DNA of 62,498 bases, filler included. It is 6 parts of 6 records of this genome, joined end to end, with 100 filler letters (N's around TTAATTAATTAA, not from the genome) between each part and the next. Parts side by side here need not be neighbours in the genome. Positions count along the whole stretch, not along the records: positions 39,958 to 48,022 come from SRR31156797_12542; 5 more parts are not named here. One strand, given 5' to 3'. The number at the start of each line of letters is the position of its first letter. Within the stretch, counting starts at the first letter, position 1. Under the pieces are notes generated by a model. That model saw only the letters and a list, made by a program, of their open reading frames with translations, was not told the DNA's origin and searched no databases. The translations under genes and the position numbers were made by a program. This document shows, one piece after another, positions 1 through 62,498 of the stretch.

Positions 1-1573
1 GAATGCAGTATTTTTTCGGGGGGATTACCGCATGACCGGGAAGGATCACACTCGCCCCGAGCTTGGTAAGCCTACGCATCAGGACAAAAAAGTCCTTGGC
101 ACTCTGCTTTGACATTAGGTCTATAAACTTCTTGAGCGTGTCAAAGATAAATACGAAGTCTTTTAGGTCAGCTTGGGACTCGGCCATTTCTTCCAGGTCC
201 GTAATAAGTGAAGCAACGCTTGTTCCCTGATTCACGTCCGGGATTCGAAATCCTATCCCGTGCTTGTCTGCAAACTCCTTCATTCTTTTATGATCACTTG
301 GTGGACTGTCAGCGTCGAAATAATGGACTCTGAGCCCCTTCCTAGCCATCTCTTTACACACGTTGAAGAAAAGAAATGTAGTCTTCCCACCACCTGATTC
401 AGCGATTATGACGAGGATGTGATTTTTGATCAGGAGGTCATCGTATAAAAACTCCTCGTTTCCAAGGTTATCCACGTATTCAGTTTTCACGGCATATTTT
501 TCCAAGATGCTATCTGGTGTTCTGGGTTTCTTCTTTTCCTCCTGGTAGTCGTTATCTCCTCCTGGTGGTCTCCACTCAAGATCTTTGATTTCTACAGCGT
601 GTGCAAAGCGTTCTAAGATAAGGGTATCACCGGAAGGGTTATTTTTAAGCAAGTCATTGAAATCGAGCTTGGCAGGGTGGTCCGTGAAACAGGTGTCGTC
701 AGGAGTGACCAGGAAAGCCCGATTGCTTTCCCGTTTTTGGGTGAACTTTTCAGCCAAAAGGTAAGCTGCTTTCTGTCCAGGCATGGAAGCGGCCACTTTC
801 TTCCTGACCGGATCTGAATCAACCAGGATGTAAATCACCCCTGTTTCATTTGGAAAGATTAGGTTTTTCATCCCTGCTGTGGAAAGAGCAGCTACACCAT
901 TCTTCCCGGTTACTTGCCTGGCAGAGAGAACCGTTTCAATCCCTTCGCCAACAAGTATTGTATCTAAGTCGTTTTTCCTATCAATCCACACACCACGACC
1001 ATGGCTTGCACAGTTGCCGTGCATCTTGGCCCCGGTCTTGGTGTAGTCTTCCTTGTCTATGAATAGGCGTTGGACTGCATAGACGTTTTTATCATCAGGC
1101 TTTGAAGCTGCAGCAACGATCATTCTTACAGTGTCGCCTGATTGTTTATCCTTATAACTTCCCCACCGGAAACAGAGCGGCAAGGGGTCTACATGCAGTG
1201 ACCGGTTAGCAAAATATTTTTTTATATCGCCGTTGTGGTCACTGTCGGCCATCTTCCAAGGGTAGGACACCTTTTCCCCTTTCTCTGGTAAAGGTTTAGA
1301 GGCTGGCTTGGCTTTTAGTGGTGTATAAGTGCTGCTGTTTTCGCCAGGCTTCCACTCAGGCAAGAGCCCCATTCTTCGGAGTTCGTCTTTTATTTCCTTG
1401 TAGTTGCAGCCGGTAAAGCAGTTAACAACAATGCCCCCTTTTCCGTCGTCTTTGACACTTAGAGAGTTGTGCTTATCTCCGTGAACAGGACATCTACAGC
1501 TATACCCAGAGCCATTGGGCTCAGGTTTCCCGTTACTTAAAGCGGATGCTATTTCGTAAGCAGGGGTGGACAT
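1..1573 (-). CDS. Primase-helicase (Zn finger + TOPRIM + AAA/RecA-type helicase), 3'-truncated; absent from ORF track
   Basis: Manual translation from ATG at 1573 (TAATG overlap with the upstream stop): MSTPAYEIAS...CRCPVHGDKHNSL...NCFTGC (Zn finger), ILVGEGIETVLS and LVDSD (TOPRIM), IAESGGGKTT (Walker A), FIFDTLKKF (Walker B). The motifs checked are in one frame, which stays open to the window edge. Confidence 0.9.
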   Translation of the reverse strand, partial: MSTPAYEIASALSNGKPEPNGSGYSCRCPVHGDKHNSLSVKDDGKGGIVVNCFTGCNYKEIKDELRRMGLLPEWKPGENSSTYTPLKAKPASKPLPEKGEKVSYPWKMADSDHNGDIKKYFANRSLHVDPLPLCFRWGSYKDKQSGDTVRMIVAAASKPDDKNVYAVQRLFIDKEDYTKTGAKMHGNCASHGRGVWIDRKNDLDTILVGEGIETVLSARQVTGKNGVAALSTAGMKNLIFPNETGVIYILVDSDPVRKKVAASMPGQKAAYLLAEKFTQKRESNRAFLVTPDDTCFTDHPAKLDFNDLLKNNPSGDTLILERFAHAVEIKDLEWRPPGGDNDYQEEKKKPRTPDSILEKYAVKTEYVDNLGNEEFLYDDLLIKNHILVIIAESGGGKTTFLFFNVCKEMARKGLRVHYFDADSPPSDHKRMKEFADKHGIGFRIPDVNQGTSVASLITDLEEMAESQADLKDFVFIFDTLKKFIDLMSKQSAKDFFVLMRRLTKLGASVILPGHAVIPPKKYCI

Positions 1574-1992
1574 TATTGATCCTCCCGCAAAAATACTTCC
1601 CCAATTTCCACGGCTGCATCAAGTCCTGGAAGGCTCAACTGCTTGCCGGTTGTCCGTAAAACATACAGCCCAACACGGTGCAGGTTCCCCTCTTGGGTCG
1701 TGTCATCCACCCATAAGGTTTCAATTTGATACCCTCTTGCTCTAAGCTCTTTGATGCGAGCTGCAAGACGCAATACGTCAAGTTCGTGAAGGGCTTGCAA
1801 TGCTGTAAGGGGACCTTTGTTGCGCAGCCACAAAAGCACACGCTTCTGTTGCGAAGCTGTTGAACTGTCAGTAACAACTTGATAATCTGACGGTTTTGAT
1901 ATATCTTGTGACCGTGAATCTAAAGCCGTATCTTTCATGGTGCCAGCCATACAGGGAGATGCGGCTTTGCTATTGTTGCTCATTAGTTCCAC
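1573..1992 (-). CDS. Winged helix-turn-helix protein (HTH_39-like, phage/satellite type)
   Basis: QQKRVLLWLRNKGPLTALQALHELDVLRLAARIKELRARGYQIET motif; stop overlaps the primase start; exact start uncertain. Confidence 0.8.
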   Translation of the reverse strand: MELMSNNSKAASPCMAGTMKDTALDSRSQDISKPSDYQVVTDSSTASQQKRVLLWLRNKGPLTALQALHELDVLRLAARIKELRARGYQIETLWVDDTTQEGNLHRVGLYVLRTTGKQLSLPGLDAAVEIGEVFLREDQ

Positions 1993-2204
1993 AACCTCCC
2001 TGCCGATAACCTACAGAAATTTGCGCTTACCTGACTAAAAAATACCACAGGGTATTCAGGTTGTTGCATCAATCCCTGTGATTGCTGGGCGTTGGCATAA
2101 ATGATTTTTCGGTTTGCGGCTTTCTCTTCTTCCCGATATTTCGCCAATACAGGGTCAAAGTCACCACCAAAATACTCTTCAAAAATTTTACCCATAAGGT
2201 ACAC
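1983..2204 (-). CDS. Hypothetical protein (73 aa)
   Basis: Tightly packed between co-oriented island genes. Confidence 0.5.
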   Translation of the reverse strand: MYLMGKIFEEYFGGDFDPVLAKYREEEKAANRKIIYANAQQSQGLMQQPEYPVVFFSQVSANFCRLSAGRLWN

Positions 2205-2206
2205 CC

Positions 2207-3179
2207 CTAGTATGGCCGTGAATTACCGAAAGTGTTTAGCAATCGGTTCTGCTTTCTTTCCTTGTCTTCCTCCATATCATCAGAGTGTTTTTTCCTTCCG
2301 CGAAAGAATTTCAGCACAGGGTTTTCCCGTGATAACTTTGCACCAGGAACACCACCGACAGGCGCACCGGGTTGTGCCCATGTCGCTTTTTCAGCTTCTT
2401 TTCGTACTTTTGTCTCATCTCGCTTTCCTTTTATTTCTTTTGCCCGACGTTCTATTTCGAGCAACTGCGCACCAGATATGACGCCCTTGGCTCTTACGTC
2501 CGCCATTTCTTGGGAAAACTCATCCGCCCCTTGTGAAAGTTCATCGACTTCAGCGTCGGCAAGTTTTTGGGCAACATCTTCGATCATACGAGGAGGGAGC
2601 GTTCGTGTTCTCTTTGGCGCCTCTTGACCGATGGCTTGGTAGAAAAGTTTCTCCGCTCGCACATCGAGTTCCTCTAGCTCGTAAGCTGTGGGTTGTCTCA
2701 TCGAATCTTGACCAAGGACTTCCAGGGCTGCCTGTTCACGGGCAGCTGTTTTGAGTTGCATTTCCTCCGATGCGGACAGGCCGCTATGTCGTGGAATCCC
2801 GACAACCGCGTTATGTTGTTCACGGGTAATGTCTCCGTTTTCAAGCAGGCCTCCGTAAAAATTTATCTTTTCCATGAAAGCGGATGGTTGCCGATTATCC
2901 AGTGCGGTTTGCTGGTCAGCAAGTTGATTGTCTACCCTCAGCACGTATCGTATCGTGCCTGGTGTTAGCGGTTTCGATGTCGGTGAGTTGGTCAGCACGG
3001 TTACGGTCGTACTTTTCTTGTTCCTGGGTTGCTGCCCACTCACGGCGAACCTTTTCCCGGTTTGCTTGTCGTTGATCCTGGGCAGCCATGAGGGCATTTT
3101 TTTCAAGAGCACTGCCCATGCCTGCCATGCCTTTGCCTAATCCTTCCAAAAGGCCCATCATTCCGTCGTAGTTGCTCAT
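2207..3179 (-). pseudogene. Frameshifted ~320-aa helical/coiled-coil phage-type protein (ORFs 2916-3179 and 2207-~2935)
   Basis: N-terminal part MSNYDGMMGLLEGLGKGMAGMGSAL...IRAE joins VDNQLADQQTALDNR... if one G is removed from GAGGGTAG (2935-2937). Confidence 0.6.
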
Positions 3180-3182
3180 AGA

Positions 3183-3443
3183 CTAAGCCCCCACCTTTGC
3201 GATCAACCAATCTACAAGGCTGGGGACAGGATAACACCACTGCCTTCCTAATCTGAACCCACCCGCAGGGCCCAACCCAAGGTAATCTGCATTTGCCATG
3301 GTCCCAACCGTATAAAGCCCTCCTGTGAAAAATGGGACTTGAGACCTTGGAACAAAAGTCGAAGACCACTCTTCACCGGCCTGCTTAATCAGTGCAACAA
3401 TCGCCGCTAACTCATCTTTGTTTAATTTGCTTTTTTTACCCAT
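3183..3443 (-). CDS. AlpA/excisionase-like DNA-binding protein
   Basis: TMANADYLGLGPAGGFRLGRQWCYPVPSLVDWL pattern; GGAGA ribosome-binding site upstream; first gene of the replication operon. Confidence 0.7.
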   Translation of the reverse strand: MGKKSKLNKDELAAIVALIKQAGEEWSSTFVPRSQVPFFTGGLYTVGTMANADYLGLGPAGGFRLGRQWCYPVPSLVDWLIAKVGA

Positions 3444-3484
3444 CCATATTCTCCAGTTATTTATTCACTGTCAGATTTTTTCCC

Positions 3485-3530
3485 AAAAAAAAGCCCGGTC
3501 AAGAGGGTATTCTCCTCATGACCGGGCTTT
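3485..3530 (-). terminator. Intrinsic terminator/attenuator upstream of the alpA-like gene
   Basis: AAAGCCCGGTCA...TGACCGGGCTTT stem followed by a long U run on the minus strand. Confidence 0.7.
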
Positions 3531-4108
3531 CAGTAGTCTCCCAAATGTCTTTTACAGTCGGGTCAACTGTTCCTCCTGGTAGTAGTTGCTCTATTGAGTT
3601 ACTGCTCGTGTCCTTCTGCACACTCATGAGGGGGGGGGGGGTGCTATTTACACGACCAAGTATTTATGTCATTTTTTTTACAATTCGTTTTTCTTGAATT
3701 AAGATCAAGCTAAAGCATTTAGCCTACCTTGTAAACAAAAATAGCACCCCTTAACCCTCGCAACCTGTTGAAATTACGAGATAAAAGTAAACTAATAGTT
3801 TACACCACAAATATTATCCTCGCGTAACATGTGGAATTGAGGTTCTTTTTTCACTGGGCAAAACTGAATGACAATGGGTAAAAAAGTAACACTAAAAACA
3901 ACGTGAAAAACTGACAAAAGGGAGGGCGAATGCTACTACCACCTGCAGACGCCACAACCAGTACTAATTACAGTGACAGGGGGTATAATAGGAGGCAGCT
4001 GCTAAAGAAACCTTGAAAAATGGGACCGGGCAGCCGTCATGGTTAACGGCTTTTCGGCAAAGGTGATCAGCCAGAGCCTATCCCGACACTTGATATAACG
4101 AGCGCAAT

Positions 4109-4140
4109 AAAAAAAAGCCCGCGGCGGGTGCCGTGGGCTT
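4109..4140 (-). terminator. Intrinsic terminator of the hicAB operon
   Basis: AAGCCCGCGGC-GGGT-GCCGTGGGCTT hairpin plus A8 run (U-tract on minus), 43 nt after the third gene. Confidence 0.75.
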
Positions 4141-4183
4141 GGGGATGTTTATTTTTGACAACAGTGTAGTCGAAAATGAGGGG

Positions 4184-4618
4184 TTATTCTTTTTCGTCTG
4201 GAGGCCCTTCAACAACAAAAAAAGGAATAACTGTTGCAGGCTTCCACTTTTTTCCATTTTCAGATTTATAGTCAATAAACATTAACCAGTGTCCAAACTG
4301 AGGGACAGGCGTTGAGGATATGTTAACTCTCGCTACAAGCTCAAGGGAATTTTCTTTTATCTCTAAAAGCAATTTCCCTAGGCTCTTTTTGCTTTTTATT
4401 CCCGGCCCCTTTATGGAAATTTTAACCTCAAAGACCTCTGGTTGTGCGTCGTCGTAGCCATCTCTAATCCATTTTGAGACTAGCTTGAATTGAGGAATAT
4501 TAGGTTCTCCTCCGTGCTTGTTAATTGCTGTATCAACGACATCTATGAAAGACTGGGTTCCAGTTTCATCGTCCACGATTACCCTCAAACAAGGGACCGA
4601 CATTACGTGCGAAGGCAT
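4184..4618 (-). CDS. Beta-rich hypothetical protein (DUF6941-like), third gene of the hicAB operon
   Basis: CLRVIVDDETGTQSFIDV N-terminal motif; AAGGAGG RBS embedded in the hicB 3' end; 16-nt overlap with hicB. Confidence 0.7.
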   Translation of the reverse strand: MPSHVMSVPCLRVIVDDETGTQSFIDVVDTAINKHGGEPNIPQFKLVSKWIRDGYDDAQPEVFEVKISIKGPGIKSKKSLGKLLLEIKENSLELVARVNISSTPVPQFGHWLMFIDYKSENGKKWKPATVIPFFVVEGPPDEKE

Positions 4619-5136
4619 ACATCCTCCTTTTTAAGTTTGCCGGTAACAGCACGCTTAATTCCATGGAACGACGATTCAGCACCAACCATACCCGCAACCC
4701 GTTCGCCAAAGCTTCGCTCTACAACAACTACTTTTGAATCTCGTACCTTTTCGGCTAAACCGTCTATCCGTTTTTCAAGTCGTTTGGCAACACTCCCTGC
4801 ACCTTGTCTTCCCGAAAGGGTTGATACAATATAAGTGTTCATTGAAACGCCTTCACTATCGGCAGAAAGGGAAAGTTCTTTATGTAGAGATTTTGGCATT
4901 CTCAAGCGCACTTGCCCACTGTATTCTTGTTCCTGGCGGCGCTGTGGTTTGGGTGCAGATATTCCATCGTCGCTTAAAGAAACAAGCGCCATTTCAAGTA
5001 CCACTTTTGCATCAGCAACAGCTTCTTCGTATGTTCCTCCGAAGGCTGAGAGGTTTGGGAATTCATGAAAAGTGACAACGAAACATTCGTCTTCCTCGCT
5101 CCATACTATATTCATTGAATATCTACTTGTATCCAT
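4603..5136 (-). CDS. hicB: HicB antitoxin with ~67-aa C-terminal extension
   Basis: WSEEDECFVVTFHEFPNLSAFGGTYEEAV (HicB N-domain) and YSGQVRLRMPKSLH...EGVSMNTYI (RHH). Confidence 0.92.
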   Translation of the reverse strand: MDTSRYSMNIVWSEEDECFVVTFHEFPNLSAFGGTYEEAVADAKVVLEMALVSLSDDGISAPKPQRRQEQEYSGQVRLRMPKSLHKELSLSADSEGVSMNTYIVSTLSGRQGAGSVAKRLEKRIDGLAEKVRDSKVVVVERSFGERVAGMVGAESSFHGIKRAVTGKLKKEDVCLRT

Positions 5137-5138
5137 AT

Positions 5139-5399
5139 TTACTCCGCCAACCCATTGTCATCTATAAAATTTACCAACTGGCGTACCTGGAAGAGTTTTG
5201 CCATTTTTTTATCGCCAACGCGTGGCTGAAAGTTCATGAACCCGTAAGGATCATCATGGCGCTTGTACTGAAAGTGGCCTCCAGACGTCCTGTCATGCTC
5301 GAAACCATAAAGCTCTGCAAGTTTTTTTATTTCTTTAAACTTGATGCCTTGAGGGTTCTGCTTGGCTTTTTGGTATAATTTTTTCGCCTTTTCGCTCAT
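5139..5399 (-). CDS. hicA: HicA mRNA interferase toxin
   Basis: NPQGIKFKEIKKLAELYGF..RTSGGHFQY with the conserved His, and AKLFQVRQ; immediately upstream of hicB; start placed at ATG 5399. Confidence 0.9.
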   Translation of the reverse strand: MSEKAKKLYQKAKQNPQGIKFKEIKKLAELYGFEHDRTSGGHFQYKRHDDPYGFMNFQPRVGDKKMAKLFQVRQLVNFIDDNGLAE

Positions 5400-5467
5400 G
5401 GTACCCCTGGTACCACATACGGTACCATGTGTAGTCATATTATCTATCAAGTATTACAGATTGTCAA
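5397..5467 (-). promoter_or_regulatory. sigma70 promoter and probable HicB operator
   Basis: TTGACA (5467-5462), 17 nt, GATAAT (5444-5439); three GGTACC palindromes (5400, 5409, 5421) forming CATGGTACC...GGTACCATG across the start codon. Confidence 0.75.
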
Positions 5468-5825
5468 CCCGCTACATGTTGTACATATTCAACAAAGCGT
5501 GGTTCATATTTTGTGTACCACAAAACCACACTTCCGACTAAACATACTGATTCAACAAAAAAAACATGGTTATTAAAAGCGCGTTCCCCATTTACGGCCG
5601 ACAACCGCCACAAGGCTCATGCTCAACCCTAATCGCCTCTCCCCGGCTACCAAACCCAGCAGCACAGCTCTTATAGTTATAATCCCCACAACCAGGACGG
5701 AGGAATTTCCGACTACTCACACTGCCATGGTGATGACCAGCTTCTTGCTATCACCACCCTGCCGCTTCGCTTTCCGCCACTCCCACTGCGGCATAATATA
5801 AGCCTACCATTTGCCGAGTTTCTTA

Positions 5826-6920
5826 CTATTCGCGTTCACCGTCATAATATGGGACCATCGCCTTAATTTGGTCTGAGAAATTATATATCTCATCAAGGCT
5901 ACTTATTGGGTGCCTTGTCTCTTTTTTTTGGTCATCAAAAACACCAATATATTTTTGAGCTGTATTTAAATGGAGCCTGCAGATAGGTTTACGGTTGCTG
6001 TCGTCTAGAATAATGCCAAAATAGCTTTTAGTGTCTCGGTGATACACTCTCTCAATATCAACAACTTCTCTTAGTATAGCTCTGGCAACATAATAACCTT
6101 CCAACTCTTCTTGTGTAGTATCTATTCCGTTGTCTTTTACCCCTTCACCATCAACGTTATCATCAGCAACTAGTACGGCTCCATCAGTGGCATCGTCTTC
6201 AGGTTGCCCACCAAGAGCCGTTTTAAGACGATCATTTATTTGATCATTTACAAATTGCTTGAAAGCTTTTTTCACAATACCTGAGAACTGATCCAGTACT
6301 TGTTGAGTCTTCATTCCTGCATAAACTTGTCCCACACAAAAACGAACAAATTCAACAGAAGGCGTTTGCGCTTCACCGGCAAGGATATTCTTAATAGCCC
6401 TTACGTATTTAAGCTCGCTGGCAGTGGTGAGCATCTTGTCCAGCTCGAAAGAGAATTTAGTGAGTTTTTTCAATTCTGGGATGAGTTGCGTATCGAGGTT
6501 TAGAATATCGATCTCCATAAACGGCTTTTGGTCCATTATGTTGGACTCTTCTAAATCCGAATAAAAATAGTAAGACCTACCGTTGGTCAGGACACCTATT
6601 CTGGCCTCGGTTACATGGAAATATCTACGCAGTTGGGCAGCATGAACCTTATCAAGCTCTGTATCACAACATTTACACTCGAATAACATTGAAGGCTTAT
6701 CATCAATGCAAATTGCATAATCAACCTTCTCGCCCTTTTTGCTACCTACATCTGCCGTGAACTCAGGGATAACCTCAGCCGGATCGAAAACATCATAACC
6801 AAGTGTCTGTATAAATGGCATTACGAAGGCATTTTTAGTCGCCTCCTCAGTATTGATGTTACCGATTTGTTTTTCCATTCTAGCAGCAATAGCCTGCAGT
6901 TGATCAACAAAGTCCATCAC
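5826..6920 (-). CDS. Stand-alone type I restriction HsdR N-terminal (PD-(D/E)xK) domain protein, prophage type
   Basis: TEEATKNAFVMPFIQTLGYDVF...EKVDYAI...LFECK...QLRRYF...LTNG; GGAGG RBS. Confidence 0.85.
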   Translation of the reverse strand: MMDFVDQLQAIAARMEKQIGNINTEEATKNAFVMPFIQTLGYDVFDPAEVIPEFTADVGSKKGEKVDYAICIDDKPSMLFECKCCDTELDKVHAAQLRRYFHVTEARIGVLTNGRSYYFYSDLEESNIMDQKPFMEIDILNLDTQLIPELKKLTKFSFELDKMLTTASELKYVRAIKNILAGEAQTPSVEFVRFCVGQVYAGMKTQQVLDQFSGIVKKAFKQFVNDQINDRLKTALGGQPEDDATDGAVLVADDNVDGEGVKDNGIDTTQEELEGYYVARAILREVVDIERVYHRDTKSYFGIILDDSNRKPICRLHLNTAQKYIGVFDDQKKETRHPISSLDEIYNFSDQIKAMVPYYDGERE

Positions 6921-7398
6921 TATAACCTCCTGAATTTTCTGATAAGAACTCCAAGAGACTACATCTTAAAAAGTAACTGTGCAATTGCAGAAAGCCCCAC
7001 CACACCAAAAAAACAACAGAACTACAGAGTAGTACCCCACAATGTGTTATTTAGGTTTTGGCACAAGAACAGGATGGAAAAGTATATCATTTTGATAAAA
7101 GGTGAGAATGTAGCTATCCCACCAAAAAAAAGTAAAATCTACTATCGGGACATCCCGTAACAATCTCACCCTGAAAAAAACAAATGGTGGAGAGGGTTGC
7201 CCTCACAGGAGCAATGCGTGAAAGAACTAGAAAAAGAGGTCAACAACGAACACACCCAGCCTTGCCGGGTGTTAGGTAATCCCTATCAGATACTGTACTT
7301 CCTGGCCAGAAACTGGAAGTTTTTCTCTTGGTTGTAGATTCCTTAGAAATAATCAGGCCCAACGTTAATTTAAAACACGGTGACAAAAATTTAAAAAC

Positions 7399-7467
7399 GA
7401 GGGACAGGTGAGGGACAAGCAGACCTACCAACAAAAAAGGAGTCAAGTCAAACTGACTTAACTCCTT
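7399..7467. promoter_or_regulatory. att-adjacent signals: GAGGGACA direct repeats (possible integrase arm sites) and hairpin after the tRNA
   Basis: GAGGGACA at 7399-7406 and 7410-7417; AAGGAGTCAAGTCA-AAC-TGACTTAACTCCTT at 7437-7467. Confidence 0.55.
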
Positions 7468-7475
7468 AATATAAC

Positions 7476-7552
7476 TGGCACGCCCGGAGGGATTCGAACC
7501 CCCGACTCTCGGATTCGAAGTCCGATGCTCTATCCAGCTGAGCTACGGGCGC
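7476..7552 (-). tRNA. tRNA-Arg(UCG)
   Basis: GCGCCCGTAGCTCAGCTGGATAGAGCATCGGACTTCGAATCCGAGAGTCGGGGGTTCGAATCCCTCCGGGCGTGCCA; 77 nt cloverleaf, anticodon TCG, encoded CCA. Confidence 0.97.
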
Positions 7553-7620
7553 ACGCGAGTTTATGGTCTATTCAGTTGCGTCCACATGGACGCAGGGATG
7601 TAACTTTGCGGCCTGTTCCT

Positions 7621-7854
7621 TCAGGTAACCAGCTGCAAGGGCTGGTAGCTCCCTGTGGTTACAGGAACAGAATGTCCCATTATACTCTGTAGAGTTTTTA
7701 AGTCAACCCCGACGACGGTAGCATTCGTGACAAAGGAATGTCTTAATAAATGATGATGGACATGTCTGTCAAGTCCTGCTTGCAATACCGCGCGATCTAG
7801 TACATTTTTCATCGAAAAAAACCGCTTTTCGTCTAAATATTGACTGACAGGCAA
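7621..7854 (-). pseudogene. Tyrosine recombinase C-terminal remnant
   Basis: AGLDRHVHHHLLRHSFVT...LQSIMGHS...TTGSY catalytic box only; N-terminal domains absent. Confidence 0.8.
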
Positions 7855-8021
7855 CCATCGTATCTATTTTTTAACAAGCTGCTGATAATTTTGCTTGGAC
7901 CTGCCGCACCAGGAGTAACATCTTTAACTCATAATTTAGTTGACTGGACTTTTATTGGTTGCCAGAAGTCAACTCTGCTTCACAAGAGAGAAGAGAAAAC
8001 AGTGATTACGCAATCATTTTT

Positions 8022-8561
8022 TTATGGATGGAGCAGTAGTGGGGGCTGCTTACTTACTTGGCGTAAGGCTGTCAGCAAAATTTCCGGATCAATATAGGCA
8101 GCCATGCGATCCCTGTTTTTTTCAAGCACCGGGACGGCTTTAGCCGATATTTTTACGGCTGCTGCATCATAGCCGCACTCCAACTTAATATAAACCCCTG
8201 CCGCACGGATCATTGCCTGGAGCAACAGCTTCTCGTCACCTGCAGCCCGCAACCATGCATGTTCCAAAATTTCGTGTACTTCAAAAAAAAGCCCCAGGTC
8301 CCAAAGCACTAACCCCCGCCATAAAGGATCGGTATTTTCACTGACGGATATCACGCCGAGCGCCTGCTCATATTTATGGAGTCGCGTGGCAATGTAGTCG
8401 ATATAACACTTCGACAGGTCTCTGCTCTGGAATTGCGTTGCAACCTTTTGAGCCGGCGCAAGACTTTTTTCCTTAAGCACAGCCACCAGAGACTCGGATA
8501 ACGCATTGCGGATATCTCGGCTCAGTCGATCCATAAACGGTTCAAATGTTTTTTCTTTCAT
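8022..8561 (-). CDS. DUF309 family protein
   Basis: GLVLWDLGLFFEVHEILEHAW...LQAMIRAA motif. Confidence 0.8.
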   Translation of the reverse strand: MKEKTFEPFMDRLSRDIRNALSESLVAVLKEKSLAPAQKVATQFQSRDLSKCYIDYIATRLHKYEQALGVISVSENTDPLWRGLVLWDLGLFFEVHEILEHAWLRAAGDEKLLLQAMIRAAGVYIKLECGYDAAAVKISAKAVPVLEKNRDRMAAYIDPEILLTALRQVSKQPPLLLHP

Positions 8562-8836
8562 TGAGATGAGAAAAATTGAAAAAGAATAGATATAGAGGAG
8601 CTTTTACGCTAAACATGACATCAATTTGTACTGCTCTTTAGATAAAAAACAACAAAAATATTGCGTAACTATAGTTACCAAACCTGATTGTGCGCATCTG
8701 GAGCACTGCTGAATAGGTACCGCGAACAGCACAGTTCTCTTTTTTTGACTCCAAGGAGTTCACCCAGGCTCCTTCTCCAGCCAATACAAAACTAAACAAG
8801 ACTCTTTCCCATTAACTGCCACCAGCGCCAAATAAC

Positions 8837-9718
8837 ATGCCTTATATCCTCCTTATTCTCACCACCCTTTTCTGGTCCGGCAACTTTGTTCTCAGTCGAG
8901 GCATGCATGCGTCTATTCCACCACTGGGACTCTCTTTCTGGCGCTGGACGCTGGCCCTTTTTATCCTCTGTTTTTTTGGGGTCCATCACCTGTGGCGAGA
9001 ACGAAAAATAGCCCTAAGCAATTACCGCTTTATTGTTATCCAGGGGCTACTTGGCGTAACAGGATTCAATAGTCTGATCTACCTTGCCATGCAGTCAACA
9101 ACGGCAATCAATGCTGTTCTTGTTAACTCATGCGTCCCCATTCTTATCGCTCTGGCCTCATGGCTTATGTACCGAGAGCTGCTAACTCCCCGCCAGATCC
9201 TAGGGGTATGCATTTCGCTCTGCGGCGTTCTTTTAATTATTGCCAAGGGACAACTTACGACTTTACTCCAGGTCGATTTTAACCGTGGCGATATCTATGT
9301 CCTCATTGCAGCGGTTCTCTGGGCCTTTTACTCTGCCAACCTGAAGCGTTATCCACAAGGACTGCACCCTTTTGCCTATCTTTCTGCCATCGTCATCGTG
9401 GGCCTGGTTGGCATTTTGCCTTTTTACTTGTTGGAACTCTTTCAGGGACAACATATACCACTTACCACTTCCTCCATTATCACAATCACCTATGTTGCTG
9501 TCTTTGCTTCTGTTCTTGCTTTTATTTTCTGGAATCGAGCCGTCCGAACCATTGGTGCCAATAAAGCCGGACCGTTTGTTCACCTGATGCCAGTTTTCAG
9601 CACCATTCTCGCAGTCATTTTTTTGGGAGAAAAGCTTACCGCTTTTCATCTCCAGGGGATGCTGCTTATCTTTGGCGGCATCATCATGACGACCTTTCGC
9701 ATCAAGCCGAAATCATAA
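8837..9718 (+). CDS. DMT/EamA family transporter
   Basis: About 10 hydrophobic segments in two EamA repeats (FWSGNF, FLGEKL). Confidence 0.92.
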   Translation: MPYILLILTTLFWSGNFVLSRGMHASIPPLGLSFWRWTLALFILCFFGVHHLWRERKIALSNYRFIVIQGLLGVTGFNSLIYLAMQSTTAINAVLVNSCVPILIALASWLMYRELLTPRQILGVCISLCGVLLIIAKGQLTTLLQVDFNRGDIYVLIAAVLWAFYSANLKRYPQGLHPFAYLSAIVIVGLVGILPFYLLELFQGQHIPLTTSSIITITYVAVFASVLAFIFWNRAVRTIGANKAGPFVHLMPVFSTILAVIFLGEKLTAFHLQGMLLIFGGIIMTTFRIKPKS

Positions 9719-9736
9719 CCACTTCCAGGCAAAACC

Positions 9737-10966
9737 ATGCGATTTATCCACACTTCTGATTGGCATATCGGCCACCGCCTTTACGGCCAAAAACGCTACC
9801 AGGAATTTGAACAGTTCCTTGATTGGCTGATTACTTATTTGACCGAACAAACCGTTGATGCATTACTGGTCAGCGGCGACATCTTTGACTCCACCACCCC
9901 TGGTAATAGAGCGCTGACCCTCTATTATCGATTTCTCCATCGTATCGCCCATACAAACTGTCGCAACGTCATCATCATTGCTGGCAACCATGATTCCCCC
10001 ACCCTGCTGGAAGCACCCAAAGAAATCCTCAGCCAGTTCAATGTGCATGTTATTGCCTCCCCGCGCAACCACCCAGAGGAGCAGGTCTTTCTGTTGGAAG
10101 GAGCACACGATGGAGATAAAATGATCGTTTGCGGTGTTCCGTTTCTTCGAGATAGAGATATACGAAGTGCCGCTGCAGCAGAAGACATGGTCACCAAGTC
10201 TGAAAAACTGCAGGCCGAAATTCGCTGCCACTACCATAAAATCTGTGCTGCTGGGGAAAACATTCGCAGCCTGCACAGTGCGCATCTGCCCATTGTTGCC
10301 ATGGGGCATCTTTTTACTGCAGGCGGCAAAACTGTTGATGGAGACGGGGTTCGGGAGCTCTATATTGGCGGTCTTGCCCAACTCCATAGCAGCGGATTCC
10401 CTGACGCCATAGATTATCTAGCACTGGGACACCTCCATATCGCACAACGTGTAGGAGGAAAAGAGCAGTACCGATATTGTGGTTCTCCTCTTCCCATGGG
10501 ATTTAATGAAGCTGAACAAAATAAATATATCCTTGACGTCTCTCTTTTACCAACCGATCTTCAGGTTACGCCCGTACGCGTTCCCTGTTTTCAACAGCTG
10601 GTAAGACTCGAAGGTGACCTCGCCTCCCTGACCCGCTCCATCAAACAACTTGCAGAGCAAGAAAGTACTGCCTGGCTGGAGCTCTGCTACAACGGATCAA
10701 GTGACTCGGGAAGACTCAGGCAACAACTTCAGGATGCGGTACAGGATACATCGCTGAAAATTTTGAGAATACGCACGAACCACAGTGGCACCGTGCATCT
10801 GCAACAGCAGAAACCAACAGAATCCCTCGATGACCTGAGTGTAGAGGAAGTCTTTGAGCGATGCCTGGCTGGGTCGAATCATACGCCGGAACAATGCGCA
10901 GACCTCCGCCTGACCTTTCAAAAGGTGATTGCATCTCTAGACCAGGAAGACATTGACCGTGGGTAA
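9737..10966 (+). CDS. sbcD: Nuclease SbcCD subunit D
   Basis: HTSDWHIG, SGDIFD, GNHDS, ALGHLH metallophosphoesterase motifs; adjacent to sbcC. Confidence 0.95.
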   Translation: MRFIHTSDWHIGHRLYGQKRYQEFEQFLDWLITYLTEQTVDALLVSGDIFDSTTPGNRALTLYYRFLHRIAHTNCRNVIIIAGNHDSPTLLEAPKEILSQFNVHVIASPRNHPEEQVFLLEGAHDGDKMIVCGVPFLRDRDIRSAAAAEDMVTKSEKLQAEIRCHYHKICAAGENIRSLHSAHLPIVAMGHLFTAGGKTVDGDGVRELYIGGLAQLHSSGFPDAIDYLALGHLHIAQRVGGKEQYRYCGSPLPMGFNEAEQNKYILDVSLLPTDLQVTPVRVPCFQQLVRLEGDLASLTRSIKQLAEQESTAWLELCYNGSSDSGRLRQQLQDAVQDTSLKILRIRTNHSGTVHLQQQKPTESLDDLSVEEVFERCLAGSNHTPEQCADLRLTFQKVIASLDQEDIDRG

Positions 10967-10975
10967 CCAACAGCC

Positions 10976-13900
10976 ATGAGAATACTCAAAATCCACCTGC
11001 GCAACTTGAATTCCCTAACTGGGACCTGGTCCATTGACTTCACCGCTTCCGAATACAGTGCTGATGGCATCTTTGCTATTACCGGCCCAACAGGTGCAGG
11101 CAAAACCACTTTGTTGGATGCGATCACCCTGGCCTTGTTTGGTTGTACGCCTCGGCTTGGCAGGGTAACCAAGGCAAACAACGAAATCATGTCACGCGCC
11201 ACAGGGGAGTGTTATGCGGAAGTTGAATTTGCTACCACTGCGGGCAGGTTCCGGTGTCACTGGAGCCAGCACCGGTCCCGTCGCAGGGGTACCGGGGAAC
11301 TCCAGCAGCATAAACATGAGATTGTCGATGCCCAAACCGGTAAGGTACTGGAAACAAAAGTTAGAGAAGTGGGACTGCTGGTCGAAAAACTGACAGGGCT
11401 TGATTATGAACAGTTTACCCGCTCAATCCTGCTTGCCCAAGGGCAGTTTGCTGCCTTTCTCAACGCTGATGCTAGCCAACGGGCACCTATCCTGGAACAA
11501 ATCACCGGAACTGAAATATACAGCCGTATTTCTATCAGGGTTCATGAACGAACAGCAGAGGAGCGGAAAAAAACAGACCTGATTCGGGCGGAAACAGGCA
11601 TGATCATCGTCTTATCAGCAGAAGAGGAAAACAATCTCAAAGATACACTTGATGCCACGGTTGCCTCGGCAGGAAAACTTCAGAATGAGCTCACCAGGGT
11701 CACTTCATCCATCCACCTGCTGCAGGCAACCGAACAGGCCGAGGAAGCATTACTAGCAGCACGCAGTGAAATGGCTCAGTGGCATAAGCGCTTTCAAATG
11801 GCTGCTCCTGAGCTGCAACTGCTCGAACAGGGCCAGCGGGCTCAGCAAATTGAAGGTGACGTAATAACGCTGCAAGCACTGCAGCAAAAAGCCGATGAAG
11901 AACAAGCTGCTCTGGAAAAATGCCGCAAAACTCTGCAGGAAAAAACACAACAACGAGATTGGTCCGCAAAAGCACTTTCCACCAACGAACAGGCCGTCGC
12001 TGCAATCTTCGCACAACATGAAAAAGCTGCAGAAACAATACAAATTGTTCGTCTCCTAGACGGCAAAATTGCTGACAAAGACCTCTTACTCCAGGCTCAA
12101 GCAACAGAAATAATAACGCTGCAGCAAGAACAACAACAGCTGCAAGCCGATGAAAAAAAACTGACCGCAGAACTTACCGAGATGACCGGTCGCCGTAAAG
12201 CAGCTGAAAATTTCCTGGAAAAACAGGCTGTGGACGGCATCCTGATTGAACACCTTGAAAAAATCAGGCAGCAGTGCGCAGAACTCACTCACCTGGACAA
12301 AAAAAACAAACAGGAGCAAATGAAAGGCACCCACCTGGTCGCCCAACTCAAACAGGCTCAAAAAGACCTCGTTACTGCCCGCACAACTTGTACCCAGGCC
12401 AAGCAAACACTGGACAATAACCAGCTCGGGCTAGAGGCCTATAAAAAGAAAAAGTTGCATCTGCTCGCTGGCGAGACACTCGCGTCTCTCAACAAAAAGA
12501 TTGAGGAGGTCGCCACCAGAGAACAGATGTTCAACGAACTGCAACGACTGCTGCACCAAAAAAGCACACTCCAGGCGGGGATAATCAAACAGAAAGAGGA
12601 GTTGACAGCCTTTGGAAAGCAGACCACCCAGCTGCAGCAGGAACTTGGGGTAAAGACTGCAAAAGAATCGGAACTTAACCAGCAAATCCAACAGCTGGAA
12701 AGTAACCAGGAGCAGCACCTTCTTGTTGCCAATTTGGAAACAGAACGCCAAAAATTACACCATGGCCGCCCATGTCCACTGTGCGGTGCCATTGAGCACC
12801 CCTGGTCAGATAATATCGTCCCTGTGAAAGATCAAAAAAATACATTGCAGGAAACCAGACAGTTATTACAAATCGTGCACGATGCTGCAGCTGCTGACCG
12901 TGCGAGTCTAAGCGCTATAAGCAAAGATATCCACTATCACCAACAAGCTCTTACCCAGGCCGATAAAGAATGTTCAGAAACCGATAGCCAGGTCGAGGTA
13001 TTGCGCAATAGGCTTGAGCTGACTCCCCAGCAATTAACAACCTTGGAACAGCTTAACGACCTCTACCACGAGACAACTGACCAACTCCTCCACCTTAAGA
13101 ACTGCCTGCAGCAAATTCAGAAAATTGACGAGAGATGCCTCCGGCTGCAGGCGAGAACAGACAAAACAAGCCAAGTGTATAATGATGCCCGGCATACGCT
13201 GCAAAGTGGTGAACATACAGTCACTAGTGCAGAAAAAGACATCCACCAGCATACACACCTTTTGAGCGAAGCGGCTCTGCAGCTGACCAATAAACTGAGC
13301 CAGGTTAACGAACAACTACAACCGCTTAATGTAGAAATATGCTCAATCGAAAACATGCCCGTCCTACTGGAGGCACTTGAGCAAAGACGCAATCAGTGGA
13401 AAACGACCGTCCATGATCACCAGCAACTGGACCTGGCAATTACAAAACATAAGGCTGAAGTAGACAAAGCCAAAGCAAGCCAGGCCACCCTCAATGGTCG
13501 CCTTAAAAAGTTAGGTGCAACACTCGCTGAACTGAAGGGAAAAAGAGAAAAGGAACATACCGAACGGATGCAACTTTTCGGCAAAAAAAATCCAGACATT
13601 GAAGAGCAGGAATGGAAGAAAAAGACAGCAAAGGCTGAGTCGGAAAAGGAAAGAGCAAGACAGCTGCTCCTGGAGTTTGAAAAAACAGTCTCAGGGCTGA
13701 CCGAAAAGAAGCTCGCCATTAAACAAAGCCTGGAAAAACTGTCTTTCGAGCGTATGCAGCAAGAACAATGCATCACCCAATTGCTCGGCATCAAGGGCTT
13801 TTTAAGTCTCAGTGAGTACAAAGAGGCATTGCTGCCAAAAGAAAAACTGGCAAGTCTCTCTGTTCGCAAGATGGCACTGGATAAGGAACAGACAGAGAGC

Positions 13901-14647
13901 TCCCATCGTTTGCGGGAAAAATCACTGGAGCTGCTGCAACTGAAAAAAAAGGATCCCGGTGACAAGCCCCTTGCAGCACTGCTGCGGCAGCAAAAAAACC
14001 TCACTGAAGCCTTTGAAAAATTACAGCAGCAGATAGGGGCTGTCAGAGAAAAGCTGCACAAAAACACTACAGCAAAAAAGACACTTCAGGATCAATATGA
14101 TGCGCTCAACCTTCAGCAGCAAGAAGAAAGCCGGTGGGAATTACTGCATCAACTCGTAGGGTCTGCTGATGGTAAAAAGTTTCGCATTTTTGCCCAGGGA
14201 ATAACCTTTGACCTGCTTATTCGTCATGCCAACACTCACCTGAGAACAATGAATGATCGCTATATTCTGCTCCGCGATTCTGCCCAGCCACTGGAACTAC
14301 AGGTGCTGGATAATTACCAGGCTGGTGAAATTCGTTCCACCAGGAACCTTTCTGGTGGTGAAAGCTTCATCGTCAGCCTTGCCCTGTCTTTAGGGCTATC
14401 GTCAATGGCCAGCCACAATATACAGATTGATTCCCTTTTCCTTGATGAGGGGTTTGGCACCCTTGATGAAGAAGCTCTGGACACCGCACTCCACACCCTT
14501 ACCGGTCTGCAGAGGGAAGGTAAGCTTATCGGTGTAATTTCCCATGTCCACCTGCTCCAGGAAAGAATCAGCCTGCAGATAGCGGTCGCACCACAAGCTG
14601 ATGGCACTAGCCTGCTTCAGGGGCCAGGCTGCAAACAGCTGCGATGA
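10976..14647 (+). CDS. sbcC: Nuclease SbcCD subunit C (SMC-like ATPase)
   Basis: GPTGAGKTT, long coiled coils, CPLCG zinc hook, LSGGE, FLDEGFG. Confidence 0.95.
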   Translation: MRILKIHLRNLNSLTGTWSIDFTASEYSADGIFAITGPTGAGKTTLLDAITLALFGCTPRLGRVTKANNEIMSRATGECYAEVEFATTAGRFRCHWSQHRSRRRGTGELQQHKHEIVDAQTGKVLETKVREVGLLVEKLTGLDYEQFTRSILLAQGQFAAFLNADASQRAPILEQITGTEIYSRISIRVHERTAEERKKTDLIRAETGMIIVLSAEEENNLKDTLDATVASAGKLQNELTRVTSSIHLLQATEQAEEALLAARSEMAQWHKRFQMAAPELQLLEQGQRAQQIEGDVITLQALQQKADEEQAALEKCRKTLQEKTQQRDWSAKALSTNEQAVAAIFAQHEKAAETIQIVRLLDGKIADKDLLLQAQATEIITLQQEQQQLQADEKKLTAELTEMTGRRKAAENFLEKQAVDGILIEHLEKIRQQCAELTHLDKKNKQEQMKGTHLVAQLKQAQKDLVTARTTCTQAKQTLDNNQLGLEAYKKKKLHLLAGETLASLNKKIEEVATREQMFNELQRLLHQKSTLQAGIIKQKEELTAFGKQTTQLQQELGVKTAKESELNQQIQQLESNQEQHLLVANLETERQKLHHGRPCPLCGAIEHPWSDNIVPVKDQKNTLQETRQLLQIVHDAAAADRASLSAISKDIHYHQQALTQADKECSETDSQVEVLRNRLELTPQQLTTLEQLNDLYHETTDQLLHLKNCLQQIQKIDERCLRLQARTDKTSQVYNDARHTLQSGEHTVTSAEKDIHQHTHLLSEAALQLTNKLSQVNEQLQPLNVEICSIENMPVLLEALEQRRNQWKTTVHDHQQLDLAITKHKAEVDKAKASQATLNGRLKKLGATLAELKGKREKEHTERMQLFGKKNPDIEEQEWKKKTAKAESEKERARQLLLEFEKTVSGLTEKKLAIKQSLEKLSFERMQQEQCITQLLGIKGFLSLSEYKEALLPKEKLASLSVRKMALDKEQTESSHRLREKSLELLQLKKKDPGDKPLAALLRQQKNLTEAFEKLQQQIGAVREKLHKNTTAKKTLQDQYDALNLQQQEESRWELLHQLVGSADGKKFRIFAQGITFDLLIRHANTHLRTMNDRYILLRDSAQPLELQVLDNYQAGEIRSTRNLSGGESFIVSLALSLGLSSMASHNIQIDSLFLDEGFGTLDEEALDTALHTLTGLQREGKLIGVISHVHLLQERISLQIAVAPQADGTSLLQGPGCKQLR

Positions 14648-14757
14648 GCCACTTCAGCCCATCTTAAAAAAGGTCTCGGAAGGCGATCTTAACGTTCTCC
14701 AGCACTCCAGCACGACCTTTCGGTGGCAATGACAGAGAATAGGGTTCTTCAGCCAAG

Positions 14758-15894
14758 TTATTGTCCTCCACCTCCTTCCTCGTCACTCTTCCGGACGCTG
14801 CTTGCGGAAGTTTCCTCCTCCGTCGGTTCCAAGACCATACCAACTTCAGGCAGGTAAGCGTGGAAAACATTTCCGTAAATTTCCCACAGAGTAATGAACA
14901 GAGCAGCCACAATAGGGCCGATAATGATCCCCAGGATGCCGAACATGCTTATACCACCCAATGTCCCGAACAGAACAAACAAGTCGTGCATTTTAGTATC
15001 CTTGCCGACAAGACGTGGCCGGACAACATTGTCCAAATTTCCAGCAACCGCACCACAGAGAACCAATAAAACCAATACCCCAAAATAATCGCCGGTAAGT
15101 GCAAGAATAATTAAAGCAGGCAACCAGATAATAGCCGTCCCAAAGGCAGGAATAATCGACATCACCGCCATGACTGTTCCCCAAAAAACAGGCCCCTGTA
15201 TACCAGCAACGGCAAAGGCAACCCCGCATATAGTGCCCTGCAGTATGCCAATAATCAATGTCCCCTTTATGGTGGCACTGGCTACCGAGGTAAAACGCAT
15301 GAGCAACACCCGCTCATCACGGTCCTGCAAAGGAAGAAAATACAATATTCGTTCCAGCAGGATTTCCCCTGAGGTAAAAAAGTAAAACATGACATAGAGC
15401 ATGATAACACTGCTAAACACAGCATTGACCGTCAGCTTGGTCACCGAGGACAGACTGTCGATCAAAAAAGAAGAGATATTGCCGACAACCAGTCCAGCTT
15501 TTTCTATAATAACATCCCTATACACCACGATCTGCTCATAATAGGGGATATTTTCCAGATATCCGGCCAGCTGGCTGGGCTCATTAATAAAGCTTTGAAT
15601 CCATGGAGTTATCGACTGGCTAACGCTGACAGCCTGGGCAACCACCACCCCGATAAGAAGACTAAGCGGTACCAAAACCAAAGTAATAATGCCGAAGATC
15701 ATCAGCACAGAGGCCATATGCTGGCGGTTGTTCAGCTTACGGCTCAGCCACTTGTGCATAGGACTGGCCATGGCGGAAAAAAGACCTGCCATAAAAAGAG
15801 GCATCAAGAACTGCTTGATCATGCTCAAAAAAAGGAGCGAGATACCTGCCACCAGGACCAGCAAAACAACCTTATTGATTCGTTCTTTCTTCAT
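14758..15894 (-). CDS. AI-2E family transporter
   Basis: Multi-TM; DNVVRPRLVG and GILGIIIGPIVAA motifs. Confidence 0.9.
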   Translation of the reverse strand: MKKERINKVVLLVLVAGISLLFLSMIKQFLMPLFMAGLFSAMASPMHKWLSRKLNNRQHMASVLMIFGIITLVLVPLSLLIGVVVAQAVSVSQSITPWIQSFINEPSQLAGYLENIPYYEQIVVYRDVIIEKAGLVVGNISSFLIDSLSSVTKLTVNAVFSSVIMLYVMFYFFTSGEILLERILYFLPLQDRDERVLLMRFTSVASATIKGTLIIGILQGTICGVAFAVAGIQGPVFWGTVMAVMSIIPAFGTAIIWLPALIILALTGDYFGVLVLLVLCGAVAGNLDNVVRPRLVGKDTKMHDLFVLFGTLGGISMFGILGIIIGPIVAALFITLWEIYGNVFHAYLPEVGMVLEPTEEETSASSVRKSDEEGGGGQ

Positions 15895-15966
15895 TGCCGT
15901 TGTGCTTTACGTAAACAGGAGAAGTAGGATCATCTATCACTCCAAGTGAGTATCAACTCTTGCTCC

Positions 15967-17256
15967 TCAAACGGCCACGGTCTGTTCTGCAGCCATTACC
16001 AGTGCACTGGTTAACCTGGTCAGATCTTCTGCAGCTATAATATAAGGCGGCATAACGTAGAGCAGGCGACCAAAAGGTCGTATCCAAACCCCCTCTTCGA
16101 CAAAGAACTGCTGGAGCCGGGCCATGTCTGTAGGTTCTTTGGTTTCAATAACACCGATACCACCCAGTACCCGGACATCTGCTACCCCATCCAGGTCTCT
16201 TGCCGGTTCCAATTCATTCTTTAGCTGCTGTTCAATAGCCAAAACCTTTTCCTGCCATGGGTTGTCCATCAGCAGGGAAAGAGAGGCACAGGCCACGTTG
16301 CATGCCAAGGGATTTCCCATAAAGGTTGGCCCATGCATGAACACGCCAGACGGCCCCTGGGAAACAGTCACCCCAATCTCTTCTGTGGCCAGGGTAGCAG
16401 CAAGCGTCATATAGCCACCCGTTATAGCCTTACCCACGCACATGATATCCGGGGACACCTGGGCATGATCAGCTGCAAACATTTTACCGGTACGCCCAAA
16501 TCCAGTCGCAATTTCATCAAAAATAAGCAGTACATCATAGGTATCGCAGAGAGTTCGCAACCCCTTGAGATATTCAGGATGATAAAACCACATACCACCT
16601 GCACCCTGGACAAGCGGTTCCAGTATAACAGCTGCCACTTCATGATGATGCCGCTCAAGCATCTGTTCCATTTCAGCCAAGTCCTCTTGGTCCCATGGCT
16701 CATCAAACCGACACTTGGGCTTTGGTGCAAAAAGCTGCTGCGGCAGTGATTTTTCAAAAAGGGAGTGCATCCCTGTGACAGGGTCGCAGACAGACATAGC
16801 ATGGAAGGTGTCACCATGGTATCCGCCGCGAACGGTTAAAAGGCGATGTTTACCTGACTGTCCTTTACTGTGCCAATACTGAAGAGCCATTTTCAAAGCG
16901 ACTTCCACACTAACGGACCCTGAATCACAGAGAAAAACCCGGTCCAGCTTTTCCGGTGTGATCTCCACCAGCTTTCTACCAAGTTCCACTGCAGGGGCGT
17001 GGGTCAGGCCACCAAACATGACGTGAGACATCCTGTCCAACTGCTCCCGTGCAGCCCGATCAAGTGCGGGGTGGCAATAACCATGGATGACCGACCACCA
17101 GGAAGACATGCCGTCGATCAACGTCCTCCCATCTTCCAGTGTAATACGGACACCGCTTGCTGAGGCCACCGGAAAAACCGACAGAGGATCAATCATGGAC
17201 GTATAGGGGTGCCAAAGATGCTGGCGATCAAAGGCAAGCATGCTTTGTTCAGGCAT
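15967..17256 (-). CDS. bioA: Adenosylmethionine-8-amino-7-oxononanoate aminotransferase
   Basis: [45 protein letters not shown]; start approximate. Confidence 0.96.
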
Positions 17257-18232
17257 GAGCATCATCCTTTTCAAAGGTATAGCCCAGAGCTGAGAGTTGC
17301 TCTAGGTCTCCTGTAATGCCAGAGCCGGTGGTGGTCAGGTAGTTACCGACAATAGCACCATTGGCTCCGGCGGCAAAAGCGCGGTACTGATCCTGGCCCA
17401 GCTGTTGCCGCCCTCCGGCCATCCGGATAATAGCATCCGGATTGATAAGCCTAAAAAGGGCAACCACGGTCAGCACATCGTCTGTTGTCAGCGGTTCCAA
17501 ATCACCAAGAGGTGTACCTGGGATCGGTGTAAGAATGTTTATGGGAATTGATTTTATCTCAAGCTCACGCAGTTCAAAAGCCAGAGCGATTCGATCGGTC
17601 ATGGTTTCTCCCATGCCAATAATACCGCCCGAGCAAAGTGACATCCCTGCTTCACGGGCCATATTAAGGGTTGCCACCTTTTCCTCCCAAGTGTGGGTTG
17701 TGCAGACAGCGGGAAAAAAGTCCTTATTTGCTTCAAGGTTGCAGTGGTAGCGGCTCACACCGGTTTTTACCAGATCTGCTGCAATTTTTTCATCCAGCAA
17801 CCCCGAAGATGCACAAAACAAAAGCGAAGTGGCAGCAGCAATGTCCTGGTACAGACTGGCAAGTTCTGCCAGGGTTTCCCTGTTCAGGCTTCGCCCACTT
17901 GTCACCAGCGAGAGCCTGTGCACTGCATGGTCATCGTTATCCTTGGCAATGGTTAGTGCTTCTTCACTATCAATAAGGGTATAGGTATCGATACCAGTGT
18001 GATGACGTGCCGATTGGGCACAGAAACGGCAGTTTTCGGTGCAGTTTCCACTTTTGGCATTAATAATAGAACACAGATGAAAATGGTTGCCCATCAACTG
18101 GCTGCGCACGGCATCTGCTACCTGGTAAAGGGCTTCCTTATCAGCGGAAGAGGCCAATTCAATGGCTGTAGCCCTATCTATCCTGGCGCCGTTTAATATT
18201 TCATTTTTCAGTTGCTCAAGTGGTATACTCAT
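17249..18232 (-). CDS. bioB: Biotin synthase
   Basis: [17 protein letters not shown] radical-SAM motif, [22 protein letters not shown]. Confidence 0.95.
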
Positions 18233-18428
18233 GGTTACTGCTTCTCCTGCATAACTATTCAGCTAAAATCACAAATTTGCCCGTTTCTGAGGACTATAAC
18301 TTTTGAGCAGTGCTCCATATGGACATAAACGGATCGATTTGACAGATAAGCCCCGACCTTCGATACATTGGTATACAAAGCGAGCCGATCGTGCCCTGGT
18401 GGGATGCTGCTTAAGAGCTACTCTCCTG

Positions 18429-19052
18429 CTATTTCAGGCATGATTCTATATCCTGGGGAGGACCATTAACGATCATTTCGGCAATGGTCAGTTTATTTTT
18501 TGGGTAGAGATGACGTACATTTCCCAGTAATTCAAACTCCAACTGTGCCATCTGCCTGTATAGCGACGTTCGCTCCATGGCGGGAGCATCCGTTTCTTCC
18601 TTATACTTTTCCTTCACTATTTCCTGGCACCTGTAACAGCCTGGAAAACGCATCTTTTGCCCATCTGGCCGACTCAGTAACGCAGGGACACCGTGGTTTC
18701 TGCAAATCATTAACCGATGCTGATACAGTCCGCATAGCTTGTCGTCCAATAACGGGCATTTCAACTGAGGACGTTCTCCACTGGCCAGCACTCGCTTGCA
18801 CTCTTCCACGTACGCCTTGGCCTTGGTAAGAATTCGTTCCATAGTATCTGGGTCAAGGGCTCTAAGCCCCTCCCACAGATAGGCCCACTCTACATAGGTG
18901 TAATGTTGAAAATAAGAGTCACAGCAATTATCTGGGCATCCTTCGCAGGTAAGCGGGATCTGCTGTGCCACGATATCGTATTCCGCAGCCATAGTTTGGT
19001 AAATGTTCGCAATTTTGCGAGACAGTTCCGGGGACAGGGTTAGTTCACTCAT
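18429..19052 (-). CDS. Cysteine-cluster protein (YkgJ/FliB-like)
   Basis: CEGCPDNCC, CPLL...CGLYQHRLMICR, CYRC. Confidence 0.7.
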   Translation of the reverse strand: MSELTLSPELSRKIANIYQTMAAEYDIVAQQIPLTCEGCPDNCCDSYFQHYTYVEWAYLWEGLRALDPDTMERILTKAKAYVEECKRVLASGERPQLKCPLLDDKLCGLYQHRLMICRNHGVPALLSRPDGQKMRFPGCYRCQEIVKEKYKEETDAPAMERTSLYRQMAQLEFELLGNVRHLYPKNKLTIAEMIVNGPPQDIESCLK

Positions 19053-19064
19053 TAAATTATCCCT

Positions 19065-19637
19065 TTAACGGGGCTCCTCAAAATATTGCACTTGATAGAT
19101 TTGTATTTCCAACCGGTCCGTTTTCCAAGCTGTTGGTGCAAGGCCGGCCTTACTACAGAGATGGTTGAGAAAAGCATTAGAATCAGGCAGTTGCTTCCAC
19201 ACCTGGGGCAGGAATGTGGCACCGACTCCTCCTGGCGCACGGAGAATGAGTCCGTCAATTTCCGGCCTCAGCTTCTCTGCCAAGTCGTCGCCATCAACAT
19301 ACTCTAAATCCTGCGGTTCACTCAGCACTGAAACCTCGATGTGGAGATCTTTTTCTTCATCAGCGGTCACAGGCTGAAATCGATGATCATGAAAGGCGGC
19401 ATTTAGAGCGTGGCGCTTTATACCGGCAAGAATTGATTCCGCCCCGGCAAGACTGCCGATGCACCCTCGCAGTGTTTGTCTTTTGTGCAGAGTGACAAAT
19501 ACACCTCGGTGTTCCTTAAATGCTGGATCAACCAGATCTTCTTCGCTTACCGGATCACTCAGGGAGAGGTTCAAGTGCTCTTCAATCTGCTGCCTGACCA
19601 GCCGCACCAATACCTGACCTTGCATTTCAGTCAACAT
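19065..19637 (-). CDS. amrA: AmmeMemoRadiSam system protein A (AMMECR1 domain)
   Basis: GVFVTL, LRGCIG, ATFLPQVW, LCSKAG. Confidence 0.92.
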   Translation of the reverse strand: MLTEMQGQVLVRLVRQQIEEHLNLSLSDPVSEEDLVDPAFKEHRGVFVTLHKRQTLRGCIGSLAGAESILAGIKRHALNAAFHDHRFQPVTADEEKDLHIEVSVLSEPQDLEYVDGDDLAEKLRPEIDGLILRAPGGVGATFLPQVWKQLPDSNAFLNHLCSKAGLAPTAWKTDRLEIQIYQVQYFEEPR

Positions 19638-19788
19638 ACCTTCTCCTCACTGTGCGAGACACCAATTTGCAAGCTCCGCACTCTATTGCACTCACTCTCC
19701 CTGTCAACCGAAATATACTAGCGGTTGCCACTGTATTATAACAGTCGTTTTGTAGATTCATCACGAGATGGGGCTAAATACCGTAAAG

Positions 19789-20301
19789 TCATTTTCCAGC
19801 ATTTAACCCCTGCAGGGAAAGCTCACCTGTACTTTCAAATGGTATTTTCTTCGTAAACCCTCCCGTACCGAGACGGATGCTGCCTGCCAGCTTGTAACTC
19901 AATGGCTGCAAGGCATCCGATGTATTATTCGTCTGAATAAGACCGACCACCGAAGAGATCATATCCATCATCGAGGCATAGACACTCACTGGCACCAGTG
20001 CGGTGCCATAGGCTGGTATTTTCTGGGGCGAACTTGCAATTCCTTGTGCAAAGTGACGGCCATCAATCTCCAAATCGCAATCCACCCCGCGAATATCAAG
20101 AGCCACATCATTAGGATTCATAACCCGCAGTTGCACAAGAAAAGCAGTTTCCATACTCTTCATTTCCTGCACCTGGATATCGGCAATGGAAACTTTCGGC
20201 TTCTCCTGAATCTGCCCGAGCCCGGCACATCCGCCTATCATCAGGAAAAAAAGTACAAACATCCATCGGATGTGACACTTTAAAAAATTCAATGGCAGCA
20301 T
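19789..20301 (-). CDS. LEA type 2 / WHy domain lipoprotein
   Basis: Lipobox IGGC; VMNPND motif. Confidence 0.85.
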   Translation of the reverse strand: MLPLNFLKCHIRWMFVLFFLMIGGCAGLGQIQEKPKVSIADIQVQEMKSMETAFLVQLRVMNPNDVALDIRGVDCDLEIDGRHFAQGIASSPQKIPAYGTALVPVSVYASMMDMISSVVGLIQTNNTSDALQPLSYKLAGSIRLGTGGFTKKIPFESTGELSLQGLNAGK

Positions 20302-20535
20302 AGGTTTCCCTCTTGATTGTTTATTTCAAATTTCTCATAAAATAGTGTGGAAACTTGAACTCCATATGACGTTGCTCAACTCATAGTAATTGGGTACGAT
20401 ATAACAAATTGATACAATGTTCATGGTGTTCTACCACGGATTTGTCAATTGTCAACAGCCTAAGAATAGTTGACCTTACCCTCTATAACCATTACTGATT
20501 CCAGATAAATATAACAGATACTTAACGAAAAAAAT

Positions 20536-20955
20536 ATGTCACAAAAAATACAATTTCAGAAAAACATCTATACCTACCAGATAGACTACAACCGGCATGT
20601 GAACAATATTGTCTATATTAAGTGGATGGAAATTGGTCGAATAAAACTGCTTGAGGCTGTGGGCATGCCTGTACACAAAATTGATGAGAAGGGATTTGCA
20701 CCAGTACTCATAGAGACCCAGATCCGCTATAAACGGCCCCTCTTTCTTGGCGATACGGTTGATATAAGTGTGTGGTTATCGGAAATAACCAAACTGCATG
20801 CCTGGATGGAGTTCAGCTTTCACAACCCTGGCGGCGAGTTAACAGCAAGGGGCAGGCAAAGAGGGCTCTTCGTTGACCTGAAAAGCCAGCGACTGATGCG
20901 TCTAAACGAAGAACAGCTTGCCGCCTTCCAGCCCTTTGTCAAACAGAAAAAGTAA
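20536..20955 (+). CDS. Acyl-CoA thioesterase (4HBT/YbgC family)
   Basis: IDYNRHVNNIVYIKWMEIGR, IRYKRPL. Confidence 0.9.
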   Translation: MSQKIQFQKNIYTYQIDYNRHVNNIVYIKWMEIGRIKLLEAVGMPVHKIDEKGFAPVLIETQIRYKRPLFLGDTVDISVWLSEITKLHAWMEFSFHNPGGELTARGRQRGLFVDLKSQRLMRLNEEQLAAFQPFVKQKK

Positions 20956-21068
20956 GTACATTTCGCCATCCTTCACTTTCCCTGCAGTTGACCGGATAGT
21001 AAAAGAAGCACGGTCCTACCTGTAGGCAGCACACATGCTTCCCGGTGTGGTCATGTTTTATATTACAG

Positions 21069-21536
21069 CTACTTTGCAGCAGGATAATAAACACTTAACG
21101 CCTGAATACTTTTCGTTAGTTCCTGGCCATATTTTACCTCAGCATGCTGTTTTGCCTTCATCGCCGCAACTATAACAGCATGGTGCTTTTTCAAGCGCTC
21201 AACATAGTCTTCTTGGCTCACCTTAACCCGCTGGGTAAGAAAATAATCACTAATGGTGGTGATTACCTTTTGCGCATGCTGCTCCTTGTTCATAACCCAG
21301 CGAACAAGTTGCTGCTGTGACTGAGCATCACTCTTTCCTGCCAACTCAGTAACCAGACTGGCTGCCTTGGTTACCGTCACAGCATCCTCAAGCATCATCT
21401 GCACCCGTGTGTGATCATCATAAATACCGCACGGCACCTGGCAGTGAGCAAATACGTTTTGTGACCCCAAAATCCCCAAAGACAAAACACAAAACAAGGT
21501 CATCATAACGGTCGTTTTTCTCTTAACACCTTTCAT
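21069..21536 (-). CDS. sodN: Nickel superoxide dismutase precursor
   Basis: Signal peptide ending VFA, then Ni-hook HCQVPCGIYD; AGGAGGA RBS before ATG 21536. Confidence 0.92.
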   Translation of the reverse strand: MKGVKRKTTVMMTLFCVLSLGILGSQNVFAHCQVPCGIYDDHTRVQMMLEDAVTVTKAASLVTELAGKSDAQSQQQLVRWVMNKEQHAQKVITTISDYFLTQRVKVSQEDYVERLKKHHAVIVAAMKAKQHAEVKYGQELTKSIQALSVYYPAAK

Positions 21537-21840
21537 AACTTCCTCCTGGTTAGCATTGCACATTGAACGTTGGATTGTTATTCTTTACACCTGTAATAAC
21601 GAATAAAACATTCGGCAACAGAAAGAAAGCTGCATCATTTTTTATCCACACCACCTAGCAAAACACTCTCTTTTTTTAGTCCCTCTGGTCTTATCGACAA
21701 TACCCTAATGTTAAATTGCGCTCCAACACAGAACATGCTACCACTTCAGGATAAAACAATCGTAACTTCAGCGAAGATATGAAAACTGCTAATCGACCCG
21801 GAGCTGTAATTGTTCAGCAGTGCTCCAAATGTTCACAAGC

Positions 21841-21940
21841 NNNNNNNNNNNNNNNNNNNNNNNNNNNNNNNNNNNNNNNNNNNNTTAATTAATTAANNNN
21901 NNNNNNNNNNNNNNNNNNNNNNNNNNNNNNNNNNNNNNNN
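21841..21940. other. Artificial contig spacer
   Basis: N44-TTAATTAATTAA-N44 (stops in all six frames). Confidence 0.99.
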
Positions 21941-22145
21941 GGCAGTGCCTGTCCCTGCAAGAGTTATAAGCGATCCGTTCAAAATCACATGTGTCGCATT
22001 GTTCGATATGTCCCCCAAGCTGGGCAGTTCGGCAAATTTGAATCTTGTGCATTACCTTGAGCTTTTTGTATGACAGATTGTTTTTCTCCCGGTATTCTTG
22101 ACCGTAGAGGCGAAATATGTCAGCCACTTCATATGTATTTTTCAT
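21941..22145 (-). CDS. IS91-family transposase, N-terminal zinc-binding domain (partial)
   Basis: EVADIFR...[16 protein letters not shown]...YNSCRDRHC. Confidence 0.93.
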
Positions 22146-23004
22146 TTTTCACCCTCCTGTTCTTCATACATGGCATCCAGAGGGCTTTTGAAATCAGTGG
22201 TCTTTTGTTGAATCAAATGAAGGTAAACAATGGTTGTTTTTAATGAAGCATGGCCAAGAAGATTTTTAATCGTGTAAAGATCTGTTCCCTGGGCGAGAAG
22301 ATGGGTGGCAAAACTATGTCTAAGGCTGTGAAGGCCTCGGCCTCTTTCTATACCGGCTTTTTTTTTGCTTTGTTAAAACCGTCCCTGGCAGCGGTATAAC
22401 CGATATGTTTTTCCTGATTAACGCCAGGAAAAAGCCATTTCAAAGGCTTATACGCCAACCAATAAACCCTGAGTTCATCAAGCAGGTGTTTGGATAGAAC
22501 AGCATAACGATCCTTTCCGCCTTTTGCGTTTTCTATCCTGATCATCATACGGGATGGATCGCTTTCAATATGGATGGGCTTCAGTTTCACAGCCTCACCG
22601 ATCCTGAGCCCTGCACTGTAAACAGTTTTTAACAACACTCTGTGTTTTAGACTTGGAGCGGCTTCAAACAGTCTTTTGACTTCTTCCACGCTTAGAATAT
22701 TGGGCAGTTTTTTTGTCCTGGGCCGTGGTGGCAGGCTAAATTTTCTCTCATCCCATTTTAAAACATTTTTATAAAAACAGGATATCCCGGATAAATTGGC
22801 ATTGCAGGTTCCCCAGGCCAGTTTTTTTTTCTGGTAAAGATAGAGTAGGTATTCTTGAATCTCTTCTTGCGTGATTAAATCCGGTGATTTGTTAAAGTGC
22901 AGTGCAAGTCTTTTTACTATATCCAAATAATGTTGAATAGTTACTGGCGAATAACGATGTAAGGTCATGAACTCCTTAAATTGCGTTCTCAGGCTTTTTT
23001 CCAT
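22142..23004 (-). CDS. Tyrosine recombinase with a -1 frameshift at an A9 run (22358-22366)
   Basis: Frame 1 has the SAM-like N-domain, YSAGLRIGE and KGGKDR, then stops at 22348; the -1 frame continues [21 protein letters not shown]...[16 protein letters not shown]...SPLD to TGA 22142. Confidence 0.88.
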
Positions 23005-23482
23005 TTTTAACCCTCCTTAATCGAATTAACGAAACCGGCGGATACGCCGTTGAAGGTATTATAAAATGTTTTGGAAAAAATGAAAAAGGTGGCGATTCCA
23101 CGAAGTGGTTCAGTTCATACCATTATTGTGGTTTTAGGAAAAATTCAAATTGGTAGGAATGGTAAATATCGGGATACACGTTAAATTGCTCGCCGTGTTT
23201 GTTGTTATCAAATTACTTATTGAAATATCGTAAGGCCCTAATTAGGGCCATTGACCTGGGACTACCACAATGGACAAGTTGTTCATTCATAAAAAACTGG
23301 TAGTTTAATATCACTTTTGCAATTACCCTGTGGAAATACTTGAATAATTCTTGTGGAATTATTTTCATCATGATACTCAATTTTTATATCACTCAAAGAT
23401 GAATGATATGCGTTCAACCGCATATATCGGATAAACGGAACCGTTCAACTACTTACCGCATTGCTGAAGATCTTATGGGAAA

Positions 23483-25096
23483 ATGATAAAAAATAATCGC
23501 GCCATTCTCTATTTCATATTCCTGATGGCGGTCCTATGCAGTTGTACCTCCACCGGTCATCACAGCCGAGTTGGACAGAACAACTCACCGGGTGCGAGGC
23601 TGTCGCCAAACGAAAGGCATCTATGGCAAGAACTCATGGCCGAAAGGGGATCCGGCCAGACCCGTATGGGTTTGACCATCACCTATCCCTATGATGGTGC
23701 TGTTTTCCCACCCGAAATGGCAGCCCCCACATTCACATGGAAGGACCGCAGTGCCGCTTCCAGGCAATGGCTCGTGGTTTTTCGTTTCGGCGATGACCAA
23801 AACCCATTTTATGCTATATCCGATATGCAGCAATGGACACCGGACCGAGCGACTTGGGAAATCATCAAGGCCAGGTCAGTGGCCAATCCTGCTGAAGTTG
23901 TGATATTCGGGGTCCGTTTCACACCAACGAAAGCGCTGACCTCCGAAGGCCGTATCAATATCTCCACTTCAAAAGATCGTGTGGACGCATTCATTTTTTA
24001 CCGTCAGGTTCCGCTGCCGCTCAATACCAGCACTCGCGGGCTGAAGCGAATAAAATGGCGTATGGGTGACGTTGCCTCCTATGGAAAGCCGACTGTGGTG
24101 ATGGAAAATCTGCCAACCTGCGCCAGCTGCCATCTTTTTTCAAAAAACGGTCGCCTGATCAGCATGGAGATGAATTACAAAGGAGACAGCGGCGCTCACT
24201 TCATTGCACCTGTGAAAGAAACCATTGTGTTGTCTGAAAAAGATTTTATAACCTGGAAAGATTTTCCGAAACCGGATCTGCTACCGCAAACCAGGGGCGT
24301 TTTTGCCAAACTGTCACCGAGCGGAAGCTACATGGTCGGCACGGTTAATGAGATATCCTACCTGGCACTGACCAATGATCCGGCATTTTGCCAGCTTTTT
24401 TTTCCGACCTACGGCGTGCTGGGCTGGTACGCTGTCGACCAGCGGCGATTCTACCGTTTACCCGGCGCTGATGGCCTTGAATTCGTGCAGACCGACCCCA
24501 GCTGGAGCTGGGATGAAAAGTATGTCGTGTATGCGCGCGCCAAGACCAGAAATGAATATCATGATGACATCACCAACATTCGCATTCAGGTCAAAGATGC
24601 CGACATCCATACTCTGAACCGCAGGTACCCGATCCAGTTCGATCTGTACCGGATTCCGTTCAACCACGGCCGGGGAGGGATTCCGGAACCTTTGGATGGA
24701 GCCAGCCAAAATGGAATGAGCAATTATTTTGCAAGATACTCGCCGGACGGCCGGTGGATCGTCTTTACCCGCAGCAAATCAGGCATTATGCTCCAGCCGG
24801 ACAGCGAACTCTATATTATCCCGGCATCCGGAGGCCGGCCTCGCCGGATGCACTGCAACCGGGAGCGGTTCAATTCCTGGCATAGCTTTTCTCCCAATGG
24901 GAAATGGCTGTTGTTTTCTTCAAAAGTCAATTCGGCGTTTACGGAAATTTTTATGACCCATATCGACGAAAACGGGATGGACAGCCCTCCTGTATGCTTA
25001 TCCCGTTTCAGTGACAACCGTTTTGCTGCTAATGTGCCTGAGTTTGTCAATCTTCCGGCTGGAGCGATCCGCAAAATTGTGCTGGCTAACAATTGA
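23483..25096 (+). CDS. TolB-like/PD40-repeat lipoprotein with a CxxCH motif
   Basis: Lipobox LCSC; CASCH; repeated SPDGRWIVF/SPNGKWLLF beta-propeller motifs. Confidence 0.8.
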   Translation: MIKNNRAILYFIFLMAVLCSCTSTGHHSRVGQNNSPGARLSPNERHLWQELMAERGSGQTRMGLTITYPYDGAVFPPEMAAPTFTWKDRSAASRQWLVVFRFGDDQNPFYAISDMQQWTPDRATWEIIKARSVANPAEVVIFGVRFTPTKALTSEGRINISTSKDRVDAFIFYRQVPLPLNTSTRGLKRIKWRMGDVASYGKPTVVMENLPTCASCHLFSKNGRLISMEMNYKGDSGAHFIAPVKETIVLSEKDFITWKDFPKPDLLPQTRGVFAKLSPSGSYMVGTVNEISYLALTNDPAFCQLFFPTYGVLGWYAVDQRRFYRLPGADGLEFVQTDPSWSWDEKYVVYARAKTRNEYHDDITNIRIQVKDADIHTLNRRYPIQFDLYRIPFNHGRGGIPEPLDGASQNGMSNYFARYSPDGRWIVFTRSKSGIMLQPDSELYIIPASGGRPRRMHCNRERFNSWHSFSPNGKWLLFSSKVNSAFTEIFMTHIDENGMDSPPVCLSRFSDNRFAANVPEFVNLPAGAIRKIVLANN

Positions 25097-25131
25097 CACC
25101 GGGTCAACTATTAAATAATTGGAGCCTAACG

Positions 25132-27555
25132 ATGCAAAAAGAACACTCAATCCTCATCCTGGTGCTTTTGGTCTTGGCAGGTTGCAGCACGCTGACAGCC
25201 ATGAAATTCGAGCGAAAGTACGGTCCTGCGCAAGGTGGCGTGAACCGGCTTGTGGATGCGCAGGGGCCGGGAGAAGTCTCTTTTTATAAGGATGTACAGC
25301 CCGTACTGGAGCAGCGCTGCAGCGTCTGCCATAGTTGCTACGATGCACCCTGTCAGCTGAAAACGACCTGTTACGAAGGCATTGATCGCGGAGGAATCAA
25401 GGACCTGGTCTACAATTCGTCCAGATTGGTTGCGGCCCCACCCACTCGCCTGCACATTGACGCCGACTCCGCCCAAGGATGGCGTGAATTGGGATTTCAC
25501 CCGGTTCTGAATGAAAGGAATCAGGTCCTGGTAGCGCATCTTAAGAACTCGCTCCTGAACCTGATGCTGCAACTGAAAAAGGATAACCCGATACCTCAGA
25601 CGGACCTGTTGCCTGAGACCTTTGATATCCGCCTAAACCGCGATTATGTTTGCACCACTGCAGAGGATTTCAAAGATTTCAAACAAAAATATCCTCTCTG
25701 GGGCATGCCGTACGCTCTGCCCGGCCTTACAGATAAGGAACATAAAACCATTGTGGACTGGTTGCAGCAGGGTGCACGCGTCACACCCAAACCACCGCTG
25801 TCGGACCGGGCGGCTGAGCTCATCGGGCAGTGGGAGGAATTTTTAAATGGAACCTCGTTGAAAGAACAGCTGATGTCCCGCTATCTCTACGAGCATCTGT
25901 TTATCGGCCGCATCCATTTTGAATCGCTGCCCGCCAGAGAGTTCTACCGTTTGATCCGCTCCACAACGCCCCCGGGGCAACCGGTGGTTGAGATCAATAC
26001 GGTCAGACCTTATGACGATCCCGGAGCAGCCCCTTTCTATTACCGTTTTCGAAAGTTCGAGGCGACCATCGCCGTCAAGGACCATACGGTCTACCGCATG
26101 ACCCGGCAAAAGATGGCGCGCTATCGCGAACTCTTTCTGGGGGAGGATTTTGTGGTCACCCAATTGCCCTCCTACGACCCAGCCACCACTGCCAACCCGT
26201 TTAAGACTTTTGCTGAACTGCCGGCCATATCCCGCTACAGATTCATGCTGGATGATTCCCGCTTCTTTGTGGAAGGATTCATCAAGGGGCCTGTATGTCG
26301 CGGGCAGGTAGCACTCAACGTGATCAACGATCATTTCTTTGTGGTGTTTTTTGACCCGATCGCTGATATCATCAGCAATGATACCGCTTTTCTCAGCCGC
26401 GTCAATAACTTGCTGGCCATCCCGTCCGAAAAAAAGGATACGTTGCTGCTTTTAAGCACGTGGCATAAGTACGCCAGCCTTCAGAAAAAATACCTGGTTG
26501 CCAAGGAAGAGTACCTGATGGAGCTGAATCCAGACAGAAAGGGGGCTGATATCCACCACATCTGGAATGGTGAAAATGTCAATCCGAATGCCCTGCTGAC
26601 GGTTTTTAGGCATTTTGACAGCGCCAGCGTCATCAACGGGTTCGTCGGTAAAATGCCTAAAACCGGCTGGGTGATCGATTATCCCCTGTTTGAACGGATC
26701 CACTATCTGCTGGTGGCCGGGTTCAATGTGTACGGCAACATAGGGCATCAGCTTGAGACGCGCTTGTATATGGATTTTCTGCGCATGGAAGGCGAAAACA
26801 ATTTTTTAAGCTTCCTGCCGATAGAAACCCGCCGGGTTTTATGGGCGGACTGGTATAAAGGTGCCAGGGAAAGTGATAAAAATTATTTGGATGAACAATA
26901 CCGGGGCCTTGAGCGCACCACCAGGTTGGTTTATGATACAGACGATCCCAAATCTGAGTTCTTTCAGAAATTGATCATTCACGCCGGAATGGCCGCAAAT
27001 CCGAATGATTTCATCAATCGCAGTCCCAAGGACGATTGGCCGGACGACAATGCCAGCCCGAATGAACACCGGGCCGACAGGGCCATGTGGCGGGTCGCCA
27101 ATGTTCGCGGTCGGCAGGTCCAGGCTCTTCCCGACGTCACGTTTGTTCGCGTCGTCATGGGCGACAATGCGGATGATCTGGCATATACAATTATCCGCAA
27201 CAAGACCCTGAGCAACAATTCCATGATGTTCCAGGAGGATCGGCGACGCCTTTTCGAAGATGACACGCTCACGGTGGTCAAGGGACACGTGGGCAGCTAT
27301 CCCAACGCTTTCAGTTATGTCCACATCGACCAGATCGAAGACCGCATTGATACCTATCTGGGAATTAGAAACAAACTCGACTATTACAACTTTGCCAAGA
27401 AATACTCCATCCAGAGGAACAGCCCCCACTTTTGGGAGGAGTCCGACTGGCATTACCGGAAATACCTCAAGGAAAAACCGGTTGAAGCCGGTGTGTTCGA
27501 TATGTTCCGTTTCCACCGGATTGCCGAAAAATCGGATTCCAATTTTTCCTGGTGA
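25132..27555 (+). CDS. cti: Fatty acid cis/trans isomerase (cytochrome c type)
   Basis: Lipobox LAGC; RCSVCHSCYDAPCQLK, GMPYALP, FIKGPVCRGQVALNVI, LYMDFLRMEGE, GSYPNAF. Confidence 0.92.
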   Translation: MQKEHSILILVLLVLAGCSTLTAMKFERKYGPAQGGVNRLVDAQGPGEVSFYKDVQPVLEQRCSVCHSCYDAPCQLKTTCYEGIDRGGIKDLVYNSSRLVAAPPTRLHIDADSAQGWRELGFHPVLNERNQVLVAHLKNSLLNLMLQLKKDNPIPQTDLLPETFDIRLNRDYVCTTAEDFKDFKQKYPLWGMPYALPGLTDKEHKTIVDWLQQGARVTPKPPLSDRAAELIGQWEEFLNGTSLKEQLMSRYLYEHLFIGRIHFESLPAREFYRLIRSTTPPGQPVVEINTVRPYDDPGAAPFYYRFRKFEATIAVKDHTVYRMTRQKMARYRELFLGEDFVVTQLPSYDPATTANPFKTFAELPAISRYRFMLDDSRFFVEGFIKGPVCRGQVALNVINDHFFVVFFDPIADIISNDTAFLSRVNNLLAIPSEKKDTLLLLSTWHKYASLQKKYLVAKEEYLMELNPDRKGADIHHIWNGENVNPNALLTVFRHFDSASVINGFVGKMPKTGWVIDYPLFERIHYLLVAGFNVYGNIGHQLETRLYMDFLRMEGENNFLSFLPIETRRVLWADWYKGARESDKNYLDEQYRGLERTTRLVYDTDDPKSEFFQKLIIHAGMAANPNDFINRSPKDDWPDDNASPNEHRADRAMWRVANVRGRQVQALPDVTFVRVVMGDNADDLAYTIIRNKTLSNNSMMFQEDRRRLFEDDTLTVVKGHVGSYPNAFSYVHIDQIEDRIDTYLGIRNKLDYYNFAKKYSIQRNSPHFWEESDWHYRKYLKEKPVEAGVFDMFRFHRIAEKSDSNFSW

Positions 27556-27863
27556 CTTCCCTAAGGAAACCGGGGCATCCTGACCGGTCCGTGTTGATCC
27601 CCGCCGTGAGCCCCCTTTATCATAGGGTGCTTCTAGGTAAAAGGAAGCGATCATGAAAATTTAAAAGTTACCATAATAACGCTGTGGGTAGCCGATTTAC
27701 GTAAAGCTACTAGAAAATCCGGGGACATCGTACCAATTAATCCATACTCAATTAAAAATGGTGGTTCATCAGAAAATCGCGTACTTCATATGAGAGTCAA
27801 AGTATCTATGGATGTTCTGGATAAATGGATTTTCTGCTTGAAATGAAGGAGTGGACATGATCA

Positions 27864-27963
27864 NNNNNNNNNNNNNNNNNNNNNNNNNNNNNNNNNNNNN
27901 NNNNNNNTTAATTAATTAANNNNNNNNNNNNNNNNNNNNNNNNNNNNNNNNNNNNNNNNNNNN
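27864..27963. other. Artificial contig spacer
   Basis: N44-TTAATTAATTAA-N44. Confidence 0.99.
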
Positions 27964-28420
27964 TCCCGTGTGTTTTTTGTAGAGCCAACCTGTCTTCAAA
28001 TTCGGCAATCCAATCAATCGGCAGGCCTTGGCCAAGCGCCCGATATTTTGTGGCTCCGGGTATCCTGCTGTAATCTATCGTCATTCTCCCAAGCTCTTGA
28101 AGTGAAATTTCACCGGCATCGTATAGGGTCTGGCACATTTCCCTCATTTCATCCATGGTCATATTCCTTGGATTGTACCTGGAAGCAACGTAGTTCCAGA
28201 TATCAGACGACGCCTTGGATTCACTCTGTGCGTCCGATCCACCGGCTTCACGTAAAGAATCGACGAGCATGCGCCTGGCCTGGTCGGATATGGTGACGGC
28301 GTCTTCTTTTGCCGGCGATGTATTCGTTGCGTTTTGCTTATAATTCTCATAATTAGGTCGTGTTTCTTTTGCTGAATGAATTCCGTAGGCGTTTACATAT
28401 CCGGATACGGGCGCTACCAT
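27964..28420 (-). CDS. Hypothetical protein (partial) with DxVTISxxAR motif
   Basis: GGAGG RBS; sigma54 promoter upstream; KEDAVTISDQARR and YNPRNMTMDEM motifs. Confidence 0.7.
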
Positions 28421-28480
28421 GACAACCTCCACTTTTCTCATTTCAGTTGATAATAAACAAATGTCCCCCTACTACTTGAT

Positions 28481-28496
28481 AGCAATAGAAATGCCA
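28481..28496 (-). promoter_or_regulatory. sigma54 (-24/-12) promoter
   Basis: TGGCAT-TTCTA-TTGCT on minus strand. Confidence 0.75.
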
Positions 28497-28768
28497 AATA
28501 ACCAATTTGGTTGCTTTCAGAGTTAATAGCTTGAATTTAAGTGGTTATTTACTCGACGGCCTCTCCTCTAATTAAATAAAAAACGGAAATTTTTTCCCTA
28601 ATCCAAACTCTCAGACATCCATCTTTTAAATTTCCGCAATTAATTAAAAGTTGGGTGTCATAATAAGGAAAATTAAATTAGGAGATAAACCGCTCTTGAC
28701 CGCTGTCGGGAATATAGATAAGAAGGATTTGGGGCAGGAAGCCGGAGGTTAATGAACAGGGGGTAAGT

Positions 28769-29260
28769 ATGGAAAGGGTTGACGCTGAAACACTCAAGTG
28801 CAGGAAGATAGGGATTGAAGACTTCCCGTCAGTTATTCAACTTGTTCTGGACGTCTTTGACAAGCATGTGGCCCCGAATTATTCCGAAGAAGGCGTTGTT
28901 GAATTTAAAAATTATTTGAATATCGATGATCTGACCGAAAGAAATGGAAAAGATCATTTTATGCTGGGTATTGACATTTCCGGCCGTCTGGCGGGCCTGA
29001 TTGAAGTACGAGAATTATCGCATATTTGTTTGCTTTTTGTCGAATCGGACAAGCAAGGTAAAGGAATAGGCGCTTTCTTATTAAAGTCAGCTATTGAAGA
29101 ATGCCTTCGCCAGAACCGCGATATTGATACACTAACGGTGAATTCCAGCCCCAATGCCGTGGGCGTCTACATGAAATTCGGATTTAAGCCCCTTGATGAA
29201 GAGCAGGAAAAAAACGGCATTCGATTCACGCCCATGCAGTTGGATCTGAAATCCGAATAA
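28769..29260 (+). CDS. GNAT family acetyltransferase
   Basis: LLFVESDKQGKGIG, VNSSPNAVGVYMKFGF. Confidence 0.92.
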   Translation: MERVDAETLKCRKIGIEDFPSVIQLVLDVFDKHVAPNYSEEGVVEFKNYLNIDDLTERNGKDHFMLGIDISGRLAGLIEVRELSHICLLFVESDKQGKGIGAFLLKSAIEECLRQNRDIDTLTVNSSPNAVGVYMKFGFKPLDEEQEKNGIRFTPMQLDLKSE

Positions 29261-29402
29261 TTTTTATATCTCAATACAATATGGGGATACTTTAATAACG
29301 GCCGCTGGATGAGAATTTCAGCGGCCTTGTTAAATTACCGGCTTGTATTTAATTAAAAATGGGTGTCTGTATGATTTGTAAAAAGAACTTTGGGCGCCGG
29401 GG

Positions 29403-30398
29403 TCAGAGCGGTTTCACCGGCATGCAGATATAAAAGATATGCTTTTTTTCCGGGTGTTCTTCCGGGTTGTTTTGAAACCATTCGTAACAGAGCCGGTCAT
29501 CAGGCTGGAAGCCGCTTGAAGGCAGCCAACCGCCCATTAATGAGTTCCAGGCCTCTTCATATTCGTCCCCGTTTATCTCAAACCTGGCCACGGCAAACTT
29601 GCCTCCGGGCACGACCATTTTTCCAATCTCGCCATCAACCTCCGTGTTTTCAGGCACGGTAATGCAAACGCTGACCCTCAGATTATCATCTTCGGTGATA
29701 TTGGGGTCGTCATGGTAGACAGCCAGCATTTGGGTTTCGGGAAAATTAAGCAGATTCCTGGGAACGGCCCAGGAACACAGCTTGTTGATGAGCCTTTCAA
29801 ATAAAGCCGAATCGCCTTTATACGGTCCGACATGGCGCACGTAGGCCACGTCAAGTTCCGGCAGCTCTCTAATTTCCACGCTTATTTCGTCTGTTTCCTT
29901 CATAATATACCTCCATTTCGTTTGGTTCGTCATGGGGTCAATATAGAAGGTAATTTTTGGAAATACTTTGCGCTGATTGCCGACCATTTGACCGATCTTG
30001 CTTTTATTCTTATATTCCCTGCCCGCCGTTAAATGGTCGCCGGACCGCCACTGGCTCGGGCTTACTTTAAAGGTTTCCTTGAACATCCGTGAAAAGACGG
30101 CCGATCCTGAAAATCCGCAATCCAGGGCAATTTCGGTAATAGATTTTTTATGGTTGTGAATAAGCTGATTCGCTGCTTTTTCAATTCGGACGCGCTGAAC
30201 AAAACGGTTCAGGGTTTGCCCGACCAGGGCCTTGAAAATTCGGTGAAAGTGGAAAGGTGAAAAATGAGCTACGCCGGCCAGTTCATCCAGGGAAAGATCC
30301 CGGTCGATGTTTGCTTCAATGTAGTCAAACACCCGGTTAATCCGGGCCATGTATTCTTCCCTTTGGGGATCTCGACTGCTTATCTCTTTTTCATTCAT
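29403..30398 (-). CDS. AraC family regulator with C-terminal GyrI-like effector domain
   Basis: FSPFHFHRIFK, IALDCGFSGSAVFSRMFK...SPSQWR; then VAYVRHVGPY, YHDDP, GGKFAV. Confidence 0.93.
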   Translation of the reverse strand: MNEKEISSRDPQREEYMARINRVFDYIEANIDRDLSLDELAGVAHFSPFHFHRIFKALVGQTLNRFVQRVRIEKAANQLIHNHKKSITEIALDCGFSGSAVFSRMFKETFKVSPSQWRSGDHLTAGREYKNKSKIGQMVGNQRKVFPKITFYIDPMTNQTKWRYIMKETDEISVEIRELPELDVAYVRHVGPYKGDSALFERLINKLCSWAVPRNLLNFPETQMLAVYHDDPNITEDDNLRVSVCITVPENTEVDGEIGKMVVPGGKFAVARFEINGDEYEEAWNSLMGGWLPSSGFQPDDRLCYEWFQNNPEEHPEKKHIFYICMPVKPL

Positions 30399-30987
30399 TT
30401 GCCTTACCGACGTGTTTGACCATGCGAAAGACTTCATTCGAGCCCGTAGCCAGCCTTATCCAGAATCCCGCGTCTGAGCTCACGGTTTTAAAACCTCTTC
30501 TCTCATAAAGGCTTTTGGCCCGGGGGTTGCTCCCGATCACTTCCAGAACCAGTTTGTTTTTTTCAAAAGAGCGGGTAATTTTTTCAATTTCATTTAAAAG
30601 TGCGCTCCCTACTCCAAGGCTCCTCTGTTGCGCCGACGTAACTATGGAATCAATGTACAATTCGTCCGGCCCCACAGGGCTTTCCAGCAAGACCAGGTTG
30701 AGAAGTAATAACATATTACGGATAATGGGCAGCTTTTCAAGCGCATGTTGGAAATCATAATTGAAAAATTGCAATTCTTCGATCCTGTAAGTGAGGATGC
30801 CGGCCAGGCTTCCATTTACAGTTGCGGTCAGGCAGTGGGCCGGCTCGACCAAATCTTCAAACACCCTGATAAATTCATCCTCATTTTTAATGCCCAGCCG
30901 AAATTTCTTGGCGAACACCTCGTAATGCATGGTTAGAGCTTCTTGAATAAAACTCCGGTCGATTCCTTCACTTATTACCAGGTCCAC
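30391..30987 (-). CDS. GNAT family acetyltransferase
   Basis: LYIDSIVT..QRSLGVGSALL, LEVIGSNPRAKSLYERRGF; start placed at GTG 30987 after AAAGGA. Confidence 0.85.
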   Translation of the reverse strand: MDLVISEGIDRSFIQEALTMHYEVFAKKFRLGIKNEDEFIRVFEDLVEPAHCLTATVNGSLAGILTYRIEELQFFNYDFQHALEKLPIIRNMLLLLNLVLLESPVGPDELYIDSIVTSAQQRSLGVGSALLNEIEKITRSFEKNKLVLEVIGSNPRAKSLYERRGFKTVSSDAGFWIRLATGSNEVFRMVKHVGKANE

Positions 30988-31143
30988 TTTGGTTTTTCCT
31001 TTTCTGATTATGTTAGCCCTGGCCCGCGTCCTGTCACGGGGAGGGGCAGATAATGTTTTTAATTCCCATGCAAGACAAGTATAATCGTTTTCAGTTTCAT
31101 CAACCGTAATAAAGTGTAACAACATTATAAATGGAGGGGATTA

Positions 31144-31590
31144 ATGAAGAAGGAGTTGTTTACCCGTTGGGCCGGATTATTAGTCTGCCTGGTATTTGTT
31201 GCGTCATTTATGGGGTGTGCGGGTCAGAGTAAAGCCGGAAATAAACAATCGGACATGGAATCTTTATACGGCAAGGAATGGGTATTGGAATATGTTAACA
31301 AGGATAAACCGGTGATCGACAACCTGCGGGCGACTATCCGTTTTGAGAAGGACGGAAAGTTGACGGGTTCGGGCGGTTGTAACAAGTTTTTCGGATCGTA
31401 TGAAATAAAGGACGGGAAAGTTGTGATCGGCCCGGTCGGTGGGACCAAAATGATGTGCCCACCGGCGGTTATGGATATTGAAGATGCTTACATGGCGGCG
31501 CTGGCGGGTGAATTGGAAGTGAGGATGGAAGAAGGCAAAATGAAGCTTTGTTCTTCCGAGGATAAATGTCTTATCTTTTCTACGGATTGA
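31144..31590 (+). CDS. META domain (HslJ-like) lipoprotein
   Basis: Lipobox FMGC; GSGGCNKFFGSY, TKMMC. Confidence 0.9.
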   Translation: MKKELFTRWAGLLVCLVFVASFMGCAGQSKAGNKQSDMESLYGKEWVLEYVNKDKPVIDNLRATIRFEKDGKLTGSGGCNKFFGSYEIKDGKVVIGPVGGTKMMCPPAVMDIEDAYMAALAGELEVRMEEGKMKLCSSEDKCLIFSTD

Positions 31591-31638
31591 TTTTGGAGTC
31601 AGAGTAAATAATACAAGAGTCTGTTGTTATGAATTAAT

Positions 31639-31663
31639 GGGCGGACTTCGCGTCCGCCCTTTT
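31639..31663 (+). terminator. Intrinsic terminator between convergent genes
   Basis: GGGCGGAC-TTCGC-GTCCGCCC followed by TTTT. Confidence 0.75.
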
Positions 31664-31670
31664 GCTCGGG

Positions 31671-33365
31671 CTAAGCCGATTCCTTTTTGATCATATCTCG
31701 CAGGTCGCGTTTAAGAATTTTCCCCACCGGATTTCTCGGCAGGGCGTCAACCGTTTTTAGAATTTCAGGGTATTTGAATTTAGCGATATCCTTACCTCTG
31801 AGATATTCGTTGATCTCATCCAGGGATACTTCTTCGCCCGGTGCGGGTACAACCACGATGCAGATACGTTCATTTAAACGTTCGTCAGGATAGCCGACAG
31901 CCGCCACTTCGGCAATTTTTGGATGGCCGACGACCAGAGTTTCAATTTCCTCGGGGCTGATGTTCATGCCGCCGCGTATGATAAGATCCTTGTACCGCCC
32001 ATGGAAGGCGTATTTTTCATTGTTTTCGCCGGCAATGGCAAACAGATCCCCGGTTCTGAAAAAACCCTGGAGGTCAAAAGCTGCATCCGACAGGTTCTGC
32101 ATCCTGTAATAACCGGGGAAAATAGTCGGGCCGGCAAAGCGCAATTCTCCGACAACGCCGGGTTCGTTGATCTCCTCTTCGGTTGCCGGATCGACCAACC
32201 GTGTTTTGAATCCTTTAACCGCCTCGGCATTCCAGGTGAATCCTTCGGCGCCGAAACGCGGGAAATACCCGGCCCGGTCTTCGGGTTGGGGAAAATCCTT
32301 GGGCGCACTGTACAGCGCCATTCCTTCATTGGACCCAAAGAAATTGACAACGCCAATGCCGAATTCTTCCTGGAACGTCTTGACCATCCAGGTGGAAAGA
32401 GGCGCTGATCCGGAGCCGATAACCTTAAGGGCGCCTTTATCCATGGCCGCCCACTGGGGAGACTTGGCCAGGGCGTCCAGCAGGGCCGGCGGCGCCAGGG
32501 TGTAATAGACGCTTTCCGTCATCAGTTGTTTGAGGAATACTCCCAAATCAAATGGATGATGGAATACCATCTTGCCGCCGGTTAGCAGCCAGGGTACGAA
32601 TACGCCTCCCAGGCCGGCCATGTTAATGGTCGGGAAAAGAGAAAGAAATACACATTCCTGATCGGGTAAAAATGATTCCGCGACCGCCTTGCCGATGGCC
32701 AGCCAATGGTTGTGGCTGCGCGGCACAGCCTTGGGGTCGGCTTCTGTGCCCGAAGTCCAGCAAAGCGTGAAAACATCATCGGCGCCGGATTGTTTTCCTG
32801 CCAACTCCACCGCATCAACTTCCGGCCCGTCCAGTATGTCGGCCATCTGGATGGCGCCTTCAGCCGTCCCGCTGCCGACAGTGATATAATGATTGATTGA
32901 ACTGTCGCCGCCGAGGGCTTGTTGAACCATTTCAATATGATTGAATCCCAGAAGATTGTGAGAAGCGACAAAAACCTTGGCTCCGGTCAGATTAACGGCG
33001 TGCTTGATTTCATGGGTTCGCCATTGAAAAGGTATGGGGCTGACTATGGCCCCGCAACGGGCGGCGGCGACCATGGTCAAGGTTAATTCTATGATGTTTG
33101 GCAACTGGACCAGGATCACGTCATCACGTTGCACGCCCATGTCGACAAATTTTTTGGCCAGCTTGTCAATGGCCGCGACCAATTGGCCGTAGCTCATTCT
33201 CAAAGGCTCCAATCCCACCAGATCCGCCTTGTTGAGCGGGTCGACCACGGCTTCACCGTCGGGATTTGATTTTGCACGATCATAGAGCAAATCAACCAGG
33301 GTTTCCTTACCCCAATAGCCTTTGGCGGTAAATTCCTTAATCTGGTCTTCCGGAGTCAAGATCAT
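31671..33365 (-). CDS. AMP-binding acyl/aryl-CoA ligase
   Basis: WTSGTEADPKA, FGSNEG, FRTGDL, GRYKDLIIRGG, LPRNPVGKILK. Confidence 0.9.
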   Translation of the reverse strand: MILTPEDQIKEFTAKGYWGKETLVDLLYDRAKSNPDGEAVVDPLNKADLVGLEPLRMSYGQLVAAIDKLAKKFVDMGVQRDDVILVQLPNIIELTLTMVAAARCGAIVSPIPFQWRTHEIKHAVNLTGAKVFVASHNLLGFNHIEMVQQALGGDSSINHYITVGSGTAEGAIQMADILDGPEVDAVELAGKQSGADDVFTLCWTSGTEADPKAVPRSHNHWLAIGKAVAESFLPDQECVFLSLFPTINMAGLGGVFVPWLLTGGKMVFHHPFDLGVFLKQLMTESVYYTLAPPALLDALAKSPQWAAMDKGALKVIGSGSAPLSTWMVKTFQEEFGIGVVNFFGSNEGMALYSAPKDFPQPEDRAGYFPRFGAEGFTWNAEAVKGFKTRLVDPATEEEINEPGVVGELRFAGPTIFPGYYRMQNLSDAAFDLQGFFRTGDLFAIAGENNEKYAFHGRYKDLIIRGGMNISPEEIETLVVGHPKIAEVAAVGYPDERLNERICIVVVPAPGEEVSLDEINEYLRGKDIAKFKYPEILKTVDALPRNPVGKILKRDLRDMIKKESA

Positions 33366-33578
33366 ATCGTTCCTCCTCTTTTTATGGTTTGAGAACTATG
33401 CAAAATTCCGTCTTTGGCAGAATTGTTTTAACCCGGGCAGATAAATTTCGGGTTTGCCAAAAGCGTTATTATGCAAAAGGCCCCAGTTTATTACTCGAAC
33501 CCCTCATCGAGTCTTTTGCCTTCATTAAGGAACAGCCAATTCAGTCCGGCCGGGAAGCGGCTCGGCGCTGTATTTTTT

Positions 33579-35009
33579 TCAGGAAATTTCAGCTAACTTG
33601 TCGACCAGTTTTTTGCATTGGGCCAGGGTTTTGCGGCCTTCCATAAAAATTGTCATTCTTTCGGCCATGGGGGAGCCTTCGCCGTGCAGGCAGATGGTTT
33701 CCCTTTCCGCCGGAATCAACCTGCGGATCAGGTCCAGCATGCGCATTCTTTTTTCAGCCGGCACGTCAGCCGGGCCGCCCATGTATTTATCGATGTGAGC
33801 TTGAAGTTCGGGAAGCTGGTAGTCTTTATAAGTCGGCGAAGTCACCAGGGCTCCGCCGGCAAGGTCTTCTATTATTTTAATCATATCATGGTATCCGTGG
33901 GCGAAGTGATATTTGGCAATATTAGTAACCACGGGATTAGGAACGGCCATGTCGGCATGAACGGCGAAATCAAGACAGGCCGACTTGGATAGCGACCGGA
34001 GCGTTTCCAGATATATGACCATGTCGGTCAGTTTTTCACGAACATGAGGGGCGTTTGAAACGCCGTTATATTCGGCGATGGCCGCGGCCATGCCGACAAG
34101 CTGTTCGCTCATGGGTATGCGATAGGCGACCCCGGTGCGGCGGTGCATTAAAGCGAAATTGTAGACCATTGTGGCCGCATGCTGCCATTCGCCGCACATG
34201 AAAACCCTTTCCCAGGGCACCAGGACGTCGTCGAAAATGATAAGGGAATCCGTATGAATGTACCAGGGGCGCTCGCAGGGAAATTCCAGACGGTCGATTC
34301 CGGATTTGAACGGACGGCATATCTGGGTGATGCCCTTTGTGTCGGGCGGGATGGCAAAGGCCAGAGCATAGTCGGCGTCCGCTTCGGACATGGCCCGGCA
34401 GGGAACGGCCAGGATTTCATTACAATAAGCCGCACCGGTAATATGCATCTTGGCGCCCCGCACTACTATGCCTTTGTCGTTTTTTTCCACTACGTGAAGA
34501 TAGTAGTCCGGGTGGGCCTGGTCTGGATGGGAAGGCCGCAGCATTCGGTGGCCTTTGACATCCGTGACCGCGGCGCATGTGGCCAGATCGTTCTTTTTTA
34601 AATATGTTCTGAAGTTTTCAACCCGGTCTATATAGTCCTGGTTGCCGATGGCCGCGGCCGTAATGCTGAATGCGTTCAAGGCGTCCGCCCCGATATCGTG
34701 GGCCAGCGGGATGATGCCGTCTCCAAGAGCAGTCGAGGTTACGATCAGGTCGTGGGCCTTGAGCAGGTCCTGCTCATTCTTGGGCTTGTAATAATAACGG
34801 CTTATACGGTAGCCCAATTCCGGGTCTTCAACCGTGGCCAGGTCCAGATATTCAGGATTTTCCGCCAGGTCAAAATCGATGGCCATGGTCCGCGCGCATA
34901 CGCCCAGGTCGGGGTGCTCGGCCACGTTCTCTATTTTTTCGCCTTTATAATAAACAATACGTCCGTCATTAAGGCTTTCAAGAAACTCTTTTGAGGTCAT
35001 CAATGCCAT
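33579..35009 (-). CDS. HpaB / 4-hydroxybutyryl-CoA dehydratase family flavoprotein
   Basis: FLESLNDGRIVYYKGEKI, VTDVKGHR, GIVVRGAKMHIT, FDDVLVPWERVF, LHGEGSP; GGAGG RBS. Confidence 0.88.
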   Translation of the reverse strand: MALMTSKEFLESLNDGRIVYYKGEKIENVAEHPDLGVCARTMAIDFDLAENPEYLDLATVEDPELGYRISRYYYKPKNEQDLLKAHDLIVTSTALGDGIIPLAHDIGADALNAFSITAAAIGNQDYIDRVENFRTYLKKNDLATCAAVTDVKGHRMLRPSHPDQAHPDYYLHVVEKNDKGIVVRGAKMHITGAAYCNEILAVPCRAMSEADADYALAFAIPPDTKGITQICRPFKSGIDRLEFPCERPWYIHTDSLIIFDDVLVPWERVFMCGEWQHAATMVYNFALMHRRTGVAYRIPMSEQLVGMAAAIAEYNGVSNAPHVREKLTDMVIYLETLRSLSKSACLDFAVHADMAVPNPVVTNIAKYHFAHGYHDMIKIIEDLAGGALVTSPTYKDYQLPELQAHIDKYMGGPADVPAEKRMRMLDLIRRLIPAERETICLHGEGSPMAERMTIFMEGRKTLAQCKKLVDKLAEIS

Positions 35010-35091
35010 TTTATCTGCCTCCAATTTTCTGGTTTGCTACATTCGGAACCGCGACGCGGGCTGGGGATTTTTACCCACTTCGTGAGAATGT

Positions 35092-35107
35092 TGCAATACC
35101 AATGCCA
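35092..35107 (-). promoter_or_regulatory. sigma54 promoter for the hpaB-like/ligase genes
   Basis: TGGCAT-TGGTA-TTGCA on minus strand. Confidence 0.78.
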
Positions 35108-35633
35108 ATAGGGGCAGACCTGTATTGCCCTAAAAAACAATACGTTACGTTGATGGGCTTTTGAACTGTTTAATAGATGTTAACAAAAAACAGGTTCGAG
35201 TCGCAAAATATTACGAATTTGGGTCAATAGGGGAGTACGGGCAGCACGTCGTTTTGCAGAATCCTTGCCTGGATATTGATTGGTCTGTCTACAAAATCAA
35301 GTATTCAACCGAAAGACGGGCATTACGGCTTAAAACGAAACAATTAGCCGGATAATAAAGAGTCGCCAATTAAGCAAGATTTAATAAAATGTCACTAACA
35401 ACCTGCTCGTAATATGCTGTAATTTTTTTCAATATATTATTAAACATTTTGCGGGTCAGGCTCATTAGTCTAAAACATCTTCAGCGTCGGCCGCCGTTTA
35501 TTTCGGCCCGTCGATCGTCATTCCTTTTGAAAACCTTGAATTAACGGGGGTCTCCCAGGATCTTGCCGGTTAGACCAGTCCTAAAAGAGCGTTTCTAAAC
35601 ATGATCCGGTCCAGTATCATGGGGCGACGGCAA

Positions 35634-35649
35634 TGGCACAGGAATTGTA
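35634..35649 (+). promoter_or_regulatory. Probable sigma54 promoter for the fadD-like gene
   Basis: TGGCAC-AGGAA-TTGTA (one mismatch in the -12 element). Confidence 0.6.
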
Positions 35650-35706
35650 TTTGTTAAATCGACTTTCCCCATTTGTTTTAAAACCTTCAGAAAGGAGTCG
35701 TCTATC

Positions 35707-37404
35707 ATGTCCTATGATGAAAAGCCATGGCTCAAATCCTATGCTCCCGGAGTTCTGGAAGAGATTGTGCCGCCCGCCGCTACTTTTATCGATCATTTGG
35801 AAGAGATATTAGAAAAGGCCGCGGACACGCCTTCGGTCAGGTATCTTGGAATAACTCTTTCTCTCAAGCAACTGGTCGACCGGGCGAATAGTATGGCCCA
35901 GGGGCTGAAGAGCATGGGACTCGGCAAGGGCGACGTAGTCGGAATCTGTCTGCCCAACACGCCGCAGTTTCTTATTACGGTCATTGGCGCCTTAAAAGCC
36001 GGATGCACTGTTTCCTGCTTTTCCCCCTTGTTGACTTCTGATGAAATGGAATACCAACTCAATGACAGTGCAACCAAGGTCCTTGTAATACTTGACTTGC
36101 TCTTTGAAAAGACTCTGGCCGGCGTCAAGGGGGAAACAGACAGCCTGAAAACCGTAATAACCACAGGGTTGATCGATCTTTTGCCGGCTTTCAAACAGGT
36201 GCTGGCCAAGCTGCTTAAAAAGGTTCCCACCGGAAAGATAACTCCTTTAAACGGTAAAACCGTTATGAGTTTCAAGTCCGTATTGGCCAGGAATCCGGCC
36301 AGGGCGCCGGAAGAACGTCCTTCGCTGGATGACGTCTGCTTTCTCCAATATACAGGCGGGACGACCGGCGCCCCAAAGGGAGCGGTTTTAACCCATCGCA
36401 ACCTGATTACGGATATGGCCCAGCTCGATGCTATTTATAAATTCGAGATGGGCAAGGACAGTTTCTGCTCCGGATTGCCCATGTTTCACATTGCCGGCCT
36501 GGTGTTGTCTTTGCTGGGCCCATATTTCGGAATAGCCCAGATACTGCTTCCGGATCCTCGCAACACGGATTACATACTCAAACAGGTTGCGGAATACAAT
36601 CCGACCATCCATGTAAACGTTCCGACTCTATACCTGATGCTGCTTCAAAATCCCATGTTCAAGGAAATTGACTGGTCGCCGGCCAGGGTTTTCTTTTCCG
36701 GGGCCGCGCCTTTTTCGGAAGACGGGATAAAGGCCCTTGAAGCAGTTGTCGGTAAGGACAAGATGAGGGAGCTTTACGGCATGACGGAAACCAGTCCCGG
36801 AATCGCCCTGGATCAGCCTGGATTGAAAAAACGCATAGGTTCTGTCGGACTGCCCATGCCGTCCACGAAAGTGCGTCTCGTTGATCCGGTTACCAGGGAA
36901 GGGGACGTGCCATTGGGAGAGGAAGGGGAGTTATTGGTCGCCGGGCCGCAGTTGATGAGGGAATACCATAACAAGCCCGAAGAGACGGCCAATGTTTTTG
37001 TGGAAATCAACGGTGAGAAATACTTGTGCACCGGAGATATTGCCCGCATGGATGAAGACGGCTTCCTCTACATAGTGGATCGCTCCAAGGATATGATTAT
37101 TGTCAGCGGATACAAGGTATTTTCCACGGAATTGGAAAACAAGTTTTCCGAATTGCCCGGAATTGAAATGTGCGCGGTGATAGGCGCAGCCAACCCGGAG
37201 CGGCCGGAAACGGAAATGGTCAAGCTGGTTGTCCAAAAAAGCCAGGATTATGCGGACAAGCCGGATGACGAACTACGGGATGAAATATTGGCTTTTGCCA
37301 GGGAAAAGCTGGCCCCTTACAAAGTTCCAAAGGAAATTGAATTCCAGGATATGCCTCTGACCGCTGTTGGCAAGATAGACAAAAAAAGGCTGAGAGACTC
37401 CTAG
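35707..37404 (+). CDS. Long-chain fatty-acid CoA ligase (FadD-like)
   Basis: LQYTGGTTGAPKGA, YGMTETSP, TGDIARMD, DRSKDMIIVSG. Confidence 0.92.
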   Translation: MSYDEKPWLKSYAPGVLEEIVPPAATFIDHLEEILEKAADTPSVRYLGITLSLKQLVDRANSMAQGLKSMGLGKGDVVGICLPNTPQFLITVIGALKAGCTVSCFSPLLTSDEMEYQLNDSATKVLVILDLLFEKTLAGVKGETDSLKTVITTGLIDLLPAFKQVLAKLLKKVPTGKITPLNGKTVMSFKSVLARNPARAPEERPSLDDVCFLQYTGGTTGAPKGAVLTHRNLITDMAQLDAIYKFEMGKDSFCSGLPMFHIAGLVLSLLGPYFGIAQILLPDPRNTDYILKQVAEYNPTIHVNVPTLYLMLLQNPMFKEIDWSPARVFFSGAAPFSEDGIKALEAVVGKDKMRELYGMTETSPGIALDQPGLKKRIGSVGLPMPSTKVRLVDPVTREGDVPLGEEGELLVAGPQLMREYHNKPEETANVFVEINGEKYLCTGDIARMDEDGFLYIVDRSKDMIIVSGYKVFSTELENKFSELPGIEMCAVIGAANPERPETEMVKLVVQKSQDYADKPDDELRDEILAFAREKLAPYKVPKEIEFQDMPLTAVGKIDKKRLRDS

Positions 37405-37541
37405 AATAAAAAGTGTTTGAGTTCCCCAAATAGGATGGTAATTAGATGTTTTCATATCGGGGAAGCAAATACTTGAAATAAATCGTTGCGCTTTGGCGCC
37501 TGTAAAGGCAGGGGCGCTTAGTATTGATGAGAGGAGAAGGA

Positions 37542-38687
37542 ATGGATTTTAGGTTTACCGAAGAACAGGAAATGTTGAGGAATACAATTCGCAGGTTTGT
37601 GGAAACCGAGATTCCCAGGGAGAAGGCCCGCGAAATAGACGAGCGCGGCGAATATCCGCACGAGATTCTAAATAAACTCTGCGAACTCGGGTACATGGGA
37701 ATGAACGTTCCCGAAGAATACGGCGGCATGGGCGGCAACGTCATCGACGAGATGATTTTTTTCGAAGAAATATCCACCCGGCTGCCCGTGCTGGCCTGGG
37801 CCGCGGGTAATATCATTCTTTATGGCAATGAAATTATAAATACAAACGGCAATGAAGAACAGAAGCAGAAATTCCTGCCCAAACTGGCGGCCGGCGAATT
37901 GAAATTCGCTTATGCCCTGACCGAACCCAATGCCGGGTCGGATGCAGCCAGTATACGCACCAAGGCTGTAAAGGAAGGCGATCATTACGTCATAGAAGGA
38001 AGCAAGATATTCATCAGCGGGGCCAGCATTGCCGATTACGTGGTCACCAACGCCCGCACGGCGGAATCCAAGTTCGGAGGCATAACCGATTTTCTGGTGG
38101 ATACCAGGTCGGAAGGTTACAGCGCCGCACCGATTACCAACCTGGGTTACAAAGGGTCCGATACTTGCGAAGTATCTTATGACCGGGTTAAAGTGCCGGT
38201 TGAAAACATTCTCGGAGGCCCGGACTGCCTGAACCACGGCTGGAAGCAGATGATGAGGCTGCTTAACGCGGAAAGGCTGCTTTTGTCCGCGTGCGCCCTG
38301 GGCATAGGCCGCGGCGCCCTGGATTACGCCATGAACTACGCCAAGGAGCGTGAGCAGTTCGGAAGGCCTATCGGCAGCTTCCAGGTTACCCAGCACAAGC
38401 TGGTTGAAATGGCCACGGAATTGGAAGCCGCCAGGATGCTGGCTTTTTATGCCGGGTGGAAAGTGACACAGGGCATGGACGCGGTCAAGGAAACTTCCAT
38501 GTCCAAGTATTTTTGTGCGGAAACCGCCAAAAAGATCGCCATGCACGGAGTGCAGATATTGGGCGGGTACGGTTACACCATGGAATACGACGCCCAACGG
38601 TATTTAAGGGACGTTTTGATTCTGTCCATTGGCGGGGGAACCACTGAAATACAGAAAAACATTATAGCCAAGCGGCTCGGGCTTTAG
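37542..38687 (+). CDS. Acyl-CoA dehydrogenase
   Basis: ALTEPNAGSDA, REQFGRPIGSFQ, QILGGYGY, IGGGTTEIQKNIIA. Confidence 0.95.
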   Translation: MDFRFTEEQEMLRNTIRRFVETEIPREKAREIDERGEYPHEILNKLCELGYMGMNVPEEYGGMGGNVIDEMIFFEEISTRLPVLAWAAGNIILYGNEIINTNGNEEQKQKFLPKLAAGELKFAYALTEPNAGSDAASIRTKAVKEGDHYVIEGSKIFISGASIADYVVTNARTAESKFGGITDFLVDTRSEGYSAAPITNLGYKGSDTCEVSYDRVKVPVENILGGPDCLNHGWKQMMRLLNAERLLLSACALGIGRGALDYAMNYAKEREQFGRPIGSFQVTQHKLVEMATELEAARMLAFYAGWKVTQGMDAVKETSMSKYFCAETAKKIAMHGVQILGGYGYTMEYDAQRYLRDVLILSIGGGTTEIQKNIIAKRLGL

Positions 38688-38720
38688 TGCACACCGCCTA
38701 AATTAAAAGTGGAGGTTGTT

Positions 38721-39857
38721 ATGAGCGATTTAAAGGGAAAGGTCGCCTTTATCGGAATCGGCGAAGTTCCGACCGGCAGGTTTCCGGAAAAAGCGGCAAT
38801 TTATCATGCCATAGAATCGGCGAAGCAGGCCATTAAGGACGCGGGAATCGACAAGGATGAAATAGATTACTGCATGCCCACGGCGTCGTTGTTCAGCCCA
38901 CAGTTTAACACGGAACTGGTGACATGCCGGGTTGTGGAAGAGCTTGGCCTTAAAAACTGTAAAAAAAACTGCCAGGTGTTTGCCGGCGGCTCCAGCAGCA
39001 GTTGCGGACTGCAATTGGCCGGCGGCCTCATCAACAGCGGCATGGCAAAAAATGTCCTGTTCGTTCATTCCGACAAACTGGGAACCGGGGTTTCCGCCCA
39101 GGGAGGCATAGACCTGTTTTCCACGGCCGGGATATCCGCGGAATGGGAAGTTCCATACGGCCAGCACTATTCTTCCATTGCCGCCCTGGCCACCATGCGC
39201 TATAAATATGAAACCGGAACAACGGATGAGCAACTGGCTTCGGTGTGCGTTTCAAACAGGAAATGGGCTGAACTGAATGAAAATGCCTTCTTCAGAAAAC
39301 CTTTGACTATAGAGGAAGTGATGGCCTCGAAAATGCTCTCCCAGCCTCTGCGCGCAAAAATGTCAAACATGCTTTTTGACGGCGGCGCCGCTTTTGTGCT
39401 CACGTCGGCGGAAAGGGCCAAGGACTACACGGACAAACCGGTGTACGTTCTTGGCGAGGGCGGAGTTGTCACCCACTTTGTTTATTCACAGGAAAAAGAT
39501 CTGACCAGGTTTGGCTGGGCCAAGGCGGCCGAACAGGCTTTTGGCGAATCCGGCTTAACGCCCAAGGATATTGATGTGGCCGAAATTTATGATTCCTATC
39601 CTGTTTACCAGCTCATCGGTTTTGAAGAACTCGGTTTTTGCGAAAGAGGACAGGCCGGGGAAATATTCCTGAGAGGCGACACCTGGCCGGGCGGTAAAAT
39701 TCCTTGCACTACCGACGGCGGCATGCTGTCCAAGGGGCACATTGGAGCAGGCGGGGCTGTTTCCCTGCTGGTGGAAGCCGTGCGCCAGCTGATGGGCAAG
39801 GCCGGCGACAGGCAGGTCCCGAACGCCAGGTTTGCCGTGGAAACCGCCACCGGCGGC
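38721..39857 (+). CDS. SCP2-type thiolase-family protein (3'-truncated)
   Basis: VAFIGIG, NRKWAELNENA, DGGAAFVL, AEIYDSY, TDGGMLSKGH, EAVRQL. Confidence 0.9.
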
Positions 39858-39957
39858 NNNNNNNNNNNNNNNNNNNNNNNNNNNNNNNNNNNNNNNNNNN
39901 NTTAATTAATTAANNNNNNNNNNNNNNNNNNNNNNNNNNNNNNNNNNNNNNNNNNNN
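39858..39957. other. Artificial contig spacer
   Basis: N44-TTAATTAATTAA-N44. Confidence 0.99.
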
Positions 39958-40507
39958 CCTTCGGGATATAAACCAAACATGACAAATACACGCTAATCCG
40001 CGATGACCCTAAATATCTGAACTACAGCCCCGCGATATCGCAGGAATATGAACAGTATCCCGGGAAATAAACGAACTGCCGCAAAAAAAATCCATTAAAT
40101 TATTAAATGAGTATACTCAGGAGGGGAGGGATTTTAAGCGATGATGAGGGATGTGTTTAAGGCATGCCGCTTGTCAAAAAAATATGCGGGGTTTCTAATT
40201 CTTTGAAACGTCCTTGGGTTTTTCCTATCGTTTACCACAAGGGACTGAAAATCGCGTGGTGTTTAGAAAGCATGGACTATTCGCCGTGGGATATCAGTCT
40301 TTTTCGTCCCAAATTATCCTTGAAAATGTGTCACTAAAAGAAAGTCTATTTTTTTTGACATATGGTCCGTTCTATGGTTTATTTAGCATCGCGGGAGCCG
40401 TGGTTTTAGGGAGAAAAACCTGCGGTTCATCGGGTTCAAGGCGCAAAGAGGAGCGTTTGAAACCCGCGAAATAGGAATAAACCGACCATTCTTTTCATCT
40501 TAATTCA

Positions 40508-41401
40508 ATGAAAGCCGAACTCGATCTCAACGAGCTGAAAAACCTTATCGCTTCCTGTGGAAAAGGTATTCCACAGGCCAGGGAGGAGTTTCAGGCGTTG
40601 TACGGCAAGATTATCTACAGTTTTCCTGTTAAGGTATTTCGGATCGATGAGGAAAGGGCCGCGGATTTCTATCTATATGTTTTTGAGAAAGACAGAATAT
40701 TCAAGAGGCTAAAAGGTTTCCGGGGCGATAGAATTTCTTTAAGGAATTACCTGAATTATTTTGTGTTGAAAAATTTGGCCTTTGAATGGTTGCGAAAGGA
40801 ATCGAGTGCTTTCATTGATACCATCCCCTTTGATGACAACGCCTCGGAAGCTGTTGAGAAGCACCAATACGGCGGCGAACGAAACCCCGTTGAAATGCTT
40901 GAAAAGGGCGACTGGCTGGTTTTGAGAATCCTCTACATGTATGTACTGCAACTGACCCCTGAGGACATCGAAGTGATTATCAAGAAGTCAGGGAAATCCA
41001 AGGAGAACGTTGATAACTTGATGAAACGGGTTGAAAACCGACTTGATTTGCGGGCCGCAAGGAAAATTGAACAAGACGACCATTTGGAAACCCTTTTCAG
41101 CCGTAGACTGGAATACCATCGACGGCTTGTGATCATTGAAGAAGATATCCTGACGGCCAAGGAAAACAATGACCGGGCGAGACTCGATATTTTGAAAAAC
41201 CGGAAAGATGAGCTGCTGGAAAAATATAATTGGCGTCTTCGGCAGGTGGAGGTAATTCTGGAGAAGTATCCTCTTTCGATGGTTGCGACGTCTTACAAGG
41301 ACATTGCCGAATTGCTGGGTACTACCACCGGAGCCGTCGGCGCCATGATTTACAAGACTAAAGAACGGTTCAGGAAACACTTTTTGTCCGCGCCGCCATG
41401 A
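40508..41401 (+). CDS. ECF-like sigma-70 factor with coiled-coil insertion in region 4
   Basis: Region-2-like FQALYGKIIY...AADFYLYVF...FRG...NLAFEWLRK; C-terminal HTH SYKDIAELLGTTTGAVGAMIYKTKERFR. Confidence 0.8.
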   Translation: MKAELDLNELKNLIASCGKGIPQAREEFQALYGKIIYSFPVKVFRIDEERAADFYLYVFEKDRIFKRLKGFRGDRISLRNYLNYFVLKNLAFEWLRKESSAFIDTIPFDDNASEAVEKHQYGGERNPVEMLEKGDWLVLRILYMYVLQLTPEDIEVIIKKSGKSKENVDNLMKRVENRLDLRAARKIEQDDHLETLFSRRLEYHRRLVIIEEDILTAKENNDRARLDILKNRKDELLEKYNWRLRQVEVILEKYPLSMVATSYKDIAELLGTTTGAVGAMIYKTKERFRKHFLSAPP

Positions 41402-41423
41402 TTAGTGTAGGGAAAATGATCGC

Positions 41424-42116
41424 ATGATATCTTCAGCCAAAGCCGAATGTCCTGATAAATATACCCTTTTCCAATATTTCAATGGCGATCTCAATGTTCG
41501 GGACGTCCAAATTACGAAGGAACATCTGGCGGAATGCTCCGACTGCCTGTTGAGAATTCAGGAATTCGCTTTGATTCAATCCCGCTTGGATGCGGTGCCG
41601 GACCTGGAAGTTCCGAAAGAACTTGCCGGCAAAGTTAGAACAGGATGGAAAACCGCAGGGGACAACCCATCCGTGAAAAAGAACGGAGAAATCGGCCGTC
41701 TGGTTGTTCAGTTTGCAAAGTCCGGGTTTCGGGTTCTCAAGGAATCCATACTCCCCGATGACACGGAAATCATCTGGCGCCAACTTGGAGAGTCTGCTTT
41801 CGTTTTCCGTGATACGAAACAAAATGAAGTCGCTTTGGAGTTGTTGCTTCAGCAGGAAATCCGGAAACAGGACACCGTGCTATCTTTGAGTTTCATTAGA
41901 GAGCCTAACGAATCGGTCCAAATGAGGGTACATTTAAAAGAGTCCGATCGATCATTGCCTGATACCCGTGTCTCCCTGAAAAGGAGCGGTTCCATCCTTC
42001 ATTCCAAAAAGACTGATCCGGAAGGCTCGGCGATTTTTACCCATATTGATCCCGGAACCTATACGGTTGAGATATCATCGAGGAAGATCCAGTGGACCAT
42101 TGAATTCAGGCCGTGA
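41424..42116 (+). CDS. zf-HC2 (ZAS) anti-sigma-like protein with C-terminal Ig/carboxypeptidase-regulatory-like domain
   Basis: ECPD...HLAECSDC (HxxxCxxC); C-terminal KTDPEGSAIFTHIDPGTYTVEI; no TM segment; directly after the sigma gene. Confidence 0.8.
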   Translation: MISSAKAECPDKYTLFQYFNGDLNVRDVQITKEHLAECSDCLLRIQEFALIQSRLDAVPDLEVPKELAGKVRTGWKTAGDNPSVKKNGEIGRLVVQFAKSGFRVLKESILPDDTEIIWRQLGESAFVFRDTKQNEVALELLLQQEIRKQDTVLSLSFIREPNESVQMRVHLKESDRSLPDTRVSLKRSGSILHSKKTDPEGSAIFTHIDPGTYTVEISSRKIQWTIEFRP

Positions 42117-44902
42117 AGCTATCCCTCACAGAGGGAATCCCCATGAGCAAACCCCTTGTGTTGTCGGTGTTTAAGAAGGACGATGTAGCCATATTCGATC
42201 TGGGCGAAACCATGCCCATCGGACGGTATGAACATCTCCGCCTGGAAGGCGACCTTTCAAGAAAAATCGTCCAAGAGATACAAAGGATAACCTCCCTTTC
42301 CAATATTCAACAAAACCAACCGTCTAGGGCATTGGCCCCGCCGTCCTATTCCGATAAAACTGACCCCTTAAAGGAACTAGAAATTCTGGGAAAGATGATT
42401 TTTGACCAACTCTTTCCAAATGAGGTTAAAAACGCCCTGAGAAACGCCAACATCGGGGACCTGATCCTCAGGCTTGACGAGTCCCTTCTTGAGATACCCT
42501 GGGAGTTGGCCCATGACGGTAAAGCCTTTCTCGGGAACCGCTGCCATGTGGGTCGACAGGTCATCAGCAATCGATCCCTGAATAGGACCAGGAAATTCGC
42601 TTCCAGGCCAAAAGGAGAGCAAACCCGCGTTCTTATCATCTCCGATCCCACCGGAAGCCTGCCCGAAGTGGAAAAAGAGACCGAAACTTTGGTTGAACTG
42701 CTTGACCGGAAAGAGGGATTCCATGTGGAGGTCGTCGGGGGTGAAAGGGCCTGCAAGTTTTATATTCTAAAGATGTTGCCGGAATTCCATATGGTCCATT
42801 TTGCCGGCCATTCTGTTTTCAATCCTGAAAATCCACAAGAGAGCGGGTGGCGATTGTTCGATGGTTTTCTCGGACCCGAGGAATTTTCCCGCCTCACGGA
42901 TCCGCCGCGCCTTGTCTTCAGCAATTCCTGCTCATCAGCGGCGGCAAAAGGTTCTTGTGAACCATCAACCATGAAGGTGGAAATGCCCGGAAAGGAGGCC
43001 GTACCGGTTCAAATTGCTAGTTTGGGCTTGGGAGGGAGTTTCCTGCTGGCCGGTGTAGAAAACTACGTGGGTGCGCTCTGGGTGGTTCACGACCGTTCCA
43101 GCGCCCATTTTGCGAGTTATTTTTACGAGGCTCTTATGACCGGATCAACAATCGGCGATGCCCTGTGGAATGCAAAGAGGGAATGTATGAGTTCACAATC
43201 CGTTCAGACTTTTATCTGGGCATCCTACACTCACTACGGGAATCCCCAGGACCGACCCGTTGTGTTCAAACACCGAAAGGAGGGAACGGGAGAAAAGAAA
43301 GCATCAAATGAGGGCACGAAAACACCTGTGACATTTTTTAATCCCCGGCGAAAAGCCTTTTTTGCGGGGGTGTTGGCAATGCTTCTGTTGGCTACCGGCT
43401 ACTGGATATGGATGTTATTCGGTTCCCAATCAACGGGTATTATTGAGCCGGTTCCTGCAGCGAATACCGATGCCCCTTCTTCTCTGTCCGATGTAGTAGA
43501 AATCGCAACGCCGGTCGAAGAGCCGGCTAACACCGTTCCCCAACAGATAGATATTACTCGGGTAAAAGCAGACAAAAGTCTTTCCTCTGGTCTGGCCGGA
43601 GAGCAATCGGCCCATGCGGGTTCCATGGATCGTGAAAAATCGGAATTGGATAAATCGGAAAAGAAGTCCGGGAATGAGCAGTTCTCAGCCGCTCCAGAGT
43701 CTCCCCTGCCTGCTTTCATCCGGATCACGCCCCCCGACAAAAACCTGCCCCTTCAACTTCGAGCATTTTCCGGTTACTGGGAAGGGAGGTGGGACGGTAC
43801 GCTTTATTCGCAATTGATTGTGGAGAAGATCGACGAGAATTCCGCACAAGTTGTCTACTCCTGGGACGCTCATAGATTCGGACGGTTCAAGGCGGGCTAT
43901 TATCGATACAAGGCAACCGTAAGGAGCAACAGGATTAAATTCGGAGGTAAGGGCAGGTCCGTTTTCGAATTCAAAATTTTAGACTCATTGAATCAATTGA
44001 AGGGGGAACGAAAATACAAACACCAATTCAATACCATTACCATGAAGAGAAAGCATCCCGGTTCTCAATCCACGGGACACCCGAATACTTTCACGAATTC
44101 GCTCGGCATGGCATTTGTGAAAGTTTTACCGGGACGCTTTTTTATGGGAAGTGCCATAAGCCCCGCGGCGGTGCTCCAGCGGTACGGTGGACAAAGTCGC
44201 TTTCTTAGGAGATATATGGACGAACACCCACAACATTGGGTAACCATCAGCAAACCTTTTTACATGCAAACCACGGAAGTTACCGTAGGGCAATGGCGAT
44301 CCTTCATTCGGGATACCGGTTATAAGACGGAGGCGGAGACCGACGGGGGCGCCCTCATGTGGACGGGTGCCAGTTGGCAAAAAGTGAAAGGGTGCTATTG
44401 GGACAACCCTGGATTTCCTCAACAGGAAGACAGTCCCGTGACCTGCGTTTCATGGAATGATGTCAATGTTTTTATAACATGGTTGAACGGTAGGGAAGAC
44501 GGGCATTATGGCTTGCCCAGCGAAGCGGAGTGGGAGTATGCGTGCCGGGCGGGGACCACTACGAGATTCTGTTTCGGAAATGACCGGGATCGCCTTGATG
44601 AATATGCATGGCACTGGCAGAATGCCGAACTCCGCACACATCCCGTCGCAGGAAAGAAACCCAACCCATGGGGGCTTTACGATATGCACGGGAATGTCTG
44701 GGAATGGTGCCGGGACTGGTATGGCGATTACGCTTTCGCTTCAGTGGAAGATCCCGAAGGTCCCGGATCTGGCATTGGCAGGGTCGATCGCGGTGGCGGG
44801 TGGATGAGCAGCCCGGCCAGGTGCCGGTCAGGGGCCCGAAACAGCAATTATCCCCGCAGCAGAAATACGGACATCGGCTTTCGCCTTGTCCAAAAACCGT
44901 AG
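42113..44902 (+). CDS. CHAT (caspase-like) protease - TM - FGE-sulfatase/SUMF1 domain protein
   Basis: LEIPWELAHDG, HFAGHS (His) and FSNSCSS (Cys) dyad, WASYTHYGNP; TM after PRRK; FFMGS, TEVTVGQW, LPSEAEWEYACRAG, NPWGLYDMHGNVWEWC, RGGGW, IGFRLV; GTGA overlap with the upstream gene. Confidence 0.9.
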   Translation: MKLSLTEGIPMSKPLVLSVFKKDDVAIFDLGETMPIGRYEHLRLEGDLSRKIVQEIQRITSLSNIQQNQPSRALAPPSYSDKTDPLKELEILGKMIFDQLFPNEVKNALRNANIGDLILRLDESLLEIPWELAHDGKAFLGNRCHVGRQVISNRSLNRTRKFASRPKGEQTRVLIISDPTGSLPEVEKETETLVELLDRKEGFHVEVVGGERACKFYILKMLPEFHMVHFAGHSVFNPENPQESGWRLFDGFLGPEEFSRLTDPPRLVFSNSCSSAAAKGSCEPSTMKVEMPGKEAVPVQIASLGLGGSFLLAGVENYVGALWVVHDRSSAHFASYFYEALMTGSTIGDALWNAKRECMSSQSVQTFIWASYTHYGNPQDRPVVFKHRKEGTGEKKASNEGTKTPVTFFNPRRKAFFAGVLAMLLLATGYWIWMLFGSQSTGIIEPVPAANTDAPSSLSDVVEIATPVEEPANTVPQQIDITRVKADKSLSSGLAGEQSAHAGSMDREKSELDKSEKKSGNEQFSAAPESPLPAFIRITPPDKNLPLQLRAFSGYWEGRWDGTLYSQLIVEKIDENSAQVVYSWDAHRFGRFKAGYYRYKATVRSNRIKFGGKGRSVFEFKILDSLNQLKGERKYKHQFNTITMKRKHPGSQSTGHPNTFTNSLGMAFVKVLPGRFFMGSAISPAAVLQRYGGQSRFLRRYMDEHPQHWVTISKPFYMQTTEVTVGQWRSFIRDTGYKTEAETDGGALMWTGASWQKVKGCYWDNPGFPQQEDSPVTCVSWNDVNVFITWLNGREDGHYGLPSEAEWEYACRAGTTTRFCFGNDRDRLDEYAWHWQNAELRTHPVAGKKPNPWGLYDMHGNVWEWCRDWYGDYAFASVEDPEGPGSGIGRVDRGGGWMSSPARCRSGARNSNYPRSRNTDIGFRLVQKP

Positions 44903-44975
44903 ATTTCCCCCATCCGAAATCCTGAAAAACGATTCGATCCCAAAGTGGGGTGAGACCTGTGGGAGCGTGTCGGTT

Positions 44976-45956
44976 TTAGGGCCTTTCCGCCATGAGGTAC
45001 TCCGAACCGGGGTTTAGAAAAAACCGGCCCATATTGCTCAAAATCGTCAGCAATTCATTGATCTGAATGGCGTAAAAGGCAGGCGGAATTTCCGTCTTGA
45101 ACAGTTCCTGTTCTTCTTCATCTTCGTGTATCAACCGCATATTGATCAGCCGGCACATTTCCACGTGTTCTTTTGTCACTGCCAATGTTGAAAAATGCGA
45201 TTCCTCGTTCCATTCCTGACTGGTGAGCAAGATGTAAAGTTGCCCAAAGATCTGAAGGGATGTGGTGGAATGATCCGCGTAGAGTGAAAAAAGATGAAGA
45301 CATGCATTGTGCAATTGATCACGGGAGGGAACAAGATCGGCTTTGGTCAAATCCTTGTCGGAAATCGTCCTTTCATAAAGTTTCCGATAAGCGCGTTTTC
45401 TAAGGGGAAAACAGAAACAGTGGCCGATATGAGTGGCGTGGCTTCGAACAAAAAGATTAACCTCCGGCGCCAGCTTTGATGCGGCAGCTACAAACGAAAT
45501 GGAAATATCCGGTTTTTTGGAATAAATATCCTGATCATGTTCCAGACAGGTTTCAATGGCCAGCCGCTGATCTTCTTTGAAGAGTTTATCAAAGGAAACG
45601 ATCTCGATATTGGCATCTATGTCTAATTGACTCGTTTTGAATATAGAGTTAGTTAGACATTCTAAATTTAACAGTTTTTCATCAATATGGCTTGTTGCAT
45701 ATATTCTCTTTCTGAGGTCATAGGCGACGGGTACATCTCTATCCAATCGAATAAGGGCATCAAAAGGAATTCCGGTTGTCCTTGAAATCTCTTCCAGATC
45801 TTGCTTCGGGGTGCCCCGCTTATGCTCTCTGTTCTCCAGACGCCTCCATTGTCTGGCGTAAGAGACTCCGAATTTTTCGGCCATCTTTTCTTGTGTCAGG
45901 CCCGTGTAATCTCGATATGCCTTAAGTATCTGGGACAAGTTGGAATATTGCTCCAT
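44976..45956 (-). CDS. XRE-family HTH regulator with C-terminal GNAT-like/sensor domain
   Basis: LKAYRDYTGLTQEKMAEKFGVS..WRRLEN; C-terminal fold assignment is tentative. Confidence 0.75.
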   Translation of the reverse strand: MEQYSNLSQILKAYRDYTGLTQEKMAEKFGVSYARQWRRLENREHKRGTPKQDLEEISRTTGIPFDALIRLDRDVPVAYDLRKRIYATSHIDEKLLNLECLTNSIFKTSQLDIDANIEIVSFDKLFKEDQRLAIETCLEHDQDIYSKKPDISISFVAAASKLAPEVNLFVRSHATHIGHCFCFPLRKRAYRKLYERTISDKDLTKADLVPSRDQLHNACLHLFSLYADHSTTSLQIFGQLYILLTSQEWNEESHFSTLAVTKEHVEMCRLINMRLIHEDEEEQELFKTEIPPAFYAIQINELLTILSNMGRFFLNPGSEYLMAERP

Positions 45957-46208
45957 CTCTCATCATCCTCGGCAGAAATTACCAAACATAAGAGGACATT
46001 TTCTGTCCTGGTTTCGAATTTTCAAGGAGTTTACAATGTCGAAGTTCAGAATACAAGGGTTTTAACATTAAAAAATCAGCATTTCTATCTGGTTTGTTGG
46101 TTTTTCCCCTTGGAATGCCGACAATCTCTCATTATGAACTGCAACTATCTATCAAATCATCAATGCTTTTGGCGGAAAGCTCATATCAAAATAAATGTCT
46201 ATAATAAT

Positions 46209-46383
46209 TCCTTGTTATTTTAGCATGGGGATGGCAACTGCCGATAGTCTGAAGGCAGTTGAAAGAATGGTCGAATCAAGACGCATTGATCAACGCATAA
46301 TCAATCAAGTGCATGTTGCATCCAACAATAATGGACTGTGGGGGGAAGAAAAACCCAGTAATATTCATCCTTCACAATAAGGA
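46209..46383 (+). repeat. ~170-bp non-coding direct repeat, copy 1
   Basis: TCCTTGTTATTTTAGCATG...GATAGTCTG...CATAATCAATCAAG...GGAAGAAAAACCCAG, collinear with 46674-46838. Confidence 0.9.
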
Positions 46384-46423
46384 AGGTCATTCCGGCCTAT
46401 TTCAGGAAAAAAGGAGGATCATC

Positions 46424-46669
46424 ATGAACAAGCTGGCGATACTTATTATGGGTATCATTTTTTTGGTCTTTGGTGTGATCGGTTTGATTGCTGCATACGC
46501 CGTACGTCCACCATCAGATGTTGGCGAGGCGCTAATGATGATAGGGCAAAATAGAATGGGTTATCTGAAGGCGCCTTATTACCATATCGGCTTTGGCATG
46601 TCGTTGTTCACTTCCTTGCTTGGCATAATTCTGACATTTAAAGGGTTGTCAAGGGGAAAATGTCTTTAA
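46424..46669 (+). CDS. Small two-TM membrane protein (81 aa)
   Basis: AAGGAGGA RBS before ATG 46424; two hydrophobic helices; lies between the two repeat copies. Confidence 0.75.
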   Translation: MNKLAILIMGIIFLVFGVIGLIAAYAVRPPSDVGEALMMIGQNRMGYLKAPYYHIGFGMSLFTSLLGIILTFKGLSRGKCL

Positions 46670-46673
46670 AAAG

Positions 46674-46838
46674 TCCTTGTTATTTTAGCATGTGATAACA
46701 ACTGTGGATAGTCTGGCGGGAATTGAAACAATGGCCGAAGCAAGACACATAATCAATCAAGCGCATTGTGCCTCCAAAAATAATGAACTTCGTGGAGGAA
46801 GAAAAACCCAGAAATTTTCATTCTCCTAAAAATAGGCA
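46674..46838 (+). repeat. ~165-bp non-coding direct repeat, copy 2
   Basis: Collinear with copy 1 but lacks a ~12-nt segment; starts 4 nt after the stop of the small gene. Confidence 0.9.
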
Positions 46839-47182
46839 ATGTTTTCACTGAGGGCCTATTTTAGAAACCATGGAAAAGCCTACATTCGTTTTCTCAATAT
46901 GGGAAACCCGTGAGTTTTTTTTCTCTCCGGAATTATTGAGGAAAATTGGTTAAATGTAAGAATAAGATACAGGAAATTTTCGTCACTAATAAATAGATAA
47001 CGGTTTCCAGGGAGGATAATACGGAAAATCAACTCTAGAAACAGCCGATGAGGTTTTTGAAAAGAAAACAGCTCAAGGATAATAGAACTGAGGTAATGAT
47101 AAAATAATCAATAGATTAGTTTGCGTGATTTGGCAGTGTGTATGTCACATTAAATTAACAAACCCAAAAGGAGGAAAAGAGT

Positions 47183-47506
47183 ATGGATCAGGAGAAAGGG
47201 TTTACAGCATCGCTTTTTGATCTTTCATTCAAAGCGTTAATTACATCAAGATTGGTGACGGTTTTGTATGGCCTTTCTGTAACCTGTGCAGGAATAACAG
47301 CGGTTCTCATGATTAAATCCGCATTTTCATTTTCGGCAATCACCGGATTCGCGACGCTCATCGGCGCACCATTGCTTTTCCTGATAATCGTCATTTGGGC
47401 AAGAGTCATTTTGGAAATCATCATGGTTTTGTTTCGCATTTCAAATGACGTTGCCAAAATGGCGGCGAGTATTGATCTGAATAAAGATCTCGAATCACAG
47501 AAGTGA
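47183..47506 (+). CDS. DUF4282-like membrane protein
   Basis: LFDLSFKALITSRLVTVLY...ARVILEIIMVLFRI; AAGGAGG RBS. Confidence 0.8.
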   Translation: MDQEKGFTASLFDLSFKALITSRLVTVLYGLSVTCAGITAVLMIKSAFSFSAITGFATLIGAPLLFLIIVIWARVILEIIMVLFRISNDVAKMAASIDLNKDLESQK

Positions 47507-47572
47507 AAAGAGCTTGGTGAAAACAATTAATAGCGGTTTAACGAAGTTAATCACACAAAAAGGGGGGAGTTC

Positions 47573-47929
47573 ATGCGAAAACCAACACATAATCAAGTTA
47601 TAGTTATAGTGGCTATATTTGGGATTTTGATAAATATTCTTGCATGCACTTCAAGCTCGGAAGACACCCTGGTGGGTAAATGGCAGGAGATAGACGGGGC
47701 TGAAACAATGGCGTTTTCAAAAGAAGGGAATGTAACCATTGTTCCCGATGATGCCCCTTCAATGAGCGGGCAATATAGCTTTACTGATAAGGATACTGTG
47801 AAGATAAAGCTATCCGGCCTGGTTGGAGCCATGCTTGACCCGTTTATTCTTAAAGTGACGGTTACAAAGAAAGAGCTAACGGTGATACTCCCGGATGGGA
47901 AAACCGGCAAATTTAAGAGGGTAAAGTAG
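47573..47929 (+). CDS. Small beta-rich lipoprotein
   Basis: Lipobox ILAC; LVGKWQ and SGQYSF motifs. Confidence 0.75.
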   Translation: MRKPTHNQVIVIVAIFGILINILACTSSSEDTLVGKWQEIDGAETMAFSKEGNVTIVPDDAPSMSGQYSFTDKDTVKIKLSGLVGAMLDPFILKVTVTKKELTVILPDGKTGKFKRVK

Positions 47930-48022
47930 GCGTCTTATAAACTGAGATAATCACTAAAAAAAACAAAAGAAAAGAGAGCTAATCAAAAAAATATTTTTTA
48001 GTTCAGTATAGAAACCCTTGCC

Positions 48023-48122
48023 NNNNNNNNNNNNNNNNNNNNNNNNNNNNNNNNNNNNNNNNNNNNTTAATTAATTAANNNNNNNNNNNNNNNNNNNNNN
48101 NNNNNNNNNNNNNNNNNNNNNN
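48023..48122. other. Artificial contig spacer
   Basis: N44-TTAATTAATTAA-N44. Confidence 0.99.
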
Positions 48123-48229
48123 GGCGAAGCCGGCACGATCCGAAAAGATGAAAATTAATTGATTGACTAAACTTAATCTCTGTATTCAAATGAGGATTTC
48201 CACAGAGCCAGAATTCATAAAAAAGGTGA

Positions 48230-49945
48230 TCATGAATATATCTGCATACTCTCCTTCGTACCATAAGATGAAGGTGTAACAAGGTCAACTGAAAGTGCTG
48301 TTCCCTCTTCCGGTTTAATTACTATGCTGACCTTGGTTCCCGGAACAAGGTTCAGCCCGGAAGACTCCAGCCCGGATAACACATCCGTACTGCCCAGTTT
48401 CTTGAAATCCCTGGTTGTGGCTGAATCTGAAGTTGTTGCAATCCAGATCGCAATATGGTCTCCCTGGTTCATGATTGGTTTGCTCTGGGAAAAGGAAGAA
48501 TCGGAATCATATACTACCTCAGCCGTAAAGAAATTTTCTGGGTTGCCGGAGATGGTCAGCAGATGTTTCAGGTTCTTTGCTGCATAGCTGTTCACAGTAC
48601 CAAAGGAACTGTCACTTCCGGCATACACAAGACTGTTCTTCTGGCTTCCGTCGGAGATTAAAATTTTCATACTGCTCATATCCACCTCAGCATCATTTTT
48701 CAATCCGATCTTTATCTTAAGCAGGTCAACAGAACCTGACATGTCCGAAACAGTATTTTTTGCCCTGTAGGCTTCAATGTACTTGATATACAGGCTGGCA
48801 CTTTCTTCCTGTGACGAAGTCTTGCTTGCGGAGAGTGAGCTCTGGGTCGCAGGGTAAACTGAATAGTCATCACTCGAATTCCCGTCATTTAACGGTATAA
48901 GGTATCCTGTAAGAAAAGCAGCCAGTACAAGCAGTATCGGTATAAGCAGTTTCTTTCTTTCACCTTTCTTTTTCCGTGGATTCCCCTCGGCAGTGGTTAC
49001 TTTATGTGTATTACCCTCTCTCTTTCTTGCCTTTACGTCCTCCAGGTATGCATCATATTTCCTGGAAATTTCGTCATCTTTGCCTGAAGGCTGGGACGTG
49101 CTCACAGTGCTCCTCTGGATCACGCTGCTTTTAATATTCACCGGGACGGCTTTGCCTGCTCCGAAACCGAATGAAGAGATGTTTGTTCTCTGGACCACTG
49201 AATCGATTATATTGATAACCTGTTCGTTCCTGATAACTCCGATTTCCTTTGCCGAATTAACCGTGTTCACAAGATGTTTTAACTCGGAAACAATCTCATT
49301 AAGAAAACCATGGATGCCATGTGTTTTGTCAGAAACCGCCCTGAACATTACCTGGGTAAGTCCTTCATTCTCTTTTATCAGTGCAGTGAGCAGGTAGTTT
49401 GCTTTTTCTCCGATGGATTCTCCGGAAAAATAGATCACATTTCCTTCACTTATGGGAAAATTGTCTACCACATAAAGGCGTGTGGAACAGGTCTGCATCA
49501 GGAAAGTACTTATCTGCTCTGTACTGATGCCTTCAAAATTCATTCCCAGTCCAAGGGAATGTCCGTTTTCAGAAAGATGAATGAATTCATTTCTTGTAAT
49601 GGGTTTTGAACGCAGAAAGGGGCACACGCAGTGGACTTCCTTTGGTTTCATGGTGACCATGTGCTTTTCCCACTTATGATCGCGATAACTTATGGTTGCC
49701 TCAATGTTCTCTTTATGGACGCATCCAAGAGGCTTTAAAAGAAACTTAGCTGTCCTTGGTATAGTTGGTGGGATGTTGTCCAGTTTCTGGATTCTGTCTT
49801 CCTGCAGGCTGAAAAGTGATTCATTGTAATCAAGGATCACCTGTACGTCAGATACCACCAGGTCACTATCATTGGTTACCCTTACCCCGAAAACAACATC
49901 ATTGTTGGGAAGTATTTCATATCCGCGTTTAACACCAATTCCCAT
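48230..49945 (-). CDS. Membrane protein: N-terminal beta-sandwich/platform domain + TM + archaellin-like C-terminal domain
   Basis: TM LLIPILLVLAAFLTGYLI after KKKGERKK; C-terminal VDLLKIKIGL...DSDSSFSQSKPIMNQGD...LNLVPGTKVSIVIKPEEGT...TPSSYG resembles an archaellin head. Confidence 0.75.
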   Translation of the reverse strand: MGIGVKRGYEILPNNDVVFGVRVTNDSDLVVSDVQVILDYNESLFSLQEDRIQKLDNIPPTIPRTAKFLLKPLGCVHKENIEATISYRDHKWEKHMVTMKPKEVHCVCPFLRSKPITRNEFIHLSENGHSLGLGMNFEGISTEQISTFLMQTCSTRLYVVDNFPISEGNVIYFSGESIGEKANYLLTALIKENEGLTQVMFRAVSDKTHGIHGFLNEIVSELKHLVNTVNSAKEIGVIRNEQVINIIDSVVQRTNISSFGFGAGKAVPVNIKSSVIQRSTVSTSQPSGKDDEISRKYDAYLEDVKARKREGNTHKVTTAEGNPRKKKGERKKLLIPILLVLAAFLTGYLIPLNDGNSSDDYSVYPATQSSLSASKTSSQEESASLYIKYIEAYRAKNTVSDMSGSVDLLKIKIGLKNDAEVDMSSMKILISDGSQKNSLVYAGSDSSFGTVNSYAAKNLKHLLTISGNPENFFTAEVVYDSDSSFSQSKPIMNQGDHIAIWIATTSDSATTRDFKKLGSTDVLSGLESSGLNLVPGTKVSIVIKPEEGTALSVDLVTPSSYGTKESMQIYS

Positions 49946-50149
49946 ACAATAAAATTTAATTCGTTTTTATATTTATTATTTTTGTAAAAATGATGTGTTT
50001 TGTCCTAAATGATGTGAGCACCTTTAGAATGTTTGAAGTTATGCGCAGGAAGTCCGCTATTGCTTCTGAATCCCAATAGGTGACTACAAACACGGTTAGA
50101 AGTGGTGGTCACCTGTAGACAGAAGTACTGTTTCATCTTTTCTATGTCA

Positions 50150-51307
50150 TTACTGCTGAAGCTCTTCTGCTTCTTCGCTGGATTTAATTTCAAACGGATG
50201 GACAAACGAAACGGATGTTACTGTCCACCCCTGTTCAATATTATTTAGCTGGAAATATACAGGTATGACCGAAACGTCAGTTTCCTTTCCAAAAATATCA
50301 AAGCTGGCTACAGTACAGTTTACTGACAAAACTGCGGTATCGCCTTCAACGTCATTTGATCCAATATCTATCTGCCTGATACTATCCGGTTCTATTCCAC
50401 CGTTGTTAAACAACAGCTCAACACTTGCAGGCACAAGGAAGTCTTTTCCCTGGTACATATCAAAAGCAACACTATACTCACTTTCATTCACGGCGCTGAG
50501 AAAGCCGATAGTTATGGCTTCCACCTTTTCAGCATCAGTTCCGGAGCCTCCATATATACCGATTATGCTTTCTTTTACCATGGGGATCTGGATTAAGTAG
50601 ATTGCAACAATAGCAAGAAATACAATAAACAACGCATGTTTTGGAGTTAATTTTATACTTTTTTTGCTTCCCTTATTGTTTCCTTCTTTTTTGCGTGGTG
50701 GAGGGGTGCTCCGGGGAAAATTTAGTTTCCTGTCAGATGGAGCAGGATTTCGCGAATAGGGAATAGGAATAGATGATTTTTGATCTTCAGCCTCGCGATG
50801 TTTGCTTTTGACATTTTTTAGGTAGGAATCGTACATTCTTGTAACATCATTATCTTCATACACAATTTGATCAGTTGCGCCAGCACTGCCTTTTCCTTTT
50901 CCTTTATCTTGCCCATTGTTGTTTATTTCAACTACTGGCAGGCTTGAAAGGGTATCGTGTTGTTGTATAGTGCCTTTCTTGATATTGTGTAAATGAATTT
51001 CCTTTGGTCGCATATCAACCATATGTTTTTCCCATTTAGGATCACGATAGATTATGCTTGCTTCTAATTTTTCAGCAGGAATGGGTCTTGTGGGCTTCAG
51101 AACGAATTTAGTAGCCAACGCGGTGGCCGGAGGTATGTTACCCAGTTTAAAAATCCTGTCATCCTGTAATTCAAAAAGAGACTCATTGTAATCAAGGATT
51201 ATCTGTACGTCAGAAATGACAAAGTCTGTATTATTTGTAATTTTAATCCCGAAAACAACATCATTGTTCGGAAGAATCTCATAACCACGTTTTACGTCAA
51301 TTCCCAT
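50150..51307 (-). CDS. Paralogous membrane protein: shared N-terminal domain + linker + TM + NTF2/DUF4878-like domain
   Basis: First ~105 aa closely match those of 48230-49945; one TM; C-terminal FLSAVNESEYSVAFDMY...QGWTVTS. Confidence 0.75.
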   Translation of the reverse strand: MGIDVKRGYEILPNNDVVFGIKITNNTDFVISDVQIILDYNESLFELQDDRIFKLGNIPPATALATKFVLKPTRPIPAEKLEASIIYRDPKWEKHMVDMRPKEIHLHNIKKGTIQQHDTLSSLPVVEINNNGQDKGKGKGSAGATDQIVYEDNDVTRMYDSYLKNVKSKHREAEDQKSSIPIPYSRNPAPSDRKLNFPRSTPPPRKKEGNNKGSKKSIKLTPKHALFIVFLAIVAIYLIQIPMVKESIIGIYGGSGTDAEKVEAITIGFLSAVNESEYSVAFDMYQGKDFLVPASVELLFNNGGIEPDSIRQIDIGSNDVEGDTAVLSVNCTVASFDIFGKETDVSVIPVYFQLNNIEQGWTVTSVSFVHPFEIKSSEEAEELQQ

Positions 51308-51429
51308 TTCATACAAAATTTAACAATTTAGAAATATAAATACATTTTGATATTACTGTGCGAAATGTTTGAAAAAGAAGGTGGCAGGAAACTGGAAACT
51401 GTATTCCCTGCCTTTTAATCGTTATTTTC

Positions 51430-53301
51430 TCAGATTTCCTTAACCCAGATGACCTCACCCATTTGCATAGCCTCAAAAATATCAAAAGCAACTTCCGAAT
51501 CGGACCGTACCTTGATATCGCCGTGTCTGCTAACAGTTGCTGAGAATAGGAATCCTTCACCTGCATAGACTTCCACATCATGGGAGGCTGCCTCGGGGAC
51601 ACTAAGGATAACATGTTTTCTTGTGCGCTCGATGATGGGGTGATGTTCCTTGTTTTCTTGTGGTTTCCTGTCATCACCTTTTTGCAATCTGTTCTCCTCT
51701 CCGGCTTCAAACTTACGCACATCGATGTGGATACCAAGCCTCTTTTCTATGTCATCAATGGTTTTACCACTTTTACCTATCACTTTGGGCATGTCCTTGT
51801 CTCTTACACGCACCATGGCCCTGTTGTCTGATACCATTTCAGCCTCAACCGGACCGTTTGCATAGTTGCTGATGACTTCTTTTACTTCCTCTTCTGCAAA
51901 TTTCCATGCCGGATTTCTCTTCTGCTCTCCGCCAAGGGGCATAACTACAACCTGTTCACCGTAGGTGTAAATCTCAAATTCATGTTTTCCCGTCTCAATA
52001 TCAGAAATGAGGATGACAGGTCTGGCAAGGTCGGCTTCCATCATGCCAGCAGGCACCTTTACAGTGAACTCAAGGACCTGTACCTTTGTAATTTCGCCCT
52101 TGTCAATGAAGATTACAGTATCCACTACCTGCGGGATAACTCCAAGCTCAACCCTTCCGATGAGTCTCTGGATAGCATCGACTGCCCGGTTGGCGTGTAC
52201 AACTCCTATCATTCCCACACCTGCAAGGCGCATGTCTGCAAATATTTCGAAATCCCGTGTCTTGCGTACTTCATCATATATGGTATAATCCGGACGCACA
52301 AGGAGGAGCACATCTGCCGTGTTCTCAAGGCTTCCGTCAAGAGGTGCGTACTGGGTGATTTCCTGTGGAACCTGGAGGTCACGAGGTGATTCCATCGTTT
52401 TTACAACTGATCCATTGTCATTAAGATATGTAGCAACTCCTGCTGCAAAAGTAGATTTTCCGGCACCTGGTGGCCCTGCAATAAGTACTCCTCTCTGTGT
52501 GAGTATTCTTTCCTTTAGCATATCACTCAGGCGATACTCTTCAAGTGAAACAGATGCAATAGGACGTACAATTGTGATTTCGATATCATCTGAAAACGGA
52601 GGTTTTGATATGGCGATCCTCATATTCCTTATCTGAAGGACGGATGCACCGGTAAACGACATTTCGCTGAAAGATTCAAGATCTGAACGTGCTTTTTCAA
52701 GTAATTCTCTTGATATCATTCTAAGTTCTGCGTAAGTACATGGCTCGTTCCTGATTTTCATATATTTTACGTTGCCTATGGATCCTCTCTTTGCCATGGG
52801 TGGTACTTTGTGTTTCAAATGGACTGACATTGTGTCAGGTGTAAAAAACTCATCCACCAGCAGGGTTCCAAACTCTTCTGGAGCAGGCTTTACAAATTCT
52901 ACCTCAACTCCCTTTGCCATTGCAACAAGGGACTGCACCCTGTCTCCGGTAACAAACTGTGCCTTAAGTTCCACAGCTGTCTCCCTGATCAGAGCATCTA
53001 TTTCTCCTCCCTTGGCAAGTTTAACCTGATCAAGGTTAGGACGTAAACCTGTGAAAAATAATCTTATGATCTCTTTTTCGGAGTGACGCTGTATCTCCTG
53101 TATTTCTTCCAGGCCCTTGTATCCGATCTCAAGTCCCCTGTTTGCCTGTGCTTCCAGCTCGGCCATAACAGCCTCAGGGACATGGATATCTACGTCCTTC
53201 AGTTCACCGTTGCGTATTCTTTCTGACAGGATACCATCGATGACTGCACTGGTGTCAGGGACTACTTTTTGCCTGTTGTCTGCACATTCTTCCATAATCA
53301 T
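51430..53301 (-). CDS. PIN-domain ATPase with KH domain (PINA type, archaeal)
   Basis: VPDTSAVIDG (PIN), GPPGAGKST, TMESPRDL, YDEVR, KVIGKSG (KH). Confidence 0.93.
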   Translation of the reverse strand: MIMEECADNRQKVVPDTSAVIDGILSERIRNGELKDVDIHVPEAVMAELEAQANRGLEIGYKGLEEIQEIQRHSEKEIIRLFFTGLRPNLDQVKLAKGGEIDALIRETAVELKAQFVTGDRVQSLVAMAKGVEVEFVKPAPEEFGTLLVDEFFTPDTMSVHLKHKVPPMAKRGSIGNVKYMKIRNEPCTYAELRMISRELLEKARSDLESFSEMSFTGASVLQIRNMRIAISKPPFSDDIEITIVRPIASVSLEEYRLSDMLKERILTQRGVLIAGPPGAGKSTFAAGVATYLNDNGSVVKTMESPRDLQVPQEITQYAPLDGSLENTADVLLLVRPDYTIYDEVRKTRDFEIFADMRLAGVGMIGVVHANRAVDAIQRLIGRVELGVIPQVVDTVIFIDKGEITKVQVLEFTVKVPAGMMEADLARPVILISDIETGKHEFEIYTYGEQVVVMPLGGEQKRNPAWKFAEEEVKEVISNYANGPVEAEMVSDNRAMVRVRDKDMPKVIGKSGKTIDDIEKRLGIHIDVRKFEAGEENRLQKGDDRKPQENKEHHPIIERTRKHVILSVPEAASHDVEVYAGEGFLFSATVSRHGDIKVRSDSEVAFDIFEAMQMGEVIWVKEI

Positions 53302-53400
53302 GAATACGGTGGCTGACTATATAATTAAGTCGCCGAATCTTAATTATGCATATAAAGGAATGAGGCTCTTTAAGAGCCGGTCGGATTTAAAACAGTATTT

Positions 53401-53763
53401 TCAATAGACATCTTCAGGATCGAATACTTTTTCACCGATGATCCTGTCATCAATTGTCCTGTAGAAGCAGGATCTATATCCGGTATGACATGCACCACCT
53501 GCCTGTTCTACAAGTAATAGTACCGCATCCATGTCGCAGTCTATTCTGATTTCAATTACTTTTTGGGTATGTCCGGAGCTTTCACCTTTTTTCCACAAGC
53601 TCTGCCGACTGCGACTCCAGTAGTGGACAATGCCCGTTTCAATGGTTTTTTCCAGTGCTTCCCTGTTCATAAAAGCGCACATAAGGACTTCTCTAGTTTC
53701 ATTGTCCTGTGCAATAGCCTGTATAAGCCCGTTATCATACTTCAGATTTTCAGGATTTAACAT
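53401..53763 (-). CDS. hisI: Phosphoribosyl-AMP cyclohydrolase
   Basis: [33 protein letters not shown]. Confidence 0.96.
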
Positions 53764-53857
53764 ATGAATCACTAATTGCTATATACTATAAAATACTATT
53801 ATCTTTCAGTATTAATATAATTGTTAACAAAATAATTGGTTTCTCAGGGGCATAATA

Positions 53858-54622
53858 ATGGATTATAGTTTTGATGGTAGCGGCGGATACAGGATTCCAA
53901 CAGGAATAGGTGGACTTGATGTACAACTGGGTGGAGGAGTGCCTCCAGGAGCAACGATTCTGGTTCTTGCAGAGCCCGGAGCAAATTCTGATATGTTTGC
54001 CCAGCAGTTTGTTTATGGAGGTCTTTTGAACAACGAGGATGTATTCTATTATACTTCAGAACATCCCGCAAATGAGATCGTAAGCGAGATGAGCGAAATG
54101 AACTGGGATGTTGAAAAATATATTGAAGACGGTTCACTTCAATTTATTGATGCTTACATGCCTCGTTTCTATAACGTTCTTCCAAAAGAATTTACAAGCA
54201 ATCTTTCTGCAAAGGACTTCCTTAAAAAAGGAACAGATTCCATGGGTCTTCTCAAGGCCACAGCCATTCAGAAAAGAGATGGCAAATACAGGGGAGTTGT
54301 TGATTCTCTGTCGTACTTCCTTCGTGCATATAATCTCAATACTGTTGTTGAAGTCATCGAGATGATGTCTTCCGTAGGAAAAGCAACAGGGGCTATTCAC
54401 CTTATACTGATGACAAGCGGAATGCATGATTCAGTTACTGAAAACACCCTGCGTCACATCTGTGACGGAGTTATTGAGTTCAGGCTAAAGGAGCGTGGAA
54501 GTGAGATTGAACGCACTATCATGATACGTAAAATGCGTGGAATGCTTGTTCCAAACCGTACGATTTCTTATCTGGTCACACAGAAGGGAATTGAACTTGA
54601 AACTACTACACGTGTTCTTTAA
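53858..54622 (+). CDS. RAD55/KaiC-like RecA-superfamily protein
   Basis: RIPTGIGGLDVQLGGGVP, VVDSLS, CDGVIEF, IRKMRG; Walker A degenerate. Confidence 0.88.
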   Translation: MDYSFDGSGGYRIPTGIGGLDVQLGGGVPPGATILVLAEPGANSDMFAQQFVYGGLLNNEDVFYYTSEHPANEIVSEMSEMNWDVEKYIEDGSLQFIDAYMPRFYNVLPKEFTSNLSAKDFLKKGTDSMGLLKATAIQKRDGKYRGVVDSLSYFLRAYNLNTVVEVIEMMSSVGKATGAIHLILMTSGMHDSVTENTLRHICDGVIEFRLKERGSEIERTIMIRKMRGMLVPNRTISYLVTQKGIELETTTRVL

Positions 54623-54716
54623 ATTATTATCATGTACCCGGTCTTCGGGACATGATATTTTGTCTTCACACCTTTTAATTACGGAAAACTATTTTACTTA
54701 ACCAGCAAAATGGATA

Positions 54717-55943
54717 ATGATCATAATGAAACAGGACTTAGTGCGAATTTTGAGGGATATTTTTACATCATCGGGCTATGAAGTCACAGATTCTTTCAGG
54801 TATGACCTTGTTGCAGAGAAAAACGGTTTGAAAACTATTATAAAGCTTTCATATAATCCGGACCCTGCGGAGGTATGTGATTTTGCAAACCAGGTTACAG
54901 AAGGGCAGGGTATCTATGTCATTGCTGATGACGTGAATGAGGATGTTCTTAACCAGGCAAAAGCTTCAGGAGTAAGGGTCTGGAGCCGTGATGATATAGC
55001 TTTGAAAATAGGCCGGGCAGTTCTTGCTGATATGGAAGGTAAGACTGCCGAACTTGACCTTTTTGAGACCGTAACTGAAAAGCCAGTCAATAAAGCAGAT
55101 GAGGCTGCACAGGAAGCTATCAATGCTATATTTGGCACAGGATCGTCTTCTTATGTTGAAGAGAAAGTATTTGAGGAACCTGAAGTGTCACTGGCATCAA
55201 AACCGCCTGTTTCTTCAGGCGAACGAGTGGCTGAAGTTAAATATTATCGTCCGGGAACACTATCTTCTGAAAAAGATCCGGAGGACACAGGTGTGGAAAT
55301 ACTTTCCAATACTCCTGATGTTCAGGCAGAAGCACCGGCCCAGGCCCCTCCTGCACCTGCTCAAAGCGTAGTTGATGATTCTATCACTATGAGCCTTCAT
55401 TCTTCTCCGGTCAATATTCCTCGGGATCGTGCATTTTCCATAGCAACCCCCCATGTACGCGGGGCAAATTCATCACTGCTGAAATTCGTACCTTTCTGGA
55501 AATATAATTATTCACTTGACGTTGAACATCGCTATCGTTCAAAAATAATAGATATATCAGGTGATGGTTCCGGTTGTCTGAATGCATTAAATGGGAATGT
55601 AGAGACAATGCATCTTGATGACATACGGAAAACAGTTACTATTCCCAATGTGGAGTATGATGTGAAGATACCCGTTACTACTGAGACTGAGGCTAAAAAG
55701 CAGCTTCTTAATATGGTCGTAGAAGAATATACTCGCGATCTTCGTTTTGATGCTACACAGGGTGATGCCATAATTTCAGAGCACAAACGGTTTAAACCAG
55801 CAGAATCTGATATTGAATTGAATATGGAACTTGTCTACGTGCCGATATGGGAGATCAAAGGCCAGAGAAACTCTGTAGAGATAAACGCATATAGCGGAGA
55901 GGTTTTGCAGAATCCTGTGGATGACGATGTAGAGTTTGTGTGA
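54717..55943 (+). CDS. Archaeal hypothetical protein with restriction-endonuclease-like N-terminus
   Basis: IFTSSGYEV...YDLVAEK N-terminal motif; C-terminal LVYVPIWEI...EINAYSG. Confidence 0.65.
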   Translation: MIIMKQDLVRILRDIFTSSGYEVTDSFRYDLVAEKNGLKTIIKLSYNPDPAEVCDFANQVTEGQGIYVIADDVNEDVLNQAKASGVRVWSRDDIALKIGRAVLADMEGKTAELDLFETVTEKPVNKADEAAQEAINAIFGTGSSSYVEEKVFEEPEVSLASKPPVSSGERVAEVKYYRPGTLSSEKDPEDTGVEILSNTPDVQAEAPAQAPPAPAQSVVDDSITMSLHSSPVNIPRDRAFSIATPHVRGANSSLLKFVPFWKYNYSLDVEHRYRSKIIDISGDGSGCLNALNGNVETMHLDDIRKTVTIPNVEYDVKIPVTTETEAKKQLLNMVVEEYTRDLRFDATQGDAIISEHKRFKPAESDIELNMELVYVPIWEIKGQRNSVEINAYSGEVLQNPVDDDVEFV

Positions 55944-56065
55944 TGTTTTTCCCTCCGGCAAACCGTTCGTATGAGTACGAATAGTTTATATACCAAAAAC
56001 ACATATAAGGGAATACCCGTTTAGTCACCTTGTATTAAATTTAAACAAATAATGAGGAATTAATA

Positions 56066-56395
56066 ATGGTAGAAGTAACTGACAATGCAGCAGTTGAATT
56101 GAAATCACTGCTTGAAGAACAGGACAAACAGGATGTTGCTCTTAGGGTTTTCGTTGCAGGCATGAGCTGCTGCGGTGTGCAGTATGGAATGTCACTTGAA
56201 GATGAGATCAGTGAAGAGCACGATATTGTAGTTGAAGAGAAAGGTCTTAAGATCGTAATGAACAAAGATGATGCAGATGGTCTCTCCGATGCTAAGATCG
56301 ACTACGTTGACGGTCCATCCGGGAAGGGCTTTATCATCGATAACCAGGGAGAAGGCGGCTGCAACACATCATCATGTGGCGGCGGTTGCTGCTAA
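56066..56395 (+). CDS. HesB/IscA family Fe-S assembly accessory protein
   Basis: VTDNAA..LK, LRVFVAGMSCCGVQYGM, IDYV..GFIIDN, Cys-rich tail. Confidence 0.9.
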   Translation: MVEVTDNAAVELKSLLEEQDKQDVALRVFVAGMSCCGVQYGMSLEDEISEEHDIVVEEKGLKIVMNKDDADGLSDAKIDYVDGPSGKGFIIDNQGEGGCNTSSCGGGCC

Positions 56396-56452
56396 GCAAC
56401 TTTTTAATAACATAAGCTAATTGGGTAATTCAGTAATATCAAAGGTGATTAA

Positions 56453-56803
56453 ATGTTTCCGGGAATAGGTGGCAGGGGCATGAACCCTGCAAAAGTAAAA
56501 CAGATGATGAAACAGATGGGTATCAACATCACTGAGATCAACGATGTCGAGCAGGTCATTATAAGGACACCAGAGAAAGATATCGTTTTTAACGATGCTA
56601 ACGTTTCCATAATGAATGCTCAGGGCACAGATACCTACCAGGTAGTCGGTACTCCGGAAGAAGTCGCCAGGGAATTACAGATACCCGATGATGATGTGAG
56701 ACTCGTTGCAGAGCAGACAGGTGTCTCTGAGGATCAGGCACGTGAAGCATTAAAGAATGCTAACGGTGACCTTGCAGAGGCAATTCTGGCCCTCTCATCA
56801 TAA
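56453..56803 (+). CDS. nac: Archaeal nascent polypeptide-associated complex protein
   Basis: [24 protein letters not shown]-like [12 protein letters not shown]...NGDLAEAIL. Confidence 0.93.
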
Positions 56804-57165
56804 TTCTTTTTTTATTTTGATTATTTTTAATATTTGGTTTCGTTTGATCAGCCAGATATTCTGTCCTGATGTTGTTTTAACCTCTTAGCTTTGCTTTTAT
56901 TTTTCAATGGTAATGTTGTCTATTTTTCAGAGACCAAAATAGGTATATATAATCATCATGATTATACATGACAATTGAAACCTTCCTGTTCAAGACAGGC
57001 CTTTTTCAAGAAGGTCTCCTTTCATGTCCCGGGGTTCCTTCCGGAACCTTTGTTTGTTTTTCAAAATGACATGATGTGGTTGCCAGATAAATGATACGAT
57101 AGTCCCTGAGATAATTCAGGGTTAGGGAAGAATCAACATGAATAATATTGGAAAATGGTGATGAC

Positions 57166-57306
57166 GTGTCTGAGAATTTTGACGTAAAGCTGGATAGCAA
57201 AAGCTACCTTCCGGATCCTTCTGTAAAAGAAGATTCCTGGATACAGGATTATGAAACTGCATATGCTGAGTTTCTGAAAGACCCGGAGAGGCACTGGGAA
57301 AAGGTC
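57166..57306 (+). CDS. acs: Acetyl-CoA synthetase N-terminus (partial)
   Basis: DYETAYAEFLKDPERHWEKV resembles ACAS_N; truncated by the contig edge. Confidence 0.6.
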
Positions 57307-57406
57307 NNNNNNNNNNNNNNNNNNNNNNNNNNNNNNNNNNNNNNNNNNNNTTAATTAATTAANNNNNNNNNNNNNNNNNNNNNNNNNNNNNNNNNNNNNN
57401 NNNNNN
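57307..57406. other. Artificial contig spacer
   Basis: N44-TTAATTAATTAA-N44. Confidence 0.99.
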
Positions 57407-57430
57407 ACATACCCGTCACGGAGATTAATT

Positions 57431-58954
57431 TTGAGAGCAATTGAAACACTGGAGATGAAGGATATTTCCAAATCCTTTGTCGGAGTCAGGGCCAACAGGG
57501 ATGTGAACCTGACCGTTCAGGCCGGAGATGTTCTGGGACTGCTGGGCGAAAACGGCGCCGGCAAGACCACCCTGATGAACATCCTCTACGGCCTCTACCT
57601 GCCGGATGAAGGACAGGTACTGATCAACGGGAAGGAGATCCGCCTCCGCAATCCCAAGGACAGCATGCATGCGGGCATAGGTATGATCCATCAGCACTTC
57701 ATGCTGGTGCAGAAGCATACGGTGCTGGAGAACATCGCCCTGGGCTACGAAAGCGCTCCCTTCTTCTTCCCCCAGAAATACATGAGGAAGAGGATCAGGG
57801 AGTACTCGGAGCGCTTCGGGCTGGAGGTGGATCCGGACAAGAGGATCTGGGAACTCTCCGCCGGCGAGCAGCAGAGGGTGGAGATCCTGAAAGCCCTCTT
57901 CCGGAACGCCGACCTTCTGATCATGGACGAGCCCACCTCGGTTCTGACTCCCCAGGAGGCGGAAGAGCTTTTCGCCATACTGAGGAAGATGAGCGGCCAG
58001 GGTCACTCGGTCATCCTGATCAGCCACAAGCTGGAAGAGATCATGTCCATCTGCAGCAAGGTCATGGTCATGAGGAAGGGCGAGGTCACCGGAAGCGCCG
58101 AGATCAGGGACGTGACCCAGAAGGACCTGGCCCGGATGATGATCGGCCGGGAGATCAGCAGCTGCTTCGACAAAAGCGAGGTCCCCAGGGGCGAAACGGT
58201 TCTCGAGGTTAGGAATATCCAGGTCGCCAGCGACCAGAACCTCCCCATTGTCAGAGAGCTCTCCTTCAGCCTGTCCCGGAACGAAATTCTGGGAGTGGCC
58301 GGGGTTTCGGGAAACGGACAGAGGGAGATGGTCGAAGCCATAACGGGCCTCAGACGGGCTCTGGACGGCAATATCTTTCTCCACGGTGAGGAGATCACCA
58401 ATCTCTCGGCCAGGAAGATCCATGACAAGGGGATCACCCATGTTCCCGAAGAGAGGATCAAGCACGGCACCGTTTCCACCCTCCAGCTCTACGAGAATTC
58501 CGTGCTGAAGCAACACCACAGGAATCCCTTCAGCGTCCACAGCCTGATGAACTACCCCCGTATCCGCAAATACGCGGGCAATCTGGTGGACTCCTACAAC
58601 GTGGACGCCCCGTCCATCAACACCCCCGTCAAAAACCTGTCGGGAGGGAATATCCAGAAGCTCATCCTGGGACGGGAGATCACCGCCCGACCGGATATAC
58701 TGATAGCCGCCCACCCCACCTACGGCCTGGACGTGGGAGCCGCCGAGTATATCCGTCAGGAACTGATCGCCTGCCGCGACCGGGGCGGCGCGGTCCTCCT
58801 GGTCTCCGAGGACCTTGAAGAGCTCTTCCAGGTCTGCGACAGGATAGCGGTCATGTTCGAAGGCCGTTTCATGGGTATCGTCGATCCCAAGGACTGCGAC
58901 ATCGACGAGATCGGCCTGATGATGGCCGGAACCATGCCGGGAGGAGAGGAATAA
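57431..58954 (+). CDS. Nucleoside/sugar ABC transporter ATP-binding protein (two ABC domains)
   Basis: GENGAGKTT, LSAGEQQRVE, MDEPT, LSGGNIQK, PTYGLDVGA. Confidence 0.95.
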   Translation: MRAIETLEMKDISKSFVGVRANRDVNLTVQAGDVLGLLGENGAGKTTLMNILYGLYLPDEGQVLINGKEIRLRNPKDSMHAGIGMIHQHFMLVQKHTVLENIALGYESAPFFFPQKYMRKRIREYSERFGLEVDPDKRIWELSAGEQQRVEILKALFRNADLLIMDEPTSVLTPQEAEELFAILRKMSGQGHSVILISHKLEEIMSICSKVMVMRKGEVTGSAEIRDVTQKDLARMMIGREISSCFDKSEVPRGETVLEVRNIQVASDQNLPIVRELSFSLSRNEILGVAGVSGNGQREMVEAITGLRRALDGNIFLHGEEITNLSARKIHDKGITHVPEERIKHGTVSTLQLYENSVLKQHHRNPFSVHSLMNYPRIRKYAGNLVDSYNVDAPSINTPVKNLSGGNIQKLILGREITARPDILIAAHPTYGLDVGAAEYIRQELIACRDRGGAVLLVSEDLEELFQVCDRIAVMFEGRFMGIVDPKDCDIDEIGLMMAGTMPGGEE

Positions 58955-60033
58955 TGCCCCTACTGATACTGCCCAGAGAGAGGACGACCCTTCTCTTCAA
59001 TACACTGGTGCTTCTGGGATCCCTGCTCGCCGGACTGGTCGCTGTGGGAATCGTCTTTCTGACCTACGGGATAAACCCCTTCTTCGCCATCTACGAGATC
59101 TTCCGGTCCTCCTTCGGAAGCCTCTTCGGCTTCAAGGAGACCCTGACCAAGGCCATCCCCCTGATCCTGATCGGGAGCGGCCTGGCCCTGGCCTATAAGG
59201 CGAAGTTCTGGAACATCGGCGCCGAAAGCCAGCTCCTCTGGGGCGCCATCATGGCCACCTGGGTGGGCCTGAACTGGGGCCCCCATCTTCCCGGCCCCGT
59301 CATCATACCCTTGATGTTCCTGGCCGGATTTATCGGAGGGGCCCTCTGGGGCATCATCCCGGCCGTATTCAAGGTGCGCTTCGGCATCAATGAAGTCATC
59401 TCCACCCTGATGCTCAACTACGTGGCCGCCGAGTTCGTCAAGTTTCTTGTGGTCGGTCCCTGGAAGGGAGAGACCAAGTACGGCTATCCCTATACCGACG
59501 ACCTCCCCGAGCAGGCCATCCTGAAGCTGATGCCCTATTCGAGGATATCCGTCCCCCTTCTGATCATGGCCGTGGTTATCGCCCTGATCCTCTGCTTCCT
59601 GGTCTACCGCTCCCGTTTCGGCTACGAGGTCCGGGTCATCGGCGAGAACTCGGAAGCCGGAAAGTACGCGGGGATCGACTTCTTCAGAACCACCGTCCTG
59701 ATGATGGCCGTCTCCGGCGGCGTGGCGGGGCTTGCGGGGGTGGGAGAGCTCTCGGCGATCCATCATCATCTGAGCTACCCAGAGACCATCAGCGCCGGTT
59801 ACGGGTTCACCGCCATCATCGTCGCCTGGCTGGGACGGCTGAATCCCGGATTCGCCATACTGTCGGGACTGTTCTTCGCGGGGATCATCGTGGGAGGAGA
59901 CGCCATCCAGATGTCCATGGGCCTCCCCGCCGCCACGGTCAATGTCTTTAACGGGCTGATCCTGGTCTTCCTTATAATGGGAGACTTCCTGCTGAGTCAC
60001 AGACTCCGCTACAAGAGACCCCTCAGGTCATAA
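58954..60033 (+). CDS. ABC transporter permease (nucleoside/BMP-associated type)
   Basis: WNIGAESQ, NEVISTLMLNY, GYGFTAIIVAWLGRLNP. Confidence 0.93.
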   Translation: MPLLILPRERTTLLFNTLVLLGSLLAGLVAVGIVFLTYGINPFFAIYEIFRSSFGSLFGFKETLTKAIPLILIGSGLALAYKAKFWNIGAESQLLWGAIMATWVGLNWGPHLPGPVIIPLMFLAGFIGGALWGIIPAVFKVRFGINEVISTLMLNYVAAEFVKFLVVGPWKGETKYGYPYTDDLPEQAILKLMPYSRISVPLLIMAVVIALILCFLVYRSRFGYEVRVIGENSEAGKYAGIDFFRTTVLMMAVSGGVAGLAGVGELSAIHHHLSYPETISAGYGFTAIIVAWLGRLNPGFAILSGLFFAGIIVGGDAIQMSMGLPAATVNVFNGLILVFLIMGDFLLSHRLRYKRPLRS

Positions 60034-60088
60034 GCAACAAGTTCACCCGACGGGCGCCGCCCTTCCGGTGACTATAAGGAATTGAAAC

Positions 60089-61015
60089 ATGATTGATATC
60101 ATTACATCCATACTGGTCCGCACCATCGTGGCGGGAACGCCCCTCCTCCTGGGAACCATGGGCGAGGTGATCTGCGAGCGGGCGGGCATCCTCAACCTGG
60201 GCGTCGAGGGGATGATGTCCCTGGGGGCGGTGACCGGTTTCATCGTCACCTTCACCACAGGAAATCCCTGGCTGGGCATGATCGCCGCCATCCTGGCGGG
60301 AGCCCTTATCTCCCTGCTCCACGCCTTCGTCACCATCAGCCTCAGGGCCAACCAGGTCGTGTCGGGGCTCTCCCTGACCATGCTGGGCCTGGGGCTCAGC
60401 GGCCTGTGGGGCAAGCCCTATATCGGCCGTCCCCTGGAAGTGAAGATGGCCCCCGTCGCCATCCCCGGCCTCTCGGACATCCCCCTTCTCGGAGAGGTCC
60501 TCTTCTATCAGGACGCCTATTTCTATCTCTCCGTAATCCTGGGCCTGATCGTCTGGTTCCTGATGAAGTACAGCAAGATGGGCATCACCGTCCGTTCGGT
60601 GGGAGAGAATCCCAAGGCCGCGGAAACCCTGGGGATCAACGTGACCCTGGTCAAATACCTCTGCGTCATGGCCGGAGGCGCTTTCGCCGGCATGGCGGGA
60701 GCCCACCTTTCCACGGCCTACAGCAAGTCCTGGATCGAGGGCATGACCTCGGGAAGGGGATGGATCGTCATCGCCCTGACCATATTCGCGCTCTGGGAGC
60801 CTTCCAAGGCCTTCCTGGGGGCCTATGTGTTCGGAGGGATCTTCGTCCTGCAGTACGTTCTCCAGCCCCTGGGGATCTCCCCCAACCTGCTGGCCATGCT
60901 CCCCTATCTGACCACCCTGATCGTACTGCTGGCCTACGGCATGAGCAGCGGAGGGAAGCGGAAGATGAGCGCCCCCGCCACCCTGGGCGAGCCCTATATC
61001 AGGGGAAGCCGCTAG
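60089..61015 (+). CDS. ABC transporter permease (nucleoside/BMP-associated type)
   Basis: ERAGILNLGVEGMM, RSVGENPKAA, GRGWIVIAL, PATLGEPY. Confidence 0.93.
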   Translation: MIDIITSILVRTIVAGTPLLLGTMGEVICERAGILNLGVEGMMSLGAVTGFIVTFTTGNPWLGMIAAILAGALISLLHAFVTISLRANQVVSGLSLTMLGLGLSGLWGKPYIGRPLEVKMAPVAIPGLSDIPLLGEVLFYQDAYFYLSVILGLIVWFLMKYSKMGITVRSVGENPKAAETLGINVTLVKYLCVMAGGAFAGMAGAHLSTAYSKSWIEGMTSGRGWIVIALTIFALWEPSKAFLGAYVFGGIFVLQYVLQPLGISPNLLAMLPYLTTLIVLLAYGMSSGGKRKMSAPATLGEPYIRGSR

Positions 61016-61037
61016 CCAGCTCTCCCGCGACAGATAC

Positions 61038-61076
61038 AGCCCGCCGCTCCTGAACCACAGGGGGGGCGGGCTTTTT
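61038..61076 (+). terminator. Intrinsic terminator after the ABC operon
   Basis: AGCCCGCC...GGCGGGCT stem followed by TTTT. Confidence 0.8.
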
Positions 61077-61150
61077 ATAACACAGCGGCGTCATAAATCT
61101 GCTCCGAAATAACATGGAAAGACAGGCCCAGCGGAACGATACTTTACATT

Positions 61151-62488
61151 ATGTTTTTAGTAATGTTTTTCTTTTTATTGATTCCGCCCCTCTCCGGAGA
61201 GCCCCTGCATATCCCGCCCCTCCTGGACGGCCCGGTTCAGAGGATACAAGTGGTTCAGGGCGAGCTGAATCTGAAAGGCGGAACAACGGAAACCCTGGGA
61301 TACAACGGAAACTATCTGGGCCCAACCCTCCGCTTCAGGCGGGGAGAAGAGGCAGACCTCACCATAGTCAACGAGCTTAAGGAAGAGACGACCTTCCACT
61401 GGCACGGGATGCGCGTTCCGGCGGAATTCGACGGCGGCCCCAGGCAGGTCATAGGAGCGGGAGAAGAGTGGAATCCCCGGTTTCCCATAGACCAGCCGGC
61501 GGCCACCCTCTGGTACCACCCCCATATGATGGGCCGTACGGCGGAACAGGTTTACAGGGGACTGGCCGGAATGATCATCATCGAAGACGAGTTCAGCGAC
61601 TCCCTGTCCATCCCCTCCGATTACGGCAGGAACGACATCCCCCTGATCCTGCAGGACAGACGCCTGAACAGGAAGGGGGAGTTCCGTTACAGACCCCGCA
61701 TGCCGGACATCGTCCACGGCTACACGGGAAACATCCTTCTCACCAACGGGCAGATCGAGCCGGAACTCTACATCGAAGAAAGCCTCGTGCGTCTGAGGAT
61801 CCTGAACGGTTCTAACTCGACGCTCATGCGCCTGAGCTTCAGAAGCGGCAGCTCCTTTACAGTCATTGCCTCAGACGGCGGCTTCCTCCCCGAGTCGGCA
61901 GAGATGGACCGGCTGGTTCTCTCCCCCGGAGAGCGCTATGAGCTGCTGGTCGATCTGGAGGAGGGGGAGGATGAGCTGATAACGGAGCTCTACAGCGGAG
62001 AGAGCTTCACCGCCCTCCGGATCCGATCCCATGCCCGGGAGGCAGGCCATCCCGTTCCGACGGTAGAGGCGCCCCGGCCAGATGCGGGAGATCCGGACAC
62101 GGTCCGCACGTTCATGATGGAAACCCGGCACATGGGAAGGTTCTCCATCAACGGCCGGACCATGGATCTGGACAGAATAGACTTCAGGGCCCGGCAGGGG
62201 AAGATGGAGCATTGGATCATAGAGAACAGGGGCAGGGGCATGATGATGAACCTCCCCCACTCCTTCCACGTCCATGACGTTCAGTTCACGATCCTTGAGA
62301 TAAACGGACGCCCGCCCCCTCCCCATCTTTCCGGCCCGAAGGATACGGTGCTGCTCATGGCCGGAGACAGGGTGAAGATTTCCCTTCGCTTTGAAGATTA
62401 CAGTGGGATCTATATGTACCACTGCCATATGCTGGAGCATGAGGATGCCGGCATGATGGGTCAGTTTGAGGTGATTTCTCCCCGCTAA
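61151..62488 (+). CDS. Multicopper oxidase (CueO/SufI family)
   Basis: HWHG, WYHPH, HSFHVH and HCHMLEHEDAGMM copper motifs; hydrophobic N-terminus. Confidence 0.95.
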   Translation: MFLVMFFFLLIPPLSGEPLHIPPLLDGPVQRIQVVQGELNLKGGTTETLGYNGNYLGPTLRFRRGEEADLTIVNELKEETTFHWHGMRVPAEFDGGPRQVIGAGEEWNPRFPIDQPAATLWYHPHMMGRTAEQVYRGLAGMIIIEDEFSDSLSIPSDYGRNDIPLILQDRRLNRKGEFRYRPRMPDIVHGYTGNILLTNGQIEPELYIEESLVRLRILNGSNSTLMRLSFRSGSSFTVIASDGGFLPESAEMDRLVLSPGERYELLVDLEEGEDELITELYSGESFTALRIRSHAREAGHPVPTVEAPRPDAGDPDTVRTFMMETRHMGRFSINGRTMDLDRIDFRARQGKMEHWIIENRGRGMMMNLPHSFHVHDVQFTILEINGRPPPPHLSGPKDTVLLMAGDRVKISLRFEDYSGIYMYHCHMLEHEDAGMMGQFEVISPR

Positions 62489-62498
62489 GGGTCTTTTG

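Follow-up and report, generated by a model that had tools for sequence, protein, structure and literature searches.

The window, a 62,498-nt stretch of DNA, consists of concatenated contigs, as shown by its N44-TTAATTAATTAA-N44 linkers. The 8065-bp piece at positions 39958-48022 carries three co-directional ORFs, all on the + strand, and is their sole true neighbourhood: because the stretch is a concatenation, acyl-CoA genes lying upstream of the trio do not count as its neighbours. The genes and their predicted features are as follows:

40508..41401, + strand: sigma factor P0001, ECF-like, 297 aa (sub-threshold sigma-70/ECF matches, AF2 model, family profile)
41424..42116, + strand: soluble ZAS-type anti-sigma P0002, 230 aa (weak zf-HC2 and antisig_RsrA matches, AF2 model, Foldseek)
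41448-41450, + strand: C9 of P0002, candidate fourth zinc ligand
41523..41546, + strand: zinc motif H34-x3-C38-x2-C41 of P0002 (HxxxCxxC, from the alignment)
41808..41810, + strand: codon of R129 of P0002, invariant in 53/53 sequences, in the loop between helical part and beta-sandwich
41835..42107, + strand: beta-sandwich of P0002, prealbumin/CarboxypepD_reg-like (model matches, AF2, docking)
42113..44902, + strand: CHAT-TM-FGE receptor protease P0003, 929 aa, or 919 aa from ATG 42143 (ORF, Pfam, P0189 alignment)
42386..43243, + strand: CHAT caspase-like domain, residues 92-377 (PF12770, 128 bits)
42809-42811 and 42929-42931, + strand: dyad codons His233 and Cys273 (CHAT alignment)
43361..43417, + strand: single TM helix, residues 417-435 (RRK just before; segment conserved in P0189)
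43418..44113, + strand: extracytoplasmic low-complexity linker and small domain (~540-650), between TM and FGE
44114..44890, + strand: FGE-sulfatase domain (C-type-lectin-like fold), residues 668-926 (188 bits)

The three genes are tightly linked, as a sequence-only reading had stated, and a 22-nt gap does separate genes 1 and 2. The GTGA overlap that it described between genes 2 and 3 depends on a start at GTG 42113 and probably does not stand. The true start of gene 3 is probably ATG 42143, since AGAGGGA precedes it and P0189, the closest homologue, has its first residue at that very Met; this would leave a 26-nt gap and a 919-aa protein. Cas genes, CRISPR-like repeats and Rfam matches are absent from the contig, and PADLOC gives no match apart from a weak one to BovA on the CHAT protein (E 1.2e-3).

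P0001 was described as an atypical ECF-like sigma, and this is borne out by matches below the curated cut-offs (35.5 bits against 42.9 for TIGR02937, and 21.1 against 25.7 for Sigma70_r4_2) and by a large insert. The family profile matches the sigma4 domains of AlgU, SigH and sigmaE (best E 3e-6). The AF2 model (pLDDT 87) runs from sigma2 (~7-102) through a disordered loop at 103-123 and a set of short helices (127-161) to a long helical hairpin (165-253), with the sigma4 HTH at ~235-294. Its top Foldseek rows are ECF sigmas, with a TMt of 0.65-0.69 for sigmaE region 2, every E-value being > 0.09. Across 30 family members Y37, F54, Y55, Y57, F59, R63, W94, R96, Y263 and D265 are invariant, and an insert of ~130 residues is conserved.

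In P0002, a ZAS helical bundle made up of helices 12-55 and 65-78 is linked through a floppy stretch (79-137) to a beta-sandwich at the C-terminus (138-228). It reaches 16.2 bits against zf-HC2, whose curated cut-off is 22.2, and weakly matches antisig_RsrA (NCBIfam) and CarboxypepD_reg/Ig-like models. With its AF2 model (pLDDT 78), Foldseek places the ChrR anti-sigma among the top rows (prob 0.82-0.92, E ~4e-3). H34, C38, C41, P64, R129, R182, S194 and G201 are invariant in 53/53 family sequences, and C9 is present in at least 90%. No hydrophobic segment or TM was found in P0002, which agrees with its description as a soluble HxxxCxxC protein with an Ig-like C-terminus. Residues 126-128 have a pLDDT < 50, and the adjoining R129 is, speculatively, a candidate cleavage position.

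In P0003 the CHAT His/Cys dyad is intact, as had been claimed: H229, H233 and C273 are invariant in 33/33 sequences of the subfamily alignment, and from the CHAT/caspase motif we take H233, not H229, to be the catalytic His. The CHAT domain had also been placed on the cytoplasmic side. RRK lies on the N-terminal side of the TM helix, the 25 residues after it contain 0 basic residues, and P0003 has no signal peptide. The topology argument is strengthened by CHAT homologues that are fused to an AAA_16 NTPase-TPR part and lack a TM, and that therefore must be cytoplasmic. Since P0002 has no TM and P0003 has one, the CHAT protein would be the only membrane-spanning input in the operon, as proposed. 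Beyond the membrane, the linker and small domain (43418..44113) have no Pfam match, no match in related loci and Atlas matches that are all < 0.8. The FGE domain matches FGE, PvdO and the Treponema variable protein, and where its sequence aligns with the active-site cysteines of FGE it has a single Cys; it is probably non-catalytic. Residues 11-440 of P0003 share 65% identity with a CHAT-TM-TPR protein, and the FGE domain shares 61% identity with its counterpart in a Peptidase_C14-PEGA-FGE (caspase-PEGA-FGE) protein. The junction falls exactly after the TM helix, with the reading frame intact. The CHAT+FGE fusion has no second example among related loci and could be a recent chimera, and the FGE form appears to be a one-off in a family normally carrying TPR.

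Conservation of the linkage was assessed with a sigma-family profile search, which gave 35 genome loci and 80 metagenome loci. Two presumed duplicates were removed, leaving 113: L112 is byte-identical to L024, and L084 shares length, coordinates and scores with L017 without being byte-identical. A P0002-like anti-sigma is present in 72/113 loci, and the window's CHAT subfamily is adjacent in 43 of these 72 (phmmer E 1e-11 to 1e-95), the CHAT gene lying downstream on the same strand in 37, upstream and divergent in 5, and upstream on the same strand in 1. Of the 29 loci with the anti-sigma and no CHAT gene, 25 end < 500 nt past the anti-sigma. The sigma/ZAS/CHAT triplet suggested for a neighbourhood survey is thus conserved in 43/47 judgeable loci. 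The other four have at least 800 nt of downstream DNA, and their next genes encode a protein kinase (L016), an FGE-only protein (L060), an MFS transporter (L047) and an unknown ORF (L115). Among the 41 loci without a P0002-like anti-sigma, a CHAT gene occurs in one (L096, which ends 183 nt after sigma). A reverse search of 5 genomes returned 7 strong CHAT-subfamily matches; 6/7 are sigma-linked and the seventh is frameshifted. The linkage extends over Desulfobacterota, Binatia, Methylomirabilota and soil metagenomes. Close sigma relatives lacking CHAT (L014, L021, L022, L028) have membrane-anchored ZAS anti-sigmas instead; an ORF just downstream in L017 bears a TM and matches ZAS weakly. Soluble ZAS proteins unaccompanied by CHAT are found in a distant sigma clade (L030, L032-L035).

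Sensor domains had been expected to vary, and the part after CHAT does differ among loci while the CHAT module stays constant (mean column identity of 55% over the N-terminal ~400 residues). It is TM-TPR in L001, L004, L007, L011, L018, L025, L038 and L074, AAA_16(+TPR) without TM (STAND NTPase-TPR) in L013, L015, L019, L023, L027 and L114, and a cyclase/SnoaL part in L095. The CHAT gene of L001 is followed by one for a Peptidase_C14-PEGA protein; that of the window is not.

The CHAT:anti-sigma complex prediction that had been proposed as a check passes its controls: the P0002 beta-sandwich docks on the CHAT domain with a score of 0.64, against 0.00 for the best of 3 controls. The mark used is reached by 51/78 solved complexes and 2/108 mismatched pairs, and also by 7/44 blindly drawn neighbour pairs. 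Three runs agree in at least 95% of contacts, with a partner pLDDT of at least 69. The predicted surface on P0002 (residues 182-196, 207 and 209) includes a contact between its invariant R182 and the invariant D198 of CHAT, and forms an exosite away from the active-site dyad.

We favour, at somewhat better than even probability, a switch in which sensor-gated cleavage of docked P0002 releases P0001. The proposed computational checks run here all came out for the interpretation of the sequence-only reading. We infer the cleavage, its site, sigma binding by P0002, activation or clustering by ligand, and the regulon. At rest, the ZAS domain of soluble P0002 would hold P0001, while its C-terminal beta-sandwich would sit docked, in the cytoplasm, on the CHAT domain of single-pass P0003; because of this docking, the sigma/anti-sigma complex would be anchored at the receptor. 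The His233/Cys273 protease would become active when the non-catalytic FGE/C-lectin-like ectodomain binds an extracytoplasmic ligand; relatives have as sensor, in place of FGE, either a TPR ectodomain or a STAND NTPase-TPR located in the cytoplasm. The protease would then cut P0002 in the flexible middle, at a site that may lie after invariant R129, and sigma would be freed, probably once the P0002 remnant is degraded. The trio recurs in many uncultured bacteria, and it probably turns genes on through the cutting of an inhibitor.

The CHAT protein could instead be the output, an effector such as an envelope or cell-death protease, with a thiol- or zinc-sensing sigma/ZAS switch driving its own operon. 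The complete C9/H34/C38/C41 site, which could let P0002 sense redox state by itself, resembles those of redox-sensitive ZAS proteins (weak antisig_RsrA match, ChrR Foldseek rows), and the order sigma, anti-sigma, cargo is that of a typical autoregulated ECF operon. We consider this unlikely: the beta-sandwich predicted to dock on CHAT is present wherever CHAT occurs, the CHAT proteins bear typical input modules (ectodomains, STAND NTPases), in 6/43 loci the CHAT gene is placed upstream or in divergent orientation, outside a simple sigma-first operon, and a search upstream of 90 sigma genes gave no shared promoter motif, hence no autoregulatory one. A similarly low probability attaches to a protease target other than P0002, either sigma itself (loop 103-123 or hairpin insert) or many cell proteins, P0002 being a securin-like docked inhibitor or adaptor. 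The conserved ~130-residue insert and the pLDDT < 50 loop of sigma would suit this, as would the docking contact away from the dyad and the apparent likeness of the STAND-CHAT forms to conflict systems; in type III-B, the caspase is described as cutting a dedicated inhibitor as well as the sigma factor (bioRxiv 10.1101/2023.06.23.546230). Yet the sigma-binding and docking parts of P0002 are joined by a long flexible segment carrying an invariant Arg, which suits a substrate, and PADLOC offers nothing beyond the BovA match at E 1.2e-3.

Soluble anti-sigmas are often controlled via binding partners, and partner switching without proteolysis, in which ligand-dependent binding sequesters or releases the anti-sigma and the CHAT fold serves as a scaffold, would accord with docking at an exosite. 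It is nevertheless improbable, since the dyad and surrounding motifs are invariant in 33/33 sequences, which argues for retained catalysis. Chance adjacency or MAG mis-assembly could be suspected from the concatenation of short contigs and the unique CHAT+FGE fusion, but is very hard to credit with three genes on one contig, recurrence in 43 other loci, a junction exactly after the TM helix in frame, and all sampled words of the stretch in one public DNA run, which may be the source sample.

A literature search covering papers other than the ECF classification supplements, which may list a matching group, found none describing a sigma/ZAS/CHAT unit. The unit is a member of none of Craspase, CalpL/T/S and DdvA/DdvS, and is probably alike in working. 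In the PDB, the CHAT profile matches 8tl0 best (E 0.002), a chain named 'CHAT domain-containing protein' that we guess to be SAVED-CHAT; the DdvA chain scores E 0.65. The likeness to Craspase drawn by the sequence-only reading holds for logic and function, not for family: Csx29 is not among the PDB matches at E <= 10. DdvA/DdvS and SAVED-CHAT/PCaspase, which it did not name, are at least as close as precedents.

ChrR and RsrA are themselves the sensors of singlet oxygen or thiol stress, and no dedicated protease gene is known to accompany ChrR-SigE or RsrA-SigR. Like P0002 they are soluble with an N-terminal zinc-binding anti-sigma domain, ChrR also having a C-terminal sensor domain; P0002 differs in its prealbumin-like beta-sandwich predicted to bind the CHAT protease.

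For Myxococcus xanthus DdvS/DdvA, the published account has a CHCC zinc-binding ZAS domain sequester an ECF-type sigma and proposes that a CHAT His/Cys dyad starts sigma release by cleavage, presumably continued via RseP intramembrane cleavage (PMC11506125). Sigma type, CHCC ZAS domain, dyad and a non-cytoplasmic sensor part are shared with the window. DdvA, however, is a periplasmic TPR-CHAT fused to the anti-sigma (PMC11506125), whereas the window has a soluble anti-sigma, a separate CHAT protein with a cytoplasmic protease domain, and an FGE ectodomain (TPR in relatives). Type III-E Craspase comprises Cas7-11, Csx29 (TPR-CHAT), Csx30, Csx31 and CASP-sigma, and Csx29 cuts Csx30, the inhibitor of CASP-sigma (PMC10028731). 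A cytoplasmic CHAT protease, a soluble inhibitor of an ECF-like sigma and a separate sensing module are common to it and the proposed unit; the window has a ZAS inhibitor, not Csx30, and its trigger would not be target RNA. For Haliangium ochraceum type III-B, the source describes SAVED-CHAT/PCaspase/PCc-sigma, in which the second caspase, PCaspase, cuts PCc-sigma, and also CalpL/CalpT/CalpS (bioRxiv 10.1101/2023.06.23.546230). These too link a signal-activated protease to a sigma and inhibitor, but as described their proteases are activated by cyclic oligoadenylate via SAVED, and CalpL is Lon-type. Finally, published descriptions of ECF54 give a conserved context of carboxypeptidase, subtilase and CHAT-domain proteins, for which proteolytic control was proposed, in an actinobacterial group described as having no anti-sigma (PMC8999054; PMC7826278). 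Unlike ECF54 as so described, the P0001 family has a ZAS partner and a ~130-residue insert, and occurs in Desulfobacterota, Binatia and Methylomirabilota.

The sigma factor P0001, the soluble anti-sigma P0002 and the CHAT-TM-FGE protein P0003 apparently form a real, conserved and undescribed three-gene switch, and its FGE-sensor chimera is unique to the window among the loci and database matches examined. As the sequence-only reading had claimed, three co-strand ORFs are found, and a convergent gene follows them:

40508-41401, plus strand, sigma factor P0001, 297 aa
41424-42116, plus strand, anti-sigma P0002, 230 aa
42113-44902, plus strand, CHAT-TM-FGE protein P0003, 929 aa counted from GTG 42113
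44976-45956, minus strand, XRE-type HTH protein, 326 aa, HTH N-terminal, convergent to the CHAT gene

The 22-nt gap between the sigma stop codon and the next ATG is as claimed. The GTGA overlap proposed for the second and third genes holds only with GTG 42113 as the start (the one from which P0003 residues are numbered), and ATG 42143 is favored because it is preceded by AGAGGGA and because P0189, the closest homologue, begins exactly at the Met that this codon encodes. Judging from the sequence, the third gene more likely starts 26 nt past the second. A small ORF upstream (40214-40474) was rejected as a gene and is treated as non-coding; it has no counterpart upstream of sigma in the related loci L001 and L025. 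The convergent 326-aa protein is matched weakly by PADLOC HTH_VI (E 3.7e-6) and by no Pfam model at E <= 0.001. The locus contig additionally holds two small membrane ORFs and one lipoprotein-like ORF, and neither a direct-repeat array nor an Rfam match is found on it. The window carries five N44-TTAATTAATTAA-N44 linkers (21841-21940, 27864-27963, 39858-39957, 48023-48122 and 57307-57406), and therefore consists of six concatenated contigs of a draft genome or MAG, with the locus on 39958-48022; the acyl-CoA genes upstream are on another contig, so they are not its neighbors. GC content is ~0.60 in the last piece (57407-62498) vs 0.39-0.52 in the others, and given this value the bin may be mixed. 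Among public sequencing runs, one DNA run contains the stretch and may be its source, and no RNA run is listed for it.

Relatives were collected with a sigma profile, yielding 35 loci from species-representative genomes and the best 80 of 116 metagenome relatives. Two presumed duplicates were removed to leave 113 loci: L112 is byte-identical to L024, and L084 equals L017 in length, coordinates and scores, though it is not byte-identical. A metagenome scan with the sigma alignment gave matches, while one with the anti-sigma alignment gave none. By their record titles, the genome loci belong to Desulfobacteraceae, 'Deltaproteobacteria', Thermodesulfobacteriota, Binatia and Methylomirabilota, with a distant sigma clade in Spirochaetia, Leptospiraceae and Hydrogenedentota. 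A P0002-like anti-sigma directly follows sigma in 72 of the 113 (the metagenome part being the best 80 of 116), and in 43 of these 72 a CHAT gene from the subfamily seen in the window lies adjacent: downstream and co-oriented in 37, upstream and divergent in 5, upstream and co-oriented in 1. The trio thus recurs, and this conserved linkage excludes a chance adjacency of the three genes, yet the rule is not absolute. Among the 29 anti-sigma loci without CHAT, 25 have sequence that ends less than 500 nt past the anti-sigma; the four with at least 800 nt downstream show other genes:

L016:2771-3526, Ser/Thr protein kinase, truncated where the contig ends
L060:3638-4720, 360-aa FGE-sulfatase-only protein
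L047, MFS transporter
L115, unknown ORF

The kinase and the FGE protein may act in place of CHAT as input modules of this sigma and its anti-sigma. A CHAT gene occurs in 1 of the 41 loci without a P0002-type anti-sigma (L096, whose contig ends 183 nt past sigma). A reverse search in five genomes returned seven strong CHAT-subfamily matches, six of them sigma-linked and the seventh an orphan with a frameshift; a CHAT-SnoaL gene of more distant kinship (L126:6653-9013) is preceded by a P0002-like protein, with no family sigma within 5.6 kb. Close sigma relatives without CHAT (L014, L021, L022, L028) are accompanied instead by membrane-anchored anti-sigmas with a ZAS (zinc-binding anti-sigma domain), which end in an SH3 domain in L014, L021 and L028, and in L017 an ORF just downstream bears a TM and matches ZAS weakly. 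An exception is the distant clade (L030, L032-L035), where the ZAS proteins are soluble and CHAT is absent within 7 kb. Elsewhere (L054:3745-6936, L099:108-3137, L029:3405-6251), a Trans_reg_C-AAA_16-TPR (SARP/AfsR-like) regulator lies beside sigma, and no anti-sigma is adjacent. The MAG records L004 and L016 are titled Klebsiella pneumoniae and Enterobacteriaceae, respectively; such loci are otherwise found in Binatia/Desulfobacterota-type MAGs, and the titles look like mislabels.

P0001 is ECF-like, not canonical, which agrees with its initial description as an atypical ECF-like sigma. It misses the curated cut-offs (TIGR02937, 35.5 bits vs 42.9; Sigma70_r4_2, 21.1 vs 25.7), and no Sigma70_r2 match is found with Pfam. 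A word-based search yields a family of 30 proteins of ~300 residues (28-56% identity), across which sigma2-like and sigma4-like blocks are conserved. When used against the PDB, the family profile matches sigma4 of AlgU, SigH, sigmaE and SigR (best E 3e-6). The AF2 model (pLDDT 87) is organized as follows:

Residues 7-102, sigma2-like bundle
Residues 103-123, disordered loop, with three short helices next
Residues 165-253, long helical hairpin, with the sigma4 HTH next

Region 2 of sigmaE aligns with residues 7-102 at TMt 0.65-0.69 (rmsd 3.1-4.1 A over 90-99 columns), with a Foldseek E of only 0.3. ECF sigmas occupy the top Foldseek rows, none at E <= 0.001, so these are leads only, and in a wide fold search (VIA) the rows are filled by helical hairpins and are uninformative on the sigma domains. 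The two folds are separated by ~130 residues (103-~235), not by the short ECF linker, and this stretch is conserved in 30/30 family members. In the upstream 220 nt of 90 sigma genes, promoter word pairs (5-mer plus 4-mer, spaced by 14-19 nt) reach 11/90 at best, vs 7-9 in ten shuffles, and a scan for consensus sigma-70 promoters gives counts at the shuffle level. No regulon can be named.

P0002 retains the zinc motif and the solubility ascribed to it: it has C9, H34, C38 and C41, with no hydrophobic segment or TM. H34, C38 and C41 are invariant in 53/53 anti-sigma sequences, and C9 is found in at least 90% of them. The Pfam zf-HC2 score is 16.2 bits, under the gathering score of 22.2. The AF2 model (pLDDT 78) ends in a beta-sandwich, as expected from the proposed Ig-like C-terminus:

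Residues 12-78, helical ZAS bundle
Residues 79-137, floppy middle
Residues 138-228, confident beta-sandwich

The top Foldseek rows include ChrR, a soluble ZAS anti-sigma with two domains; these rows are leads only, none being at E <= 0.001. HMMER returns 1646 proteins at E <= 0.001; in most, the match is confined to the beta-sandwich, which recurs as a repeat in giant surface proteins. Full-length relatives (228-301 residues) account for 18 of the best 150 matches. Two tandem C-H-C-C ZAS modules are present in most anti-sigma relatives (e.g., L004, L007, L011 and L018), and relatives of ~285 aa pass zf-HC2 (E 1e-8 to 3e-14) through an extra, canonical N-terminal module that is absent from P0002. 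Only the second module is kept in P0002 and in the Desulfobacteraceae relatives L001 and L025. Long ORFs in high-GC loci were considered as sigma-anti-sigma fusions and rejected, as they are read in another frame than the sigma match. From adjacency and fold, we infer that P0002 binds P0001.

The third protein combines a protease domain, a membrane helix and an ectodomain:

Residues 92-377, CHAT (PF12770), 128.4 bits vs a cut-off of 24
Residues 417-435, single TM helix, RRK just before
Between TM and FGE, linker and unassigned small domain
Residues 668-926, FGE-sulfatase, 188 bits

The His/Cys dyad is intact, as claimed, with H229, H233 and C273 invariant in 33/33 CHAT sequences, and the single TM does have its basic residues on the CHAT side. 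PADLOC gives only a weak BovA match on this protein (E 1.2e-3). PDB FGE chains match the FGE domain at E 1e-27 to 1e-29. The FGE active-site Cys pair is missing, the aligned segment WMSSPARCRSGAR having a single Cys and a 3-residue deletion; in human FGE, these cysteines are presumably Cys336/Cys341. Because a single Cys stands where they align, the domain probably serves for binding, not for catalysis. An Atlas search with the ectodomain piece 530-655 returns only unnamed clusters, all under 0.8.

Across the CHAT proteins, the first ~400 residues are constant (55% mean column identity), and the expected variability of the sensor is seen in what follows:

L001, L004, L007, L011, L018, L025, L038, L074: CHAT, then a TM helix and TPRs
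L013, L015, L019, L023, L027, L114: CHAT, then an AAA_16 NTPase, usually with TPRs, without TM
L095:685-3438, minus strand: CHAT, then a cyclase-like (guanylate-cyclase-like) and a SnoaL part
L009, L043, L052: CHAT, then unassigned sequence

The NTPase fusions, which have no TM, must be cytoplasmic, which speaks for the same location of CHAT in the membrane forms; along with the RRK side of the TM, they argue for the cytoplasmic protease topology initially proposed. Through the TM helix (residues 11-440), P0003 is 65% identical to P0189, a 777-residue CHAT-TM-TPR protein, and for residues 651-925 the match is the FGE domain of a Peptidase_C14-PEGA-FGE protein, at 61% identity. P0003 is therefore a chimera, its ectodomain having been exchanged just after the membrane helix. 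No CHAT+FGE fusion is found in any other surveyed locus or in the best 120 database matches. Among the matches listed, the FGE domains closest to that of P0003 are those of C14-PEGA-FGE proteins, and in a Desulfobacteraceae locus a Peptidase_C14 (caspase)-PEGA gene (L001:10932-12377) directly follows the CHAT gene. This hints that two caspase-like receptor families have exchanged parts, or that two proteases act in a cascade, as they do in type III-B. In two TPR-type loci, the CHAT gene is followed by a protein with a C-terminal SH3_3 (L004:11177-11959 and L018:11106-11954), the same domain that ends the membrane anti-sigmas of CHAT-less loci.

The complex prediction suggested for the CHAT:anti-sigma pair was made without alignments, and scores 0.64 for CHAT 1-400 with P0002, against 0.00 for the best of three controls. 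The passing mark is reached by 51/78 solved complexes and 2/108 mismatched pairs, and 7/44 blindly drawn neighbor pairs pass too. Three runs agree in at least 95% of contacts, with a partner pLDDT of at least 69. In the predicted interface, strand 189-196 of the P0002 beta-sandwich pairs with CHAT strand 204-212, and P0002 R182 (invariant 53/53) contacts CHAT D198 (invariant 33/33). The modeled contact lies away from the dyad and represents docking rather than a substrate posed for cleavage. An invariant R129 lies in the low-confidence stretch between the predicted sigma-binding bundle and the docked domain; to call it a candidate cut site is speculation only.

We lean toward a sensor-gated cleavage of the docked anti-sigma that frees sigma. 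The anti-sigma would bridge sigma and receptor; a signal reaching the ectodomain, or in the soluble forms the NTPase-TPR part, would then turn on the CHAT dyad, the anti-sigma linker would be cut, and sigma would be freed. It is improbable that the CHAT protein is instead cargo under the control of a redox-type ZAS switch, a reading to be set beside the likeness to ChrR on one side and the predicted docking on the other. Just as doubtful is a protease that cuts the sigma insert or other proteins, with P0002 as adaptor or inhibitor; the insert is conserved, and the flexible middle of P0002 with its invariant R129 would suit a substrate. Switching by binding alone, with no proteolysis, is the least likely of the three; the docking site away from the dyad speaks for it, the invariance of the dyad against it. 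More broadly, and more tentatively than for sensor-gated cleavage itself, these proteins could be a widespread, undescribed class of modular caspase-like receptor proteases, in which a constant cytoplasmic CHAT holds and cuts a soluble ZAS anti-sigma. Interchangeable sensors (TM-TPR, TM-FGE or STAND NTPase-TPR) would command the cut, and the P0002-type anti-sigma would be held by its beta-sandwich tail. If so, this would be a transmembrane caspase-to-transcription pathway without CRISPR or cyclic nucleotides, and with the TPR-to-FGE swap, which falls exactly behind the TM helix, nature would have run an experiment showing that the ectodomain sets the ligand.

To our knowledge, protease-released sigma factors with a link to CHAT or caspase domains have been described only for CRISPR-associated systems and for the fused DdvA. 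In the window family, sensor-protease, inhibitor and sigma are three separate proteins, each soluble or single-pass, and the sensors have been exchanged naturally, so the cleavage hypothesis is directly testable. If true, it would add a new type of input to ECF-like signaling, and the many FGE-sulfatase and TPR ectodomains found on caspase-like proteases would acquire a function. In Craspase, Csx29 cleaves Csx30, an inhibitor of CASP-sigma (PMC10028731), and CalpL/CalpT/CalpS and SAVED-CHAT/PCaspase/PCc-sigma follow the same logic as the window trio (bioRxiv 10.1101/2023.06.23.546230). In DdvA/DdvS, a periplasmic TPR-CHAT is carried by a ZAS anti-sigma (PMC11506125); for lack of an identified signal, cleavage there is still to be proven. 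The trio shares its logic with all four systems and belongs to none. Unlike type III-E Craspase, it has no Cas7-11/gRAMP, CRISPR array or Csx30/Csx31, and its inhibitor is a ZAS protein. Cas families are absent from the Pfam matches of the window ORFs, and from 102 ORFs downstream of sigma in 33 of the 35 genome-contig loci (none qualified in L020 and L026). DdvA joins ZAS, TM and periplasmic TPR-CHAT in a single chain, whereas the window has ZAS and CHAT encoded by two genes; its ZAS protein has no TM and its CHAT, on the N-terminal, basic side of the TM, is predicted to be cytoplasmic. The CHAT profile reaches solved chains weakly (8tl0, E 0.002; separase, 0.3; the DdvA chain, 0.65), and Csx29 is not among its PDB matches at E <= 10. 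CHAT is not mentioned in the main text of the ECF classification (PMC7826278), and no description of a stand-alone sigma/soluble ZAS/CHAT-sensor trio was found in the literature searched, that main text included. A review places CHAT-domain proteins in the context of actinobacterial ECF54, a group without anti-sigma (PMC8999054). Finally, another contig of the window encodes a PIN-ATPase-KH protein (51430-53301, minus strand; matches to PIN, T2SSE and KH_1) and a KaiC-like ATPase (53858-54622, plus strand).
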